Shown here: positions 1 through 17,788 of the stretch, in pieces
Position numbering within the stretch: the first letter of the stretch is position 1
Layout of the letters: each line of letters opens with the position of its first letter
Virus record (IMG/VR): IMGVR_UViG_2870464427_000002
Source: a virus
Taxonomy: Duplodnaviria > Heunggongvirae > Uroviricota > Caudoviricetes
Direction: 5' to 3' (one strand)
DNA length: 17,788 nucleotides
The notes under the pieces: model-generated
What the model was told of the DNA's origin: nothing
Database searches by the model: none
What the model saw: only the letters and a program-made list of their open reading frames with translations
Made by a program: the position numbers and the translations under genes

Positions 1-765
1 ATGCGCGAACGGGTATCGCAGCAGTTAAAAGAAATAGAACGTCTCTATGGCGTGAAAGTGCTGTACGCCTGCGAATCAGGCAGCCGCGGCTGGGGATTTG
101 CCTCGCCCGATAGCGACTACGATGTACGGTTTTTGTATGTCCATCCGCTGGAATGGTATCTGCGTGTAGAGTCACCGCGCGATGTTATCGAGCTGCCCAT
201 CGACGACGAATTAGATGTTTCCGGTTGGGAGTGGCGTAAGGCGCTGGGATTATTGAAAGGCGCGAATCCGACGCTGATAGAATGGCTGGATTCTCCGGTG
301 GTCTATCAACAAGATGAAGAAACGATAACGGCGCTTAAGGCAATGGTCCCAATGTGGTTTTCTTCGTTGCGTGCACGCTGGCATTACTATTCGATGGCGC
401 AGAAAAACTTCCGCGGCTATTTGCAGGGCGATGAAGTTCGACTGAAAAAATACTTTTACGTGCTGCGTCCGCTGCTGGCCGTACGCTGGGTTGAAGCGGG
501 AAAAGGCGTGCCGCCAATGCGCTTTTCCGAGTTACTGGCGGGAAGCGAGCTTGATGCGCCGTTACGCGTAGAAATAGACGAACTGCTGGAGCGTAAACAG
601 CGAGCGGGGGAGGCGGAATATGGTCCGCGTCGTCCTTTGTTACATGCGTTTATTCGCGCGGAGCTGGCGCGCGGGGAAACTCCACCAGTGTTACCGGATA
701 GCAGAGAAGGGGACGTTAAGGAACTGGATAGTTTACTGTACCAGACGGTAATGCGCCGGGCGTGA
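1..765 (+). CDS. Pol-beta-superfamily nucleotidyltransferase, function unknown
   Basis: 254-aa ORF starting at window position 1 (an upstream extension cannot be excluded). N-terminal motif ESGSRGWGFASPDSDYDV fits the GS-x(9-13)-DxD nucleotidyltransferase signature. Followed by a hairpin terminator. Family-level call from motif only. Confidence 0.6.
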   Translation: MRERVSQQLKEIERLYGVKVLYACESGSRGWGFASPDSDYDVRFLYVHPLEWYLRVESPRDVIELPIDDELDVSGWEWRKALGLLKGANPTLIEWLDSPVVYQQDEETITALKAMVPMWFSSLRARWHYYSMAQKNFRGYLQGDEVRLKKYFYVLRPLLAVRWVEAGKGVPPMRFSELLAGSELDAPLRVEIDELLERKQRAGEAEYGPRRPLLHAFIRAELARGETPPVLPDSREGDVKELDSLLYQTVMRRA

Positions 766-781
766 TGCCCGGCGTTATTTT
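754..781 (+). terminator. Rho-independent terminator between convergent genes
   Basis: 8-bp GC stem (754-761 pairing with 767-774), 5-nt loop, then T-tract TTATTTT (775-781). Overlaps the nucleotidyltransferase stop codon (763-765). Confidence 0.5.
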
Positions 782-1235
782 ACGGCTGATATTGCCAGCT
801 ACTGACTAAAGCGTACAAGTGGTTTGGAGAATAGCGCCAGCTTTCCTTCAGTTGCAGAAATTCAGCACAAAATTCACTGCAAAACAGGCGATCGCGCTGT
901 TCTTTATTACCGATAATAATTCCTAATGCTCCGCGCCAGTCATATTTTTTGCCATCATGTTTACGGAAAAAAGTTTCCACATCCTGAAGGCTGGCCTGGA
1001 GCGGCAGCATATCCCACTTATCCGCTGGCAATGGCATTATTTTTCCGCGTACACCGCGATCGCGCAGTGATGCGGAGTAACAAAGGTATCTCTTTTCACC
1101 ATGCTTAACGGCTAATTCACAGTGGGAATAACTACCGCGTGTGATTTTACGGGTAAGCCAGTCAGCCAGTCGGGCAATACCACGGTGCTCTGTTCGGCCC
1201 TTATAACAAGCGAGCCAGACAGTGGTTTTACTCAT
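780..1235 (-). CDS. hypothetical protein; possible permuted papain-fold (NlpC/P60-superfamily, YiiX/PPPDE-like) hydrolase in the moron position after the tail-fiber chaperone
   Basis: 151-aa ORF whose start overlaps the stop of the upstream tail-fiber assembly gene by 4 bp, suggesting translational coupling. A His (YSHCELAV) precedes a Cys in an FCSEF context, reminiscent of permuted papain-like hydrolases. Functional call is weak. Confidence 0.4.
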   Translation of the reverse strand: MSKTTVWLACYKGRTEHRGIARLADWLTRKITRGSYSHCELAVKHGEKRYLCYSASLRDRGVRGKIMPLPADKWDMLPLQASLQDVETFFRKHDGKKYDWRGALGIIIGNKEQRDRLFCSEFCAEFLQLKESWRYSPNHLYALVSSWQYQP

Positions 1236-1939
1236 GGTTGCCAGCCTGTTGAATAATCGTAGTCGAGCACCGCCTGAATATCGTCCAGTGCTTCCACCGC
1301 CGCGATATGACGCTGGGCGTTTGCGAACAAGCGCATATCGTGATCCATGGTGACCGATTCAAACTGGGCAGCGATTTCGTTGGTTAACTCAATCAGACCA
1401 TTATTTTTAGTTTTCCACATTAACCCTGGCGGAATTTTTTTCTCCGCTCCCATTTTTGTGAGTGAAAGCTGTTGGATACGGCTATTTGTATCACTGTGGA
1501 AGTGATGGTTGTTGATGATGATGTAATCGGTTGTGATGGCATCGCGTTGATTTTTGATTGCAGAGTATTTCGCCTCTTTAGCATCGGTTATAGATGGTTG
1601 CCATTTTTCACCATCCCAACGTTCAAAAGAACCTGTCGGGGAAATGACTGTTACATTTTCAGGTAATTGGCCCAATTCTTGAATAATAAGCTGGCTACCA
1701 TCAACTTTGTTATAAACAGTTTGGCCTCGATGATCTTCAATAAGTCTCCATGTTTCATTCTCCCACACTGGAGTAAAACCAGGAGCCTTTTCGGGAGGTG
1801 AAATTAATGTGCAATAATTTGGCAAGCCTGTATTAGGTGCAATGTATGCATCAGACTCACCGATATATTCTTGGGAGTCTTGTGAAAAATTATATACAGT
1901 TAGTATTTGAGCTTCATCAGAAAAGGTAAAAGTATTCAT
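1232..1939 (-). CDS. tail fiber assembly chaperone (Tfa, P2 gpG / Mu U family)
   Basis: 235 aa. N-terminal half ([20 protein letters not shown]...[12 protein letters not shown]...LG.LPENVT.ISP...W.G..W) matches the conserved Tfa N-domain of enterobacterial prophages. Lies immediately downstream of the tail fiber gene with a 4-bp overlap. Confidence 0.85.
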
Positions 1940-3516
1940 GCTAGCCTCACAATATAGTTGAATGCGATATTTTTGACGGTGTTTTCGGTGCTGCCGGTAT
2001 TATTAATGGTTAGGGAGTGGTTATGGGAACCAAGTGCAATTGAATGCGAATGGGTGCCGAGCGCAACAGTGTGCGAATGGGAACCAATTGTAACACTATG
2101 AACGTGTGATGGAACATTAATTGCCAAAGATGATCCGGTACCAGGGCCATATGATGTCCAGTCGCCTTGGCCCTCTGGTGAAGATGTCCCTGTTCTTACT
2201 GTTGCAGTTGCCGAGCCTGAGCCAGATGAACTTGTTGTTTTATTTCCATGGTTAAATGATGATGCAGTTTTAGTCCCCAAGTCTGTGAGGGGTGTGGTTT
2301 TCGTCCCTAAATCAGTACTCGAAATACTGCCCGTATGGTTATGTGATTTAACTCCATCCAGTTCAGTAGATAATATAGCGCGCCCACTGGATGGTTTTCC
2401 TTTAATTATCCATCCGCGCATATCAGGAATAACACCAGATGGATATGCAATTGCCAGTTTGGGATAGGAGGTTTTATTAAATGTCTGACCTGTCATCAGA
2501 GCGTAGCCTGAAGGTACAGAATCAGATGGCCAGGGAATAGGCATCCCAACAGGACAGCTTTCCGCAGCAATAGCCTTATCCATCGCTGCCTTAACCGCGT
2601 TCGGCGTCGCAGCTTCCGTCGTACTGGTGCTGTTGGTCGCATTATTAAGTTTCACGACCCCTTTTTGTGTCAGCGTACCGTCGGGGATACCTGTTATTTG
2701 CCCCCAGGCATGGGTATGGCTGGACGGCGCCGCAGCAATAGCCTTGTCCATCGCTGCTTTAACCGCACTTGGCGTTGCAGCTTCCGTTGTACTGGTGCTA
2801 TTTGTTGTGTTGTTAAGTTTAACGACTCCTTTCTGCGTCAGTGTACCGTCAGGGATACCAGTAATCTGATTCCAGGCATGAGTATGACTGGTTGCGGCTT
2901 TGCTATTTGCCAGGTCATATGCCGTTTTTACCGCTTTTGGCGTGGCTGCTTTAGTCTCATCATCGCTATTAGTTGCATTACTGAGCTGCGTAAAACCTTT
3001 TTGTGTCAGCGTCGCATCAGGATGATTTCGTGATTGCTGATGTGTTTTCAACGCGTCATCGACATATTCCCTGGTTGCCACAACGACTGAAGGGTCGATC
3101 AAAAGCGTCACCGCGTCTGCATTGGTGACTTCCATGACCGCGCGTATAACGATTTGCTTACTGGCCCCCGCAGGTAATCGTGGCTTATAGGTTTCCGGGA
3201 ATTTACCAATAGCGACCAGCGTGCCGTCGGTATCCAGTAACCCAACTTCGCGTACATACCAGCCTCCGACTTGTTCGGGAATAATCGCTTCTGCGATAAC
3301 CCAGGCCGGATTATCTGGCGCAATTTTTAATGTATTGAGCTGACCACGCCAGACCTCATGGACTACTTTGGTCTGACTTTCTGTCGGTTCGATATATTTA
3401 CCATTACCGTCGCCAACTACCATAGTTTGCAGACGGATCTGTTTTTGCTCGGCCAGTGCTGAGGCAATTTTGGCTTTGCCTGCAGCAGTTAATATTGTAA
3501 AAAATTCACTTGCCAT
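1936..3516 (-). CDS. tail fiber protein (P2 gpH / Mu S-like)
   Basis: Start set at ATG 3514-3516 ([16 protein letters not shown]...), 5 bp after the gpI stop; the longer track ORF overlaps gpI and is rejected. Conserved baseplate-attachment N-domain, three tandem fibre repeats (TLTQKG...ATNS...AATP.AVK.A.D.A), Gly/Ser/Thr-rich C-terminus with repeated S-H-x-H motifs. Confidence 0.85.
2518..3012 (-). repeat. tandem coding repeats, unit about 171 bp (57 aa), three copies, inside the tail fiber gene
   Basis: Near-identical DNA blocks, e.g. 2641-2700 versus 2812-2870. Protein repeats [49 protein letters not shown]. Confidence 0.7.
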
Positions 3517-3518
3517 TA

Positions 3519-4250
3519 TTACTCCGGATATACAGACATAATTTCGGTGCTCCAGTATCCTGTGCCGACCTTCATCGGTTGGGATTGTGTAAGGCGATCG
3601 GGTTGATAAGGTAGTAGTTGGATATATTCCTCCACACAATAACCCGTCGCTAAAAATATTCCTGATGACTGGCTGAGGCTTTCTGCAACAGGAGGCAATA
3701 CTGTAATGACTTCCCCTCCTTGCATGGCGCTGCCAATAACTGGTATTGGGCTTCGATTAATAAGCCAAATAACAATGCTTTCCAGCTTTGAACGAACATT
3801 TTTATATTCATGAATTAATGTGATAAGTGCATTGAATTCATCTTCATTTAATCCTTTTTCCTCTAGTGTAATATTTACCTTAAAAAAATAAGCCCTTCCC
3901 CCATATTCAAACCATTCTGAAATAGTTCCGGGTAAGGAAAGTATTTCCAGCACTCGCCGTACCGCCCAAATTGTTCCTTTATATTTATGCAGTTCAATGG
4001 CTTGTTTAATTAACTCGCGTTTCTCCCGCTCATCGGTGGTAAATAACCAACCTTCCAGCCCCTGAACGTGAAATTGTTCTGCAAGGGCTGGTAATGCCGA
4101 AGCATCAACCAGGTCGACCAGATAAACCATCAACGCCGTCAGATCGAGTTGGGCAAAACGCTCGGCGGCGATGTTTGCCAGAATCGAAAAACGCTCATCG
4201 CTGGCAAGCGGCGGCGGTGGCAGCAATTTATCCATCGCTGACTCCGGCAA
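3519..4250 (-). CDS. tail/baseplate protein, P2 gpI family
   Basis: 243 aa. LLPPPP...ER...LD...VD..DASALP.LA..FHV.G...W......[21 protein letters not shown] matches the gpI family pattern. Start may be the internal Met at 4235; overlaps the gpJ stop. Confidence 0.8.
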
Positions 4251-5343
4251 TCGTGACGTCTATTGCAGTGCATTCCGCCCATTCATGCGCCTGCAAAATA
4301 CGTTTTGTAGGCATATTCAGCGCAACGTCATAGACGCCATCGACCTGTAACACTTTGATTATCTGGTTTGGCACAATGTCCTGCCCCAGATGTTTCTGCC
4401 GCTGTTGCGTCCAGAGGCTAATCGCTTTACGCGCCGCAGCCAGCGTTGTCTCCTGATCGGCGGTGGTAAACAGCATTAGCTGCGCACGGATCTCATACGG
4501 CACTCGAAGAGCGCATTTCGCACTCACTTTGTCGGTCAGCGGTCGTTTTTTCTCCTTGCTGACTTCTTGTTCAATCTGCGCCAGCAACTCCGTGCCGGGT
4601 AGACCATTCAGGGTTAGCGGGTAGATCTCCACGCAGCCTTCTGGCAATCCCTCGTCCGGCCCCAGTACTGCAACGTCAATAATCGACTGGCTAACAGAAA
4701 GCGTATGAAAGCGGTAGGCACCATAGCTGCCCGCATTACTAAAGCTTTCTGGTGCCAGTTGGATACGCTGGCGCAATGCGTCATCGCTCTCTTCACCGCA
4801 GCCGCCCGTTGACGCAGTCAGGTTGGTTACGTTGATGTCATAATGACCAATCCTGTCGACCAGTGCGCTAATTTGTGCAGGCTGCCAGCCGTTACCCTGT
4901 TCACCTGCTGCGAGGCTGGTGGCAGGAACGGCGATATGCAAACTCCTGGCCGGAAGCAGAACATCTTCATCGGTGGCGAACATCACGCTATCAGAGGCAC
5001 TGGCCCGCGTCCCCTGGGGAATCAGGATATTGCCGGGATACGCACTAACGACCGAAAACTGCAACGTCGTTTTTGCAGGCTGCGCAGGCAAACGGTGAAC
5101 TCCCACCAACTCCCCTAAATAATCCAGCATTGGCGCGCGGGAATACGCGACCAGGTTTTGTTTCGCCGCTTCCTGAATGGCGATGCGTACAAGGTTTTCA
5201 CGATAGGCAAACAGGTCGATGAGCAACCGCTCAGCCTGTGCCGGATAGAGTTTTTTACCACTGGCATCTTCGTATTGCGCAATCATCTCACTGGTAATTT
5301 GCGCAGGATCGCGGTCAATAAAATTGGGTTCGGCTATCGCCAT
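4228..5343 (-). CDS. baseplate wedge protein, gpJ family
   Basis: 371 aa. Segments GSYGAYRFHTLSVSQSIIDVAV, LGQDIVPNQIIKVLQVDGVYDV and C-terminal [14 protein letters not shown] align with P2 gpJ as I recall it. Confidence 0.85.
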   Translation of the reverse strand: MAIAEPNFIDRDPAQITSEMIAQYEDASGKKLYPAQAERLLIDLFAYRENLVRIAIQEAAKQNLVAYSRAPMLDYLGELVGVHRLPAQPAKTTLQFSVVSAYPGNILIPQGTRASASDSVMFATDEDVLLPARSLHIAVPATSLAAGEQGNGWQPAQISALVDRIGHYDINVTNLTASTGGCGEESDDALRQRIQLAPESFSNAGSYGAYRFHTLSVSQSIIDVAVLGPDEGLPEGCVEIYPLTLNGLPGTELLAQIEQEVSKEKKRPLTDKVSAKCALRVPYEIRAQLMLFTTADQETTLAAARKAISLWTQQRQKHLGQDIVPNQIIKVLQVDGVYDVALNMPTKRILQAHEWAECTAIDVTIAGVSDG

Positions 5344-5693
5344 AACACCTCCGTTGAGTTGATAACGCCGTCAGCGGCGCGCCATTGCACACGTAACGTC
5401 AGATGTTCGCCGTCGATTACTGGTGTCACCTTCAGCAACCGACAGCGCGGTTCCCACTGGCGGATGGCTTCCACCGACTCCCGTACCACATGCGGGATAG
5501 CCCGCTCGATGGGGTAATCGATGTAGTGCCACAAGTTGCTGCCAAACAGCGGTCTGTGGGGATCACTGCCGCGCGGTGTACGCAGAATGATGTGTATTGC
5601 CTGGTGAATATCATCCAGCCCGCAGACGTATTCTTCAGGCCGCTGCAAGGCCGGTTGCCAGTGCAGCGTTGAGGGGCGTGTTTTTGTGTTCAT
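5334..5693 (-). CDS. baseplate protein, gpW/gp25 family
   Basis: 119 aa. Core I...I.ILRTPRGS and W.Y...P.........V.EAIR.WEPR match the GPW/gp25 family. Confidence 0.8.
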   Translation of the reverse strand: MNTKTRPSTLHWQPALQRPEEYVCGLDDIHQAIHIILRTPRGSDPHRPLFGSNLWHYIDYPIERAIPHVVRESVEAIRQWEPRCRLLKVTPVIDGEHLTLRVQWRAADGVINSTEVLWR

Positions 5694-5766
5694 GAGGGTA
5701 TTTTCGCCCTGAACGGGCTGTGGAGATATTAAAGCGATTTAGAAAACTGATTGATTAAAAAGAGAA

Positions 5767-5786
5767 AACCCGCCATCAGGCGGGTT
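5767..5786 (-). terminator. hairpin with downstream U-tract on the minus strand, between gpV and gpW
   Basis: AACCCGCC-ATCA-GGCGGGTT perfect 8-bp stem. On the minus-strand transcript it is followed by TTCTCTTTTT. Sits in the 98-bp gap after the gpV stop (5792-5794). Confidence 0.4.
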
Positions 5787-5791
5787 AAAAG

Positions 5792-6493
5792 TCAGTGTGA
5801 ATGGTGGTTGGAGTTGCCACCGCTGTCCTGCAATGCGCCGCTGGCCTGAACGTTGCCGATCACGTTGACATTGCCGGTTATCGTGGCTGCGTTACCGATG
5901 CCTCCACTTCCTGCCATCCCGCCAAGCCAGGTGAGTTTTTTCATTACCGTGACGTTGCCAGTAAAGGTGCTCATGGGCGCATCTACCGTCACTGCTGCTG
6001 CTTTAACCTCGACCTTAGTGGCGTCGATGCTGACATCGGTCGCTTTAACATCGACGGTATCGGAAGTCACGGTGACGTGTTGGGCTTTAATCTCAACGTT
6101 GGGCGATGTCAGGCGGGTGCTGTCGATAACCTCAATCACGATTTTCTCGATACCGCCGTTAATCGTCAGCTGGTGCGTGCTGCGGTCATATTCAAACGCT
6201 GCGCCATCAGAAAACTGGACGTAACGTTTGTCGCGCGAGGCTACAGGCGCGGTGTCAACCGTAGAATAAACGGCACCCAGCACCACGCCATCTTCACCGT
6301 TATCGTCCAGCAGAACTTCCACTTGCTCGCCCATATCCGGTAGCCAGTAGTCTTTATTGTCCTGGGAATTGCGTTGAAGTACCGCAAGCCAGTTGCTCTT
6401 CAGATTGTCACACTCTGGTAGAGTGACCCGTACCCGAACACTGGTTTCGTCAATATCGCTGATAATCCCCGTTTGACGGGTTACTCCTTTCAT
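5792..6493 (-). CDS. baseplate central spike, gpV family
   Basis: 233 aa. N-terminal OB-fold-like region typical of gpV spikes, a repetitive beta-rich middle (VTVTSDTVDVKATDVSIDATKVEVKAAAVTVDA) and a His-rich C-terminal tip (GGNSNHHSH). Confidence 0.8.
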   Translation of the reverse strand: MKGVTRQTGIISDIDETSVRVRVTLPECDNLKSNWLAVLQRNSQDNKDYWLPDMGEQVEVLLDDNGEDGVVLGAVYSTVDTAPVASRDKRYVQFSDGAAFEYDRSTHQLTINGGIEKIVIEVIDSTRLTSPNVEIKAQHVTVTSDTVDVKATDVSIDATKVEVKAAAVTVDAPMSTFTGNVTVMKKLTWLGGMAGSGGIGNAATITGNVNVIGNVQASGALQDSGGNSNHHSH

Positions 6494-6502
6494 ATTTCCT
6501 CC

Positions 6503-7543
6503 TTACTGGCTGGTCGCTGGCCCGCGTGACACGTCGATTTCAGTGGTATAGCCGCTGCGCACAAAACTGTGAGTAGATTTATCAATCAGCCACTGACCGG
6601 AAATCACGCCAAAATCGGTCAGTTCAATTTTATTGCCCGCCGTCAGTTCCGGGCAGCCCATCATTGTGAGCGTTCCGGTTTGCTGATATTCGTTGTGGCT
6701 GTCGAGTGCAGCGTTAGCCTTTGCCTGTGCTGCGCCAACGTCCGTCGCCCGACTGTTCAGTTTTAGCGTGTCGGCACTAGTGCCGACTCCACGGACAGAT
6801 GGTTTTTGCTGGCTGTTGTGAGTGTAGATAACCAGTTCTTTTTTCTTACTATTTTGATGCTGTACGGTGGCGTTCTTGTAGATCCGGTTAATGGTGTCTT
6901 TGAAGGTAAAATGAGAAACCTCTTTGCGATCGATCTTTTTCACAGGCGTCAGGCAGCGCAGCGTGGGTAAATGTGAAAAAATCAGCTCTTTTGTCGTCAC
7001 TTTTACGGCATAACCATATTCACTGGCCAGACGTTTGAGAAATCCGACATCGGTTTCACCATACTGCGTTACCCGGTCGATGGTGAGCGACTCGATTTTG
7101 CCCACCAGTTTCAGACCGTGCGTTTGGGCAATACGGCTGGCGATCGCCGAAAGCGTCGTTTCTTCAAAGCCCTGGCTGTTACGGGTGCGCAGCGCCTGAT
7201 TGACGGAAGTGGCGATGCCATCAATATTTACCGTGGAAGGTGGCGCTGAAATATCAATTTTATCAATAATATACTGGCCACAATCGAGCAGCTTTTCCCC
7301 CTGATAACCTATATGCAGCGCCAGCGTATCGCCTTTGCCGGGATACCACTCTTTTATCCAGCGTCCATCTGTGTCATCCAGTGTAATTGCGATGGTATCC
7401 GACTCGTTTTTGATGCTGTCGTGGTAACTGATGCTGGTGACATAGGGTGTGATGTCATAAGTGATATCTTTATGCCCATACCAGAGGGTAAAAATGGGCG
7501 TGAGTGTGGCAAAGACGCCACCAGTTACGCTCATCTCAGCCAT
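6503..7543 (-). CDS. baseplate hub protein, P2 gpD (late control D) family
   Basis: 346 aa. Size, position between gpX and gpV, and overall composition fit the gpD/gp27-like hub family; call rests on synteny and general resemblance. Confidence 0.75.
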   Translation of the reverse strand: MAEMSVTGGVFATLTPIFTLWYGHKDITYDITPYVTSISYHDSIKNESDTIAITLDDTDGRWIKEWYPGKGDTLALHIGYQGEKLLDCGQYIIDKIDISAPPSTVNIDGIATSVNQALRTRNSQGFEETTLSAIASRIAQTHGLKLVGKIESLTIDRVTQYGETDVGFLKRLASEYGYAVKVTTKELIFSHLPTLRCLTPVKKIDRKEVSHFTFKDTINRIYKNATVQHQNSKKKELVIYTHNSQQKPSVRGVGTSADTLKLNSRATDVGAAQAKANAALDSHNEYQQTGTLTMMGCPELTAGNKIELTDFGVISGQWLIDKSTHSFVRSGYTTEIDVSRGPATSQ

Positions 7544-7740
7544 GGTGGGATCTCCGATAAGGTTTTATTAACGGAAATGACCGGAATAATGAGCTGAATA
7601 CCGGAAGGCAGTACCGGGTAAATGGCTACATGTGGATTGGCGGCGATTATGCGTTCATAAGCCAGCGCATCACCGTAGTAATGCCATGCCAGGTTATCCC
7701 AGCGTTCGCCATCGGTGGTGATATGTTCAAGGTATCGCAT
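7531..7740 (-). CDS. tail protein X (P2 gpX-like, LysM-like fold)
   Basis: 69 aa. W..L...YYG.......I..ANP..A....LP.G....IP pattern as in P2 gpX. Overlaps the gpD start. Confidence 0.7.
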   Translation of the reverse strand: MRYLEHITTDGERWDNLAWHYYGDALAYERIIAANPHVAIYPVLPSGIQLIIPVISVNKTLSEIPPWLR

Positions 7741-8693
7741 TACCAGCTCCTGGTAATGGTTACGGCAGCAAGCTGGCTCACTGCGGGAGTGGTTTGTTGT
7801 ACCGTTGTACGTGCCTGCTCAACCAACGACGTGGCTTTATCGAACGTCGCTTCGGCGATGTCGCTGGTAATGTCGTCGAAAAGCGCCTGAGCATGGTCAA
7901 CCAGCGTACTGGCGTCATTGGCGCAGTCCCGGATACCTGGCATGTTACCCAGTAAAGCTTTAATCTGCGCCGACAACGCTTTTGGTAGGCCTGCCAGCGT
8001 TTGCAGATCCATTGGCTGTTTAAACAGGGTTTCGATGGCGTCGATTGTCTTTTTCAATGACGTAATTATCTTTTCACACTTTTCTTTTAACGCTTTGGCC
8101 TCTTTAATCATTGCTTTCACTTTTGCCACCGTTTTTTTAATATCTTCAATGGATTGTGTCAGTTCATCCAGCATCTCTTTGGCCTTACGCATACCTTCTT
8201 CAATGGCGTTTAATATCTGATCAAACCAGGACTCCACCTTGTCGGGAAAATCGCTCGCCTTTTCCTCGATGTTGGGCTCCTGGGTGGTAATCGCCGGAGG
8301 TAAAAGTGGATTTTTAGGATCGCCGGTGTACTCCTGGAGCGACATCGTTCCGTTTTGGGCAATCACATTGCCCCAGGGATCGGTGTGCTGGTGGGTGGCG
8401 GTTAGCTCCGTAATCACAAACCAGCCGCGATAATCGCCATTGCCAAATACCAGTGCCATCGCCTTGTGAGCAAGCATGGCTTCACGCAGTCGGTTCAGCT
8501 CTGTTGTGGGCTGGCAAAACTGGCTGTGCAGGGAAAATTCCAGCGCCAGCATATCCAGCTTATCGCCAATAAACTGCACGCCGGGTTTGCCTTCTATACG
8601 GGCATGTGTGGCGTAATCCACGCCCATTGTGCTTTTAAAGCCGTCCCAGAATGTGACAACCTTAAATTCAATCTCTCCTAAAACGGCATACAT
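7740..8693 (-). CDS. gpU-like tail protein with a long C-terminal coiled-coil extension
   Basis: 317 aa. The first ~120 aa (MYAVLGEIEFKV...GKPGVQFIG...L.LEF.L.........L..L...AM....MALVFGNGDYRGWFVITEL) resemble P2 gpU. The remaining ~190 aa are Lys/Glu/Ala-rich heptad-like sequence. Start overlaps the tape measure stop by 1 nt. Confidence 0.65.
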   Translation of the reverse strand: MYAVLGEIEFKVVTFWDGFKSTMGVDYATHARIEGKPGVQFIGDKLDMLALEFSLHSQFCQPTTELNRLREAMLAHKAMALVFGNGDYRGWFVITELTATHQHTDPWGNVIAQNGTMSLQEYTGDPKNPLLPPAITTQEPNIEEKASDFPDKVESWFDQILNAIEEGMRKAKEMLDELTQSIEDIKKTVAKVKAMIKEAKALKEKCEKIITSLKKTIDAIETLFKQPMDLQTLAGLPKALSAQIKALLGNMPGIRDCANDASTLVDHAQALFDDITSDIAEATFDKATSLVEQARTTVQQTTPAVSQLAAVTITRSW

Positions 8694-11068
8694 TAGGCAT
8701 ACCCCCGGCGCTGCTGCTGCGCCATTACATCGTTAATCATTCTTTCCAGTTCGCGTTTACTCATCGTCAACACGTTCTGAATCTCTTTAGTGGTGTTTTG
8801 TCCGTTACCCTGCACGGTAATTTGTGGCGAAAAATTCACCTGAACTTTTCCTGAGGAACGGGAAGGTAGCGTCGCCGCTTTGGTTACGGATTTACCAGGT
8901 AAAGAGGCAGATACGGGTTTGGCGGCTGTATTTTTTGCCGCTGGCGCCGATGACGGCGTAGCCGTTTTGCCGGATGGCGCGAGTTGTTTGCCCACCGGCG
9001 GCGTTAAAATCGCACCGGCAACGCCTGGAACAACGGTCGCGGGGGAGACGGATGCGGTATTAGTCGTGCTTGTAATAGCTGTAGCCGATCCTTCTGTACT
9101 AATACCCATCGTGGTTTTTAGCCAGTCTGGGATGGCGTTTTTTACCTGATCAATAATGCCTTTCAGAGCGGGGAAGGCATTCATTATGCCGTCAACCAGA
9201 CTGCCCAGAAGATTGCTGCCGAACTCGCTAAAACTTGCAGGCATCTCGACACCAAACCAATTCATCACACTGGAAAAGGCGCTATAGAACAACTCCAGCG
9301 GTGACCAGTCGAGAATCAACCGACAAATTCCTGCAATGCCGCCGTCAAAGGCCGTGGTGATACGTTGCCAGATGGTCGAAAAGAACCTGGAGATAGGCTC
9401 CCAGTTGCGATAAATCAGATAAGCAGCGCCCGCAATCGCAGTGATGACCAGACCAATGGGATTCATCAGTAGCACCCGGCCTAGTGAGAGAACGGTCCGA
9501 CCAACCAGTTTCAATGTTCCAATCAGGCCACGACCAAGCAGTTGCGTTAGCCATTTTGCGCCGCCACCCAATGACTTAACCGCTGATAGCATCTTACTTG
9601 CCCCGCCTGTGAGCGCCAGACTTGCCTTGACTTTCAGGAAGATATCGACCAGACGAATAAACGGCGAGGTGATGAGGTTCGCGCCCAGCTTTAAAACATT
9701 CAGCGCACCGTTAAACAGCCAAATCGCCCCGACGATTTTCGCGATGTTTTGCACCAGTGTCGGGTGCTCACGTAGCCAGGCGCTGAACTGACGAATAACC
9801 GGCGTAAGGCTTTGTGCCAGCTCGCCAATCAGCGGCATTAATTGCAAGCCAATGCTGAGCCATAAATCATTTAACGCCAGCTGTAACGCTTTAGTCTGTT
9901 CAATGGGCGAGGCCATTTGCGCAGAAAAGTCGGCATCAATCAGATTCTTGCTGGTGGCTTGCATGGCAGAGGCTTTTAACTGGCGATATTCCTCCATATT
10001 CGCCAGCATAGGGGCCAGGAATTCCACTGTTTGCGCATCGCCGAACATTTCCCCCAGATTAAACTGCGTCACCATCGATTGCAGCGCATTGCTGCGGGCA
10101 GATAAATCTTCGATCTGCATGGTGCGTTTGAAGGTGTCGAGGATCGCCGGATTCATCTTCTCAAGCTGCATTTGCACGATATGAGTCATGGCTTCGCTAA
10201 CACCCATACCGTTTTGCTGATGCTCAAGCAGAGAGCCTTGCAGATCAACGCCCTGGCTGACGAACCAGTAATCGGTTTTTTTCGAAAAGGTGGTTTGCAG
10301 AAAGTGGTCGAAATTCTCCGCCGCCGCACTGGCGCTGGCCCCGTTTTTCATGGCGATCTGCATGGTGGCGGTCAGTTCAGCCATACCTTCCAGACCCTGA
10401 GCGCCGGTTTTACCTGCAAATTTCTCTATCCACTGCGTTTGTTCAGCAATGGCAGGCCCACCGCTTTTGCTAATGCCGTACATCATGTTTTGCGCGGCGT
10501 GGAAATTTTCCGGGGCAATATTCAGTCGATCATGGGTTGCGAGCGCGGCATTCGCCCATGTTTCAGCACTTTCGCGCGTGGCGGTGGCAGCTTTGGCGAT
10601 CTCCGGCATATAACGGTTGAGATCCTGTATCGACGACAAATTGCCTTCGATCAGCGTTTGGGCTGCGTTCTGTAAGGTGGTCTGCTGCTGGTTAAAATCC
10701 ATGCTCCAGTCGCGCAGATTAAGGCTGAGCGTCTCGCGGGTTGTAGCATTCATCCCACCTTTGGTCGCCATATTGACCATGTTGTCCTGAAACTCATACG
10801 GCAACTTCCAGTCGGGGGCTTCAACATTGAATACTTTGCTAAATTGCCCGGCAAATGTTTGGGTTTTCTCCATCAGATTAGCGCGGCTGCGGCTATTTTC
10901 CTCCAGGCGGAGAGCGGAATCGGCAAGCTGCTGCGTTAGTTTGATAACTGTCGCCTGCTGAGTAGAGAGAGTTAACAATGTTCTGGCGTTGAGTGAGCCG
11001 TAACGGGCTATTGCCTGCGTCAACGTCTCATTACGCGCCTGAAGCTGGGTAATAATATCGTTGGCCAA
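8693..11068 (-). CDS. tail tape measure protein
   Basis: 791 aa. Alpha-helical N-terminal region, central hydrophobic Gly-rich segments (LIGTLKLVGRTVLSLGRVLLMNPIGLVITAIAGAAYLIY), Ser/Thr/Pro-rich C-terminal region. Lies between the chaperone and baseplate genes. The track start is a TTG codon, so the exact start is uncertain. Confidence 0.85.
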   Translation of the reverse strand: MANDIITQLQARNETLTQAIARYGSLNARTLLTLSTQQATVIKLTQQLADSALRLEENSRSRANLMEKTQTFAGQFSKVFNVEAPDWKLPYEFQDNMVNMATKGGMNATTRETLSLNLRDWSMDFNQQQTTLQNAAQTLIEGNLSSIQDLNRYMPEIAKAATATRESAETWANAALATHDRLNIAPENFHAAQNMMYGISKSGGPAIAEQTQWIEKFAGKTGAQGLEGMAELTATMQIAMKNGASASAAAENFDHFLQTTFSKKTDYWFVSQGVDLQGSLLEHQQNGMGVSEAMTHIVQMQLEKMNPAILDTFKRTMQIEDLSARSNALQSMVTQFNLGEMFGDAQTVEFLAPMLANMEEYRQLKASAMQATSKNLIDADFSAQMASPIEQTKALQLALNDLWLSIGLQLMPLIGELAQSLTPVIRQFSAWLREHPTLVQNIAKIVGAIWLFNGALNVLKLGANLITSPFIRLVDIFLKVKASLALTGGASKMLSAVKSLGGGAKWLTQLLGRGLIGTLKLVGRTVLSLGRVLLMNPIGLVITAIAGAAYLIYRNWEPISRFFSTIWQRITTAFDGGIAGICRLILDWSPLELFYSAFSSVMNWFGVEMPASFSEFGSNLLGSLVDGIMNAFPALKGIIDQVKNAIPDWLKTTMGISTEGSATAITSTTNTASVSPATVVPGVAGAILTPPVGKQLAPSGKTATPSSAPAAKNTAAKPVSASLPGKSVTKAATLPSRSSGKVQVNFSPQITVQGNGQNTTKEIQNVLTMSKRELERMINDVMAQQQRRGYA

Positions 11069-11257
11069 AATTGTTTCTCTTTAAATATTGATAATGGCCC
11101 GCTGGTTATTTTTCTAAAAAAAGGGGCAGGGAAGAAATAAACCTGACGGGCTTGGGAAACTCGCAGACATCAGGTCTGCGAGTCATATTCGATTTTTATT
11201 TGGGCGCTGGCTTCATCCAGCCAGTTGCTAAAGTCATCGACGGTAAGGGCGTCTATC

Positions 11258-11575
11258 TCACTGGGTGGAAAGCGAAACCATCTCGCCAGTAACGCCATCG
11301 CTTGCCATAACAGTGGCGGATTCTGTAGCCACGCTAAGCATGGATTGAAATCGTTTCTGCAATGCCTGGTAATCCAGCAAATCCATTTCAGCTAAATCTT
11401 CTGGCACCAGTCCGGTCATTGCCGCCATTAGCGGTTCATCCCACTCTTCAGGTTTTTCGCTGATCCGGCGCGCGTTGCGCATATCTTTTACTTTCAGGCG
11501 ACGTAATTGCAGAGTGTTAATTACGTCTCCCGCCGCTGAAGTAAACGGGAACTGTAAGATATAATGTTCTTTCAT
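11258..11575 (-). CDS. tail assembly chaperone, P2 gpE family
   Basis: 105 aa, acidic, in the conserved position between tube and tape measure. An alternative frame stays open past its stop (see findings). Confidence 0.75.
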   Translation of the reverse strand: MKEHYILQFPFTSAAGDVINTLQLRRLKVKDMRNARRISEKPEEWDEPLMAAMTGLVPEDLAEMDLLDYQALQKRFQSMLSVATESATVMASDGVTGEMVSLSTQ

Positions 11576-11625
11576 TTTGTGTCCTTATTTATTTTGCAAA
11601 GTTCGGGGCCGTAGCCCCGAATAAC

Positions 11626-12150
11626 TTAGCCACCGATGTTATTGCGATAGGTACTTAATTGATCCACACCATTAACCCGGAAAATATTGGCCATATAATC
11701 AAGTTCAAGCAGCGTTTCACCATCAACTACTTGTTTAATATAAGTGCAACCAAAGGCGCTGCTGAATTCCGGGTTTTCATTCTGTTTAAATGTGCCCAGT
11801 GGATTCTTTTTAAACATCACGGTTAAATGTGTCACTAGCGCTAATTGATTCGCTTTCCCCTGGGAGTTATAGCAATCAATACTGGAGCGGCACTGTAATG
11901 CAACCGCCTGCCACGGGTTTGCCGTTTTACGCATTACGTCCTGATAGAAGGAGTTCCATTTAATTTCGCCCTCCAGTTTATCGAAACCCGCCGGGAGTTC
12001 GATTTTACCCACCATGCCCAGTGCTTTATGCTCCTGCATAATTAAACTGACATCCGGCAATTTAATTTCGGTTGCACGACCTAAAAGGTTATTACCATCG
12101 AGATAAATATTGGCGTTGGTAATACGGTTAATTTGAATTTTTCCAGCCAT
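11626..12150 (-). CDS. tail tube protein (P2 FII family)
   Basis: 174 aa. C-terminal ...VNGVDQLSTYRNNIGG closely matches the P2 FII C-terminus (VNGVD.L...R.NIG). Start overlaps the sheath stop by 1 nt. Confidence 0.85.
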   Translation of the reverse strand: MAGKIQINRITNANIYLDGNNLLGRATEIKLPDVSLIMQEHKALGMVGKIELPAGFDKLEGEIKWNSFYQDVMRKTANPWQAVALQCRSSIDCYNSQGKANQLALVTHLTVMFKKNPLGTFKQNENPEFSSAFGCTYIKQVVDGETLLELDYMANIFRVNGVDQLSTYRNNIGG

Positions 12151-13573
12151 TAGCTATTGCTCTCCAGAGAGACTAAATATTCAGAAGTAATTTCAGTTTC
12201 AAACGTCAGACGTTCCAGCGGCGGCGGCGGGGTGAATTTATAGCTCAGCAATAAATGCCCAGCGCTGAGTTCAGTCGGTGAATTTCGCGCCGGATCGTAC
12301 CAGCATTCAAAGCCAAGCAGTGCGCCGTCGGCAATCAGCTTACGGCCCCAGGTATTTACCGATTCGGTCAGGGCATCAATCAGCGCCTGATTAATCGGCA
12401 TATCAATATACTGCTGACTGAAATAACGGATTGACTCATTAATTACATCGCCTGTCCGGCGGACGTTTTCAAAGTTACGCATATGGGTCACGGTAGGCCA
12501 CGCTGCAGTGCGGTTGCCCCACAAGCGCAGACCAGAGCCGTAACTATTGAAAATAGTGGTAATGCCGTTTTCGTTTAGCTGATTCACTTCGCTTTGTGGA
12601 TCATCAATCATTGCGGAAAGCGAACGTTCAATACCGGTAATACCCTGAATTTCTTGGTTTGAGTTGCTCCACCAGAAACCTTTTTCGAGGTCTACTTTGG
12701 CACGTAGCCCGGCAGCGCGCGAAGAGAGCGGTTCGAGAACTTCCTGGTTAGTGATGCCATCGTAAACTTTGACGTGTGGGTAACATAAACGCGCACGATC
12801 AGAGCTGGTGTTGAAGTTGATAGCCCCTTGCGAACCGCGTCCTGCCAATACCTGCTGGAATGTCGTCCCAATCGGGGCATCAATGTAGGTAATCGCACCA
12901 AGTTTTTCCGCTTGTGCAATCAGCTCTGTAGTTACTGATTTTTGCGTACAGAACACGGGAGCAAGCAGGATTTTGGCGTAGAAACCATACAGGTTATAGG
13001 TGTCCTGTAGCAGTTTCATCCCCGTGCGGTCGCCTGCGGTATTTACGGTACCGATAATATCGGCTGCGGTGACCTTTGTAGGGTCGCACCAGGAATAATA
13101 GGCACAAACTTTCGCACCAGGAGGAATGTCGGCTCCTTTACGGGTAATTATGCCTGTTTGTTCATCTACGCTAAATGCTGCGGTGTTAAAGGTTGATGAA
13201 TTTGATGAAGAGGGCTTTAGTACCACGTTACGCACATTGCGGTGAGCGAGCTTCGCCTGGTTGTTAGCATCAAAAGTGATACTCTCATTGCTGATGTTGG
13301 AGCCATGTTTTGCCGGATCCAGCACGTTAATCACCACCACCGTACCGGCACCGTGGTCATAAATTGCCTTCAGTGCCTGTGGGATCGTAAAGTTAGCCTG
13401 AGTCGAGCCAAACTGCGCAGCATCGCTTTCAGAAAGGCATAATGTTGGTTTATTTACCGGACCGCAGGGGCTGTACCGATTAAAGCGATGACGGCGGATT
13501 TTACCGCTTTAACCGGACGCGGGCCGGTTTCAATTTCAATAGTTTCTACACCGTGCAGATAATTAGCTGCCAT
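12150..13573 (-). pseudogene. contractile tail sheath (P2 FI / Mu L family) interrupted by an apparent 1-nt frameshift near 13457-13468
   Basis: From ATG 13573 one frame encodes MAANYLHGVETIEIETGPRPVKAVKSAVIALIGTAPAVR then stops (TAA 13454-13456). The adjacent frame is open from 13508 and continues PVNKPTLCLSESDAAQFG...VVVINV... through the 396-aa track ORF, whose C-terminus (LRLWGNRTAAWPT...YKFTPPPPLERLTFE) is sheath-like. One extra G in mRNA GCGGTCCGG would join the two frames. Confidence 0.7.
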
Positions 13574-13760
13574 GTACAATTTCCTCTACGTTATTTTGTT
13601 CTTCCTGAGTGATGACAGGAGTCAGATGATTGCGGGCAATCATGGTCATGACCCACTCGTTGTCTTCTGGCAGATCAATTTCACTGTTCGGCCACAATAA
13701 GATTTCTTGTCCATCGGCAAGGGTGACGCCGCTTGCTGGGCCGTTGTAGATGTATTTCAT
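13563..13760 (-). CDS. small hypothetical protein upstream of sheath
   Basis: 65-aa ORF overlapping both neighbours. Its position recalls the small gene preceding the sheath gene in Mu-like tail modules. No motif recognised. Confidence 0.45.
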   Translation of the reverse strand: MKYIYNGPASGVTLADGQEILLWPNSEIDLPEDNEWVMTMIARNHLTPVITQEEQNNVEEIVHGS

Positions 13761-14212
13761 TCAGTTTCCTCGTAGTTAACTTCCGTAAGCAGGGGAAGAT
13801 CCGTGCTTTCCTGTTCAGCGATAAATAGCGAGCTGGTCGCCATTTCCAGGATGTAGCGGCAGAAACCGCCGCTCTCACCCGTATTAATTTCTTTTTCAAG
13901 CCAAAGAAGACGATCGCAATCAGGAAGCTGAAGGCCACCCAATGCGCTGCGTATGTGATCAAGTGCGTTTAATGCATCACAATTTTTGCCAACAATAACG
14001 GTGGCGGTTAAGCGGAGTATTTGCTGTTGCACGATGGCATTACTGCTTTCGGGCGTAGCAAAGACAGAACCGCTATAATTAATAATCACTGCAACTCGTT
14101 GTGTCTGTGGAATATATTTCTGGGCATCCTTAGATGAAATAAATATATCCATTTCGGAGTTGTGTTCACGTAATCTGGTCACAACAGAATTCATTACAGA
14201 TAAAATTTCCAT
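13757..14212 (-). CDS. hypothetical tail-associated protein (possible tail completion protein)
   Basis: 151-aa ORF with an AAGG ribosome-binding site upstream of ATG 14210-14212; first gene after the terminator. Function inferred from position only. Confidence 0.5.
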   Translation of the reverse strand: MEILSVMNSVVTRLREHNSEMDIFISSKDAQKYIPQTQRVAVIINYSGSVFATPESSNAIVQQQILRLTATVIVGKNCDALNALDHIRSALGGLQLPDCDRLLWLEKEINTGESGGFCRYILEMATSSLFIAEQESTDLPLLTEVNYEETE

Positions 14213-14317
14213 ATAGGCTGTACCTTAATTACCGCTCACTTCGTTATCGTTGAAATGTATTCTGAAGCAGCGAAGGTGAAGAATCTTTTAATGTGATTTA
14301 GAGAAAAAATTGAATGG

Positions 14318-14343
14318 TTAAAAAAATCCCCACCCTTACATAA
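14318..14343. terminator. strong bidirectional intrinsic terminator between the lysis cassette and the tail genes
   Basis: Perfect 11-bp stem TCCCCACCCTT / AAGGGTGGGGA with loop ACAT, flanked by A7 (14311-14317) and T5 (14344-14348). On the minus strand the hairpin is followed by a U7 tract. Confidence 0.6.
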
Positions 14344-14356
14344 GGGTGGGGATTTT

Positions 14357-14671
14357 TCAATAACTGCCACGTTGTAACAGCTCGATTTTGCTATATAAGG
14401 CATCCAGCTTCGCTTCTAATACTGCTTGCCCACGAAGATAATCTTCTCTGCGGACATAATGCAGCGGAAGCTCGGCACGAAATTCGAGAAATTCTCTTTC
14501 CAGTTTCGACCAACTTGTTTCTGATTCCCGGCGCGCGTTTTCCAGAGATTCAAAACGCTCATTAAGTCGTTTTTCAATTTGTGCTAACAGCAGTTTTCCG
14601 GCAGCAAACATTAATCCAACGAAGGAAAGCATAAGGGAGATCACTTCCCAAAAATCGATACTGAGTTTCAT
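14357..14671 (-). CDS. membrane-anchored coiled-coil protein, possible lysis accessory (spanin-like)
   Basis: 104 aa. N-terminal transmembrane helix (VISLMLSFVGLMFAAGKLLL) followed by a charged helical region. Last gene of the lysis block. Confidence 0.45.
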   Translation of the reverse strand: MKLSIDFWEVISLMLSFVGLMFAAGKLLLAQIEKRLNERFESLENARRESETSWSKLEREFLEFRAELPLHYVRREDYLRGQAVLEAKLDALYSKIELLQRGSY

Positions 14672-14683
14672 CGGCCCCTCTGA

Positions 14684-15289
14684 TTAATGAAGACAGCTTG
14701 CCTGTCCCCAGAGTAAATAGCGGGCGGCATGTTGATAGAGGATCATCTTTGGATAGCGACGATTTTCTCGCCAGTTCGTGGCGCTGCGCCCGGCGTTGAC
14801 TTGCTCAACATGACCAAACCAGCTAGTGGCATCTAACCCTTTGGATGCAGCCAGTTTTTTATCCCGGTTAACCCACCCCTGACCGCCGTTATAGGCGCTT
14901 AGGGTAAACGCCATACGCTGACAATCATTTTTCGCAGAGATGTTTTTCCACAAATGCTGGTCATATTGCACCAGCGCGCGAATCGCCCAGGTTGGGTTAT
15001 ACGGTTTGTTTTCACGCAATTGTGGATACAACTGGCTTATCCATGTCGCTGTAGCAGGCATAAATTGCGCCATACCTTGTGCGCCAACGGGGGAACGTAC
15101 CATTGGCTGCCAGGCGGACTCCTGGTGTAATTGCCCGGCAAAGTCGGCCACTGGGGCATTCAGCCCCCAGACTTCTCGAGCTGTACGAATTAGTTCGTTT
15201 CGCCATGCCAGAGAGGCTCTCGGCGGTTCAGAGGCGTTGAGTGGGAAAAGAACGAAAATAATCATAGACGCGATATATTTCAGCCACAT
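14684..15289 (-). CDS. lytic transglycosylase (SLT/GH23 domain) with N-terminal signal sequence; putative endolysin
   Basis: Start set at ATG 15287-15289 (MWLKYIASMIIFVLFPLNA...), 2 bp after the holin-like stop; the track's longer N-terminal extension is rejected. SLT motifs present: HQESAWQP, GAQGMAQFMPATA, AYNGG. Confidence 0.8.
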   Translation of the reverse strand: MWLKYIASMIIFVLFPLNASEPPRASLAWRNELIRTAREVWGLNAPVADFAGQLHQESAWQPMVRSPVGAQGMAQFMPATATWISQLYPQLRENKPYNPTWAIRALVQYDQHLWKNISAKNDCQRMAFTLSAYNGGQGWVNRDKKLAASKGLDATSWFGHVEQVNAGRSATNWRENRRYPKMILYQHAARYLLWGQASCLH

Positions 15290-15291
15290 CA

Positions 15292-15579
15292 CTATAGCCC
15301 TAACGCGACGGAAAGGCAGACGGCAGCAACGATGATAGCCCGGCGAATCATTGCCGCCGCGCAGCAACGCGGTTCCTTCCAGGGGCAAAAAGAGTCAGGC
15401 CGTGCCCAGGGGAACAAACTGCGATCGAGCCAGTATCCCAGCACCGCGGAAAGCGAAACCAGGCTTAGTTTATAAATGACGACCGGGATTTGTGCTGAAG
15501 AGGTCCAGCCGATCACGACAAACAGCGCGACGGAAGCGACCAGCCAACCGGAAAGCCGGGGAAGAGTGACTTTTTTCAT
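15292..15579 (-). CDS. small membrane protein, putative holin
   Basis: 95 aa with two to three predicted transmembrane segments. AGGAG ribosome-binding site 8 nt upstream of ATG 15577-15579. Immediately precedes the transglycosylase. Confidence 0.5.
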   Translation of the reverse strand: MKKVTLPRLSGWLVASVALFVVIGWTSSAQIPVVIYKLSLVSLSAVLGYWLDRSLFPWARPDSFCPWKEPRCCAAAMIRRAIIVAAVCLSVALGL

Positions 15580-15875
15580 ACGGTATCTCCTGATAAGTGA
15601 GCGTTTAGTGTCGCCAGAACCCGCCAGTGAAGAATGAAAAAAGCTTTAATAAATAAGTTTAAAAAATAGATTCTCTATAAATGAACATGCCCGCTAATAA
15701 ATCCACTCAGCAATTAAAGAGCAAAAGGTGACCTCGCGAATAAGCGCGTCATTATGCAGGGAAAAGATGATGGTGAATCGTAGGAATAGTCAGTAGTTAT
15801 TTGATTTTTAAAGTTTGTTTAAGAAAGTCAGCGACTGTGAGGGAAACGATCTTTTTACACTACAAGTAAAAATAA

Positions 15876-15889
15876 TACTGTATGTGTAT
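15876..15889. promoter_or_regulatory. left half of a LexA (SOS) box split by the insertion (TACTGT + duplicated spacer)
   Basis: Removing the insertion and one duplication copy gives TACTGTATGTGTATACAGTA, a perfect 20-bp palindrome with the CTGT-N8-ACAG architecture (18/20 to TACTGTATATATATACAGTA). Confidence 0.45.
15882..15889. repeat. target-site duplication, left copy (ATGTGTAT)
   Basis: Identical 8-mer directly abutting the left inverted repeat; second copy at 17206-17213. 8 bp is the duplication size expected for ISL3-family elements. Confidence 0.75.
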
Positions 15890-17205
15890 GGGTCTTCCCT
15901 TGTTGTGGTGGCTGAAGGCATGATAATGGTGTATTTAATCGCCAGAGGTCACCGCCATGGACGAAAAGTCCCTCTACGCTCATATTCTCAACCTGTCCGA
16001 TCCGTGGCAGGTAAAGTCCCTTTCTCTCGATGAAAATGCCGGTTCTGTTACTGTCACTATTGAGATCGCTGAAAACACCCGGCTAGCCTGTCCGACCTGC
16101 GGTAAATCCTGTTCTGTTCACGATCACCGTCATCGTAAATGGCGCCATCTTGATACCTGCCAGTTCACCACTATTGTTGAAGCCGATGTTCCACGAATTA
16201 TGTGTCCGGAGCATGGCTGCCTGACGTTGCCTGTTCCGTGGGCTGGCCCCGGAAGCCGGTATACGTTGCTATTCGAATCGTTCGTTCTCTCATGGCTGAA
16301 AATCAGCACCGTTGATGCTGTCAGGAAGCAACTTAAGCTCAGTTGGAATGCGGTTGACGGCATTATGACCCGGGCAGTTAAGCGAGGTCTTGCCCGGATA
16401 AAAAAGCCATTATCCGCCCGTCATATGAATGTGGATGAGGTCGCCTTTAAAAAAGGACATCGTTACATAACGGTGATCTCCGATCGCGATGGTCGGGCGC
16501 TGGCCTTAACGGATGATCGCGGCACAGAGAGTCTTGCCGGCTATCTTCGCACGCTCACTGATGGGCAGTTGCTGGCTATCAAAACGCTCTCAATGGACAT
16601 GAACGCGGGCTATATAAGAGCAGCGCGTATCCACTTACCCAGTGCGGTTGAGAAAATCGCCTTTGACCGCTTCCATGTGGCGAAGCAACTGGGCGAGGTA
16701 GTTGATAAAACCCGTCAGAATGAACATCCGCACCTCCCTGTTGAAAGCCGACACCAGGCAAAAGGAACCCGCTTCCTGTGGCAGTACAGCGATAAGTGGA
16801 TGACCGAATCCCGGCAGGAAAAGCTGATGTGGCTGCGTGCACAGATGAAGCTGACGAGCCAGTGCTGGGCGCTGAAAGAGCTGGCAAAGGATATCTGGAA
16901 CAGGCCATGGAGCGAGGAAAGACGGAGTGACTGGCAGAGATGGTTGGCGCTGGCGGCTAACAGTGACGTTCCCATGATGAAAAATGCCGCGAAAACGATA
17001 GGAAAAAGGCTGTACGGGATCCTGAATGCGATGCGACACAGTGTCTCAAACGGAAATGCGGAGGCACTTAACAGCAAGATCAGGCTGCTGAGGATAAAAG
17101 CCAGGGGATACCGAAACCGGGAGCGCTTTAAACTGGGGGTGATGTTCCACTACGGAAAGCTGAATATGGCGTTCTGAGCCTTCCCACCATGATCGGGGAA
17201 GACCC
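15890..17205 (+). mobile_element. ISL3-family insertion sequence, 1316 bp, apparently intact
   Basis: Terminal inverted repeats GGGTCTTCCC (15890-15899) and GGGAAGACCC (17196-17205), with further inner matches (TGGTGG). Flanked by 8-bp direct repeats ATGTGTAT. Carries a single transposase ORF. Confidence 0.8.
15957..17177 (+). CDS. ISL3-family transposase
   Basis: 406 aa. N-terminal zinc-ribbon CPTCGKSCSVHDHRHRKWRHLD and the MNVDEVAFKKGHRYITVISD block are characteristic of ISL3 transposases. Confidence 0.85.
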   Translation: MDEKSLYAHILNLSDPWQVKSLSLDENAGSVTVTIEIAENTRLACPTCGKSCSVHDHRHRKWRHLDTCQFTTIVEADVPRIMCPEHGCLTLPVPWAGPGSRYTLLFESFVLSWLKISTVDAVRKQLKLSWNAVDGIMTRAVKRGLARIKKPLSARHMNVDEVAFKKGHRYITVISDRDGRALALTDDRGTESLAGYLRTLTDGQLLAIKTLSMDMNAGYIRAARIHLPSAVEKIAFDRFHVAKQLGEVVDKTRQNEHPHLPVESRHQAKGTRFLWQYSDKWMTESRQEKLMWLRAQMKLTSQCWALKELAKDIWNRPWSEERRSDWQRWLALAANSDVPMMKNAAKTIGKRLYGILNAMRHSVSNGNAEALNSKIRLLRIKARGYRNRERFKLGVMFHYGKLNMAF

Positions 17206-17213
17206 ATGTGTAT
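17206..17213. repeat. target-site duplication, right copy (ATGTGTAT)
   Basis: Identical 8-mer directly abutting the right inverted repeat. Confidence 0.75.
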
Positions 17214-17219
17214 ACAGTA
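17206..17219. promoter_or_regulatory. right half of the split LexA (SOS) box (duplicated spacer + ACAGTA)
   Basis: See left half. This half lies 21 bp upstream of a TTGACA hexamer. Confidence 0.45.
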
Positions 17220-17240
17220 TCGTGTAAAATGATACACCTG

Positions 17241-17270
17241 TTGACAAGAAACATAACGCAAACAATATAT
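17241..17270 (+). promoter_or_regulatory. candidate sigma70 promoter upstream of the Mor-family gene
   Basis: TTGACA (17241-17246), 17-18 nt spacer, then AATATAT (17264-17270). Followed by about 170 bp of AT-rich leader. Confidence 0.3.
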
Positions 17271-17440
17271 CTATTTCATGAATTTATGGCGTTCATTAAT
17301 ATTAAAAATTTATATTTTTGTTAATTGTTTATTTGTTTGTTGAATGTATTGAGTAGCAGTAATGACAACTGCTTAGCGTATATCCGTGGTTTTACACGCA
17401 TCGGGTCTTATTCAGGATGCAAGATATATGGAGATGAAAA

Positions 17441-17788
17441 ATGATACGAAAATCAAAAGAGATGGCCCGGACACCGGAGATCATTAACGACCTGGCTTTT
17501 CATGCATCGCAAGTTCTGATTGAAAGCATCAATCTCGACAGTTCATCGGCAGAAAATGTGGGCTTTGCCATTGCCGACCGAATGATGCGTAACTGGGGCG
17601 GACAAAGCATTTATTTCCCTAAGGGGATCTCCGGACGAGCATCGGAGCGTGACTACCAAATCTATAGCGAGTGCGATGGGCGCAACTACGCCGAATTAGC
17701 GAAGAAATATAATCTGACGCTGCAATGGATTTATAAGATTGTGAAACGCGTACATGCGGAAAAGCAACAGCGCCGCAGTAATTCGTAA
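17441..17788 (+). CDS. Mor/C-family transcriptional activator (phage Mu middle/late activator family)
   Basis: 115 aa. GGAG 7 nt upstream of the ATG. WGGQSIYFPKG...RD..I......G.NY.ELAKKYNLTLQWIYKIVKR aligns with Mu Mor (GGGQVYIPRG...RDLRIWNDFNGRNVSELTTRYGVTFNTVYKAIRR), including the C-terminal helix-turn-helix. Stop codon is the last three bases of the window. Confidence 0.75.
   Translation: MIRKSKEMARTPEIINDLAFHASQVLIESINLDSSSAENVGFAIADRMMRNWGGQSIYFPKGISGRASERDYQIYSECDGRNYAELAKKYNLTLQWIYKIVKRVHAEKQQRRSNS

Follow-up and report, generated by a model that had tools for sequence, protein, structure and literature searches.

The R-type pyocins of P. aeruginosa and the E. coli "ST131 tailocin" are headless contractile tails encoded together with lysis genes. 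R-type pyocins have the P2 gene order, with V-W-J-I-fibre ahead of sheath-tube-E-T-U-X-D. Carotovoricin, including carotovoricin Er, is a proven bacteriocin of plant pathogens. It is described as a Mu-type tailocin under SOS/LexA regulation (PMC13566846). The complete phages closest to the cassette described here are BcepMu of Burkholderia, phiE255, Klebsiella KP12 and Escherichia PhiKM, together with prophage ECA41 of Pectobacterium; this group carries terminase, portal, capsid, transposase and immunity genes and forms infective virions. A related Salmonella locus, STM4198-STM4219, has been treated in published work as a "BcepMu" prophage or the remnant of a phage and is not called a tailocin; PCR detection of Typhimurium uses its fibre gene, STM4200, as a marker.

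Here we describe a cassette in a 17,788-nucleotide stretch of DNA (the window), whose host chromosome is that of E. coli CREC-544, where it forms part of an island between the core genes yjbD and lysC. We favor, with moderate confidence, the reading that the late region of a BcepMu-type phage has been kept beside lysC as a contractile (R-type) tailocin locus of the carotovoricin kind. Headless gene content, synteny, purifying selection, carotovoricin-type homology, a LexA box with promoter-like motifs, and fibre mosaicism are established at the sequence level.

Proteins were assigned by Pfam and PHROG profile matches, which supported the tail and lysis components proposed in an earlier note on this DNA. 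Read on the minus strand from 15579 to 780, the cassette begins with its own lysis genes: a holin (15292-15579; Pfam Holin_2-3, 2e-27; phrog_1528), a lytic transglycosylase (SLT) endolysin with a hydrophobic N terminus (14684-15289; Pfam SLT, 9e-15; phrog_669 endolysin), and a third gene encoding a 104-residue, i-spanin-like membrane and coiled-coil protein (14357-14671; phrog_462 and sequence features). Sequence inspection found no o-spanin. Next come a Mu Gp37-family tail-completion protein (13757-14212; Pfam Gp37, 6e-33), a conserved 65-residue protein in the Mu gp38 position that is present in all relatives (13563-13760; phrog_895, 4e-35), the tail sheath (12150-13573; Pfam and sequence comparison), which is frameshifted here, and the tail tube (11626-12150; Pfam Phage_tube, 4e-56). 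The tail assembly chaperone (11258-11575; Pfam TAC_7) is overlapped in the +1 frame by an open reading frame running from 11391 to 11170, a retained E'-like frameshift extension (11170-11575 together; phrog_8286, 2e-20). The tape measure protein follows (8693-11068; 791 residues; Pfam PhageMin_Tail), and then a P2 GpU-like baseplate/tube-initiator protein with a coiled-coil C terminus (7740-8693; Pfam Phage_P2_GpU, 6e-34; phrog_788), tail protein X (7531-7740; Pfam, 2e-23), the gpD baseplate hub (6503-7543; Pfam Phage_GPD), the gpV spike (5792-6493; Pfam Phage_base_V), the gpW/gp25 baseplate wedge (5334-5693; Pfam), baseplate J (4228-5343; Pfam, 3e-63), and tail protein I (3519-4235; Pfam, 6e-33). 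A 526-residue tail fibre (1936-3516; Pfam Phage_tail_fib, fibre repeats and Collar) is followed by the fibre assembly protein Tfa, with Caudo_TAP and DUF4376 domains (1232-1939; Pfam/PHROG). One further gene, absent from the earlier list, ends the cassette (780-1235); its 151-residue product has no Pfam match, belongs to phrog_1128, and is the ortholog of STM4198 (dN/dS of 0.04 against Salmonella). The contractile-tail set is thus complete: sheath, tube, tape measure, chaperone, hub, spike, wedge, fibre and fibre chaperone. Divergent from the cassette, on the plus strand at 17441-17788, lies the nearby activator that had been proposed, a 115-residue Mor/C-family late transcription activator (Pfam Mor, 7e-38; phrog_532 late activator; genome context).

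The Mu-like gene order is correct and can be specified further. In complete relatives, including locus L028, a head module of about 8.3 kb separates the lysis genes from gp37; it comprises gp27, large terminase, Mu portal, Mu F, G, capsid, cement, and gp36. In the cassette, the interval from the membrane protein gene to gp37 is 144 bp and holds a terminator. By this comparison of gene content, the cassette is the late region of a BcepMu-type phage from which the head block is missing. To its left the island borders on rluF-yjbD-slipin-NTase and to its right on lysC-pgi, and 15 kb on either side consists of core metabolic genes (metH, pepE, sor, rluF and yjbD; lysC, pgi, yjbEFGH and mal). The cluster and the adjoining 15 kb on either side are free of genes for capsid, portal, terminase, replication or integration; the same 15 kb contains no transposase A/B, repressor, early region or integrase, and the sole transposase is encoded by an insertion sequence. 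The suggestion that head genes might lie beyond the right edge is excluded, because the longer sequence has lysC 55 bp past the Mor stop codon (stop to lysC 3' end, no gene between) with yjbD and rluF on the other side; lysC-pgi, rather than terminase, portal or capsid genes, occupies the region to the right of position 17788.

A tblastn comparison of all cassette proteins with 10 headless Pectobacterium loci gave collinear matches at 27 to 76% identity (76% for sheath and tube, 67% for W). From their genus and architecture and from the literature, we infer that these loci are the published carotovoricin clusters. They share with the cassette the holin, SLT endolysin, membrane protein, gp37, small open reading frame, sheath through I, and fibre, and are likewise headless; a promoter-like motif before gp37 is common to both, and the fibre loci are variable in both. 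Carotovoricin is also linked to the SOS response; for the lysC-locus cassette, a conserved LexA box and induction of the probable Mor ortholog in Salmonella suggest that such a link may exist. In contrast, the Pectobacterium loci lie at tolC_2/ybiB rather than yjbD/lysC, carry an extra open reading frame between the membrane protein gene and gp37, have a different junction, and fall in a separate clade from the lysC-locus cassettes in a neighbor-joining tree of five proteins. Within 2.5 kb upstream of holin, the headless Pectobacterium loci show neither a Mor gene nor a strict LexA box. The cassette described here has no fibre invertase. The same tree places headless Brenneria loci among complete phages; in the wider family, heads were apparently lost on more than one occasion.

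STM4198-STM4219 is the Salmonella ortholog of the cassette, matching in its yjbD...lysC flanks, gene order, Mor and LexA box, with 77.5% nucleotide and 60 to 97% protein identity. It differs in carrying gtrABC (STM4204-4206) and a small open reading frame between V and W, and other cargo between yjbD and the cassette. The BcepMu group resembles the cassette in its sheath (71 to 74% identical), Mu-type lysis-head-tail order, and SLT endolysin; the cassette lacks the head, transposase and immunity genes and infective virions of that group. With the pyocins and the ST131 tailocin it shares the families of sheath, tube, U, X, D, V, W, J and I; these differ in their PrtN/PrtR- or P2-type control, as opposed to a Mor activator, and the ST131 tailocin has the P2 order (V-W-J-I-fibre, then sheath-tube-E-T-U-X-D) as opposed to the Mu-type order. 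An extracellular contractile injection system of the Afp/PVC type was considered and rejected: no cassette open reading frame matches an AAA+ ATPase, an Afp-type tail terminator/ruler or toxin cargo in Pfam or PHROG, and the locus has lysis genes of phage type and fibres of the P2/Mu type.

The region between Mor and holin contains a perfect LexA box kept in five genera within an otherwise diverged intergenic region; its intact form, TACTGTATGTGTATACAGTA, occurs at 19877-19896 of another carrier locus, L002. In CREC-544, the box is split at its center by ISKox3, an ISL3-family element of 1,316 bp (15890-17205, plus strand; transposase at 15957-17177), with an 8-bp duplication. The left half consists of TACTGT and the duplicated ATGTGTAT (15876-15889), and the right half of the target site duplication ATGTGTAT and ACAGTA, followed by the invariant GTGTAAAATG (17206-17231). 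The element accounts for 1.3 kb between holin and Mor. GTGTAAAATG can be read either as a -10 element, TAAAAT, toward Mor or as a -35 element, TTTACA, toward holin. The direction of the putative LexA-controlled promoter is ambiguous by sequence, a point that weighs against the tailocin reading. Upstream of holin, a conserved AT-rich block, TTTTTAAACTTATTTATTAAAG (15644-15665, minus strand), is invariant in five genera (number of chance matches expected, 0) and may be a late promoter that depends on Mor, here termed P_lys. At the head-module junction, a strong intrinsic terminator conserved across genera (14320-14357, minus strand) is followed by a late-promoter-like motif before gp37, TTTTTTCTCTAAATCACATTAAAAG (P_tail; 14285-14309, minus strand), which is kept in Salmonella, Superficieibacter, Phytobacter, Pectobacterium, Samsonia and Brenneria. 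A third such motif, TTTTCTAAATCGCTTTAATATC (5725-5746), follows an intrinsic terminator (5767-5786) before W (5725-5786 together, minus strand). The promoter-like motif thus recurs before holin, gp37 and W, and the gp37 and W copies each stand behind a terminator.

These features suggest how intact alleles might work. An ancestral Mu-like phage would long ago have shed the genes for its head, for replication and transposition, and for immunity. DNA damage would lead to LexA cleavage and free the promoter at the LexA box, so that Mor is made; Mor would then turn on the three predicted late promoters before holin, gp37 and W. Headless tails would assemble from sheath, tube, tape measure, baseplate and fibres, and holin, SLT endolysin and the membrane protein would lyse the producer cell. 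The variable fibre would bind the surface of related strains, probably via lipopolysaccharide, and contraction would kill them. RNA-seq of Salmonella treated with nalidixic acid shows a 4.1-fold increase in STM14_5073, the probable Mor ortholog. The late genes are absent from the differential-expression list, in which this region yields only the Mor-sized gene; therefore, no bulk induction of the structural genes by SOS is seen in S. Typhimurium. This absence, like that of an o-spanin, weighs against a tailocin. A further point against it is that the literature searched contains no report of particles, lysis or killing by the E. coli or Salmonella locus.

The cassette is carried by about 197 of 5,426 complete E. 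coli genomes (about 3.6%), and the fact that most lineages do without it also counts against a tailocin. The pgi-lysC-Mor-LexA box-holin arrangement is found as well in Salmonella, two Superficieibacter species and Phytobacter. Between E. coli and Salmonella, all 20 genes show dN/dS values of 0.04 to 0.24 and dS values of 0.6 to 1.9, compared with a dS of 0.7 to 1.5 for the flanking rluF, yjbD, lysC and pgi; comparisons within E. coli mostly give dN/dS values under 0.3. Because of these low ratios, the match in dS to flanking core genes, and the occurrence of the same headless cassette by lysC across genera, the cassette appears to be a long-maintained domesticated element rather than one in recent decay. 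The distal part of the fibre is mosaic among E. coli carriers, with the remainder of the cassette 95 to 100% identical, and the fibre of the window is common to only 78 of 196 carriers.

Purifying selection indicates that there is a function but not which one, and the cassette might be kept for a role other than killing: as an SOS lysis module that releases other goods, as a supplier of tails to satellites that make only heads or to phages that lack tails, or as a cargo platform, for example for gtrABC in Salmonella. The lysis genes do form a separate unit closed by a terminator, and an O-antigen glucosylation operon sits within the Salmonella cluster. However, selection spans all of the structural genes, including fibre assembly, and is not confined to the lysis genes; fibre mosaicism is a signature of shifting target specificity; the inferred homologue, carotovoricin, is a bacteriocin; and Afp/PVC-type toxin cargo and the AAA+ ATPase are missing. 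We therefore consider a non-killing role unlikely.

Some copies are damaged, which again weighs against a tailocin. The sheath gene of the window has lost 1 bp (G5 to G4, 13466-13470) compared with the copy in strain MRY15-117, which is identical apart from this and encodes an intact sheath of 474 residues; the sheath is also intact in loci L002 and L085. The tape measure gene of E. coli CE10 has an internal stop codon, and an insertion sequence at the LexA operator splits it in 11 of 197 carriers (it is missing in 186). The system in the CREC-544 copy is probably not operating as designed, because ISKox3 splits the operator and parts the control halves, and the sheath is frameshifted. Such lesions in single copies would also be expected if the cassette were an inert remnant of a BcepMu-like prophage that has no useful expression and has merely not yet been deleted. 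The name given to the Salmonella locus, the late genes missing after nalidixic acid, and the roughly 96% of E. coli genomes without the cassette are in keeping with this explanation. It is nevertheless quite improbable, because neutral decay over such divergence would have wrecked the reading frames, whereas 20 of 20 genes are intact under the constraint described above, with synonymous divergence matching that of the flanking core genes; position and architecture are identical in at least four genera, and the LexA box and regulatory motifs are kept within diverged spacers. That the locus belongs to a complete inducible prophage with head genes elsewhere or outside the window, raised a priori in the earlier note and by nothing else, has a negligible probability given the core metabolic genes on each side, the 144-bp junction in place of a head module, and the lack of transposase A/B, repressor, early region and integrase. 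The earlier note had posed a tailocin and a head-deleted prophage as alternatives; the opposition between them does not hold here, the cassette being a head-deleted BcepMu-type late region that selection has maintained at one site in at least four genera and that is homologous to the putative carotovoricin loci.

The R-type tailocin reading can be extended, tentatively, to a working system: a lysC-linked tailocin domesticated before Escherichia, Salmonella, Superficieibacter and Phytobacter split, run by a minimal circuit from LexA through Mor to three late promoters. Nearly all Salmonella would have retained it, and most E. coli would have lost it. If this is true, two of the most studied bacteria hold an ancient, uncharacterized bacteriocin weapon. 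The Salmonella gtr operon, which modifies O antigen, might then serve in self-protection. Its place in the Salmonella cluster corresponds to the terminator and TTTTCTAAATCGCTTTAATATC before W.

The window corresponds to positions 422794 to 440581 of the E. coli CREC-544 chromosome at 100% identity. RefSeq annotation of 15 kb on each side gives metH, yjbB, pepE, the sorbose operon, rluF, yjbD, slipin, and a nucleotidyltransferase (window 1-765) on the left; to the right follow the lysis and tail cassette (minus strand, 15579 to 780), the insertion sequence ISKox3, the Mor activator gene (17441-17788), lysC, pgi, yjbEFGH, psiE, and the mal genes. The earlier note had allowed for head genes past the right edge. 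This is ruled out by the annotated context, as lysC begins 55 bp beyond Mor and the 15 kb on either side contains no head genes. A tRNA scan of the window found none, and the element boundaries were set by comparison with empty and alternative states of the locus rather than by tRNA or attachment sites.

The yjbD-lysC interval (window 1-765 and upstream; 2841-4765 in the locus of the IS-free strain MRY15-117, L002; also compared locus L086) is a variable hotspot with three states: empty, as in K-12-like strains; slipin (SPFH), an RlaP-family nucleotidyltransferase, and a zeta-toxin gene; or slipin, nucleotidyltransferase, cassette, and Mor. Slipin and the nucleotidyltransferase were considered as members of the element and rejected: slipin adjoins yjbD in 1628 of 5426 genomes, against approximately 197 cassette carriers, and the zeta-toxin gene can come next in place of the cassette. 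PADLOC returned no match for either protein.

Every gene proposed in the earlier note is supported by Pfam and PHROG searches. From the lysis end, the cassette encodes a holin, an SLT endolysin, and a 104-amino-acid membrane protein, followed by Mu Gp37, a conserved 65-amino-acid protein, sheath, tube, TAC_7 chaperone, and tape measure, and then by P2-GpU-like, X, D, V, W, J, and I proteins, a collar-type fiber, and Tfa with DUF4376. The product of the last gene (780-1235; 151 amino acids) belongs to no Pfam family and matches only the PHROG "moron" entry phrog_1128; the gene is invariant across fiber haplotypes, with a dN/dS of 0.04 relative to Salmonella STM4198. A +1-frame open reading frame overlapping the chaperone gene (11391 to 11170, minus strand) matches phrog_8286 and corresponds to the usual frameshift extension of tail chaperones. 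A search for an embedded o-spanin found none.

To place the missing head genes, we scanned one genome per species for the sheath protein and mapped all cassette proteins onto the resulting 80 loci, which split into two architectures. In the first, found in Pantoea, Photorhabdus, Xenorhabdus, Buttiauxella, Burkholderia, and some Pectobacterium and Brenneria, about 8.5 kb separates gp37 from the SLT and membrane-protein genes upstream of it. This interval in Pantoea stewartii encodes Mu Gp27, large terminase, Mu portal, Mu F, a virion morphogenesis protein, a capsid-like protein, a cement protein, and Mu Gp36. In the second, holin, SLT, and membrane-protein genes directly adjoin gp37; the gap between the last two is 144 bp in the window and contains a strong intrinsic terminator. 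Because head genes fill the same interval in complete relatives, the cassette is a Mu-type phage late region from which the head block has been removed. Among complete phages, the BcepMu group comes closest, with sheath identities of 71 to 74%. The description of the locus as a headless Mu-type contractile-tail and lysis cassette therefore holds, with the head block absent and head genes excluded on both sides.

In several Chromobacterium species (loci L069-L073, L077, and L080), gp37 and sheath are directly preceded by a divergently oriented Mor homologue, with no holin, SLT, or membrane-protein gene detectable between Mor and gp37. They may represent a further headless derivative of this phage family, trimmed in a different way.

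The same cassette lies between yjbD and lysC in Salmonella Infantis, whose record cross-references LT2 tags STM4198-STM4219, and the order pgi-lysC-Mor-control region-holin recurs in Phytobacter massiliensis and two Superficieibacter species. None of the 20 genes is disrupted in the E. coli-Salmonella comparison, where dN/dS values run from 0.04 to 0.24, and the cassette dS (0.6 to 1.9) matches that of the flanking rluF, yjbD, lysC, and pgi (0.7 to 1.5). Such a pattern is expected of genes inherited vertically since the common ancestor and held under purifying selection throughout; under random decay, 20 reading frames would not have stayed open over the E. coli-Salmonella distance. Among 5426 complete E. 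coli genomes, about 197 to 200 have the cassette, always as a single chromosomal copy at 95 to 100% identity, and three E. coli alleles, 2 to 4% apart, likewise show low dN/dS. In Salmonella genomics papers, the element figures either as a "BcepMu" prophage, ancestral and unusually invariant, or as a gtr-carrying phage remnant; a literature search by LT2 locus tags for the function of the Salmonella ortholog returned PCR-marker and screen mentions only.

Gp37 (window 13757-14212 and orthologs) evolves far faster than its neighbors, with 37 to 60% identity between genera versus 80 to 97% for sheath, tube, and W, and its dN/dS (0.2 to 0.5) is the highest in the cassette. In strain CE10, the tape measure gene (L084, 13466-15841) is annotated with an internal stop, and the closely related IAI39 copy is intact.

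Headless loci of the same gene order occur in ten Pectobacterium species and in Samsonia, where sheath and tube share 76% identity with the window's. In the literature, carotovoricin is conserved across the genus Pectobacterium, derives from a defective Mu-type prophage about 20 kb long, and is described as an SOS/LexA-regulated, Mu-type tailocin (the last in PMC13566846); on these grounds, we infer that the Pectobacterium loci are carotovoricin clusters. A neighbor-joining tree built from the sheath, tube, J, W, and D proteins separates a lysC-locus group, made up of E. coli, Salmonella, and Superficieibacter and having Lelliottia as its sister, from the carotovoricin group; headless Brenneria loci are nested among complete phages in it. 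The head was probably lost several times in this phage family. Given this topology, the E. coli cassette is described here as homologous to carotovoricin, without a claim of orthology; it is orthologous to the Salmonella "BcepMu remnant." The ST131 "tailocin" is a different element with P2 gene order.

In IS-free strains, the 537-bp spacer between Mor and holin contains a perfect LexA box, TACTGTATGTGTATACAGTA, which is kept in Salmonella, Superficieibacter, and Phytobacter while most of the spacer has diverged. No strict LexA box was found upstream of holin in the Pectobacterium, Brenneria, Lonsdalea, and Chromobacterium relatives. Adjoining the box is an invariant sequence, GTGTAAAATG, that offers a -10 element (TAAAAT) toward Mor, with the LexA box over the -35 region, and on the other strand a -35 element (TTTACA) with a -10 element (TACAGT) toward holin. 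A consensus sigma-70 scan found one site in the control region and, elsewhere, fewer sites than in shuffled-sequence controls. The sequence alone is compatible with a promoter facing either Mor or holin and cannot decide between them. In published RNA-seq of S. Typhimurium, STM14_5073, a 348-bp plus-strand gene, rises 4.1-fold with nalidixic acid. Its size, strand, and tag order make it the probable Mor gene, and its rise favors LexA control of Mor. No other STM14_505x-507x gene is among those differentially expressed in that data set, and bulk induction of the late genes was thus not seen there.

Upstream of holin lies a 22-bp AT-rich block that does not vary across five genera. A related motif, TTTTCTAAA-N4-(A/C)TTTAA(A/T)A, stands before gp37 directly after the terminator and is conserved out to Pectobacterium and Brenneria; the copy in front of W follows a second terminator, and its conservation extends to complete phages of Photorhabdus, Pantoea, and Burkholderia. 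Mu has several C-dependent late promoters, and by analogy the holin, gp37, and W motifs may be phage late promoters, likely targets of a Mor/C-type activator. With its head block removed, the element would then retain the late activator and its promoters under direct SOS control.

The V-W gap (window 5694-5791), the exact spot of this second terminator and motif, is filled in Salmonella, including Infantis, by gtrABC, an O-antigen glucosylation operon (L003, 19131-22284). As O-antigen is a common tailocin receptor, gtrABC might serve in self-protection, which is pure speculation.

The Mor-holin spacer is broken at the identical point in 11 of 197 carriers, with four different duplicated octamers and two ISL3 elements, ISKox3 and ISEc53, the latter carrying a ClbS gene. 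The observations on these elements cover window 15876-17219 and loci L084, L087, L088, L089, L090, and L091-L119. In IMG/VR, CTGT plus 8 nucleotides precedes 28 of 29 ISKox3 left ends, in at least 19 sequence contexts, and complete copies show a perfect 8-bp duplication in 15 of 17 cases and a rebuilt CTGT-N8-ACAG in 14 of 17. Phage SaltyDalty has the same arrangement. Together, these patterns indicate that ISKox3-type ISL3 elements home to LexA operators in general, inserting precisely into the 8-bp spacer and duplicating it; our literature search found no paper describing such homing. The insertion is also independent evidence that the site is a bona fide SOS-type box. We considered whether the IS points to selection against the cassette and rejected this reading, as the structural genes are intact in the IS-bearing copies of IAI39, isolate 648, and AF14 and these elements target LexA boxes everywhere; target choice by the IS accounts for the insertion. 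An IS family that homes in on SOS operators would change the control of SOS-regulated genes at each site of insertion. ISEc53 in the same box (L084, 20356-22784; L087 and L089) carries a gene of the ClbS/DfsB family, the colibactin self-resistance family, so that a DNA-damage protection gene rides on an SOS-operator-targeting IS.

The window differs from MRY15-117 in only two respects, ISKox3 and a sheath deletion. ISKox3 (15890-17205) splits the LexA box precisely between its CTGT and ACAG halves, with the 8-bp spacer duplicated. LexA binds as a dimer and cannot bind a half site, and the control region is split by 1.3 kb of IS; SOS control would thus be lost in this copy whichever direction the promoter faces. 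The sheath frameshift is a 1-bp deletion in a G5 run (13466-13470; reference, MRY15-117) and is the sole substitution-level difference across 16.5 kb. Strain EC0585 shares the IS and appears without the deletion, which may be a homopolymer sequencing or assembly error or a very recent mutation. The CREC-544 copy is probably disabled.

The reading of the locus as a candidate tailocin stands: it has the genomic features that define an R-type tailocin. Tailocins shape competition between close relatives and are under development as precision antibacterials, and to our knowledge E. coli and Salmonella have no well-characterized native R-type tailocin. Conserved and with swappable fibers, the locus is a ready candidate for one, found in extraintestinal E. 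coli lineages (IAI39, CE10, and an isolate labeled 648) and in Salmonella generally, and a clean natural example of a Mu-type late region reduced to a weapon. The practical message for CREC-544 is the opposite, with its operator destroyed and its sheath reading as broken.

Variation between E. coli alleles falls in the distal fiber, the N-terminal part of Tfa, and the C terminus of protein I. Two alleles have fibers only 52% identical beside J proteins that are 99% identical, and the window's fiber is matched over at least 80% of its length in only 78 of 196 carriers. This mosaicism mirrors the fiber-locus turnover described for carotovoricin. RefSeq annotates the MRY15-117 fiber (L002, 6269-7516) as two partial pseudogenes and the window's (1936-3516) as an intact 526-amino-acid protein; the DNA is identical, indicating an annotation inconsistency and not a lesion.

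Follow-up and report, generated by a model that had tools for sequence, protein, structure and literature searches.

A small gene at the end of a phage tail-fiber module encodes a probable circularly permuted NlpC/P60 enzyme of the YaeF/YiiX type

The last gene of a phage tail operon, here called gene X, codes for a protein that very probably belongs with the circularly permuted enzymes of the NlpC/P60 superfamily, and most closely with YaeF/YiiX (MEROPS C92, 'PPNE'), of which it is a compact (~150 aa) and divergent sister family. It was studied in a 17,788-nucleotide stretch of viral DNA (IMG/VR record IMGVR_UViG_2870464427_000002; Caudoviricetes), referred to below as the window. The composite statement that X is both a permuted NlpC/P60 enzyme and an accessory of the tail-fiber module is, in our judgment, about evenly balanced between right and wrong. 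The evidence shows a real gene with this fold and family relationship, a conserved His, Tyr, and Cys, and a conserved gene order; that the protein is catalytic, what kind of substrate it acts on, and what it does for the phage are inferred.

Gene X is an ATG-initiated reading frame at 780..1235 (minus strand), and its 151 aa product (17.8 kDa, pI 9.5) is predicted to be soluble, with neither a signal peptide nor a membrane segment. The start codon (1235-1233) and the TGA of the preceding 235-aa gene (1232..1939, minus strand) overlap in an ATGA at 1232..1235; the sequence thus bears out the initial annotation in both the reading frame and the overlap. The Pfam domains recognized in this upstream gene, DUF4376 (E 1.9e-14) and Caudo_TAP (E 3.1e-7), identify it as a tail fiber assembly (Tfa)-like gene. 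The tail fiber gene itself lies at 1936..3516 on the same strand, and was identified from its Pfam matches (Phage_tail_fib, three of Phage_fiber_2, and Collar) and from the RefSeq annotation of a near-identical locus, with 99.99% identity to that in the window. On the other side, the stop codon of X ends at 780, and a convergent, plus-strand gene for an RlaP-family nucleotidyltransferase ends at 765; the convergent neighbor had been noted before, at a distance of 15 bp, and 14 nt separate the two genes. A terminator-like hairpin of the RlaP gene (753..775, plus strand; seen in a terminator scan and in the sequence) takes up this gap, where the tail island ends.

X is a genuine gene. All 12 of the orthologues compared are intact at 151 codons with dN/dS values of 0.03-0.09 – a constraint comparable to that on the flanking structural genes between Escherichia coli and Salmonella (0.04-0.11) – and a word-index search yielded 89 homologues at E <= 1e-3, while a profile search recovered 4,419 cluster representatives (50% identity clusters); together these make X more than a chance open reading frame. 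There are 202 E. coli genomes with X and 190 with at least 80% of the tail cluster, such that virtually no copy of the tail island in E. coli lacks X. The Salmonella orthologue is STM4198, which appears in the literature in gene lists only, and the range STM4198 to STM4219 in gene lists or as PCR targets only. The main text of the SuMu genome and proteome paper does not mention the counterpart of X, and literature searches returned neither experimental work on the family nor any report linking permuted NlpC/P60 proteins with tail fibers.

Existing annotation of the family is misleading. Scans of the X protein against Pfam, NCBIfam, and PADLOC gave no match (none at E <= 1 for either Pfam or PADLOC), so that X is known from no curated model. 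PHROG 1128 matches it strongly and carries, like the GenBank entries, the label 'enoyl-CoA hydratase-like'. This label is unsupported, as the protein has neither the crotonase fold nor a match to the ECH Pfam models expected of an enoyl-CoA hydratase or carnitine racemase. A lipoprotein reading of the string 'WLAC' (residues 7-10) was also discarded, as C10 varies within the family and the sequence before it is too short to hold a leader peptide. The comparisons below allow this large family to be grouped with the permuted, lipid-directed NlpC/P60 enzymes.

The placement draws on profile comparisons and on a structural model. Searched against the PDB, the family profile (alignment A1) matches BcPPNE of Bacillus cereus (3kw0) with E 6.6e-5 and YiiX of E. 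coli (2if6) with E 1.1, and brings the His and Cys motifs into register; HHalign of A1 with a YiiX alignment gives 88% probability (E 3.1e-6) and pairs H38 with His49, Y98 with Tyr115, and C119 with Cys128. The single X sequence reaches E 0.4 against the PDB, which is suggestive at most. Peptidase_C92 (PF05708), the Pfam family of YiiX and BcPPNE, is matched by two of the 48 X relatives (best E 0.0053), and X is below its gathering threshold; because homology to PF05708 is visible at the profile level only, we regard X as a sister family and not as a curated member. The predicted structure (pLDDT 78, pTM 0.75) resembles the solved permuted members in overall fold. Among its fold matches in BFVD is a phage protein annotated as belonging to the C92 family, and a Foldseek search of the model against the PDB gave no significant match. 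In the model His precedes Cys, with H38 starting a strand (38-44) and C119 starting a helix (119-126), which is the arrangement of the permuted class; canonical NlpC/P60 and CHAP endolysin domains combine Cys before His with a polar murein-peptide pocket, a combination that X does not share. YaeF/YiiX proteins characteristically have a hydrophobic, lipid-binding S1 pocket formed by the beta1-beta2 helix and the alphaD-alphaF loop. X has an amphipathic helix (residues 20-32) and a conserved hydrophobic GALGxVL segment (102-108), the latter modeled at low confidence; residues 100-118, directly before Cys119, have pLDDT values of 49-60. The element order of the model, beta1-alphaB-beta2..beta5-alphaD-(alphaE)-alphaF-alphaG, is that of the PPNE core as defined in PMC3142127. 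The initial annotation had suspected a permuted NlpC/P60-type hydrolase, and sequence-profile, profile-profile, and fold comparisons all lead to the YaeF/YiiX group: the structural comparison supports a papain-like fold, and no unrelated family gave a clear match.

Among 48 family members, down to 34% identity, the invariant residues are Y36, S37, H38, C39, E40, S56, D59, G61, V62, R63, K65, W74, Y98, C119, S120, and P137, and His38, Tyr98, and Cys119 are also invariant in a second alignment (A4). Their codons, all on the minus strand, fall in four places: Y36-S37-H38-C39-E40 at 1116..1130, at the start of strand beta2; D59-R-G61-V62-R63-G-K65 at 1041..1061, in the beta3-beta4 turn and beta4; Y98 at 942..944; and F118-C119-S120-E121-F122 at 870..884, where helix 119-126 begins (traced by hand, the H38 codon is 1124-1122 and the C119 codon 881-879). 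The His-then-Cys motifs SHCE and FCSEF picked out at the outset are accordingly present as S37-H38-C39-E40 and F118-C119-S120-E121-F122, and it is these motifs that line up with the catalytic residues, His and Cys, of 3kw0 and YiiX: YSHCE with FSH(49)TG of 3kw0 and YSH(49)TG of YiiX, and FCSEF with YC(128)SE of YiiX and IC(154)SE of 3kw0. Between them, the D59 region aligns with EDDGVR of 3kw0, and GKKY(98)D with GKPY(115)D of YiiX, which supplies a signature tyrosine at the position equivalent to Gln19 of papain. From these alignments H38 is predicted to be the general base, C119 the nucleophile at the N-terminus of its helix, and Y98 the NlpC/P60 signature tyrosine, contacting either the oxyanion or the P1 carbonyl. 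In YiiX, Tyr115 hydrogen-bonds the bound fatty acid. S37 corresponds to Ser48 and D59 to Asp68 of BcPPNE, for which residue roles and ligand contacts are described in PMC3142127; in the S1' site, Asp68 holds the lysine ligand by its amino group. Glu64, the acidic third residue of the YiiX/BcPPNE triad, aligns with the non-conserved Y53 or A55 of X, depending on the alignment, and the third triad role might instead fall to S54, S56, or E40; in LRAT and PPPDE1 this residue is dispensable or replaced (PMC3142127). Some distant relatives have C39 replaced or the CSE motif altered, an example being P0211, with FCNES and YSHVE.

Comparison with characterized systems shows where X departs from them. 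Relative to YiiX and BcPPNE it is ~50 residues shorter and lacks the N-terminal extension, several inserts, and, in the model, the terminal beta6 strand; the hydrophobic, leader-like stretch with which the YiiX alignment opens has no evident counterpart in X, which shows no obvious signal sequence. The conserved Glu64 is missing, and C39, E40, R63, K65, and W74 are additional invariant residues. X is encoded in phage tail modules, whereas YiiX and BcPPNE are specified by chromosomal housekeeping loci. The type VI secretion effectors Tox-Act1 and TseH, also permuted NlpC/P60 proteins, are more distant from X in both sequence and structure, and are secreted periplasmic toxins with cognate immunity genes, whereas X has no immunity-like gene adjacent to it and shows no sign of being loaded into the tail. 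LnsA of Staphylococcus aureus and Lnb/DUF4105 are YiiX-like permuted proteins whose Cys-His dyad transfers an acyl group to an amino group, an activity that fits the conserved amine-binding Ser and Asp of X. However, LnsA has a signal peptide and requires the membrane partner LnsB, whereas X is cytoplasmic and Tfa is the sole partner that suggests itself. LRAT, PLAAT (HRASLS), and picornavirus 2A H-box/NC proteins are much less similar to X in structure and frequently have a C-terminal membrane anchor; the signature around their Cys is NCEHF, where X has FCSEF.

The position of X behind a Tfa-like gene is a recurrent one. X lies directly 3' of such a gene in ~190 of 235 sampled loci, mostly overlapping it; in three samples the upstream gene falls within one Tfa-like homology network at 80/82, 70/73, and 40/79 loci, and in two samples the X start overlaps the upstream stop or is within 4 nt of it (78/83 and 63/79 loci). 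Eighteen of 30 representatives of the genes upstream of X contain DUF4376. The Tfa-like–X order is seen in Enterobacteriaceae, Pasteurellaceae, Neisseriaceae, and Moraxellaceae as well as in metagenomic phages, in phages SuMu and AP1, and in P2-like contigs, and the post-Tfa position recurs in Mu-like, P2-like, and siphovirus prophages and in a tail-only island of E. coli and Salmonella. In a P2/phiCTX-like lineage (34/79 loci) X is instead located after gpX and before the lysis genes, and in the jumbo phage RP12 it stands alone. By our reading, the phages carrying X are mostly temperate or prophage-derived, together with four Ralstonia jumbo phages.

The ATGA overlap indicates that X and Tfa are co-transcribed, and translational coupling of X to Tfa is probable from the sequence. 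ATGA overlaps are frequent in the whole operon, and by themselves prove co-transcription only. A scan for sigma-70 consensus promoters and for terminators found no promoter-like or terminator-like site on the coding strand between the fiber gene, Tfa, and X, and none flanking X on its own strand. The GC content of X (0.47) is close to that of the fiber gene (0.48) and Tfa (0.42), the baseplate genes gpJ, gpW, and gpV being at 0.54-0.575. Comparison of six alleles places a recombination break at ~1555-1560, in the middle of Tfa, so that the swapped specificity cassette comprises the fiber C-terminus and the N-terminal half of Tfa, while the constant part, passed on as one piece, holds X and the rest of Tfa, its C-terminal half (~1232-1555). 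Because the swap ends within Tfa and leaves X outside the cassette, the earlier suggestion of an immunity factor is disfavored in its fiber-matched, receptor-specific form. The receptor-modifying or exclusion genes T5 llp, lambdoid cor, and gtrABC likewise adjoin a fiber or receptor-binding module; their expression is early or lysogenic, and the receptor recognized by the neighboring tail protein is the target of llp and cor, whereas X is coupled to late genes and does not co-vary with the fiber specificity cassette.

We propose that X is a small cytoplasmic enzyme with a circularly permuted NlpC/P60 papain-like fold, in which His38 on strand beta2 and Cys119 at a helix N-terminus would constitute a catalytic dyad, Tyr98 would serve as the signature tyrosine, and Ser37 and Asp59 match the residues with which BcPPNE holds the leaving moiety by its amino group. 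Cys119 would form an acyl-thioester intermediate, from which the acyl group would be hydrolyzed or transferred; by analogy with the characterized permuted members this group would most likely be fatty or hydrophobic and carried on an amine- or hydroxyl-bearing partner. A fatty acid is bound in the YiiX crystal and lysine in that of BcPPNE, Tox-Act1 is a phospholipase, and LnsA takes part in lipoprotein N-acylation. As the final gene of the operon, coupled to the tail-fiber chaperone, X would be produced only along with the late tail genes. Since X shares the constant end of the fiber module with the C-terminal, DUF4376 half of Tfa, it is read as an accessory enzyme of that module, which may act with, on, or via the Tfa–fiber complex, or be delivered by the tail to an acyl substrate in the envelope. 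A role in the fiber module, taken on its own, is tentative, and we put its chances somewhat under even. The link between X and Tfa could merely reflect a permissive module boundary. A specific version of the role, in which X is the catalytic partner of the DUF4376 Tfa and either fatty-acylates or trims the fiber or Tfa, giving a lipid-modified adhesin, or cuts acyl chains of outer-membrane lipids or LPS of the target from the Tfa–fiber tip at adsorption, is a long shot. It would imply an enzymatic lipid step in adsorption by phages and tailocins, which to our knowledge has not been described for the X family.

Other explanations place the same enzyme elsewhere in the phage life cycle. X could be a late accessory enzyme of lysis or egress that, like the endolysins, builds up in the cytoplasm for want of a signal peptide, passes through holin lesions, and cleaves an acyl or peptide link in the envelope – in a phospholipid, a lipoprotein, or LPS – thereby helping to rupture the outer membrane or ridding cell debris of receptors. 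We consider this unlikely on balance, yet several features speak for it: holin or endolysin genes follow X directly, or after one small open reading frame, in AP1 and at loci L176/L178, L181, and L087; in the P2/phiCTX-like lineage X lies between gpX and a muramidase cassette; the characterized permuted relatives act on envelope lipids; no family member has a signal peptide; and one long member has a C-terminal, lipobox-bearing extension that may be spanin-like, judged by eye and not reliably. However, adjacency to lysis genes follows from the usual order of tail genes and then lysis genes, the coupling of X is invariably to the tail gene upstream and not to the lysis gene downstream, and in the Mu-like islands and SuMu the lysis genes are at the other end of the operon, ~13 kb away. 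The initial annotation saw X as a cargo gene at a classic moron site. As a classical moron or fitness gene, X would be parked at the permissive site behind the last tail gene, be expressed in the lysogen, and alter the host or exclude other phages. The sparse distribution of X (~26 of 50,697 deposited phage genomes), the mostly temperate or prophage origin of its carriers, and its free-standing copy in RP12 would fit this. The post-Tfa site is a known hotspot for cargo and defense genes in P2-like phages, and we know of no X-like gene after Tfa in phages Mu and P2 themselves. Nonetheless, a classical moron has its own promoter and terminator, deviant composition, and patchy presence, and X does not show these features: it has no such signals of its own, its GC content is like that of the fiber module, it overlaps the upstream gene at most loci, it lacks a PADLOC match, and its position is kept across four bacterial families and several tail types, where such cargo usually varies among close relatives. 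This reading is thus quite improbable, and the behavior of X is that of an accessory gene conserved within the late tail operon rather than of a strain-specific insertion.

The remaining alternatives concern the chemistry of the protein. That X is a peptidoglycan peptidase or amidase similar to NlpC/P60 and CHAP endolysin domains, cutting murein peptides and not an acyl-lipid bond, is in keeping with its membership of the NlpC/P60 superfamily, with the original proposal of TseH as a cell-wall hydrolase, and with the match of Asp59 and Ser37 to BcPPNE residues that bind an amino-acid ligand (PMC3142127); we rate it as very improbable. The least likely reading is a non-catalytic binding or structural module on the same fold, such as a second chaperone or a fiber adaptor. 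The third triad residue is indeed not identifiable in the alignments with 3kw0 and YiiX, and relatives such as P0211 have changed motifs, but that residue is reported to be dispensable in LRAT, and invariance of His38, Tyr98, and Cys119 in the 48 sequences and in A4 is the pattern of an active site rather than of a scaffold.

If X is a permuted enzyme of the tail-fiber module, its position suggests an unrecognized enzymatic step tied to fiber assembly, adsorption, or egress, and an action on envelope lipids or on the fiber would be relevant to engineering the host range of phages and tailocins. If X is ordinary late cargo, the gain is limited to the correction of the annotation, now feasible for a misleading PHROGs and GenBank label across the whole family. 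There are further variations in the family and at its loci: by eye, and not reliably, one long member looks like a fusion of a sheath N-terminus with a truncated X, and the Salmonella copy of the tail island contains an insertion of gtrABC.

The 151-aa ORF at positions 780-1235 on the minus strand (here X) directly follows a Tfa-like tail fibre assembly gene (1232-1939, minus strand, 235 aa; Pfam DUF4376, E 1.9e-14, and Caudo_TAP, E 3.1e-7), which is in turn preceded by a tail fibre gene in which Pfam identifies Phage_tail_fib, Phage_fiber_2 and Collar domains. The ORF and its overlap with the Tfa stop, as described in the initial annotation, are confirmed by the sequence – the ATG of X and the TGA of Tfa share the ATGA at 1232-1235 – and its two motifs, a His in SHCE followed by a Cys in FCSEF, are found as S37-H38-C39-E40 and F118-C119-S120-E121-F122. 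A gap of 14 nt separates X from a convergent RlaP-family nucleotidyltransferase gene on the plus strand (1-765, E 3.7e-96), and is filled by the terminator-like hairpin of that gene (753-775). In many of the Tfa-like proteins encoded upstream, the C-terminus is a conserved YDYSxGW (1232-1260 in the window, and loci L002-L085) right before the overlapping X start, and its GGN-TGG codons may serve a second time as a ribosome-binding region for X.

X is a real gene. All 12 orthologues are intact and exactly 151 codons long, with 76-97% amino-acid identity, and dN/dS relative to the window copy is 0.03-0.09 in the eight of 11 pairs with calculable dS (dS is saturated in the most distant pairs). 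A word-indexed search gave 89 homologues, and a profile run against 1.84 billion representatives gave 4,419 matches at E <= 1e-3, with 1,919 at E <= 1e-10; among 150 matches listed, nearly all are single-domain proteins of 130-190 aa. The family is large, and a recognisable copy is present in no more than about 26 of the 50,697 phage genomes deposited. We found no publications describing it in the literature.

Database labels for X are uninformative or wrong. There is no Pfam match at E <= 1, and none in NCBIfam or PADLOC. X matches PHROG 1128 (E 8e-59), labelled 'enoyl-CoA hydratase/carnithine racemase-like', and GenBank gives the same enoyl-CoA hydratase-type label to gp51 of phage SuMu and to Pasteurellaceae proteins; this label is without any support. 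A single-sequence search of the PDB provided only a hint, in which both motifs aligned with the Bacillus cereus 'cysteine peptidase' BcPPNE (3kw0, E 0.4), and a profile of 48 relatives matched the same structure at E 6.6e-5 and Escherichia coli YiiX (2if6) at E 1.1. HHalign of the X profile against a 20-sequence YiiX alignment gave 88% probability (E 3.1e-6), pairing YSH38 with YSH49, GKKY98D with GKPY115D, and FC119SE with YC128SE.

An AlphaFold2 model built from the 48-sequence alignment (mean pLDDT 78, pTM 0.75) has beta strands at residues 6-11, 38-44, 50-56, 61-67 and 74-79, and alpha helices at 20-32, 83-93, 100-108, 119-126 and 137-149. In this model the order of elements is that of the permuted core of Xu et al. 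(PMC3142127), consisting of beta1-beta5, alphaD, the Cys-bearing alphaF, and alphaG. Fold-comparison figures are highest for YiiX (11.3) and BcPPNE (11.1), followed by TseH (7.1), MARTX RID (6.8), Aichivirus 2A (6.6), PPPDE (5.8) and PLAAT4 (5.7), all of them circularly permuted NlpC/P60 proteins, whereas canonical CHAP domains reach 3.7 at most. Foldseek with the model found nothing significant in the PDB, and in BFVD matched uncharacterised phage proteins, one of them named as C92 family. The proposal of a permuted papain-like hydrolase of the NlpC/P60 type is therefore supported by sequence-profile, HHalign and fold comparisons alike, which show the fold and the family relationship. X differs from the YiiX/C92 family in falling under the curated threshold of Pfam C92, in being about 50 residues shorter, in lacking both a leader sequence and Glu64, and in having invariant residues of its own (C39, E40, R63, K65 and W74). 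We conclude that X represents a new, phage-borne sister family inside a known superfamily; the enzyme class itself was already known.

Across the 48 sequences, the most divergent of which share 34% identity, the invariant residues are A9, Y36, S37, H38, C39, E40, S56, D59, G61, V62, R63, K65, W74, Y98, C119, S120 and P137, and the same pattern is seen in a second alignment from a distant branch of the family. The catalytic residues are Cys154, His49, Glu64 and Tyr127 in BcPPNE and Cys128, His49, Glu64 and Tyr115 in YiiX, and lysine bound to BcPPNE is held by Ser48, His49, Glu67, Asp68, Tyr83 and Tyr90 (Xu et al., PMC3142127). By alignment, H38, Y98 and C119 of X match the catalytic His, Tyr and Cys, and S37 and D59 match the ligand-binding Ser48 and Asp68 of BcPPNE. 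Glu64 pairs with Y53 or A55 of X, neither of which is conserved, and S54, S56 and E40 are candidates for the third triad residue. Residues 100-118, a likely lid ahead of Cys119, are modelled with low confidence. Because no family member has a hydrophobic segment or space for a leader peptide, and the YSH motif comes 25-40 residues after the N-terminus, X (pI 9.5) should be cytoplasmic.

By analogy, X would work like a permuted cysteine enzyme of the YiiX/BcPPNE type. Co-crystals show a fatty acid in the hydrophobic S1 tunnel of YiiX and lysine in S1' of BcPPNE; Tox-Act1 is a phospholipase whose toxicity depends on its His and Cys, LnsA participates in lipoprotein N-acylation, and the LRAT and PLAAT enzymes comprise acyltransferases and phospholipases. 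With these precedents, X would be expected to act through a Cys119 acyl-thioester and to remove a hydrophobic acyl group from, or transfer it to, an amine- or hydroxyl-bearing partner.

The position of X is conserved. In 78 of 83 phage and IMG/VR loci of close relatives (45-98% identity), an ORF of about 200 aa lies upstream and its stop is overlapped by the X start or is no more than 3 nt away, and 80 of 82 upstream proteins belong to one homology network with the window Tfa (DUF4376 in 18 and Caudo_TAP in 7 of 30 representatives). In a set of species-representative genomes that spans Enterobacteriaceae, Pasteurellaceae, Neisseriaceae and Moraxellaceae, this network takes in 70 of 73 upstream proteins, with starts overlapping the upstream stop by 1-19 nt in 56 of 79 loci and no more than 4 nt away in seven more. 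The order is fibre, Tfa, X, com in the Mu-like phage SuMu; fibre genes, small ORF, X, 139-aa ORF, sheath in a P2-like metagenomic contig; and 1,031-aa tail-tip protein, DUF4376, X in a further metagenomic contig. X is co-transcribed with the late tail genes.

The initial annotation framed X as a cargo gene at a moron site. This framing is weakened: the coding strand between the fibre gene, Tfa and X has no sigma-70-like promoter or terminator, and the GC content of X (0.474) lies near that of the fibre gene (0.479), Tfa (0.419) and gpI (0.441) and below that of the baseplate genes gpJ, gpW and gpV (0.54-0.575), such that X matches the distal fibre module in composition. With its conserved position, these features suggest a late accessory gene rather than cargo. 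Two caveats apply: since the tail genes usually end with Tfa, whatever gene inserts at the module boundary would adjoin it, and ATGA overlaps are common all along the tail operon. In six alleles (L008, L009, L012, L014, L016 and L017) X and the C-terminal half of Tfa are homologous to the window; homology breaks at 1549-1561 and resumes within the fibre gene at about 2560-2585 in five and about 3058 in L014. This defines an exchangeable specificity cassette, made up of the N-terminal half of Tfa together with the fibre C-terminus. The constant end of the module includes X and the DUF4376 half of Tfa; the location of X outside the swapped cassette argues against its being matched in function to the fibre's receptor, and would fit a generic role linked to the conserved Tfa half. 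Direct repeats at 2562-2891 within the fibre gene are three Phage_fiber_2 repeat units, and cross-match between alleles in blastn.

Our tentative preference, at somewhat less than even confidence, is for an accessory role in the tail-fibre module. An enzyme of lysis or egress, let out through holin lesions, is unlikely. In the distant branch, 40 of 79 upstream proteins are in the Tfa network, and the other 34 represent one P2/phiCTX-like lineage with the order capsid, small terminase, gpL, gpX, X, 73-aa ORF, muramidase, gpR, gpS, gpV, where X overlaps gpX by 10 nt. There (L126 5624-7578 and 33 similar loci) the homologue heads the lysis cassette and is not behind a fibre chaperone. Holin and lysozyme also follow Tfa and X in Acidovorax AP1, and other metagenomic contigs have fibre, Tfa or DUF4376, X, small ORF, and endolysin or holin. 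The X homologue of jumbo phage RP12 is solitary and on the opposite strand. Expression in the lysogen as a fitness gene is quite improbable. A murein peptidase is very doubtful, and an adaptor without catalysis, in a family with invariant His, Tyr and Cys, marginally more so. The muramidase following the 73-aa ORF in L126-type loci carries PG_binding_1.

The window is E. coli chromosome, with 99.99% identity to strain 2016C-3878 over 15.9 kb. X belongs to a Mu/P2-like tail-only island (window 780-17788; 15780-31465 in the 2016C-3878 locus L001; 1686-20456 in the Salmonella Infantis locus L173) encoding a Mor-family activator, holin, lytic transglycosylase, sheath, tube, tape measure, baseplate, fibre, Tfa and X, with no head, replication or integration (integrase) genes within it. 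It is flanked by the RlaP gene and lysC in E. coli, and the orthologous Salmonella island (STM4198-STM4219, with STM4198 being X) occupies the same lysC-yjbD locus. Among 5,426 complete genomes from E. coli, X is present in 202, and at least 80% of the remaining cluster in 190, so X is retained in essentially every copy. Between E. coli and Salmonella, dN/dS is 0.04-0.11 for all eight genes compared (X, at 0.043, Tfa, tube, gpW, gpJ, gpD, gpU and holin), a pattern that looks like that of a long-maintained tailocin-like element rather than random prophage debris.

Relative to 2016C-3878, the window sheath gene (12150-13574, minus strand) has a 1-bp deletion in a G-run at about 13467, with a frameshift at about codon 36, which could reflect either true loss of the gene or a sequencing error in the homopolymer. 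In 2016C-3878 the sheath is intact and the tape-measure gene (L001 23693-26068, window 8693-11068) has an internal stop at codon 509, such that each of these near-identical islands carries a different single disabling lesion. A 1,316-bp ISKox3-type (ISL3 family) insertion at 15890-17205, between the holin and Mor-family activator genes, is bordered by an 8-bp target duplication (ATGTGTAT, 15882-15889 and 17206-17213) and parts the activator from the upstream region of the late operon. The Salmonella Infantis island has a gtrABC-like operon for O-antigen glucosylation inserted between gpV and gpW, two of its baseplate genes (L173 12748-15583), and the LT2 island has the same insertion by locus tags (STM4204-4206).

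Follow-up and report, generated by a model that had tools for sequence, protein, structure and literature searches.

A tail fibre gene in the Escherichia coli chromosome, most probably encoding a P2/Mu-type base and repeat shaft with a T4 gp37-type tip

The window (the whole stretch of viral DNA that was analysed, 17,788 nt) carries a tail fibre gene at positions 1936–3516 of the minus strand, where all fibre and Tfa features given below are located. The ORF and its translation (526 amino acids) run without interruption; the real disruption suggested by PGAP, which splits identical DNA into two "pseudogene" fragments, was rejected on this ground. The likely start codon is the ATG at 3516 (MASEFF...), and the ORF ends at 1936, the C-terminal residues IVRLA being followed by the stop codon. 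The protein is identical to the RefSeq entry WP_000135569.1 ("phage tail protein"), a PGAP-annotated CDS in NZ_CP029747, and matches phrog_295 ("tail fiber protein") with E=3e-213. NCBIfam has no model for the fibre, for Tfa or for a 151-aa ORF. The fibre gene directly follows the genes of Baseplate_J (4228–5343) and Tail_P2_I (3519–4250) on the same strand in a contractile-tail operon. A promoter scan inside the region gave one weak site, which is fewer than expected from shuffled sequence.

The fibre is recognised by Pfam as PF12571 (E=1.6e-59), three Phage_fiber_2 stretches (PF03406, E=8.3e-52) and Collar (PF07484, E=7.7e-11). The N-terminal baseplate-attachment domain (aa 1–149, 3070–3516) covers positions 1–149 of the 150 in the PF12571 profile (Phage_tail_fib) and is 97–100% identical across the alleles found at this locus. 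The preliminary description thus rightly saw a modular fibre with an N-terminal attachment domain, followed in our assignment by shaft units, collar and tip. Its interval of 1936–3012 has the stop codon at the correct place; the other end of this interval, however, falls inside the first shaft unit and leaves the N-terminal domain out.

The shaft is formed by unit 1 (aa 155–210, 2887–3054), unit 2 (aa 211–266, 2719–2886) and unit 3 (aa 267–322, 2551–2718). It had been described as three tandem repeats of 171 bp (57 aa), which did not hold: the period is exactly 168 bp or 56 aa, with TLTQKG anchors at aa 169, 225 and 281, and close similarity is confined to units 2 and 3. In register these two share 88% of amino acids and 79% of nucleotides, and the identity of unit 1 to either of them is 46–48% (amino acids) and 51% (nucleotides); only 2.0 copies (period 168, 83%) are recognisable by TRF at the DNA level. 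Units 2 and 3 open with H211-T-H213-A-W and H267-T-H269-A-W, respectively (SHTHAW at aa 210–215 and 266–271). The diverged unit 1 has no opening HxH and matches residues 99–155 of the Mu fibre gpS (5YVQ, E=7e-6). Judged from these identities, the shaft consists of two close copies and one old diverged copy and not of three equal ones. Among 120 homologues the number of units ranges from 1 to 9 with a spacing of mostly 56 aa, and an HxH is present at the start of 350 of the 422 non-first units, most often as H-x-H-x-W.

The distal part of the protein is related to the tip of T4 gp37. Residues 317–526 match residues 25–242 of 2xgf_A in a phmmer search of the PDB (E=1.8e-63), and 119 of the 215 positions aligned with the T4 gp37 needle are identical (55%). 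The T4-type tip proposed from the first reading is thereby borne out. The collar, or D10-like domain (aa 323–390, 2347–2550; PF07484 at aa 324–370), precedes the needle and aligns with the gp37 collar, D10 of T4 being delimited by residues 811–881 (PMC6957217). The needle, or D11-like domain (aa 391–509, 1990–2346), was assigned by alignment to 2XGF and T4 gp37 and harbours the five HxH motifs. The C-terminal strand returning to the collar (aa 510–526 with the stop codon, 1936–1989) is nearly invariant among homologues, and its residues 511–526 are identical to residues 1011–1026 of T4 gp37. The AF2 model of the tip, calculated for a monomer only, has a pLDDT of 65.6 and a pTM of 0.33, and is confident in the collar alone (pLDDT 83–87), the needle (~60) being too unreliable to judge the geometry of the histidines; a Foldseek search with this monomer gave 2XGF as the top match with E=8.5e-14 and a TM-score of only 0.30. 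At the protein level the same tip module is present in 508 phage records, comprising T-even gp37, lambdoid Stf and Peduovirus fibres. Megablast of the fibre and Tfa DNA against 50,697 phage records returned no match; the kinship to phages is visible at the protein level only.

Two E. coli alleles of the fibre, A and B, occupy the same locus and differ only at aa ~407–490 (2047–2298), i.e. in a hypervariable cassette of the distal stem and tip. The core of the cassette, where the DNA of the two alleles has no detectable similarity, is the blastn gap at 2088–2220 of the window. The variability was also profiled column by column over 63 distinct tips. Taking into account this hypervariability and the position of the tip residues in T4, we infer that the receptor is bound, and specificity determined, by the surface of this cassette. 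Inverted repeats of the invertible G-segment kind were sought at window positions 1–4300 and none was significant, the only candidate being a 19-nt pair with 84% complementarity; the region contains neither an invertase nor a second tip/Tfa pair.

Tfa is encoded immediately downstream, its start codon overlapping the fibre stop by 4 nt. In the AF2 model (pLDDT 94) the protein has a confident two-domain fold: a beta-rich N-terminal domain of the Caudo_TAP_N type (aa 1–116, 1592–1939) and an alpha/beta C-terminal domain (aa 117–235 with the stop codon, 1232–1591) made of three long helices and hairpins, which is DUF4376 (PF14301, Pfam E=1.9e-14). According to blastp, aa 1–~145 are related to lambda Tfa (38%, E=2e-35) and T4 gp38 (25%, E=9e-12); Chlobot Tfa was compared as well. 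The PF02413 match covers positions 1–74 of the 131 in the profile, with DUF4376 at aa 119–227 in place of the rest, and PF28596 (Caudo_TAP_N) is recorded on Tfa orthologues. The C-terminal domain has no blastp similarity to the C-termini of lambda, T4 or P2 Tfa, and a sister protein (P0247) combines the same N-terminal domain with the canonical Caudo_TAP C-terminal domain. End to end, Tfa matches phrog_1807 with E=6e-99. A Foldseek search of the Tfa model against the PDB gave nothing below E=0.1, and weak prefoldin-like matches were disregarded.

The divergent C-terminal half of Tfa had been suggested to form a specificity pair with the fibre. A pairing of tip and Tfa is indeed found, but it concerns the opposite half: where the tip type changes at the locus, the N-terminal domain of Tfa is replaced too and the DUF4376 half stays constant. 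In E. fergusonii DUF4376 is ~80% identical and the N-terminal domain is unrelated. These sequences indicate that it is the N-terminal domain which pairs with the gp37-type tip. They agree with the published model of Tfa, in which binding to the tip of the fibre is the task of a variable N-terminal domain and oligomerisation that of a conserved C-terminal one (PMC9608196). DUF4376 probably takes over from this usual oligomerising domain.

Taken together, the data are best read as a fibre with a P2/Mu-type base and repeat shaft joined to a T4 gp37-type tip, residing in the E. coli chromosome; we put the probability of this reading at about 85%. It is an ordinary though uncharacterised phage-type gene, and swapping of tail-fibre modules is already well known. 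With P2 gpH and Mu gpS it shares the PF12571 N-terminal domain, the Phage_fiber_2 shaft and the gene position after gpJ/gpI homologues. P2/Mu-type relatives have up to nine shaft units in comparison with the three present here, and Mu S/S' differs in its invertible G-segment and alternative tip, both absent from this locus. Some Peduovirus fibres, e.g. that of P24A7b, also bear a gp37-type tip (58% identity). In common with T4 gp37 are the D10–D11 homology, the collar, the last 16 residues, five of seven HxH motifs and, directly behind the fibre gene, a chaperone gene related to gp38. In T4, however, the tip is formed by the last ~215 residues of the 1026-aa gp37, whereas here it is placed on a 322-aa P2/Mu-type base and shaft, and the ascending H915/917 and H929/931 of T4 have no equivalents. 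The cassette of the T4 tip has no sequence relationship to the present one, and the OmpC/LPS specificity of T4 is therefore not transferable to this fibre. The tip of lambda Stf (orf-314) is 47% identical (E=9e-78) and the order of fibre and Tfa is the same, lambda Tfa (orf-194) being 38% identical to the N-terminal domain of Tfa; the lambda tip has more HxH motifs and longer insertions. The C-terminal domain of lambda Tfa is a canonical Caudo_TAP, in contrast to DUF4376. Likewise, Mu Tfa and Pam3 gp25 have two domains, of which the N-terminal one co-varies with the tip and the C-terminal one is conserved within the lineage, but their C-terminal domain is a short helical Caudo_TAP.

A fibre of this composition would be a homotrimer attached to a Mu/P2-like contractile tail and built of four exchangeable modules. 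Family membership and gene order suggest that the PF12571 domain docks on the baseplate wedge formed by gpI and gpJ, which are encoded upstream. The shaft (aa 155–322), with its three 56-aa units, would set the reach of the fibre. By analogy with R-pyocin fibres, whose shafts contain an HxH iron site (PMC6116203), the H-x-H-x-W of each of units 2 and 3 probably places three histidine pairs round an axial metal ion. In the collar and needle (aa 323–526) the chain is expected to run to the tip and back, and the five HxH motifs, i.e. 15 histidine pairs per trimer, would staple the chains round ~5 axial metal ions, probably iron. Folding would depend on the translationally coupled Tfa, whose N-terminal domain, of the lambda Tfa/T4 gp38 class, would serve the gp37-type tip. 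Such a fibre could change by two routes: unequal recombination between the units would alter the shaft length in steps of 56 aa, and the tip cassette alone, or the tip together with the N-terminal domain of Tfa, could be replaced.

The surroundings of the fibre gene are best seen in NZ_CP029747, which has an IS-free copy of the cluster. Between lysC and yjbD it comprises Mor, holin, SLT, a membrane protein, a Gp37-family protein, sheath, tube, chaperone, tape measure (marked as a pseudogene), homologues of gpU, gpX, gpD, gpV, gpW, gpJ and gpI, fibre and Tfa; no head, replication or integration genes are found in its annotation. The DUF3811 (yjbD)/rluF side of the locus is common to E. coli, E. 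albertii, E. fergusonii, E. ruysiae and Enterobacter sp., and the lysC side was seen in E. coli only. A literature search for a tailocin described at this locus in E. coli, Salmonella or E. albertii gave none specific to it. Kosakonicin and the P2-like tailocins of Dickeya were considered as well and, as far as the published text shows, belong to different clusters.

It might be supposed that the fibre is a relic, the tail cluster decaying in this genome and the fibre no longer being built into a working particle. The sheath gene of the window has lost 1 bp from the G-run at 13471, which leaves an ORF of 396 aa in place of the 474 aa of the reference, and an ISKox3-family IS at 15890–17205 lies between the holin gene and that of the Mor activator, which it separates from the late genes. 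Lesions are found in other strains too, namely a nonsense codon of the tape-measure gene in NZ_CP029747, a fibre gene interrupted by an IS1 in NZ_OZ501657 and a partial deletion of the cluster in Enterobacter. The sheath frameshift, however, may be a sequencing error, because it lies in a homopolymer and none of the 195 complete genomes which have the cluster shows it. Moreover, the ORFs of the fibre, Tfa and the baseplate are intact, and five species retain the cluster at this one locus. Dozens of genomes encode a fibre of 100% identity (at least 99% identity in 46 of the 148 matching records). The A-type tip has the same length in alleles of 2, 3 and 4 units, and its codon differences between alleles are more often synonymous than non-synonymous (25:15 and 26:14). 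Altogether, decay of the cluster in this genome is an unlikely explanation.

Another proposal, which we make tentatively and with clearly less than even confidence, is that the gene may be part of an R-type tailocin, domesticated and kept by vertical descent in Escherichia/Enterobacter beside yjbD (in E. coli between yjbD and lysC), and not of a prophage. Its killing spectrum would then be tuned by the shaft length (2–6 units) and by swaps of the tip cassette or of the tip with the Tfa N-terminal domain, and the A-type tip without distal HxH would perhaps be a shortened one directed to a new receptor. By itself the fibre adds little, as P2/Mu-type fibres with gp37-type tips and lambda-Tfa-type chaperones are textbook examples of horizontally exchanged modules and the protein is already in RefSeq, from dozens of E. 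coli genomes. More interesting is its context, which points to an apparently undescribed tail-only cluster conserved across Escherichia, tailocin-like and a candidate tailocin. In addition, one locus offers a natural series of 2–6 shaft units, two tip cassettes and tip-class swaps carrying the Tfa N-terminal domain. Such a series separates the parts that set length, specificity and chaperone matching and could guide engineering of the host range of tailocins or phages; the natural variation supports a matching of the fibre tip to the N-terminal domain of Tfa and not to its C-terminal domain.

The possibility that the receptor is bound not by the fibre tip but by Tfa, the DUF4376 protein, which would remain on the tip and act as adhesin or co-adhesin in the manner of T2/S16 gp38 or of virion-borne Mu Tfa, appears improbable. 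Tfa of Mu and Ur-lambda has been reported in mature particles (PMC9608196), phrog_1807 is labelled "tail fiber protein" in PHROGs, and the protein with its confident two-domain model is longer than lambda Tfa (235 vs 194 aa). Nevertheless, Tfa differs by only one residue between alleles A and B, in which the cassette of the fibre tip is hypervariable; therefore the variable surface expected of an adhesin sits on the fibre. Its N-terminal domain furthermore has T4 gp38 and lambda Tfa as homologues, of which the former is a chaperone of folding and absent from mature particles (PMC9608196).

As for the shaft, the suggestion that its repeats permit changes of length proved well founded. Copy number at related loci, a comparison proposed in the preliminary description, does vary: Escherichia fibres at the orthologous locus have 2, 3, 4, 5 or 6 units in exact steps of 56 aa, and in the 2-unit allele the second unit is a hybrid of units 2 and 3. 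A contingency locus, at which RecA-mediated recombination or slippage between the 168-bp repeats would frequently switch the fibre length within a population, might be seen behind this range of alleles and the hybrid unit, but it is very improbable. Units 2 and 3 have no perfect match longer than 16 nt, and the codon differences between them are mostly synonymous (19 vs 7 non-synonymous). Among the matches listed from complete E. coli genomes, every full-length fibre is 1581 or 1611–1641 nt long, i.e. has the size of the 3-unit alleles A and B, respectively. Alleles of different copy number have also diverged elsewhere in the gene, the 2-unit allele having 16 mismatches in its first 630 nt, so the length changes are old. 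On account of the short perfect identity, the mostly synonymous differences and the 3-unit size of the listed E. coli fibres, the change of length looks like an event of evolutionary timescale rather than an active switch.

All five S/T-H-x-H motifs listed for the C-terminal region in the preliminary description are present: SHNHT (aa 391–395), SHVHS (470–474), SHSHT (479–483), THSHS (488–492) and SHNHS (497–501). Their histidines 392/394 (2335–2343), 471/473 (2098–2106), 480/482 (2071–2079), 489/491 (2044–2052) and 498/500 (2017–2025) align with 883/885, 966/968, 980/982, 989/991 and 998/1000 of T4 gp37, whose crystallised tip has exactly seven HxH. In the literature the gp37 motifs are octahedral axial iron sites, seven per needle (PMC6957217; PMC6116203), which agrees with the metal coordination assumed from the outset for T4-type tips. 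What was observed for the present needle is the homology, and its stapling by metal would follow by analogy with T4. The 526 residues contain 7 HxH against 0.58 expected (7 or more in 0 of 200,000 shuffles), and the tip alone contains 5 against 0.52 (reached in 5 of 200,000). In 61 homologues H392/394, H480/482, H489/491 and H498/500 are invariant and H471/473 is at least 90% conserved; the residues surrounding the motifs vary. It is hardly credible that the HxH motifs are compositional or serve another role (pH sensing, or nickel or zinc binding unrelated to folding) instead of being axial iron staples: the identity of the metal is unreadable from sequence and T4 gp12 was crystallised with zinc at its HxH site (PMC6116203), but chance is excluded by the shuffles, the alignment with the T4 motifs described as iron sites is residue for residue, and near-invariant histidines stand among variable flanking residues.

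H929 and H931 are essential in T4 (PMC6957217) and their counterparts are absent here, so the distal stem and tip of the A-type may fold differently from T4. At aa 434/436, where at least 90% of homologues have an HxH, this tip has none. In total, 14 of the 18 histidines of the fibre are inside HxH motifs. To the five motifs found earlier should be added the two SHTHAW of the shaft, as well as a micro-repeat of 9 aa (27 nt) which bears the last four HxH of the tip (aa 471, 480, 489 and 498; TRF period 27).

The tail fibre gene (1936–3516, minus strand, 1,581 nt) encodes a 526-aa protein starting with MASEFF, which is identical to RefSeq WP_000135569.1 ('phage tail protein') present in E. coli 2016C-3878 and many others. 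Pfam profiles reveal a Phage_tail_fib N-terminal domain at aa 1–149 (E=1.6e-59), three Phage_fiber_2 stretches in the shaft (E=8.3e-52) and a phage tail Collar domain at aa 324–370 (E=7.7e-11). The N-terminal domain mentioned in the preliminary description is thus present, but the interval assigned there to the fibre, 1936–3012, opens within the first shaft unit and excludes this domain. The gene is preceded by Baseplate_J and Tail_P2_I homologues, and its stop codon is overlapped by 4 nt by the downstream gene of the 235-aa tail fibre assembly protein (Tfa). DNA 100% identical to the fibre gene (2538–3785 of the compared locus L002, equal to 2269–3516 of the window) is treated by PGAP in two ways, as a single 526-aa CDS in some genomes and as two 'incomplete' pseudogene fragments in others. 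A real disruption behind the split call was rejected: the ORF is uninterrupted, and the split is an annotation artefact of a mosaic protein.

Residues 317–526 match the receptor-binding tip of T4 gp37 (2XGF) with E=1.8e-63 in a sequence search of the PDB, and 119 of 215 positions are identical in the pairwise alignment, the final 16 residues included. Along the needle axis of gp37 seven iron ions are bound, each octahedrally by His-x-His (HxH) motifs of three chains, and H929 and H931 are essential in the T4 protein (PMC6957217; PMC6116203). The crystallised T4 fragment contains exactly seven such motifs (at 883, 915, 929, 966, 980, 989 and 998); the fibre studied here retains the counterparts of 883, 966, 980, 989 and 998 but lacks those of 915 and 929. 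Across 61 aligned homologous tips, four of its five tip motifs show no variation and the remaining one reaches at least 90% conservation; at least 90% of the homologues also carry HxH where the window's fibre has G434/A436. Of 63 distinct tips drawn from two homologue searches, 49 contain six motifs, nine contain seven and five contain five. Since most distinct tips have six or seven, the tip in the window stands at the low end of its family. The 2XGF match and the aligned motifs support the earlier proposal of a modular fibre with a T4-type tip, probably stapled by metal ions.

The AlphaFold monomer model is confident in the collar (pLDDT 83–87) and poor in the needle, as expected for an obligate intertwined trimer. 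2XGF ranks first in a Foldseek search with the tip of this model (E=8.5e-14), with a TM-score of only 0.30. Because of this weakness in the needle, the geometry of the histidines rests on homology and not on the model.

All five histidine strings listed in the preliminary description were found (aa 391–395, 470–474, 479–483, 488–492 and 497–501). The whole fibre contains seven HxH motifs, the additional two (SHTHAW) being located at aa 210–215 and 266–271, and 14 of its 18 histidines fall in such pairs. The chance expectation is 0.58 motifs, and none of 200,000 shuffles gave seven. The last four motifs, spaced by exactly 9 residues, are carried by a micro-repeat of 9 aa (27 nt) at 2002–2106 (aa 471–505; four copies of G-S/T-H-x-H-S/T-V/I-x-I/L); in T4 gp37 this spacing is limited to the last three motifs.

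A second E. coli type of the fibre, encoded at the same locus (allele B, WP_022646408.1, 536 aa), is essentially the window's fibre (allele A), with 3 residue differences outside aa ~407–490. Within this cassette the two alleles are almost unrelated, and DNA similarity is lost at 2088–2220. The cassette aligns to the distal stem and tip of the T4 needle, where the receptor-contact residues are located in T4 (PMC6957217). The A-type cassette has the same length in alleles with 2 and 4 shaft units, and its codon differences are mostly synonymous (synonymous to non-synonymous 25:15 and 26:14, respectively). Constant length and synonymous excess indicate that it is kept by selection and is not degenerating.

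The same tip module occurs in 508 phage records, comprising T-even gp37, lambdoid side tail fibres and Peduovirus (P2-like) fibres, with 50–63% identity; lambda orf-314 has a tip 47% identical (E=9e-78), and more than 1,200 proteins of a large protein collection match the tip. Such a wide distribution means that the kind is already known as a classic shared tail-fibre module, and the fibre is an uncharacterised member of this mosaic kind. What novelty is left lies in its tailocin-like context and in the reduced HxH complement of the window's tip allele.

The shaft repeat, described earlier as three 171-bp (57-aa) copies, was confirmed, with a corrected period of 168 bp (56 aa), TLTQKG anchors at aa 169, 225 and 281, and a diverged first unit. 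Tandem Repeats Finder gives a period of 168 with 2.0 copies and 83% matches. Compared in register, unit 1 (aa 155–210) is only 46–48% identical in amino acids and 51% in nucleotides to the other two, whereas units 2 (aa 211–266) and 3 (aa 267–322) share 88% and 79%, respectively, which makes unit 1 old and units 2 and 3 younger. Among the 120 best whole-fibre homologues the unit number varies from 1 to 9, units follow each other at exactly 56 aa in 277 of 422 cases, and 350 of 422 non-first units open with HxH, mostly as H-x-H-x-W. Such conservation points to a structural site, probably a metal-binding one, in each shaft unit; an iron site formed by HxH in the shaft of the R-pyocin fibre provides a precedent (PMC6116203).

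Comparison of copy number among related loci, suggested in the preliminary description, revealed 2, 3, 4, 5 and 6 units in fibres of this tail cluster at its shared chromosomal site. Two units are found in a 470-aa fibre with an A-type tip from a Logan (SRA run) assembly (L012), three in the window and in allele B (L004; 526 and 536 aa, gp37-type tips A and B), four in E. albertii (L011, 582 aa, A-type tip), five in E. fergusonii (L010, 498 aa) and six in another E. albertii locus (L014, 554 aa), the last two with a non-gp37 tip. In the 2-unit allele, the diagnostic bases of the second unit are those of unit 2 over the first ~125 nt and those of unit 3 over the last ~40 nt. As judged from these bases, this hybrid unit is a footprint of unequal exchange between units. 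The longest perfect identity between units 2 and 3 of the window is 16 nt, with 19 synonymous codon differences. In every full-length match listed among complete E. coli genomes the fibre spans 1581 or 1611–1641 nt, lengths that fit the two 3-unit alleles, and alleles with other unit counts have diverged elsewhere in the gene too. The idea that the repeats serve as recombination substrates for length variation therefore stands as far as the hybrid unit and the varying counts are concerned, but the change looks slow, with at most 16 nt of perfect identity between units 2 and 3, and unlike a switch.

Tfa shares homology over residues 1–145 with lambda Tfa (38%, E=2e-35), phage Chlobot Tfa (44%) and T4 gp38 (25%, E=9e-12), the genes of which all adjoin gp37-type tips; residues 119–227 belong to DUF4376 (Pfam) and show no resemblance to these three proteins. 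Tfa of E. coli alleles A and B differs by one residue. The fibres of E. fergusonii and E. ruysiae terminate in a non-gp37 tip; by alignment, E. fergusonii Tfa is unrelated to that of the window in the N-terminal half and ~80% identical in the DUF4376 half, and E. ruysiae Tfa shares its architecture of 217 aa with DUF4376 only. All five gp37-type tips examined at the locus are paired with a Caudo_TAP_N + DUF4376 Tfa. The preliminary description, which matched a divergent C-terminal half of Tfa to the fibre, has to be reversed in this point: the N-domain follows the tip type and the DUF4376 half is constant. The locus data agree with a model outlined, with reference to work on Mu Tfa, in PMC9608196, where the variable N-domain binds the fibre tip and the conserved C-domain provides oligomerisation. 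The remaining observations of that description (modular fibre, T4-type tip, length-variable shaft) hold with the corrections made here. The E. coli protein P0247 (213 aa) combines the window's Tfa N-domain (99% identity, 76% of query) with a canonical Caudo_TAP C-domain, so the two halves recombine independently. The AlphaFold model of Tfa (pLDDT 94) consists of a beta-rich N-domain and an alpha/beta C-domain, and Foldseek found no solved structural relative of it; the full-length architecture corresponds to the PHROGs phage family phrog_1807 (E=6e-99).

A 151-aa ORF (780–1235, minus strand) overlaps the Tfa stop codon by 4 nt and is translationally coupled. Its PHROGs match is phrog_1128 ('enoyl-CoA hydratase/carnithine racemase-like', moron category, E=8e-59), and no Pfam or NCBIfam profile matches. 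This ORF accompanies every DUF4376-type Tfa at the locus and is missing in the only allele there whose Tfa is canonical Caudo_TAP (L014).

The annotated IS-free copy of the cluster in NZ_CP029747 contains, in the island bounded by the yjbD side and lysC, genes of slipin, RlaP nucleotidyltransferase, the 151-aa ORF (phrog_1128), fibre, Tfa, homologues of baseplate genes I, J, W and V and of tail genes D, X and U, tape measure, tail chaperone, tube, sheath, a Mu Gp37-family protein, a lysis cassette and a divergent Mor-family activator. Head, integrase, transposase and replication genes are absent from this copy. The window is not a complete prophage, and its fibre is encoded within a tail-only Mu/P2-like cluster (780–17788 in the window; 13610–31234 in L001, the 2016C-3878 locus). 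Of 5,426 complete E. coli genomes, 195 carry the cluster, and its insertion site in E. coli has the yjbD side on one flank and lysC on the other. It adjoins the DUF3811 (yjbD) gene also in E. albertii, E. fergusonii, E. ruysiae and Enterobacter sp., where it is partly deleted. Tail-only gene content and the same site across species are the signature of a domesticated tail cluster, which makes it a candidate R-type tailocin. A literature search found no publication on the cluster at this locus.

Inactivating lesions in the cluster differ from strain to strain. The sheath gene of the window (12150–13574) has a 1-bp deletion at 13471 (G5 to G4) relative to NZ_CP029747, and the resulting frameshift leaves an ORF of 396 aa vs 474 aa. 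All 195 cluster-bearing complete genomes lack the deletion, which hence represents strain-specific decay or a homopolymer sequencing error. An ISL3-family (ISKox3-like) element with a 406-aa transposase is inserted at 15890–17205 between the holin and Mor activator genes, flanked by duplicated ATGTGTAT. Its presence in complete E. coli genomes is limited to one or two (e.g. EC0585, NZ_CP195049), and the insertion may break the link between the activator and the late operon. In E. coli NRZ96052a the allele-B fibre gene is interrupted by IS1 (L006, 2788–3485), which is another independent inactivation of the cluster. The tape-measure gene of 2016C-3878 is a PGAP pseudogene with an internal stop, and the 791-aa ORF of the window is open; at 9544 the window has G and 2016C-3878 has A.

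The RlaP-family nucleotidyltransferase gene (1–765, plus strand; PF10127, E=4e-96) is convergent with the tail cluster, the two gene ends being separated by a strong GC-rich hairpin terminator at 753–775. RlaP and the adjacent slipin gene are present in the islands of E. coli, L010, L011 and L012, and are absent or replaced by a glycosyltransferase in L014, L015 and L016. These two genes may be island cargo rather than part of the core genome.

Follow-up and report, generated by a model that had tools for sequence, protein, structure and literature searches.

The gene at positions 7740..8693 of the 17,788-nucleotide stretch of DNA analysed here (the window) probably encodes the tube initiator, or baseplate centerpiece, of a contractile tail of the P2/BcepMu type, in which a helical bundle would join the baseplate wedges to the hub. 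We assign this role because the protein has a tube-like domain followed by a flexible linker and a predicted helical bundle, and because the gene is followed next door by a gene for the LysM-type protein gpX and then by the hub gene. This two-part design of gpU domain and bundle is ordinary and has been described before, in the phages Mu and Milano and in the R2 pyocin. The C-terminal extension itself is also ordinary, because PHROG 788 matches the protein over its full length and all intact orthologues carry the helical region.

A gpU domain followed by a helical extension

The open reading frame is real and consists of 317 codons plus a stop, with an ATG start on the minus strand, giving a product of 317 aa. 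A first reading made from the sequence alone had proposed a gene here with a C-terminal extension of about 190 residues and had given no strand; gene and extension were both confirmed, the latter comprising residues 131-317 (187 aa). The RefSeq counterpart is WP_000271436.1, a 'phage tail protein', and the identical protein occurs on contigs from 2586 blocks of the assembly collection and is present in thousands of assemblies.

The Pfam family Phage_P2_GpU (PF06995) matched residues 6-123 over model positions 1-119 of 120 (E = 6.1e-34; 116.7 bits, cut-off 27.5), in agreement with the proposal that the first 120 or so residues are gpU-like. When a profile of this domain was compared to the PDB, a single structure was significant, namely 6u5b_h, the 'Ripcord PA0626' of the pyocin R2 baseplate (E = 4.4e-9). 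The residues beyond the gpU domain gave only sub-threshold Pfam matches, to assorted helical and coiled-coil families. PHROG 788 ('tail protein'), on the other hand, covers the protein from end to end (residues 1-317 against positions 1-297 of 297, E = 9.7e-130), and the extension alone matched positions 136-297 of this family (E = 3.3e-41). The sequence-only reading had suggested that the extension could be specific to this tail type, a view that would fall if the whole protein belonged to a family in which such a region is the norm. The protein is indeed a full-length member of PHROG 788, in which the helical region is normal, and the view is not supported.

The first reading had further described the remainder as a Lys/Glu/Ala-rich helical region with heptad-like spacing, and this description agrees with the composition, the periodicity and the predicted helices. 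Residues 131-317 contain 12.8% Ala, 10.2% Lys, 9.6% Thr, 9.1% Leu, 8.6% Ile and 8.0% Glu. A strong hydrophobic periodicity of 3.5-3.6 residues, with a power of 60-117, runs from about residue 141 to 231 and reappears between 239 and 280; in the N-terminal domain the power was mostly below 12, with isolated windows of up to 23.

Predicted fold of the extension

AlphaFold2, run with the family alignment, placed helices at residues 156-188, 192-225, 230-234, 238-273, 280-299 and 302-316, and the block-mean pLDDT in this helical region was mostly 83-96. The linker residues 126-153 had a pLDDT below 50. The gpU domain was modelled as a monomer with low confidence (block-mean pLDDT 26-69); within that limit it is strand-rich, with five strand elements and one helix (62-75). 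In the model the helices of the extension fold back on each other and form a compact antiparallel bundle, so that tube-like domain and predicted helical bundle lie on one polypeptide. Since the four-helix bundle is a generic fold, fold matches of the extension carry no functional information.

The first reading had also called the extension a coiled coil. One way to understand this would be a long intermolecular coiled coil acting as a spacer or ruler, for instance a trimeric or hexameric stalk in the tube or beside the tape measure. Such a stalk is suggested by the heptad-like amphipathic periodicity over residues 141-231 and by many weak profile matches to tape measure PHROGs and to coiled-coil entries of Pfam and the PDB. 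A coiled coil of this kind would show an unbroken heptad register and an extended rod, neither of which we found: the helices are interrupted by proline and glycine (P227, G235/P237, G249/P252/G253 and P303), which breaks the register at positions 227, 235-237, 249-253 and 303, and AlphaFold2 predicts the antiparallel bundle. We therefore consider a ruler very unlikely. The periodicity on which the coiled-coil description was based stands, and 'helical bundle' appears from the model to be the better description.

The gene lies in a complete contractile-tail operon

The surrounding operon is a complete contractile-tail set of the P2/BcepMu type, all on the minus strand (Table 1). Its order is TMP - U - X - D - V - W - J - I - fibre, of which the part TMP-U-X-hub equals TMP-PA0626-PA0627-hub of pyocin R2. 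The same T-U-X-D order is found in phiE255, BcepMu and PhiKM. The gene thus has the placement of PF06995-type genes, immediately after the tape measure gene and upstream of that for the gpD hub. It had been said to occupy the position of Mu N between tape measure and hub; the equivalence to Mu N in position is supported, and the gene directly follows the tape measure gene, with the 69-aa gpX gene standing between it and the gpD gene. This adjacent Phage_tail_X gene provides the LysM-type module that in such systems is either fused or next door. The ATG of gpX overlaps the TAA stop of the gpU-type gene, and the presence of TAATG at both of its junctions suggests translational coupling, as is typical of coupled structural genes. 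In the assembled baseplate the gpD hub is the predicted neighbour of the protein. The baseplates of Mu, pyocin R2 and Milano further suggest that the helical bundle would bind the wedge proteins gpW, gpJ and gpI (PMC11915804, PMC10811340).

Table 1. Features of the tail operon and of the gpU-type protein in the window.
Feature	Position	Strand	Evidence or remark
Gp37	13757-14212	-	
65-aa ORF	13563-13760	-	
Sheath	about 12150-13574	-	
Tube	11626-12150	-	
gpE chaperone	11258-11575	-	
Tape measure, upstream of the gpU-type gene	8693..11068	-	TAA stop overlaps the ATG of the gpU-type gene (TAATG)
gpU-type gene (putative tube initiator / baseplate centerpiece)	7740..8693	-	Pfam, PHROG, RefSeq
Phage_P2_GpU (tube-like) domain, residues 6-123	8325..8678	-	Pfam, E = 6.1e-34; profile vs PDB
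Flexible linker, residues 124-155	8229..8324	-	conserved columns in orthologues; pLDDT
Predicted helical-bundle domain (extension), residues 156-316	7746..8228	-	
C-terminal motif, residues 303-317	7743..7787	-	conserved columns in orthologues
gpX (Phage_tail_X, LysM-type 'glue', PA0627 equivalent), downstream, separate 69-aa gene	7531..7740	-	Pfam, E = 1.6e-23
gpD-type baseplate hub	6503..7543	-	Pfam Phage_GPD, E = 3.7e-11; phrog_52, E = 1.9e-133
gpV spike	5792-6493	-	
Wedge gene gpW	5334-5693	-	Pfam
Wedge gene gpJ	4228-5343	-	Pfam
Wedge gene gpI	3519-4250	-	Pfam
Wedge genes gpW/gpJ/gpI together	3519..5693	-	predicted partners of the helical bundle
Fibre	1936-3639	-	
Fibre chaperone	1232-1939	-	

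A headless tail cluster near lysC

The region was present in 194 of the 5426 complete E. coli genomes (about 3.6%), on the chromosome and once per genome. In strains where it is intact, the cluster is flanked by yjbD/slipin/RlaP on one side and lysC on the other and contains genes for Mor, a holin, an SLT endolysin, a membrane protein and Gp37 in addition to the tail genes. No head, portal, terminase, integrase or transposase genes were found in the cluster of these strains. From its gene content the locus is a headless BcepMu-type tail cluster and a candidate R-type tailocin. We found no paper in the literature that describes this cluster.

The copy in the window looks damaged. The sheath gene has a 1-bp deletion at about position 13470, and an insertion sequence of the ISL3 family occupies positions 15890-17205, between the holin gene and Mor, with an 8-bp target duplication (ATGTGTAT). 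This damage, with the insertion sequence in the promoter region, and the pseudogene status that RefSeq assigns to the tape measure gene of one strain, could mean that the extension is the decaying, functionless tail of a prophage remnant. To address the selection on the gene we compared a Salmonella allele and five E. coli alleles, namely that of the window and four more with nucleotide identities as low as 93.7%. The 317-codon frame was intact in all five E. coli alleles and in the Salmonella orthologue. The dN/dS was 0.01-0.07 for the tube domain and 0.14-0.28 for the extension, which is well below 1 and largely refutes decay; moreover, the extension is present in active phages. Decay is therefore highly improbable. 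The values mean that selection on the extension is purifying but relaxed, which is what a fast-co-evolving protein-protein interface would be expected to show.

The extension is conserved in all intact orthologues

A search of 5.8 billion proteins returned 161 relatives, of which the intact members are 288-327 aa long and include proteins of Escherichia, Salmonella, Enterobacter, Klebsiella, Pectobacterium, Yersinia, Xenorhabdus, Photorhabdus and others. In phage genomes, tblastn found full-length relatives in phiE255 (gp19), Klebsiella phage KP12, Escherichia phage PhiKM and a Ralstonia phage; these belong to Bcepmuvirus and allied phages, and all have the T-U-X-D order. BcepMu gp45 (296 aa) aligned over 61% of the query. 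The orthologues had been proposed as a check of the first reading, and every intact one among these 288-327-aa proteins of Enterobacterales and Bcepmuvirus phages carries the helical extension. Relatives of 185-194 aa were considered as natural variants without the bundle, and were rejected as frameshifted or truncated gene calls of a 294-aa form.

Aligning 42-44 orthologues showed a nearly invariant gpU domain and a highly divergent helical region. The linker begins with a near-invariant motif, G-D-P-K-N-P-L-x-P-P-A (residues 124-134), in which G124, D125, P126, K127, P129, L130, P132, P133 and A134 are the invariant or near-invariant columns. The sole well-conserved stretch in the very divergent extension is the C-terminal motif, with the consensus S-P-x-L-S-x-L-A-A-x-I-x-T-R-S and with S306 and R315 invariant. 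The net charge of the extension varies across the family from -44 to +11 and its pI from 4.05 to 11.5; in the window protein the net charge is -6.

When an extension-only profile was searched against 1.84 billion representative proteins, genuine relatives were found only at about residues 131-297 of proteins of about 300 aa. Other matches, to very long helical proteins matched in multiple stretches, were taken as compositional and not as relatives. No alternative fusion partner for the helical domain emerged from this search, in which the matches were gpU-fused proteins of about 300 aa, fragments and long helical proteins.

Some database entries give the protein another identity. Orthologues in Salmonella and in phage KP12 carry the source names 'chemotaxis protein' or 'methyl-accepting chemotaxis protein', and weak profile matches to the cytoplasmic helical hairpins of methyl-accepting chemotaxis proteins (MCPs; E about 6e-6) would fit such a function. 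These matches are of the generic long-helix type, though, and no MCP signalling domain was among the Pfam matches at E <= 0.01. Moreover, the N-terminal half is a phage gpU domain and the gene is embedded in a tail operon. A role in chemotaxis has almost no probability, and the name on the orthologues is a misannotation.

Relation to known tube initiators and baseplate centerpieces

The closest known proteins are BcepMu gp45, phiE255 gp19 and the 'tail protein U' of PhiKM (PHROG 788; Bcepmuvirus), which are full-length orthologues. Coverage was 99-100% for phiE255 gp19, PhiKM and KP12, and the BcepMu-type orthologues are 34-40% identical to the window protein overall and 50-66% in the gpU domain. 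They share its domain order, linker motif, C-terminal motif and T-U-X-D gene order, but their helical regions are very different in sequence and charge. In addition, BcepMu, phiE255 and PhiKM are complete transposable phages, whereas the window copy belongs to a headless chromosomal cluster. We found no experimental study of the BcepMu gp45, phiE255 gp19 or PhiKM proteins in the literature.

P2 gpU is the founding member of PF06995 and, like the window gene, lies between T and D. It is homologous in the shared domain (about 21% identity) but has only 159 aa and lacks the helical bundle, and P2 has no X gene between U and D. The example of P2 indicates that the bundle is not obligatory in gpU-type initiators.

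PA0626 (PDB 6u5b), whose full sequence we took from a pyocin-cluster record, resembles the window protein in several respects: it has a homologous gpU domain (Pfam E = 2.4e-32) and a helical region of about 150 aa in a total of 290 aa, the separate LysM protein PA0627/gpX comes next, followed by the hub, and it is a tailocin component, as the window protein probably is. However, its domain order is the opposite, with the helical region at the N-terminus (1 to about 150) and gpU at the C-terminus (158-285), and in this it also differs from Mu and Milano. The window protein does not belong to the PA0626 family proper (PHROG 4094), which it matched only with E = 6.6e-5 over 76 residues and with reversed domain order. 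Only Pseudomonas proteins, of 281-290 aa, showed the bundle-first layout of PA0626. The gpU family thus comes in three layouts: without a bundle (P2), with the bundle first (PA0626) and with the bundle last (BcepMu type).

Reciprocal weak PHROG matches and a profile-profile probability of 52% raised the idea of a circular permutation relative to PA0626. In controls the reversed PA0626-family profile scored 65% and the column-shuffled one about 0.1%. Because the reversed profile outscores the true one and the shuffled one is near zero, the signal is amphipathic periodicity, and these matches were rejected as evidence of homology. A single-sequence hhalign comparison of the two helical domains gave a probability of 5.9%, their only likeness being the amphipathic periodicity.

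Mu gp43 (protein N) has the same general layout. It is a hexameric tube initiator with a tube-like domain, a flexible loop and a helix-rich domain, the last of which reaches down to embed the wedge helical core and stabilises the connection of wedge and hub (PMC11915804). Both genes follow the tape measure gene, and the order of the three parts is the same as in the window protein. However, Mu gp43 is 495 aa long compared to 317 aa, its LysM domain is fused at the C-terminus where the window has the separate gpX gene, and it belongs to a different Pfam family (DNA_circ_N, PF07157; PHROG 184), without reliable sequence similarity. A co-linear match of the extension to phrog_184, the Mu gp43 family, had E = 7e-7. 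It was rejected on a reversed-sequence control, in which the reversed extension matched a tape-measure PHROG with E = 1e-6 and phrog_184 with E = 7.5e-4. When the extensions of members of three other clades were compared, they matched only phrog_788 and not phrog_184. On these comparisons, demonstrable homology is limited to the tube domain, and the helical domains are alike in architecture, not in sequence.

As Mu gp43 not only initiates the tube but also circularises DNA (PMC11915804), the helical domain might instead be ejected with the tube tip and bind the injected DNA ends, protecting or circularising them, with any baseplate role being secondary. The gene is at the position of Mu N, and its full-length relatives are concentrated in the transposable Bcepmuvirus phages, which fits a BcepMu-like ancestry of the module. 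Yet a conserved nucleic-acid-binding surface is hard to square with the range of charges given above. Moreover, purifying selection maintains an intact protein even in a cluster that has no head or DNA-packaging genes and hence no DNA to deliver. Homology to Mu N could also not be demonstrated: there was no PF07157 match (Pfam, E <= 0.01), and against Mu gp43 BLASTP gave E = 0.25 and hhalign a probability of 1.5%. We regard this DNA-binding role as improbable, and judging from the unconserved charge it is unlikely that the window protein shares the DNA-circularisation activity of Mu N.

Proposed role in the baseplate

The preferred reading, that of a tube initiator and baseplate centerpiece, draws on solved relatives. 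Milano gp25, from an Agrobacterium phage, has a tube domain (1-127), a helical domain (141-345) that touches two neighbouring wedges, and then a LysM domain (PMC10811340). By its published description its first two domains are in the same order as in the window protein, but it has an eight-helix bundle and the LysM domain is fused. Milano gp25 and pyocin PA0626 are both described as a 'baseplate centerpiece', in which a tube domain and a helical bundle have a wedge-joining 'glue' role; the LysM module (PA0627/gpX) is fused in some centerpieces and separate in others, and the pyocin centerpiece is extruded with the tube on contraction (PMC10811340).

By analogy with these structures, six N-terminal gpU domains would assemble above the gpD hub as the first ring, and this ring would nucleate the polymerising tube. 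The flexible, Pro-rich linker would let the C-terminal bundle hang between the hub and the gpW/gpJ/gpI wedges, where the bundle, together with gpX, the LysM protein made from its own gene, would close the gap and link adjacent wedges. Upon contraction, the centerpiece would leave the baseplate together with the tube, while the wedges splay. The most likely function of the predicted bundle, seen from the related baseplates, is thus that of a filler between hub and wedges and a joiner of wedges. Despite the opposite domain order, we assume that the bundle and the helical region of PA0626 are placed equivalently in the baseplate. The analogy also favours the suggestion that the extension is an interaction domain; that it would be specific to this tail type or noteworthy does not hold, as a helical domain is normal in Mu gp43/N, Milano gp25 and PA0626.

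Possibly, the bundle was joined independently to opposite ends of gpU in the Pseudomonas (PA0626) and BcepMu lineages, giving convergent solutions for joining the wedges. We also entertain, as a speculation with a small chance of being right, that in BcepMu-like transposable phages the gpU-with-bundle and gpX together are a 'split Mu N'. Its bundle, having left the baseplate with the tube tip, would pass into the cell and there act on the ends of the infecting DNA as Mu N does, by protecting or circularising them. If so, the tailocin-like copies of E. coli and Salmonella would keep only the structural half of a dual role.

As a discovery the finding has little weight, since a tube-like domain with a helical bundle and a LysM module is an established design of tube initiators and baseplate centerpieces. 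It does correct a recurrent misannotation, in which STM4210 of Salmonella and related proteins bear the name 'methyl-accepting chemotaxis protein'; a comparative-genomics paper has included STM4210 among these chemotaxis proteins. Moreover, the three layouts of gpU proteins matter when the structure of the R2 pyocin is transferred to other tailocins. Finally, the uncharacterised headless cluster of the BcepMu type beside lysC is a possible R-type tailocin of E. coli.

The tail cluster adjacent to lysC

When the window was compared with chromosomal loci of other strains, the tail operon encoding the gpU-type protein was found to be part of a larger cluster, which comprises Mor, a holin, an SLT endolysin, a membrane protein, Gp37 and the tail genes. 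Head, terminase, integrase and transposase genes are all absent from this chromosomal cluster. It is inserted between yjbD/slipin/RlaP on one side and lysC on the other. Of 5426 complete E. coli genomes, 194 carry it, each in a single copy. The Salmonella equivalent lies around STM4209-4210. The cluster looks like an uncharacterised, candidate R-type tailocin derived from BcepMu; no publication on it was found.

Features of the window and of the comparison loci
Feature	Position	Strand	Remarks
Whole tail cluster	window 780-15579		comparison loci L005, L006, L007, L009
Sheath gene	about 12150-13574	minus
ISL3-family insertion sequence	15890-17205		flanking repeats 15882-15889 and 17206-17213
Transposase ORF of the ISL3-family element	15957-17177	plus
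PA0626 equivalent	L011 (pyocin-cluster record): 2527-3396		compared with window 7740-8693

Integrity and organisation of the cluster in the window

In other strains (E. coli locus L005), the sheath gene is intact and encodes 474 aa; the copy in the window carries a 1-bp deletion relative to it, in codon 35, at about 13470. As a result of the broken frame, the sole remaining ORF is one of 396 aa (12150-13340). Either the frameshift is genuine and inactivates the gene, or the deletion is an error of sequencing. The tape measure gene forms an uninterrupted ORF of 791 aa in the ORF listing of the window. For strain 2016C-3878 (L009), RefSeq classes the tape measure gene (13294-15669) as a pseudogene that contains an internal stop codon, although the downstream gpU-type gene and the genes next to it match the window at 100% identity. 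Stop and start codons overlap as TAATG at both junctions of the gpU-type gene, with the tape measure gene (8693) and with gpX (7740), which suggests that the three genes are translationally coupled.

The ISL3-family element has imperfect terminal inverted repeats of 37 nt and is flanked by an 8-bp target duplication (ATGTGTAT). The insertion lies between the holin gene (15292-15579, minus strand) and Mor (17441-17788, plus strand), in the intergenic region from which these two genes diverge; L005 and similar strains do not have it. The element may uncouple the late operon from control by Mor.

The gpU-type protein and its helical extension

A note in the Salmonella Infantis record (AFYI01000007.1, 32716-33669) identifies the Salmonella orthologue of the gpU-type protein as STM4210. 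Databases call STM4210 a 'methyl-accepting chemotaxis protein' (related entries P0006, P0012 and P0034), and it has been listed among clade-specific MCP pseudogenes (PMC4810482). This name is a misannotation of a phage-tail gpU-type protein, plausibly caused by the helical domain.

In the pyocin R2 protein PA0626 ('Ripcord'), the helical region is N-terminal and the gpU domain C-terminal (158-285), whereas the window protein, Mu gp43 and Milano gp25 have the reverse order. The order observed in PA0626 conflicts with PMC10811340, whose wording has the bundle of the pyocin protein following the tube domain, as a fusion to its C-terminus.

The helical region is longer in some relatives (P0125, 462 aa; P0131, 349 aa). 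The extension profile matches twice within P0125, suggesting that the helical module has been duplicated in tandem. In the orthologue alignment (P0003-P0120), the extensions fall into three clades of very different charge: a mixed-charge, net acidic clade from E. coli, Salmonella and Enterobacter (proteins of 288-319 aa; net -6 to -20), a hyper-acidic clade (proteins of 297-327 aa; net -27 to -44; pI 4.05) and a basic clade (proteins of 293-309 aa; pI 9.4-11.5). A single 299-aa outlier has a neutral extension, and the tube domain is acidic in all clades. One possibility is that these differences in extension charge arose through co-evolution with the wedge proteins.

Follow-up and report, generated by a model that had tools for sequence, protein, structure and literature searches.

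The window analyzed here is the whole 17,788-nucleotide stretch of the virus record IMGVR_UViG_2870464427_000002 (Duplodnaviria; Heunggongvirae; Uroviricota; Caudoviricetes). It contains a contractile-tail gene cluster in which a tail assembly chaperone gene is flanked by the genes for the tail tube and the tape measure protein, all on the minus strand. The genes and features considered below are the following:

12150-13574, minus strand: sheath gene (Phage_sheath_1 / 1C).
11626..12150, minus strand: tail tube gene (FII-like), directly 5' of the chaperone gene (Pfam Phage_tube, E 3.7e-56).
11575..11258, minus strand: gpE-like tail assembly chaperone gene, 105 aa, frame 0, with the stop codon TGA at 11260-11258 (Pfam Phage_TAC_7, PF10109, E 4e-18).
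11170..11394, minus strand: whole open +1 frame, from TAG 11394-11392 to TGA 11172-11170, with 73 open codons (11391..11173).
11347..11353, minus strand: proposed +1 shift cassette CGA_UUU_C (CGA 11353-11351, Phe76 codon UUU 11350-11348, C 11347).
11170..11346, minus strand: E' part predicted to be read after the shift, 58 codons (NPCLAWLQNPPLLWQAMALLARWFRFPPSEIDALTVDDFSNWLDEASAQIKIEYDSQT) and the stop codon TGA 11172-11170.
11245..11292, minus strand: conserved E' core motif LLARWFRFPPSEIDAL, overlapping the last 11 frame-0 codons and the stop codon.
11068..8693, minus strand: tape measure protein gene, 791 aa, directly 3' of the chaperone gene (Pfam PhageMin_Tail; RefSeq 'phage tail tape measure protein').

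The Phage_TAC_7 match of the chaperone reached 65.7 bits against a cut-off of 25, and RefSeq labels the 105-aa open reading frame (ORF) 'phage tail assembly protein' in identical Escherichia coli loci. The 701 bases around the chaperone gene are 100% identical to E. coli chromosomes, for example IAI39 and CE10, and this region is present in 194 of 5,426 complete E. coli genomes. In IAI39, the tail cluster adjoins pgi and lysC. It contains a Mor-family activator, an IS element, holin, lytic transglycosylase and Gp37-family genes, as well as the sheath, tube, 'phage tail assembly protein' (the 105-aa ORF only), tape measure, baseplate and fibre genes. Head genes are absent from the 18.7 kb shown of this cluster, and the RefSeq record of IAI39 holds no annotation in the 190 bases that separate the chaperone and tape measure genes. 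A terminator and promoter scan around the chaperone gene yielded nothing relevant. The sheath gene of the window carries a frameshift, and hence the tail cluster may be non-functional in this strain; many E. coli genomes with an intact sheath gene carry a chaperone/E' region of 100% identity.

Set one base downstream from the frame of the chaperone, the +1 frame (equivalent to −2) continues for 29 codons beyond the chaperone stop, and the two frames overlap by 131 nt. An earlier note, made from the sequence alone, had pointed to this frame, and its description was reproduced in every detail. The minus-strand three-frame translation gave the same coordinates for the 73 open codons and their bounding stops, and the reading quoted past the gpE stop matched exactly (...MALLARWFRFPPSEIDALTVDDFSNWLDEASAQIKIEYDSQT). 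The −1 frame, described as closing immediately, has a stop two codons past the gpE stop. A canonical slippery heptamer, which had been sought by eye without success, was not found here either, the overlap containing neither an X_XXY_YYZ heptamer nor a homopolymer run. By simple arithmetic, the chance of an open stretch of 73 codons is (61/64)^73 ~0.03, which is only mildly unusual. It is homology, not length, that places the +1 frame above chance.

The Pfam model Phage_P2_GpE (PF06528) scored 17.5-17.8 bits on the window extension alone, which is under its 23-bit gathering score. Among 23 predicted chaperone–E' fusions, 14 were matched by this model (best E 7e-6) and all 23 by Phage_TAC_7. The NCBIfam models gave no match to the predicted fusions, and a search of the PDB by sequence profile returned no solved relative. 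A profile of the 23 predicted fusions aligned with the E+E' protein of phage P2, annotated in the P2 record as a −1 frameshift product, over 124 columns spanning the N-terminus through the E' core (hhalign 94%, E 1.3e-7). In the alignment of the E' core, L96 and P104 are invariant, and A97, F100, F102, E106, I107 and L110 are conserved at 90% or above. Comparison with phage records by tblastn showed that the extension is kept in Salmonella, in Escherichia phage PhiKM, Klebsiella phage KP12, a Ralstonia phage, Pseudomonas phage Bise, and others. These comparisons support the view that the window extension is a homologue of P2 E'.

The relative register of the chaperone and E' frames was determined in 130 loci (42 from one-genome-per-species bacterial contigs and 80 from IMG/VR, plus phage records); HMMs made from the examples found first served to call both frames. 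With the chaperone frame as reference, E' is at +1 in 127 of the 130 loci, at −1 in one and in the same frame in two, counts that do not represent independent events as the loci are phylogenetically related. The +1 loci come from Enterobacterales, Burkholderiales, Pseudomonas, and others, and the single −1-type locus is a Pasteurella Mu-like phage. Both in-frame loci are explained by single-base indels, namely a 1-nt deletion 14 nt upstream of UUU_C in locus L032 and an indel in a G-run inside E' in locus L126. Natural in-frame fusions were considered as a guide to the junction and set aside, because these cases (L032, L126 and the pair P0001/P0002, which join between ...TES and LLWQAM) are rare and have the appearance of mutations or errors of assembly. 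They agree with the site proposed below without pinpointing it.

The position of a shift can be bounded by stop codons. In seven loci, frame 0 ends 8-11 codons past the last conserved phenylalanine of the chaperone domain and upstream of the E' motif, and in seven other loci a +1-frame stop ends 9 nt before the codon of this phenylalanine, so that the +1 frame is open from −8. Across the 127 loci, and presuming that the shift site has the same position throughout the family, these stops leave an interval of 32 nt that extends from −8 to +23 nt, counted from the first U of the Phe codon. When the DNA of the shift region is aligned, TTTC, which falls within this interval, is the only block without variation. 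In the chaperone ORF of the window, UUU_C occurs in frame only once, and this occurrence is inside the interval. TTT followed by C was found in 128 of the 130 loci, the exceptions being the −1-type locus (TTA G) and the fused locus L032 (GAT TTC).

The conservation of TTTC exceeds what amino-acid constraint would impose. All 109 distinct +1 loci use TTT for the focal Phe, and the codon that follows (CAG 64, CAA 30, CTG 7, CGC 4, CGG 2, CGT 1, CAT 1) has C as its first base throughout, although it encodes four amino acids (Gln, Arg, Leu, His). The focal Phe is TTT even in the high-GC loci (59-67% GC; 21/21), where only 3-34% of the Phe codons in flanking genes are TTT. Control Phe codons in the WFxF part of the E' motif do vary, with TTC in 17/103 and 10/103 loci, respectively. 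Since the focal Phe belongs to the chaperone domain as well, the conservation of TTT may partly reflect amino-acid constraint, which leaves the synonymous choice unexplained; in proteins of the wider family (P2, Pasteurella, Mu), this position can hold V, L or A. The preceding codon is conserved as well. It is CGA in 94 of the 109 distinct loci and in 96/97 where Arg is encoded, compared with a CGA background of ~9.5% among the Arg codons of these loci. Ten other codons occur at this place, including GCN, UCN, ACA, GUG, AAA and CGG.

Selection on the two frames was assessed from the mean pairwise variation per codon position in 79 distinct ungapped sequences. Upstream of UUU_C, variation was highest at the third positions of frame 0 (0.44-0.46 vs 0.08-0.26 elsewhere). 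From +33 to +63 nt, the peak was at the third positions of the +1 frame (0.40 vs 0.30 and 0.26), as it was from +63 to +90 nt (0.22 vs 0.09 and 0.07). The +1-frame third-position peak thus starts inside the frame-0 ORF, at +33 nt, and persists past the frame-0 stop, which supports purifying selection on the +1 frame within the overlap. The first 30 nt past UUU_C are variable at all three positions, as expected of a linker, and therefore the periodicity alone does not fix the shift codon. Taken with the stop-bounded interval and the invariant TTTC, these patterns support CGA_UUU_C at 11353-11347 as the putative shift site, which is 88 nt upstream of the gpE stop and not near it. With the site at this position, the long form would have the ~29 C-terminal codons of the chaperone replaced and would not be a simple end extension. 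The earlier note had suggested a tail-chaperone frameshift product resembling P2 E/E', and gene position, the E'-like extension, the conserved frame and the selection on the +1 frame agree with this suggestion. So did two comparisons that the note had named, the alignment of the extension to E', in which the family profile matched P2 E+E' (hhalign 94%, E 1.3e-7), and the conservation of the extension frame in orthologous clusters (+1 in 127/130 loci).

We consider it likely that the chaperone gene makes a second, longer protein through a +1 slip of a few ribosomes at CGA_UUU_C. One start codon would then give rise to two chaperone proteins. The majority of ribosomes would stay in frame 0 and produce the 105-aa form, presumably the major product. 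A minority would slip forward with codon 76, UUU (11350-11348), in the P site and CGA in the E site. In this step, the peptidyl-tRNA-Phe (anticodon GAA) would shift by one base and re-pair with UUC (11349-11347), and decoding would restart at AAU (11346-11344). Since tRNA-Phe with the anticodon GAA reads both UUU and UUC, the +1 move would result in perfect pairing. The predicted fusion, join(11575..11348, 11346..11173), has 134 aa and would read ...LQKRF up to the slip and NPCLAWLQNPPLLWQAMALLARWFRFPPSEIDALTVDDFSNWLDEASAQIKIEYDSQT after it. It would consist of the chaperone domain (aa 1-76), a linker and the E' domain (core LLARWFRFPPSEIDAL...W...A..QIK). For a +1 shift at UUU_C, the predicted tryptic junction peptide is FNPCLAWLQNPPLLWQAMALLAR. 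The 29-residue frame-0 tail, which the long form would lack, is poorly conserved and, in some relatives, shortened to 8-11 residues.

By analogy with lambda G/GT and P2 E/E+E', the fusion would function in tail assembly. In lambda, G and GT both attach to the tape measure protein, and the additional domain brings in the tube protein (PMC5009743). Both forms of the window chaperone may likewise bind the tape measure protein, with the extra domain of the rare long form recruiting the tube subunit and starting tail polymerization. The slip frequency would set the ratio of short to long form. In lambda, the ratio of G to GT is 30:1, and shifting in P2 is 2-3-fold higher (PMC5009743).

No Shine-Dalgarno (SD)-like stimulator was found within 20 nt upstream of UUU_C, and Rfam had no match in the window. 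The single-sequence fold of the downstream RNA was no better than that of shuffled sequences (z −0.9), and the RNAalifold consensus of 19 diverse sequences (−0.44 kcal/mol) gave no conserved structure. Because of this lack of a conserved downstream RNA structure and of an upstream SD-like element, a low efficiency is expected. The slip is probably constitutive and in the per-cent range, with roughly 0.5-5% expected, which would suit a chaperone pair with a minority long form. The A-site codon of the window, CAA, is not a rare codon and, combined with the missing SD-like element and conserved structure, this means that the efficiency could be very low. The codon conservation upstream of UUU suggests that CGA in the E site, with its I·A wobble, may stimulate the slip.

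Other explanations of the E' frame need to be weighed against a slip at CGA_UUU_C. E' could be an independent 42-aa protein (MALLARWF...) started at the internal ATG 11298-11296, in which case a frameshift would be unneeded. This +1-frame ATG (11296..11298) is the sole plausible independent start in the window, and its product would keep the conserved core. An ATG lies between UUU_C and the core motif in 59 of 109 distinct loci, a small separate ORF is annotated in the records of phiE255, Komp_PAO1_1 and BcepMu, and ORFs of this kind at times receive names from automatic pipelines ('GpE family phage tail protein', 'gp16 conserved domain protein'). However, ATG 11298 is not preceded by an SD-like sequence, and an SD of at least 4 nt was found at any candidate start in only 6 of 109 distinct loci. 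Moreover, the ATG position is not conserved, with many lineages (PhiKM, Ralstonia, Bise) having no start codon there, and conservation of the +1 frame (P-x-x-L-W) reaches upstream of the ATG. An independent start would also leave the synonymous conservation of CGA_UUU_C, 50 nt upstream, unexplained, and the P2 E' homologue is translated only as a fusion (P2 record; PMC3931495). We thus regard an independent E' protein as unlikely. Even less probable, by a small degree, is that the fusion arises by another event, either a Mu-like −2 shift or a +1 slip elsewhere in the overlap. The gp41 of Mu, which belongs to the same Pfam family, does use a −2 shift (PMC5009743), but between 11391 and 11258 there is neither a codon competent for −2 re-pairing nor a G-run like the CGGGGGCGA of Mu. 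A Mu-like −2 event is therefore unlikely, and we infer that the shift direction is +1 rather than −2. Candidates for a downstream +1 slip are the prfB-like CUU_U near the 3' end (11273-11270, in the context UCG_CUU_UCC) and GUU_U after the SD-like GAGAUGG; CUU_U is the shift site of prfB, and 26 loci have GAGGUG_GUU_UAG, an SD-like element followed by a stop, at the downstream place. Yet these candidate sites are not conserved, and frame 0 ends before them in seven loci. A shift there would furthermore remove the L-W...LLARW part of E', which is under +1-frame selection. A −1 shift and transcriptional slippage were rejected, as the overlap has no heptamer and no homopolymer run.

The open frame could also be an unexpressed relic of a former E', for instance after an indel in a −1-type ancestor, or the cluster as a whole could be decaying. 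The frameshifted sheath gene of the window, the cluster without head genes and the existence of rare indel variants of the chaperone region would fit such a decay. Against it, the +1 arrangement is kept over several bacterial orders (127/130 loci), including the active phages BcepMu, phiE255, PhiKM and Bise, the substitution pattern is that of purifying selection on the +1 frame, and the region is unchanged in the many E. coli genomes whose sheath gene is intact. We consider a relic very improbable, the least probable of these alternatives, and the +1 slip at CGA_UUU_C is the reading pursued in the following comparisons.

The proposed arrangement resembles P2 E/E+E' in its gene order (tube, E, E', tape measure), in its combination of Phage_TAC_7 with a probable Phage_P2_GpE domain, and in its E' without a ribosome-binding site of its own. 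The sizes of the fusions (134 aa predicted here vs 142 aa in P2) are similar and the proteins alignable end to end; the proposed shift, like that of P2, falls no more than a few codons from where the chaperone domain ends. The two systems differ in the shift itself. P2 uses a −1 shift on T6G in the FETUD operon, whereas E' is in the +1 frame here. A P2-type −1 shift on a T6G/T7G run does not fit the window, where the −1 frame closes two codons past the stop and the overlap has no T-run. In place of the slip on U6 in P2, a single-tRNA P-site slip on UUU_C is proposed, and the window has a 131-nt frame overlap and a short form with a 29-aa frame-0 tail.

As to the mechanism, the closest parallel is PA-X of influenza virus, which is made by +1 P-site slippage on UCC_UUU_CGU at ~1%, with an effect of the E-site codon and no other stimulator (PMC3498833). 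The tetranucleotide is the same, as is the proposed re-pairing of tRNA-Phe from UUU to UUC with an empty A site. In both systems a stimulatory RNA structure or SD element is missing, and a conserved E-site codon may be a further shared feature. BcepMu and locus L035 read TCC_TTT_CGC, which equals the first eight bases of the PA-X motif UCC_UUU_CGU. In contrast to PA-X, the site described here is in phages and bacteria and would serve structural assembly, its E-site codon is mostly CGA, and its A-site codon is mostly CAR (Gln) and not CGN. UUU_CGN is also the site used by amalgaviruses (PMC5052127). Chaperone genes of phage tails can shift by −1, −2 or +1, and bacterial UUU_Ynn sites are particularly liable to +1 shifting, as in YopN-TyeA (PMC5009743). 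In a large screen, TTT_C was among the most efficient +1 tetramers (bioRxiv 10.1101/2025.10.02.679949).

Mu gp41 and lambda G/GT follow the functional logic proposed here, in that the region directly preceding the tape measure gene encodes two forms of the chaperone at a fixed ratio. The shifted frame of Mu is also '+1' in register, and the neighboring Mor activator and Gp37-family genes of the window are Mu-like. However, Mu shifts by −2 on the G-run CGGGGGCGA near the gp41 stop, for which the window has no counterpart, and no E' motif was apparent by eye in the translated Mu extension. The lambda proteins have no sequence similarity to those of the window, and their shift is −1 at G_GGA_AAG. 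In BcepMu (NC_005882), gp41 is the chaperone homologue and gp42 the E' ORF, in the same +1 register and with TTT_C. In the record, gp42 stands alone as a 'lambda G' analogue with slippage into gp43, whereas the arrangement proposed here would join gp41 and gp42 at TCC_TTT_CGC.

Characterized tail-chaperone frameshifts are nearly all −1 shifts on heptamers. Programmed frameshifting in tail chaperone genes is well known as such, and what would be new is a +1 form at UUU_C in a homologue of P2 E/E', without the −1 shift and the T-run of P2. A chaperone–E' join is annotated in none of the eight related phage or prophage records inspected, which either leave E' without annotation or give it as a tiny gene of its own. 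The literature searched contained no description of a +1 UUU_C chaperone site, and an earlier mention is possible. The authors of the KS10 genome paper reported finding no frameshift site upstream of the tape measure gene of that phage (PMC2628397).

A broader interpretation is conceivable, which we put forward tentatively and with less than even confidence. CGA_UUU_C, or more generally NNN_UUU_CNN, might be a dedicated bacterial and phage +1 cassette of the PA-X type that works without a stop codon, SD element or RNA structure. It might have replaced the P2-type −1 U-run in a large clade of BcepMu-like phages and carotovoricin-like tailocins (Enterobacterales, Burkholderiales, Pseudomonas), where it would have been left unannotated or mis-annotated, as in BcepMu gp42/gp43. 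The I·A wobble of CGA in the E site might then be a new stimulator of bacterial +1 frameshifting.

The predicted long chaperone form is absent from the RefSeq annotation of IAI39, and its coding region is present in 194 E. coli genomes. The inspected records of related phages lack it too, as presumably do the annotations of related tailocins, for example that of the probable carotovoricin cluster. Frameshift predictors that use −1 heptamers or rare-codon +1 rules would overlook the UUU_C site, and the engineering of tailocins from these clusters would have to keep this site intact. If the proposed shift is real, it would offer a clean system, combining E. coli genetics with a tail-assembly read-out, for studying how E-site and A-site codons tune +1 slippage. 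It would also be a widely conserved natural bacterial case of the minimal UUU_C +1 signal, which so far is known mainly from eukaryotic viruses.

Besides the proposed +1 shift site UUU_C, further sequences that might affect translation of the extension E' were found in the window and in related loci. In 26 loci (including L003, L017, L018, and L020), frame 0 of the chaperone gene terminates with GAG_GUG_GUU_UAG, 75 nt 3' of UUU_C. This sequence consists of an SD-like element followed directly by GUU and the stop codon; the +1 frame reads UUU here, and the arrangement is similar to that in prfB, a gene known to use a +1 shift. Ribosomes could use it to enter the E' frame by a second route that depends on the stop codon, or it could be a mere by-product of the conserved ARWF codons. 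Two more UUU_C tetranucleotides occur within the E' frame, in the sequence UGG_UUU_CGC_UUU_CCA of the WFRF motif (11280-11266, minus strand). The UUU codons of this motif are frequently UUC in GC-rich relatives. If UUU_C does promote slippage, some of the ribosomes synthesizing the long form, the predicted chaperone-E' fusion, would shift again at the WFRF motif. The following structure was detected at the end of the E' frame:

11162-11180, minus strand: perfect 7-bp hairpin CGCAGAC-CTGAT-GTCTGCG, whose loop contains the E' stop codon TGA

No T-run was found downstream of this hairpin, which was therefore rejected as a canonical terminator.

In the record of phage BcepMu (L004, NC_005882 24602-25363), the E' ORF is annotated as gp42 (“lambda G analogue”), and gp43 as a further ORF produced via slippage from gp42. 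Based on the comparison with the 127 loci that have E' in the +1 frame, the sequence suggests that gp42 instead extends gp41 through a +1 shift at TCC_TTT_CGC. The linker is unusually long in BcepMu and its close relatives, and their tape measure gene is preceded by a gap of ~270 nt.

Rare natural genes encode the chaperone and E' in one continuous reading frame as a result of single-base indels. These comprise P0001 and P0002 (134 aa), with the junction ...TES|LLWQAM, and locus L032 on the Apirhabdus apintestini chromosome, with the junction DYLG|CRPDF. Such genomes are predicted to make the long form only, and the fused genes may be functional, decaying, or sequencing errors. Locus L022 (NZ_PJIO01000028.1) is a PhiKM/Enterobacterales-type chaperone locus on a low-coverage 8.2-kb contig of the actinobacterial assembly “Arthrobacter sp. 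GMC3”, and probably represents contamination of this assembly.

Compared with E. coli IAI39, a C-run in the sheath gene (12150-13574) of the window is one base shorter (CCCCC to CCCC, with the adjacent G changed to A; 13467-13470, minus strand). Owing to this one-base deletion, the 474-aa sheath gene is broken up into an N-terminal ORF of 41 aa (13579..13454) and a remainder of 396 aa. In this strain, the gene may be a pseudogene, or else the deletion may reflect a sequencing error. An insertion lies at the regulatory end of the cluster:

15957-17177, plus strand: ISL3-family transposase, between the Mor/ClbS side and the holin

In IAI39, the corresponding position holds an ISEc53 copy that is only ~85% identical to this transposase and lies in inverted orientation, which suggests that the IS insertions in the window and IAI39 are independent.

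Across the whole window and in locus L001 (NC_011750 4626425-4645125), the cluster contains lysis genes (for a holin and a lytic transglycosylase), a Mor activator gene, and all components of a contractile tail, and head genes are absent from both. The cluster is adjoined by lysC/pgi. Its gene order matches that of carotovoricin, a tailocin from Pectobacterium (PMC13195805). Chaperone P0052, also from Pectobacterium, is identical to the L081 sequence across its first 77 residues, and the chaperones of L081-L110 share ~50% identity with that of the window. Instead of a prophage remnant, the cluster may represent an R-type tailocin found in E. coli and Salmonella (STM4212/4213 region).

Follow-up and report, generated by a model that had tools for sequence, protein, structure and literature searches.

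The tail sheath gene in the window, i.e., in the whole analysed stretch of 17,788 nucleotides, is broken into two reading frames at a short homopolymer, and the most likely cause of this split is a sequencing or assembly error in which the length of the homopolymer was miscalled. A run of five C's on the gene strand would have been read as four in incompletely polished data of a homopolymer-error-prone type, such as long-read data, and the living strain would then produce a normal 474-residue contractile sheath from a tail-only, R-pyocin-like gene cluster.

On the minus strand, the first frame starts with the ATG at 13573-13571, reads MAANYLHGVETIEIETGPRPVKAVKSAVIALIGTAPAVR, and ends with the TAA stop codon at 13456-13454. 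It has 39 codons, 36 of them for native residues and the last three for AVR. The -1 frame, which reads ...CGPVNKPTLCLSESDAAQFG..., is open from 13508 to the stop codon at 12152-12150 on the same strand, and the preceding stop is at 13511-13509. Its earliest start codon, the GTG at 13340, is at the position of residue 79 in the intact protein and results in an ORF of 396 amino acids. The parts of the gene are as follows:

12150-13573, minus strand: whole tail sheath gene, orthologue of WP_000729835.1 (474 aa) and of Salmonella STM4213.
13454-13573, minus strand: 5' sheath fragment, 39 codons plus TAA; the exact peptide is present in public collections.
13467-13470, minus strand: homopolymer with the lesion, four C's versus five (C4 versus C5), at codons 35-36 (GCC CCC in the intact gene).
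12150-13508, minus strand: 3' sheath part in the -1 frame, native residues 37-474, with PF04984 and PF17482.

A preliminary description of this DNA had attributed the split to a 1-nt deletion, with coordinates that all proved to be correct, and the two frames indeed overlap only within 13454-13511. The junction had been estimated at about 13457-13468; this is about right, but alignment to intact relatives placed the missing base in the run at 13467-13470 (CCCC on the gene strand, GGGG on the plus strand) and thus at the upper edge of that range. The run has four bases in the window and five in the intact relatives examined, and alignment with strain 2016C-3878 showed a single difference, CCCCC in that strain and CCCC in the window (gene strand). 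On the plus strand, one additional G joins the frames, exactly as had been proposed, and addition of this base resulted in an ORF of precisely the anticipated length of 474 codons plus stop, whose product is identical to WP_000729835.1. The suggested comparison with intact orthologues gave the same picture, as the relatives carry five C's and a single frame. As the 5' and 3' pieces are each 100% identical to the matching part of the annotated 474-aa tail sheath protein, a chance pattern of ORFs is ruled out. In all relatives examined, the N-terminal linking strand and the core domains are encoded in one continuous ORF; in the window, the frame breaks after residue 36.

Judged by its domains and its structurally solved relatives, the gene encodes a contractile-tail sheath protein of the P2 FI/R-pyocin type, in line with the assignment made before. 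The restored protein matched Phage_sheath_1 (PF04984, the subtilisin-like sheath domain) with 107.7 bits at residues 182-357 (cut-off 31.4), a match that was also obtained with the 391-aa fragment, and it matched Phage_sheath_1C (PF17482, the C-terminal domain) with 65.2 bits at residues 366-463 (cut-off 26.9). The best solved relative was the R2 pyocin sheath PA0622 (3J9Q; E 5e-45, residues 167-469), to whose residues 2-85 the residues 4-84 of the restored sheath could also be aligned, and eleven more sheath chains matched, including T4 gp18, Afp3, and Pvc2. As with the sheaths of the R-type pyocin of P. aeruginosa (PA0622, 3J9Q/3J9R) and of P2 (gpFI), the tube gene follows directly after the sheath gene. 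With 474 residues, the window sheath is longer than PA0622 with its 386 residues and contains an extra inserted region at about residues 85-165.

In sheaths of this kind, each subunit pairs through its N-terminal strand with the C-terminus of a neighbouring subunit in an inter-subunit "handshake" that ties the rings together (PMC10457771). Because a break after residue 36 cuts this subunit-linking strand off from the protein body, a real C4 form would be a null allele, and no sheath would be assembled at all. The preliminary description had expected that an inactive sheath would merely make the tail non-contractile, which falls short of this consequence.

To the exclusion of this one run, the window agrees with its nearest relatives. 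It is identical to E. coli EC0585 (NZ_CP195049.1) at all other positions of the 17,788, including the rare insertion of ISKox3, and in an alignment of 15,889 nt with the IS-less MRY15-117, the run is the single gap and no mismatch occurs. All 90 other runs of at least five bases and all 49 Dcm sites in the window agree with EC0585. A 1,471-nt region matched 195 RefSeq complete E. coli genomes, the best matches being one base longer. Of the RefSeq complete genomes, 193 carry the locus, and none of them had an exact match to a 71-nt probe with four C's that spans the run. When 60 records were sampled evenly down the ranking of these 193, all 60 were one base longer than the aligned stretch of the probe. 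No RefSeq complete genome matched a probe for the second common allele in its four-C form. A pattern that allowed either run length matched one metagenome contig, which has the intact C5, and no viral contig, and an exact 38-nt pattern was not found in GTDB representatives.

The sheath gene had a dN/dS of 0.03-0.13 among E. coli alleles and of 0.08 between E. coli and Salmonella STM4213 (at a dS of 1.6), and these ratios indicate that it is under strong purifying selection. True decay usually combines several lesions with relaxed selection. As the sheath is under purifying selection and the other genes of the window are identical to those of intact relatives, the earlier view of a decaying element is unsupported, and the absence of exact four-C matches from the complete genomes speaks against it as well.

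In public assemblies, the four-C form does occur. The exact 39-aa stub was found on about 20 contigs from at least 10 independent samples. Among the alternative downstream calls, which were also looked up as exact sequences, those of 391 and 289 aa were present, and those of 396, 395, 394, and 361 aa were not found in the public collections. Sibling stubs of other alleles end with ..TSPAVR (28 contigs) or ..APVVR (10 contigs), and one stub (P0003) is the C4 form of the second allele, with an NCBI contig of 5.16 Mb among those that carry it. Further length variants at the site include a +1 insertion (P0002) and a deletion in the neighbouring GG run (P0005), and such variants are the typical picture of miscalls. 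At least three different local haplotypes have the four-C run (ACA-GCCCC, ACG-GCCCC, and ACA-TCCCC), so that C4 has arisen many times.

The error load was judged on 10 stub-bearing contigs. Four of them (L004, L005, L006, and L012) have 13-52 additional gap openings each, many of them in homopolymers, and in L006 the neighbouring G5 and C5 runs have also lost a base. L008 has one extra indel, in the tube gene at a Dcm motif, and L010 has one extra deletion, in a CTCTCT repeat. Only in L007, L009, and L013 is C4 the sole indel; these contigs of 1.6-9.6 kb are from SRR26800332, SRR15988984, and ERR12767383, and L007 shares the haplotype of the window. Of the index blocks with the stub, 13 of 20 have contigs below 2 kb, and all three places with at least 10 kb are in error-rich, long-read-style assemblies.

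A second site of recurrent indels is a G4 run in the tube gene (11857-11863) that overlaps a Dcm motif (CCAGG on the gene strand). The indel splits the tube protein into 102 and 69 aa in the long-read-style contigs L004, L006, and L008, and the window is intact at this site.

Other E. coli strains carry a frameshifting 28-nt deletion in the sheath gene that lies between 11-nt direct repeats (TCCTGGTGCGA). It is equivalent to window positions 13091-13118, where the window itself is intact. The deletion was found on two haplotypes. Its contigs, of 12-48 kb, are clean and have intact neighbouring genes, and by this context it is a genuine knockout allele of the sheath. It was this allele, and not the C4 allele, that surfaced via the downstream call of 289 aa. 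A real sheath mutation thus sits on long clean contigs, whereas C4 does not, and in this respect C4 is unlike a real mutation.

That C4 is absent from complete genomes and recurs in error-rich assemblies makes the artefact the most likely explanation, and we infer that C4 in the window has the same cause as in those assemblies. The preliminary description had named a sequencing error in a homopolymer as the alternative to decay; it fits the evidence better, as the four-C variant occurs on several haplotypes and almost only on contigs that are short or dense in homopolymer errors. False pseudogenes from homopolymer errors in long-read (nanopore-type) data likewise have single-base deletions in G/C runs of five, and C4 shares with such errors the recurrence across unrelated samples together with other indels at homopolymers and Dcm sites as well as the absence from complete genomes. 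It differs from them in that the window has one indel in 17.8 kb and that the run is outside the known E. coli methylation motifs. The rest of the window being free of errors, any error here would be an isolated residual one. The C5 run was checked for Dcm and Dam motifs and is part of neither, and no specific cause of a systematic miscall was identified. A miscall at a methylation motif was therefore rejected for the C run, which in this point is unlike the recurrent error site in the tube gene.

The clean remainder of the window and the three public contigs with C4 as their only indel, including the one with the haplotype of the window, would rather be expected if replication slippage from C5 to C4 had created a genuine, very recent null mutation that is private to the strain. 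Translation would then stop after 39 codons, and the remaining 438 codons would have no start before residue 79, so that the sheath could not polymerise and the tail-like particle would be unmade or inert. Homopolymers are natural sites of slippage, the break of the handshake strand would make a real frameshift a null, and loss-of-function alleles of the sheath gene do exist in nature, as the independent 28-nt deletion on two haplotypes demonstrates. We nevertheless regard such a private mutation as unlikely. None of the 193 complete genomes matches the four-C probe exactly, and none of the stub contigs is clean at 10 kb or more, in contrast to those with the 28-nt deletion. With at least three haplotypes, C4 would have arisen more often than the repeat-mediated deletion, and as a mutational hot spot, a run of five bases is too weak to explain such recurrence. 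The gene is under purifying selection, and no selective benefit of losing the sheath is apparent, since the lysis genes are still intact. A real deletion would knock out a tail-like particle in this strain, as an ordinary, private mutation of only local interest, and would be an ordinary case of the frameshift pseudogenes of cryptic prophages, in which slippage in a short homopolymer truncates a structural gene; in contrast to true pseudogenes, however, the other genes of the window match intact relatives and dN/dS is low. It is still more doubtful that C4 is both real and recurrent and that, together with the 28-nt deletion, it reflects repeated knockouts of the sheath of the lysC-linked tailocin in E. 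coli lineages. In that improbable case, a long-domesticated tailocin would be losing its sheath through mutational hot spots, while the sheath gene is otherwise under purifying selection.

A functional two-frame sheath gene, expressed by programmed -1 frameshifting or switched by phase variation of the C tract, is effectively excluded. It is true that the exact wild-type protein would result if tRNA-Pro slipped by -1 on the C run and that some leaky full-length product is conceivable, but the arrangement is not conserved, with 0 of 193 complete genomes matching the four-C probe and a single-frame orthologue in Salmonella, and no heptamer of the type X XXY YYZ is present anywhere in 13440-13520. 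As the sheath is required in very many copies per particle, rare slippage would also be insufficient. The tracts of contingency loci are far longer than the 4-5 bases found here, and the four-C probes revealed no OFF-length allele among the 193 complete genomes. Both variants were thus rejected on the grounds of non-conservation, the missing slippery heptamer, and the short tract.

Taking the miscall as the preferred explanation, we note as a caution that one wrong homopolymer length suffices to make an intact gene under selection look like a pseudogene, which invites a story of a decaying prophage. The surrounding element is of greater weight than the frameshift. It is tail-only, pyocin-like, and under purifying selection, and E. 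coli and Salmonella have it at the same site. Its further features in the window are:

780-11575, minus strand: rest of the P2-like tail module, from Pfam matches and RefSeq annotation.
11626-12150, minus strand: tail tube gene (Phage_tube, P2 FII type; PF04985, 189.9 bits), whose ATG overlaps the sheath stop codon.
13563-15579, minus strand: upstream genes of the same operon, encoding holin, SLT transglycosylase, a membrane protein, a Gp37-family protein, and a 65-aa ORF.
15890-17205, plus strand: ISKox3 (ISL3 family), 1316 nt, between mor and the holin gene, with an 8-bp target duplication at 15882-15889 and 17206-17213.
17441-17788, plus strand: gene of a Mor-family transcription activator, divergent from the lysis/tail operon; lysC is next in EC0585.

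In EC0585, the order is mor, ISKox3, holin, SLT transglycosylase, membrane protein, Gp37, 65-aa ORF, sheath, tube, and tail genes. After the tube gene, the module continues with the tail assembly chaperone, the tape measure, gpU-like, X, D, V, W, J, and I genes, and it ends after I with the tail fibre, a fibre-assembly protein, and a hypothetical protein. A complete contractile tail module is thereby present, comprising the sheath (intact only with the C run restored), tube, chaperone, tape measure, baseplate, fibre, and fibre assembly, and it is accompanied by a lysis cassette with holin (PF13272) and SLT transglycosylase (PF01464) and by the regulator Mor (PF08765). The EC0585 cluster is flanked by lysC on one side and by the genes for a nucleotidyltransferase, a slipin, and yjbD on the other side, and no genes for head, packaging, replication, or integration were found in it. 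Tail genes without any of these functions correspond to an organisation like that of R-type tailocins, and the cluster looks like a long-maintained tailocin rather than a decaying prophage. It was found in only about 3.6% of the complete E. coli genomes. R-pyocin clusters are likewise tail-only with lysis genes of their own; they are regulated by PrtN/PrtR, whereas the window cluster, a putative tailocin, has a Mor-family activator.

A cluster with the same order of tail and lysis genes, from mor to the fibre-assembly gene, is the defective prophage "Def4" of Salmonella Typhimurium LT2 (STM4196-STM4219), and the Salmonella cluster (STM4198-STM4219) is at the same chromosomal site as that of E. 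coli, by lysC-pgi. Its sheath STM4213 has 82% protein identity to the E. coli sheath, and the first 41 residues are identical. The Salmonella copy differs from that of E. coli by its fibre and by O-antigen modification genes of the gtrABC type, which lie between W and V. In a Salmonella gene table, STM4196, STM4198, STM4205, and STM4213 are placed under "Def4" (PMC3591323). The literature searched contained no description of an E. coli tailocin at lysC, only Salmonella gene lists under "Def4".

Some further aspects of the cluster deserve mention. The intergenic region between mor and the holin gene has 534 nt, and ISKox3 lies 310 nt upstream of the holin gene. The element may cut off the activator gene from the late promoter, and EC0585 is the only genome with it among the best-ranked matches to the whole window in 5,426 complete genomes. 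The 65-aa ORF at 13563-13760 had no Pfam match; it overlaps the sheath start by 11 nt and is conserved as Salmonella STM4214.

After the tail assembly chaperone gene (11258-11575) and overlapping its end, an unannotated second-frame extension (..ARWFRFPPSEIDALTVDDFSNWLDEASAQIKIEYDSQT) is present at 11170-11298. A hand-made chaperone fusion gave a weak match to Phage_P2_GpE, with 17.6 bits versus a cut-off of 23, and no slippery site was located for the extension. It probably represents the programmed frameshift that is conserved in tail chaperones, as in P2 E/E+E'.

The tail fibre gene (1936-3639) is one open ORF of 567 aa with tail-collar N-terminal, fibre-repeat, and Collar domains. In EC0585 and MRY15-117, RefSeq annotates the fibre as two partial pseudogenes (2269-2562 and 2617-3516). 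The fibre is probably mosaic but intact.

Follow-up and report, generated by a model that had tools for sequence, protein, structure and literature searches.

Targeted insertion of ISKox3 into LexA boxes, with a split box beside a P2-like tail cassette in E. coli

The insertion of ISKox3, an active insertion sequence of the ISL3 family, into a LexA box is targeted and not random. In the window (the whole stretch of 17,788 nucleotides analysed here), the element splits the 20-bp palindrome TACTGTATGTGTATACAGTA, and the duplication ATGTGTAT that flanks it is the N8 spacer of that palindrome. We hold it very probable that the ISKox3 clade targets (TA)CTGT-N8-ACAG(TA), and that the box in the window was the operator of a leftward promoter which the insertion has wrecked.

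ISKox3 and the box that it splits

The element and the flanking box comprise the following features.

15876-15881: left half-site TACTGT of the split LexA box; in genomes with the empty site the two halves form one unbroken box
15882-15889: left copy of the 8-bp target-site duplication ATGTGTAT, equal to the N8 spacer
15890-17205, plus strand: ISKox3, ISL3-family insertion sequence of 1316 bp (100% identity to annotated copies; Pfam domains)
15890-15911, plus strand: IRL of ISKox3, whose first 20 nt anchored the flank census
15957-17177, plus strand: ISKox3 transposase gene, 406 aa (Zn ribbon, HTH, DDE_Tnp_ISL3; WP_000343760.1 in other records)
17184-17205, minus strand: IRR of ISKox3
17206-17213: right copy of the 8-bp duplication ATGTGTAT
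17214-17219: right half-site ACAGTA of the split LexA box

The original prediction had assigned the element to the ISL3 family, an assignment borne out by its transposase domains, terminal repeats, 8-bp duplication and identity to ISKox3. The terminal inverted repeats are imperfect, matching at about 17 of 22 positions (GGGTCTTCCCTTGTTGTGGTGG and GGGTCTTCCCCGATCATGGTGG), and the interior holds a single ORF of 406 aa with Zn_ribbon_ISL3, HTH_Tnp_ISL3 and DDE_Tnp_ISL3 domains (PF01610, DDE_Tnp_ISL3, E=9.9e-56; PF13542, E=3e-13; PF14690, E=1.9e-11). All 1316 bp are 100% identical to ISKox3 on many plasmids (IncX3, IncF and others), in records annotated 'ISL3-like element ISKox3 family transposase', and the window copy resembles the ISfinder/RefSeq ISKox3 in sequence, in its 406-aa DDE transposase and in its 8-bp duplications. 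A relative 76% identical to ISKox3 is annotated just as 'ISL3 family transposase'. That ISKox3 is active, and that it jumps to chromosomes from NDM plasmids of the IncX3 type, is known (PMC12057282). Plasmid pCREC-544_2 of E. coli CREC-544, the probable source strain of the window, carries ISKox3 in the same gene context as the IncX3 NDM-5 plasmid pK516_NDM5, and is the probable donor of the chromosomal copy in that strain.

The empty site was reconstructed by in-silico excision, and the resulting 1175-nt junction was compared with 5426 complete E. coli genomes. It is matched over its full length at 100% identity in at least 20 E. coli chromosomes and is covered to at least 80% in 186 of the 5426 genomes; the empty site holds one copy of ATGTGTAT. 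Strains 2016C-3878 and MRY15-117 are examples with the uninterrupted site. The 20-bp palindrome was thus pre-existing and contiguous, and was not made by the IS. A check proposed with the original prediction, namely that insertion-free strains should carry the intact palindrome, accordingly gave a positive answer, and the claim that the duplication is exactly the palindrome's spacer proved correct, as 15882-15889 and 17206-17213 both read ATGTGTAT. Against the gammaproteobacterial LexA box consensus TACTGTATATATATACAGTA, as quoted in PMC8072944, the palindrome matches at 18 of 20 positions, including 12 of 12 in the half-sites, and both mismatches lie in the spacer; the near-consensus box that had been reconstructed from the flanks is real. 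A second CTGT-N8-ACAG is absent from the 41-kb empty-site locus, where 0.38 are expected. This single occurrence is by itself not significant, and what significance the box has as a sequence motif is carried by its conservation and by the IS census.

The possibility that CTGT-N8 belongs to the IS itself was ruled out by empty sites at two loci and by the variable N8. No LexA box was found to be re-formed at the inspected IS-flank junctions or within the scanned element.

Insertions at other sites and the choice of target

True ISKox3 has entered five further sites in the same register. OW967966 carries a second, independent insertion at the position seen in the window, with flanks 97.1% identical to the window allele, and both copies of its duplication read ATATGTAT where the window has ATGTGTAT. 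ISKox3 (100% identity) also splits the tisB operator, leaving TACTGT TTATTTAT on one side and TTATTTAT ACAGTA on the other; this junction occurs in 189 of the 5426 complete E. coli genomes (3.5%), and the empty tisB site in 4151. Read on the opposite strand, the split site is the operator on which LexA binding was studied (PMC3159453). The tisB/istR-1 operator (PMC3159453, PMC2577331) shares with the window box its architecture, its closeness to the consensus and the register of the split, whereas the former is experimentally verified and the latter is predicted from sequence. Three plasmid umuD operators are likewise split by true ISKox3 (100% identity). All six independent sites are CTGT-N8-ACAG, each with its N8 spacer as the duplication. 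Published work also describes capsule genes that ISKox3 entered under selection (PMC12057282, PMC11836320).

A wider census of flanks was anchored on the 20-nt IS end alone and drew on 33 genome loci and 64 metagenome loci, which collapsed into 76 flank clusters; the copies are mostly relatives 76-96% identical to ISKox3, and not ISKox3 proper. CTGT lies exactly at -12 to -9 in 55 of the 76 clusters (47 of 53 outside one symbiont genome) and at any other offset 0-1 times, against a background of 0.4% (binomial P ~3e-114). ACAG occupies +9 to +12 in 25 of 36 right flanks, and the census yields the target consensus TACTGT-ATATATAT-ACAGTA, with flanks TACTGTATATATAT and ATATAAATACAGTA. The site specificity of ISKox3 and its relatives is not absolute: 21 of the 76 clusters lack an exact CTGT, and capsule genes are also entered. 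A perfect 8-bp duplication is retained in just 11 of 36 distinct complete IS copies; the left and right half-sites of the remainder are unrelated, presumably as a result of recombination between IS copies.

At least 22 of the 80 candidate flanking ORFs are SOS genes, comprising UmuD/HumD (10), SulA (2), DinI (2) and one each of DinD, DinB, PolB, RecA, UvrA, Cho, SSB and YdjM. In the symbiont genome, operators are split at recA, sulA, uvrA/ssb, polB, cho and ydjM. Some of the half-sites used depart from the consensus, with CTGA at uvrA/ssb (L020, L029) and CTGG at ydjM (L010). Two insertions are intragenic with GC-rich, non-AT spacers: L035, within a 389-aa P450-like ORF (spacer CCTTCGGA), and L005. 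The orientation of the IS relative to the SOS gene showed no significant bias at umuD sites (approximately 8 to 4).

The original prediction had mentioned target preference merely as a caveat, whereby the palindrome might reflect the taste of the element instead of a functional operator. The census bears out the preference, and the 'instead' falls: because the same IS splits the verified tisB operator and those of many SOS genes, the two readings are compatible.

ISL3 elements are generally described as favouring AT-rich targets, and an insertion in the intergenic operator of a non-essential gene will probably be neutral. One could therefore imagine that ISKox3 inserts almost randomly in AT-rich DNA and that copies in SOS boxes are merely tolerated or favoured. 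The base-exact register of the census speaks strongly against this, as do the two independent insertions at identical phosphodiester positions in the window locus, and selection on expression cannot fix cuts at the edges of half-sites. The control over CTGT offsets in practice refutes chance insertion, and we give this explanation almost no credence.

Targeting proceeds as follows. ISKox3 picked TACTGTATGTGTATACAGTA since its clade selects (TA)CTGT-N8-ACAG(TA). An 8-bp staggered cut at the inner edges of both half-sites makes the duplication equal to the N8 spacer in every case, and since the target consensus is identical to the LexA operator consensus of gammaproteobacteria, copies pile up where LexA controls SOS genes. 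Most likely the transposase recognises the sequence by itself, with no need for LexA protein. Alternatively, the transposase might capture DNA bound or bent by a LexA dimer and so home to occupied SOS operators. In keeping with such guidance, the target consensus corresponds to the LexA consensus over all 20 bp, down to the outer TA and the alternating AT of the spacer; real operators with an off-consensus half-site (uvrA/ssb, ydjM) are used; and SOS genes are prominent among the flanking ORFs. However, the intragenic sites of L035 and L005 are unlikely operators and selected insertions lie within capsule coding regions, which argues that LexA-operator status is not required. Enrichment at SOS genes is also what sequence readout alone predicts, since a genome has just some tens of CTGT-N8-ACAG sites and a large share of these are SOS boxes. 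Moreover, a palindromic target consensus around a staggered cut is typical of DDE transposases acting alone. The N-terminus of the transposase showed no similarity to LexA, although the LexA-guided model does not need such likeness. On balance we regard guidance by LexA as rather unlikely and prefer direct readout by the transposase.

The tail cassette and its predicted promoter

The box lies between a phage-tail cassette and a divergent activator gene, and the relevant features are listed below.

780-15579, minus strand: P2-like tail-only (tailocin-like) cassette (Pfam; RefSeq annotation of the identical empty-site locus)
15292-15579, minus strand: holin gene of the tail cassette
15877-15882, minus strand: -10 TACAGT of the predicted leftward promoter, within the left half of the box (scan of the empty site)
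17223-17228, minus strand: -35 TTTACA of the predicted leftward promoter (scan of the empty site; conserved island)
17241-17246, plus strand: TTGACA, 21 nt after the box, unsupported as a promoter element
17441-17788, plus strand: divergent Mor-family transcription activator gene, 115 aa (Pfam Mor PF08765, E=7.1e-38, residues 10-112)

The cassette encodes a holin, SLT lysin, Gp37, sheath, tube, chaperone and tape measure, together with gpU/X/D-like proteins, baseplate V/W/J/I, fibre and fibre-assembly proteins; Pfam and RefSeq annotation place no head/capsid, terminase or integrase genes in it. In the RefSeq annotation of the empty-site locus it sits between yjbD and lysC, and it is syntenic in other genera. 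Judged by genes alone, its content is that of an R-type tailocin, with a contractile tail and lysis functions at a fixed chromosomal site. The sheath gene in the window, which has a homopolymer at 13467, bears a 1-nt deletion (frameshift), and given this lesion the cassette may not work at all, however it is regulated. A related copy (L001) has a stop codon in its tape-measure gene. Orthologues of the Mor gene lie beside lysC in Salmonella, Enterobacter and Superficieibacter.

SOS-controlled tail elements include the R-pyocins, induced via PrtR/PrtN, carotovoricin with its Mor-like RdgB, and coliphage 186, whose tum is under LexA. Such phage-tail bacteriocins and P2-like elements share with the locus a tail-only cassette, a holin/lysin module, a small activator gene and a DNA-damage input, here putative. 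In contrast to R-pyocins, carotovoricin and 186, the predicted LexA box apparently lies directly on the promoter facing the lysis/tail operon, the Mor-family gene is divergent and has its own promoter, and RefSeq annotation of the locus includes no cI-like or PrtR-like repressor.

The putative leftward promoter, TTTACA-16-TACAGT, overlaps the box, faces the holin/tail operon and is identical in three lineages (E. coli, Superficieibacter and a metagenome orthologue). As a pattern match it agrees with the consensus at 9 of 12 positions and is the sole call in the region, where shuffles give 2.2; the call thus stands on conservation and position and not on statistics. The original prediction had set the box in a divergent control region, 21 bp from a TTGACA hexamer. 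The distance is right, but the only promoter-like site overlapping the box points the opposite way, to the holin/lysis/tail operon. The implied promoter for mor was rejected: no acceptable -10 hexamer occurs at 16-18 nt from TTGACA, and conservation is lacking, with TTGATA in its place in a second E. coli allele and GGTGAA in that of Superficieibacter.

It might be argued that the palindrome in the window is a mere hot spot for ISKox3, perhaps part of a promoter, and that the cassette answers to Mor or other factors alone. The box is shared by the two E. coli alleles, Superficieibacter and a metagenome relative but is missing from the Enterobacter locus and the Salmonella remnant, so that LexA control of the cassette would not be universal; it lies far from both start codons (approximately 300 nt from the holin ATG and 222 nt from the mor start); and ISKox3 uses non-operator CTGT-N8-ACAG sites as well. 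Set against this are the perfect half-sites of the box, with spacer mismatches as few as those of the verified tisB operator, and its overlap with the -10 of a conserved predicted promoter. Together with the adjacent GTGTAAAATG, the box forms a conserved island in Superficieibacter and the metagenome orthologue while the surrounding intergenic DNA has diverged, and its retention in two other lineages favours a functional operator. Distance is no objection, as in Salmonella 236 bp separate a functional tisB box from the ATG (PMC8072944). A hot spot with no operator role is, in our estimation, improbable.

We therefore return to the box as a probable operator of a leftward sigma-70 promoter directed toward the holin/lysin/tail operon, a role suggested by conservation and geometry. 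This promoter may yield a short leader or RNA instead of an operon transcript: terminator-like hairpins lie between box and holin gene in one relative. The approximately 300 nt between the two held no convincing ORF of at least 20 aa on the right strand and no Rfam match.

As had been proposed, the insertion destroys the operator, leaving the LexA half-sites 1.3 kb apart, a separation at which dimeric LexA would no longer bind. With the IS present the leftward promoter goes undetected in the window, its -35 now 1.3 kb from its -10. Since the two elements are parted, DNA-damage-inducible transcription from this promoter would be abolished and not derepressed. A hybrid promoter combining the left end of the IS with the retained TACAGT was considered and treated as absent, the best -35 (judged by eye) matching at no more than 3 of 6 positions with a spacing of 18 nt. 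The mor gene would retain its own downstream sequences and now stands behind the transposase gene, with no terminator predicted between the two. The window locus may thus represent a probable DNA-damage-inducible lysis/tail cassette cut off from its promoter, a disconnection which may be reversible through IS excision. Excision restoring IS-disrupted capsule genes has been reported, there not specifically for ISKox3 (PMC12057282).

Operator targeting and the SOS regulon

In full-text searches of openly available papers, we found no report of an IS targeting LexA boxes and no published target sequence for ISKox3, LexA box or other. Papers on ISKox3 give just 8-bp AT-rich duplications and a 'truncated umuD - ISKox3' as plasmid context. 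As far as we could find, no IS has been described that aims at operators bound by a global stress repressor. Palindromic targets are known for IS30 hot spots, for IS1397/ISKpn1 and for IS110-family elements in REP sequences (PMC1525189, PMC12288879). ISKox3 resembles these in using a short palindromic host target, present in tens of copies per genome, in a precise register. It differs in belonging to the ISL3 family and in entering the site bound by a global transcriptional repressor, such that each insertion takes one gene or operon out of a stress regulon.

ISKox3-type elements might even be regulon-homing transposons that evolved for LexA operators, cued by operator-bound LexA or by a LexA-like readout of the site. 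We consider this doubtful. If true, transposition and the SOS state would be linked, with each hop freeing one SOS gene from LexA (for example tisB, umuDC or tailocin lysis genes), and the recurrent tisB and umuD alleles in NDM-plasmid clones would be selected phenotypes and not neutral scars. For orientation, tisB encodes a persistence toxin and umuDC a mutagenic polymerase.

The flanks of these elements offer a natural probe that marks LexA-type sites in genomes and metagenomes, and ISKox3 a tractable system for studying how palindromes of 16-20 bp are recognised by a DDE transposase. One IS type, carried on epidemic carbapenemase plasmids, can predictably edit the SOS regulon of a new host, and for multidrug-resistant clones this opens testable hypotheses on persistence, on induced mutagenesis and on the induction of tailocins or prophages.

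The empty site and the tailocin-like cassette

Features of the window (E. coli chromosome)
780-15579, minus strand: P2-like tail-only cassette (Pfam) of holin, SLT lysin, Gp37, sheath, tube, tail chaperone, tape-measure, baseplate and fibre genes
15890-17205: ISKox3 (1316 bp; inverted repeats imperfect; ISL3 transposase of 406 aa)
17441-17788, plus strand: divergent Mor-family activator gene (mor)

The original prediction described the sequence exactly as regards the position of the insertion sequence (IS), its ISL3 family, the 8-bp repeat ATGTGTAT on both sides and the palindrome reconstructed from them. Deleting the IS and one repeat in silico yields TACTGTATGTGTATACAGTA, and the intact palindrome that was expected in IS-free strains does occur: many E. 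coli genomes contain all 1175 nt of the excised sequence with both flanks at 100% identity, and 186 of 5426 complete genomes cover at least 80% of it. As the site is contiguous in genomes free of the IS, the palindrome (hereafter, the box) is genuine and older than the insertion. The junction seen in the window was found in three complete genomes, including CREC-544, which also has an ISKox3-bearing plasmid, the probable donor. ISKox3 is itself a known element, and the window copy is 100% identical to copies on hundreds of plasmids.

In the identical, insertion-free locus of E. coli 2016C-3878, the cassette is flanked by yjbD-side genes and lysC. The annotation of that locus lists no head, terminase or integrase genes, and it is from this tail-only content that we call the cassette tailocin-like. 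Compared with 2016C-3878, the window sheath gene lacks one G of a homopolymer (GGGG vs GGGGG; 13467, minus strand), which shifts the frame near the 5' end and leaves an open frame from 13340 only (396 aa vs 474). The deletion is either a genuine inactivating mutation or an error in sequencing the homopolymer, and in the window strain the cassette may therefore be defective regardless of the IS. The sole substitution between the two loci lies in the tape-measure gene (9544; G in the window, A in 2016C-3878) and, read by eye on the minus strand, would be CAA in the window vs TAA in 2016C-3878, where RefSeq records a pseudogene with an internal stop. Cassette lesions would thus differ between strains.

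Target sites of ISKox3 and its relatives

When the left junction was searched by BLAST, many further ISKox3 copies from E. coli turned out to match also in the 20 nt outside the IS. In M217 (NZ_AP019189.1 28550-34760; IS at 3021-4336 of this locus) and many other strains, ISKox3 lies upstream of tisB, a persistence toxin gene, between TACTGT-TTATTTAT and TTATTTAT-ACAGTA. This tisB operator is experimentally characterised: the oligonucleotide that represents it in LexA binding work (PMC3159453) is, as its reverse complement, the rebuilt site. This junction is present in 189 of the 5426 complete E. coli genomes, and the intact tisB site in 4151. OW967966 carries a 3%-diverged allele of the Mor/holin locus in which both repeat copies read ATATGTAT, which marks an independent insertion at precisely the position hit in the window. 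Three umuD operators on plasmids are split, with unchanged geometry, by ISKox3 copies of 100% identity.

umuD operators split by ISKox3
AGCTGT-ATGCATAT-ACAGTA: beside truncated umuD, IncX3 pNDM5-type plasmids
CACTGT-ATGTAAAA-ACAGGT: upstream of umuDC, IncF plasmid
TACTGT-N8-ACAGCT: upstream of umuDC, another plasmid

A census of flanks, for which the 20 nt at the start of the IS served as the sole query against species-representative genomes and metagenomes, returned 97 loci. Hosts include Kluyvera, Citrobacter, Klebsiella and Morganella, many loci come from gut metagenomes, and Candidatus Symbiopectobacterium endolongispinus, an IS-rich symbiont, accounts for 23 copies. Identity to ISKox3 varies among the copies between 100% and about 76%, and a few longer elements share the end only. 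After near-identical flanks were clustered, CTGT stood exactly at -12 to -9 in 55 of 76 clusters (47/53 without the symbiont) and at any other offset 0-1 times, against a background of 0.4% per position (binomial P about 3e-114). Of 36 distinct right flanks, 25 carried ACAG at +9 to +12. Taken position by position, the left flanks give TACTGT-ATATATAT and the right flanks ATATAAAT-ACAGTA, and this is the LexA consensus. Target cleavage in the ISKox3 clade is staggered by 8 bp and falls where CTGT and ACAG meet the spacer. Open reading frames reading away from the insertion sites were compared with NCBIfam.

SOS-related families in a set of 80 candidate ORFs that includes many short, probably spurious ones
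UmuD/HumD: 10
SulA: 2
DinI: 2
DinD, DinB, PolB, RecA, UvrA, Cho, SSB, YdjM: 1 each

The symbiont holds at least 23 copies (L008-L030) of a relative that measures 1315 bp and has 76% identity to ISKox3; they lie beside recA, polB, sulA, uvrA, ssb, cho, ydjM, umuD-like and tag genes. Left and right flanks often derive from different SOS genes (in L029, uvrA and cho), likely through recombination between copies, which would explain why only 11 of 36 complete copies have a perfect duplication. Such flanks point to IS-mediated rearrangements joining SOS operators, and the SOS regulon of this organism is possibly dismantled.

Three longer elements (L072 and L073, 1761 bp; L080, 1768 bp) have the 20-nt left end of ISKox3; the next 200 nt share little with it in L072 and L073 and about 82% in L080. 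All lie at CTGA or CTGT-N8 sites, with ACAG on the right in L072 and L073, so end sequence and target preference may be common to a wider group. Separately, the ISKox3 relative is matched by many K. pneumoniae plasmids in its final 57 nt only (96.5% identity), and these may hold solo right-end remnants.

The box and the divergent control region

The box matches the LexA consensus TACTGTATATATATACAGTA (as quoted in PMC8072944) at 18 of 20 positions, both mismatches falling in the spacer. Orthologous loci beside lysC were collected via Mor homologues, and their intergenic regions aligned. This DNA is mostly diverged across genera, with a conserved island comprising the box and the neighbouring GTGTAAAATG in both E. 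coli alleles, Superficieibacter electus and one metagenome relative, the box reading GACTGTATATGCATACAGTA in the latter two. In the alignment it was not present in the Enterobacter locus, nor in a Salmonella remnant without tail genes. In that remnant (Salmonella enterica L037 and L038), a mor orthologue, 89% identical, still adjoins lysC, a hexapeptide-repeat gene replaces the tail/lysis cassette and there is no LexA box; this mor appears to be an orphan.

A consensus scan of 700 bp of the empty site called one sigma-70-like promoter, TTTACA-16-TACAGT on the minus strand, which was also called in Superficieibacter and the metagenome relative. The -10 falls within the box, in its left half, and the -35 in the conserved GTGTAAAA. 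Judged from these alignments and scans, the box is rather likely to be an operator on this leftward promoter, facing the lysis/tail operon. Its distance of about 300 nt from the holin ATG is no objection, since in Salmonella 236 bp separate a functional tisB box from the ATG of that gene (PMC8072944). The relatives have a better rightward promoter (TTATCA-16-TATAAT) some 57 nt past the box, so mor is probably transcribed from a promoter of its own that lies clear of the operator. The original interpretation is partly upheld: the box, a probable operator, is destroyed by the insertion, but the promoter geometry is wrong, and the insertion is not a chance hit. The TTGACA hexamer (17241-17246) it had placed 21 bp from the box has no acceptable -10 and is unconserved.

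Other features of this region were noted. The motif TTTTACAC(G) occurs three times, at 15853-15860 (+), 17222-17229 (-) and 17390-17398 (+); the middle copy includes the -35 of the leftward promoter, and the third, just upstream of mor, is unconserved in other genera. The segment CTTTAATAAATAAGTTTAAAAAAT (15644-15667; 65-90 nt before the holin start) hardly varies among E. coli, Superficieibacter and the metagenome relative amid diverged DNA, and may serve as a Mor-dependent promoter or another regulatory element. In the metagenome orthologue (L041), the LexA-box promoter and the holin gene are separated by terminator-like hairpins (2049-2067, minus strand), which suggest a short leader, small RNA or attenuator downstream of the putative SOS-controlled promoter. 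The box-to-holin interval yielded neither a convincing ORF nor an Rfam family.

In the window, the half-sites lie 1.3 kb apart, and the operator would be lost because a LexA dimer binds both. The promoter is likewise split (-35 at 17223-17228, -10 at 15877-15882) and is no longer found by a scan of the window. SOS-inducible transcription towards the holin and tail genes would be expected to be lost, not made constitutive. The stretch from the transposase gene to mor holds no predicted terminator, so transcription may run on into mor. Excision is reported to have restored capsule genes disrupted by IS elements (PMC12057282), though not for ISKox3 in particular; the window insertion may likewise be reversible.

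Target recognition and its significance

How the clade finds these sites admits two explanations. Capture of the target with the help of LexA would fit a match that spans all 20 positions of the LexA consensus, as well as hits on real operators with imperfect half-sites. We nevertheless consider it unlikely, favouring a transposase that would read the CTGT-N8-ACAG palindrome directly. A symmetric target consensus around the staggered cut is usual for DDE transposases. Some insertions fall inside coding sequence with GC-rich spacers (L005, and L035 in a P450-like ORF), sites unlikely to be operators, and under selection ISKox3 has turned up in capsule genes (PMC12057282, PMC11836320).

Insertion into palindromic host repeats has parallels in IS30 hot spots and in the IS3- and IS110-family elements of REP sequences, and SOS-controlled tail bacteriocins are known. 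Our search of the full-text literature, with subscription journals and ISfinder notes outside its reach, found no description of an IS with the LexA operator as its target; "truncated umuD - ISKox3" is given there as plasmid context only. The insertion in the window reflects a general property, the targeting of SOS boxes by an IS clade carried on epidemic resistance plasmids.

Follow-up and report, generated by a model that had tools for sequence, protein, structure and literature searches.

The R and F pyocins of Pseudomonas aeruginosa are governed by a damage-relieved repressor, PrtR, and one activator, PrtN, which then turns on tail and lysis operons. PrtR is a cI-like repressor dedicated to this circuit, and PrtN bears no relation to Mor; in the island described here, LexA and Mor would take the two roles. 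In Pectobacterium, RecA-RdgA-RdgB reportedly controls pectin lyase, carotovoricin, and lysis; damage is said to act via the Mor-like RdgB on a Mu-type tailocin and on lysis, the same two-step logic that we propose for the island. The Pectobacterium sensor, however, is a dedicated cleavable repressor, RdgA, while in the island host LexA apparently acts directly. The annotation places no repressor or S24 peptidase gene in the island or beside mor, and the pairing of a cleavable repressor gene with a Mor-like activator that marks RecA-RdgA-RdgB is absent.

Phage Mu itself uses a two-tier cascade, Mor and then C, with mor at the end of a repressor-controlled early operon. The Mor-dependent Pm promoter has a -10 but lacks a -35; a 16-bp element, in which a G/C-rich hexamer separates two inverted repeats of 5 bp, is centered at -43.5, and an A/T-rich site for the alpha subunit lies immediately upstream (PMC4390567, PMC4287176). 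In the Mu genome this promoter reads AGTAA-agccgg-TTAAT-22-TATCCT, with the numbering fitted to the bases named in the paper. The island has in common with Mu the protein family and promoters of Pm layout, including the T/A-rich upstream stretch. Unlike Mu, it has one activator, its mor has what appears to be a promoter of its own with a host LexA operator, and the activator would drive a headless tail cluster.

BcepMu has a single Mor/C homolog (gp01) that is the last gene at one end, as in the island, and BcepMu-like prophages and the island share a Gp37-family gene, an SLT lysin, and P2-like tail genes. Both in BcepMu and in a metagenomic Mu-like prophage, mor follows gemA, closes the early operon, and lies at the extreme end of the genome; it also comes after gemA in Pasteurellaceae Mu-like prophages with a 45%-identical Mor. 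What distinguishes the island from BcepMu, where mor belongs to the early operon, is that it has lost its early, head, and transposition genes and that control appears to have passed to a LexA box. The original prediction had set the orientation of mor, divergent from the lysis and tail genes, against the same-strand layout of Mu. The gene is indeed divergent, but this is no redesign of Mu logic, since the mor of BcepMu-like phages is already terminal; loss of the early and head regions would have left mor at the island edge, back-to-back with the lysis genes.

Direct repression by LexA of a small phage switch gene, as proposed here, is known from coliphage 186 tum and the Gifsy antirepressors (PMC3121763), whose derepressed gene goes on to set off the lytic program, but those genes encode antirepressors and the island gene a transcription activator. 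Compared with Mu Mor/C, RdgA/RdgB, and PrtR/PrtN, what appears to be new is host LexA acting directly on a Mor-type activator. Should this model hold, the control of a conserved enterobacterial tailocin would consist of a single host operator, a single Mor-type activator, and three or four promoters of similar build, and the reach of the Mor/C family would extend beyond phage Mu. Such a switch would be easy to test and to engineer because no dedicated repressor is involved.

The lysC island and its Mor-family gene

The window, by which we mean the whole stretch of 17,788 nucleotides that was analyzed, differs by one base over its full length from the chromosome of E. coli EC0585 and is 100% identical to it from 15500 to 17788. 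In the EC0585 annotation, the island sits between yjbD and lysC, with mor as its final gene and lysC next, convergent with mor. By annotation and Pfam, it holds the complete gene set of a contractile R-type tailocin of the Mu/carotovoricin type (sheath, tube, baseplate, fiber, and lysis; Table 1), with fiber accessory genes also on the minus strand, and no head, replication, or integration genes are annotated in it. Most likely, as predicted from these genes, the island encodes a carotovoricin-like (Mu/BcepMu-type) contractile tailocin at the lysC locus. The label "pseudogene" that PGAP gives to the tail fiber is an annotation inconsistency rather than a defect; the gene is 100% identical to the intact gene of strain 2016C-3878.

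A survey of 5426 complete E. coli genomes found the island in 196 (about 4%). The phage remnant STM4198-STM4219 of Salmonella LT2, which adjoins lysC, is the orthologous island, and lysC-adjoining islands also occur in Phytobacter, in one metagenomic enterobacterium, and at the locus that we call L028. Dryocola and Superficieibacter have close mor homologs with a matching holin-mor spacer. We found no publication on the island as a tailocin, and the papers mentioning STM4213 or STM4219 hold no regulatory information on them; the "tailocin" of ST131 (PMC9205054) is a different, P2-like prophage.

The product of mor was predicted to be a Mor/C-family activator, and domain and structure matches bear this out. 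It matches Pfam Mor (PF08765) over residues 10-112 with E=7e-38 and 129.3 bits (cut-off 24.9), aligns with the solved Mu Mor structures 1RR7/9L0Y over residues 46-109, the helix-turn-helix region (E=5e-8), and matches the solved Mu C structure 9L0X with E=7e-5. Its nearest phage relative is BcepMu gp01, at 49% identity, and one phage homolog is annotated "RdgB". In NCBIfam, Mor, the holin, and the small ORFs were all without a match above cut-off. The protein accession is identical in the window and in uninterrupted strains. As had also been predicted, mor (plus strand) is divergent from the holin, SLT lysin, and tail genes (minus strand). The opposite reading, in which mor regulates genes to its right, is ruled out because the island ends with mor and lysC is convergent.

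Table 1. Positions of the genes, operator parts, and candidate promoters within the window
Feature	Position	Strand	Basis or remark
Tail structural genes: Gp37, sheath, tube, tape measure, gpU/X/D/V/W/J/I, fiber	1936..14212	-	Annotation
P_bp (candidate): TCTAA-atcgct-TTAAT, 22 nt, GAAAAT	5743-5700	-	Right after gpV terminator, before gpW
Intrinsic terminator behind gpV	5767..5786	-	Terminator scan
P_tail (candidate): TCTAA-atcaca-TTAAA, 22 nt, CAGAAT	14302-14259	-	Right after the strong terminator ending the lysis cassette; before Gp37/sheath
Intrinsic terminator closing lysis cassette	14320..14357	-	Sequence; equivalent hairpins in other genera
Lysis cassette	14357..15579	-	Pfam Holin_2-3 and SLT, annotation
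104-aa membrane protein, third lysis-cassette gene	14357-14671	-	Annotation
SLT transglycosylase (lysin)	14684-15289	-	Pfam SLT
Holin	15292-15579	-	Pfam Holin_2-3
P_lys (candidate): ATTAA-agcttt-TTTCA, 22 nt, GACACT	15650-15607	-	Upstream of holin gene
Block 2: TTTAA-agtttg-TTTAA, 22 nt, AACGAT	15807..15850	+	Pm layout, pointing at mor, 25 nt 5' of box
A-tract GTAAAAATAA, possible proximal UP subsite of P_R (putative role)	15866..15875	+	Just 5' of box; A-rich in every lineage
Left LexA half-site TACTGT + left copy of 8-bp duplication	15876..15889	.	Sequence
ISKox3 (ISL3 family), 1316 bp	15890..17205	+	Pfam DDE_Tnp_ISL3, HTH, and Zn-ribbon domains; annotation
ISKox3 transposase gene	15957-17177	+	Annotation; codirectional with mor
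Right copy of 8-bp duplication ATGTGTAT + right LexA half-site ACAGTA	17206..17219	.	Sequence
TTTACA, -35 of rival leftward promoter P_L	17223..17228	-	Consensus scan
TAAAAT, candidate -10 of rightward mor promoter P_R	17225..17230	+	Conserved 3-4 nt past box, 8/8 loci
Originally predicted promoter, TTGACA with poor -10 options	17241..17271	+	Not reported by scanner; not conserved
mor, Mor/C-family protein, 115 aa	17441..17788	+	Pfam, PDB relatives, annotation "Mor transcription activator family protein"

LexA operator and candidate promoters

The window as it stands contains no CTGT-N8-ACAG anywhere. Deletion of ISKox3 in silico, however, joins the two half-sites into TACTGTATGTGTATACAGTA, with two mismatches to the 20-bp LexA operator consensus that we used, TACTGTATATATATACAGTA; the recA and sulA boxes have four and three. 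The 20-bp operator is therefore matched in the ancestral allele and split in the window. The uninterrupted allele is also found in nature, in 186 of the 196 island-bearing E. coli genomes, and the intact spacer of 2016C-3878 and other strains has 100% identity to the window on either side of the insertion. Both results uphold the interrupted LexA box that had been proposed.

Such a 16-mer is expected by chance about 0.008 times in the 537-bp holin-mor spacer. A box with one to three mismatches lies 221-291 nt 5' of mor in eight loci from six enterobacterial lineages: E. coli (two alleles), Salmonella, Dryocola, Phytobacter, and Superficieibacter (two genomes and a near-identical metagenomic contig). 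Most of the remaining spacer has diverged past alignment among them, but every one has an A-tract before the box and TGTAAAAT or TGTAAAGT 3-4 nt after it. At L028 the box has decayed. The Pasteurellaceae Mu-like prophages with the 45%-identical Mor have none ahead of mor, so direct LexA control looks like a trait of the tailocin lineage. Given its sequence and conservation, host LexA is likely to bind the restored operator. No Rfam RNA family matched the spacer at E<=1. A small hairpin in the holin leader was considered as an intrinsic terminator and set aside, since it is not conserved.

The regions 15580-15889 and 14213-14356 had been singled out as places to look for Mor/C-type promoters. 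Promoters of Pm layout are found in both regions (P_lys and P_tail), and a third, P_bp, precedes gpW. All three are on the tail strand and have in common a 5-6-5 dyad, a distance of exactly 22 nt, an nAnAnT hexamer, and the lack of a -35. The composite motif that describes P_tail and P_bp has two matches in the window, against 0.03 expected in shuffles, each just past a terminator and just ahead of a gene. P_lys deviates in its right arm (TTTCA) and has an additional upstream half-site, TTTAA, within the region 15607..15663; its arms and 22-nt spacing are nevertheless kept in 8/8 loci. P_tail is conserved in every lineage, and P_bp in Salmonella. Transcription from P_bp is predicted to begin at the A of the gpW start codon ATG (5693), so that the mRNA would be leaderless. 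The insertion leaves all three promoters of the window intact, with the same sequence as in uninterrupted strains. It seems likely, from this anatomy, that Mor binds and activates P_lys, P_tail, and P_bp. An alternative, in which the holin-proximal block is a TTTAA-N9-TTAAA dyad centered at -54 and P_tail uses AATAC for its -10, was rejected because the Mu Pm register, with 22 nt to an nAnAAT hexamer, fits all three promoters better. A point against the dyads is that their half-sites are AT-rich motifs within AT-rich DNA.

The same layout recurs in block 2, upstream of the box. Of six lineages open to comparison, five have it: it is found in E. coli, Salmonella, Phytobacter, and L028, is weak in Dryocola, and is absent in Superficieibacter. 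Block 2 is a candidate Mor-dependent autoregulatory promoter of mor, a role that is possible but not likely. It does not qualify as an IHF site, because the TTR part of the consensus is missing.

A proposed LexA-Mor switch and its alternatives

The best-supported model, and one that we consider probable, is a two-step circuit from LexA to Mor to the tail and lysis promoters, with some corrections to the form in which it was first proposed. In the intact allele, we imagine that host LexA occupies the near-consensus operator in the holin-mor spacer and thereby blocks a weak promoter without a -35, whose TAAAAT -10 lies to the right of the box and whose A-tract lies upstream. DNA damage would remove LexA, and mor would be transcribed via a 200-nt leader. 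Mor, as the sole regulator of the island, would then bind 16-bp dyads (nnTAA-N6-TTAAw) centered near -43.5 and recruit RNA polymerase to three promoters without a -35, of which P_tail and P_bp each follow a terminator. P_lys would serve holin, lysin, and membrane protein; P_tail would serve Gp37, sheath, tube, tape measure, and onward; P_bp would serve gpW, J, I, and fiber. Block 2, as a fourth site, could possibly provide positive feedback on mor.

Published expression data from Salmonella speak to both steps. In S. Typhimurium treated with nalidixic acid, RNA-Seq found STM14_5073 up 4.08-fold (PMC8072944 Dataset S1). This gene (348 bp, plus strand) is the mor ortholog. It is missing from the authors' SOS regulon list, and the 4-fold rise is modest evidence, because the same experiment scored about 1100 genes, roughly one in five, as upregulated (PMC8072944). 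None of the tail and lysis genes STM14_5042-STM14_5072, the holin gene included, is listed as changed in either direction (PMC8072944 Dataset S1). Within Salmonella, the box itself is confirmed in S. Infantis only, and the organism of the RNA-Seq study is S. Typhimurium. Since mor was up while the holin gene was unlisted, a rightward promoter is favored; since no accompanying rise of the tail and lysis genes was recorded, the argument for the second step comes from promoter anatomy. The proposed circuit has gained a conserved LexA box, Pm-like promoters, and a mor ortholog that rose in one Salmonella experiment, but the expected induction of the tail and lysis genes did not appear in these data.

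That leaves the question of which promoter the box controls. It overlaps two candidates, P_R in its -35/spacer region and the leftward P_L at its -10. In the intact allele, the box would span about -37 to -18 relative to P_R, which has neither a -35 nor a TGn extension. P_L (TTTACA-16-TACAGT, 9/12) is the sole sigma-70 consensus match in the intact spacer; the box covers its -10 (TACAGT, 15882-15877) and spacer, a classical position for a repressor, and the promoter is conserved in E. coli, Salmonella, Phytobacter, and Superficieibacter. LexA might then act mainly on P_L, and the damage-induced product would run toward the holin gene or serve as a leader or antisense RNA, with mor otherwise controlled or with both promoters sharing the operator. 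The conserved TGTAAAAT is readable both ways, as a rightward -10 (TAAAAT) or as a leftward -35 (TTTACA), and sequence alone decides neither direction. We nevertheless think this reading unlikely. The Salmonella holin ortholog is not induced while mor is, the P_L -10 becomes AACAGT in Dryocola, and L028, with its decayed box, keeps TAAAAT but has TTTATA for TTTACA. The 290 nt downstream of P_L, moreover, contain no conserved or coding sequence and no Rfam match, and there would be little biological point in inducing lysis without tails. The better candidate for the mor promoter is the conserved TAAAAT that abuts the box. The promoter originally proposed for mor, TTGACA at 17241-17246, does offer a perfect -35 hexamer in this allele, with LexA repressing from upstream of it, but it is a weak element, and we regard its use as very improbable. 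The best available -10 matches, AATATA at 17 nt and TATATC at 19 nt, are of low quality or wrongly spaced, and the consensus scan did not pick the promoter up. The second E. coli allele has TTGATA in place of TTGACA, and other genera lack the hexamer. The promoter would also be poorly repressible, because the box ends 21 bp 5' of the -35 and LexA would not occlude polymerase.

One could also envision the island as a decaying prophage remnant, in which mor, box, and dyads are functionless relics and the element is dead here. Some Salmonella serovars have indeed lost the tail cluster and the box and are left with mor as an orphan, and in Salmonella gtrABC is inserted inside the tail cluster; the decayed box of L028, the Salmonella tail genes that were not induced, and, in the window, an operator insertion together with a frameshifted sheath gene could all be taken in the same sense. 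Yet uninterrupted E. coli strains keep every tail and lysis reading frame intact, and conservation among genera extends to the operator, the terminators, the dyads, and the exact spacings. Because these parts were kept while the surrounding spacer diverged freely, they seem to be under purifying selection, and we consider wholesale decay quite unlikely.

ISKox3 in the mor operator and at other LexA boxes

The strain in the window is a case in which the LexA-Mor circuit would have been taken apart. ISKox3 has inverted repeats GGGTCTTCCC and is flanked by an 8-bp target duplication, ATGTGTAT, at 15882-89 and 17206-13; its DDE transposase, terminal inverted repeats, and 8-bp duplication bear out its membership in the ISL3 family. 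The insertion splits the operator and P_L, whose -10 is now 1.3 kb from its -35, displaces all sequence 5' of the mor -10, and detaches block 2. With the element at the center of the operator, LexA binding, the sequences 5' of the mor -10, and the putative feedback promoter would all be lost, and the switch would be uncoupled from the SOS response for these reasons, much as had been suggested; the operator is destroyed by ISKox3, and the effect on expression is a prediction from this sequence change. Since the transposase gene points at mor and the terminator scan predicts no terminator between its stop codon and mor, low readthrough into mor is possible. Most likely, the mor switch is silent here or fed only by such readthrough. 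A hybrid mor promoter using an outward -35 at the right end of ISKox3 was considered and discarded, as no TTGACA-like hexamer lies 16-18 nt from TAAAAT. The sheath gene of this strain may be broken as well, by a 1-nt deletion at position 13466 that shifts its frame.

This insertion is not an isolated case. In a second strain, which carries the other spacer allele, ISKox3 occupies the identical position and is flanked by the duplication ATATGTAT; a third has ISEc53 with a clbS-like passenger gene in the same box, in the opposite orientation and with the duplication ATGTGCAT. Altogether, 10 of the 196 island genomes carry an element in this box, ISKox3 in two and the ISEc53 type in eight (including IAI39 and CE10), and these ten are exactly the genomes without the intact allele.

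Other LexA boxes are hit in the same way. All three of the other chromosomal ISKox3 copies that we inspected sit in the LexA box of sbmC, as TACTGT TTTTATAT / IS / TTTTATAT ACAGTA. When metagenomes were scanned with the right end of the element, 66 of the 82 distinct flanks had ACAG at +9 to +12, whereas ACAG at any other offset occurred in at most one of the 82, and the base profile of these flanks is that of the right half of the LexA consensus. A perfect CTGT-N8-ACAG is restored at 12 of the 14 complete copies of the element and missed by one base at the remaining two. Genes just past the junctions include those for UmuD-like S24 peptidases, SbmC/GyrI, DinI, and DinD. Judged by these flanks, the insertion at the mor operator is target-directed and no random event. 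An experimental paper on ISKox3 reported AT-rich 8-bp duplications in capsule genes under selection, with LexA boxes unmentioned; because the element also landed there, its preference for LexA boxes is strong but not absolute.

We lean, by a little, toward the general proposal that elements of the ISKox3/ISEc53 type target LexA operators, recognizing either CTGT-(AT-rich 8 bp)-ACAG or bound LexA, insert on the dyad axis, and so systematically unplug genes from SOS control. In the literature, taken mostly at the level of titles, we found no description of LexA-operator targeting by ISKox3, ISEc53, or the ISL3 family. IS1397 and ISKpn1, which use REP palindromes, and Tn7, which uses attTn7, resemble ISKox3 in inserting at a defined palindromic host motif with fixed geometry; unlike their targets, the ISKox3 motif is the operator of a global repressor. 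The insertion-element observation is more surprising than the circuit and may matter more. Operator homing, if true, would be a mode of target choice so far undescribed for an insertion sequence and a natural example of operator-directed transposition, and the interrupted SOS box of the window would be one case of a general rewiring process. It would also make changes in SOS traits predictable, among them the mutagenic polymerases of resistance plasmids, sbmC, and the switch for self-lysis and tailocin. ISKox3 is common on NDM-type resistance plasmids. The genes unplugged from SOS in this reading would be umuD-like genes, sbmC, dinI, dinD, and the tailocin switch.

LexA boxes as insertion sites of ISKox3/ISEc53-type elements

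LexA boxes are preferred insertion sites of ISL3 elements of the ISKox3/ISEc53 type, and the central 8 bp of the box is duplicated. Among distinct metagenome junctions, ACAG lies at +9 to +12 in 66 of 82, and CTGT-N8-ACAG is restored in most of the complete copies (12/14). Genes adjoining the insertions include umuD-like genes, sbmC, dinI and dinD; some sites have been hit repeatedly, namely, the sbmC box and the box upstream of mor, the Mor/C-family activator gene (10 E. coli genomes). We found no published account of insertion of these elements into LexA boxes in the literature searched.

The mor LexA box of E. coli AF14 holds an ISEc53-type element with a passenger gene of the ClbS/DfsB family, and other copies, found in metagenomes, are 1761 to 4013 bp long. 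Thus, elements of this group carry cargo into SOS operators. The ClbS/DfsB family is one of colibactin self-protection.

Positions of the features discussed
Feature	Position	Strand
ISKox3/ISEc53-type elements in LexA boxes	window 15890-17205; loci L034-L038, L039-L158	
ClbS/DfsB-family passenger gene, AF14	L034 3383-3901	
Conserved blocks in mor leader	window 17352-17385; also other genera	
gpW promoter candidate and predicted start	window 5691-5743	-
Deletion in tail sheath gene	window ~13466	-
Tail fibre gene, EC0585	window 1936-3516; L001 6769-8016	- (window)
gtrABC insert, Salmonella Infantis	L021 6287-9613	
Decayed LexA box	L028 4440-5000	

The mor leader and the start of gpW mRNA

The 200-nt mor leader holds conserved blocks. 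In four lineages, GCACC is followed about 60 nt on by GGTGCA, directly before the ribosome-binding site; in E. coli, this pair is replaced by a local hairpin, AGCAGT...ACTGCT. These blocks and the hairpin hint at a putative structure in the leader.

The start predicted from the candidate Mor-dependent promoter of gpW coincides with the A of the gpW ATG, and no Shine-Dalgarno sequence precedes gpW there, suggesting that mRNA made from this promoter would be leaderless. Salmonella shows identical spacing.

Variants and annotation of the tail and lysis island

In some Salmonella (Stanley-type; loci L032 and L033), nothing is left of the tail and lysis cluster, and the LexA box and distal leader have gone too; an orphan mor remains intact, adjoining lysC, with about 145 nt of its own leader. 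In Salmonella Infantis, the gtrABC operon (O-antigen glucosylation), with an approximately 50-nt sequence repeated at either end of the insert, has been inserted between gpV and gpW; the conserved promoter candidate of gpW lies downstream of it.

Compared to RefSeq EC0585, the matching E. coli chromosome record, and to strain 2016C-3878, the tail sheath gene in the window lacks 1 nt of a G5 run; the frame shifts after codon 36 and meets a stop three codons on. Either the homopolymer was misread in sequencing or the tailocin has really been inactivated. PGAP calls the EC0585 tail fibre two pseudogene fragments; the gene is an open 526-aa frame, 100% identical to the 2016C-3878 gene annotated as intact.

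In the L028 lineage, the LexA box has decayed (CAAT...GCAG), yet TATAAAAT is kept, and the left arms of the lysis and tail promoter candidates, P_lys and P_tail, are both ACTAA. One source names the Mor cluster of this lineage Enterobacter hormaechei.
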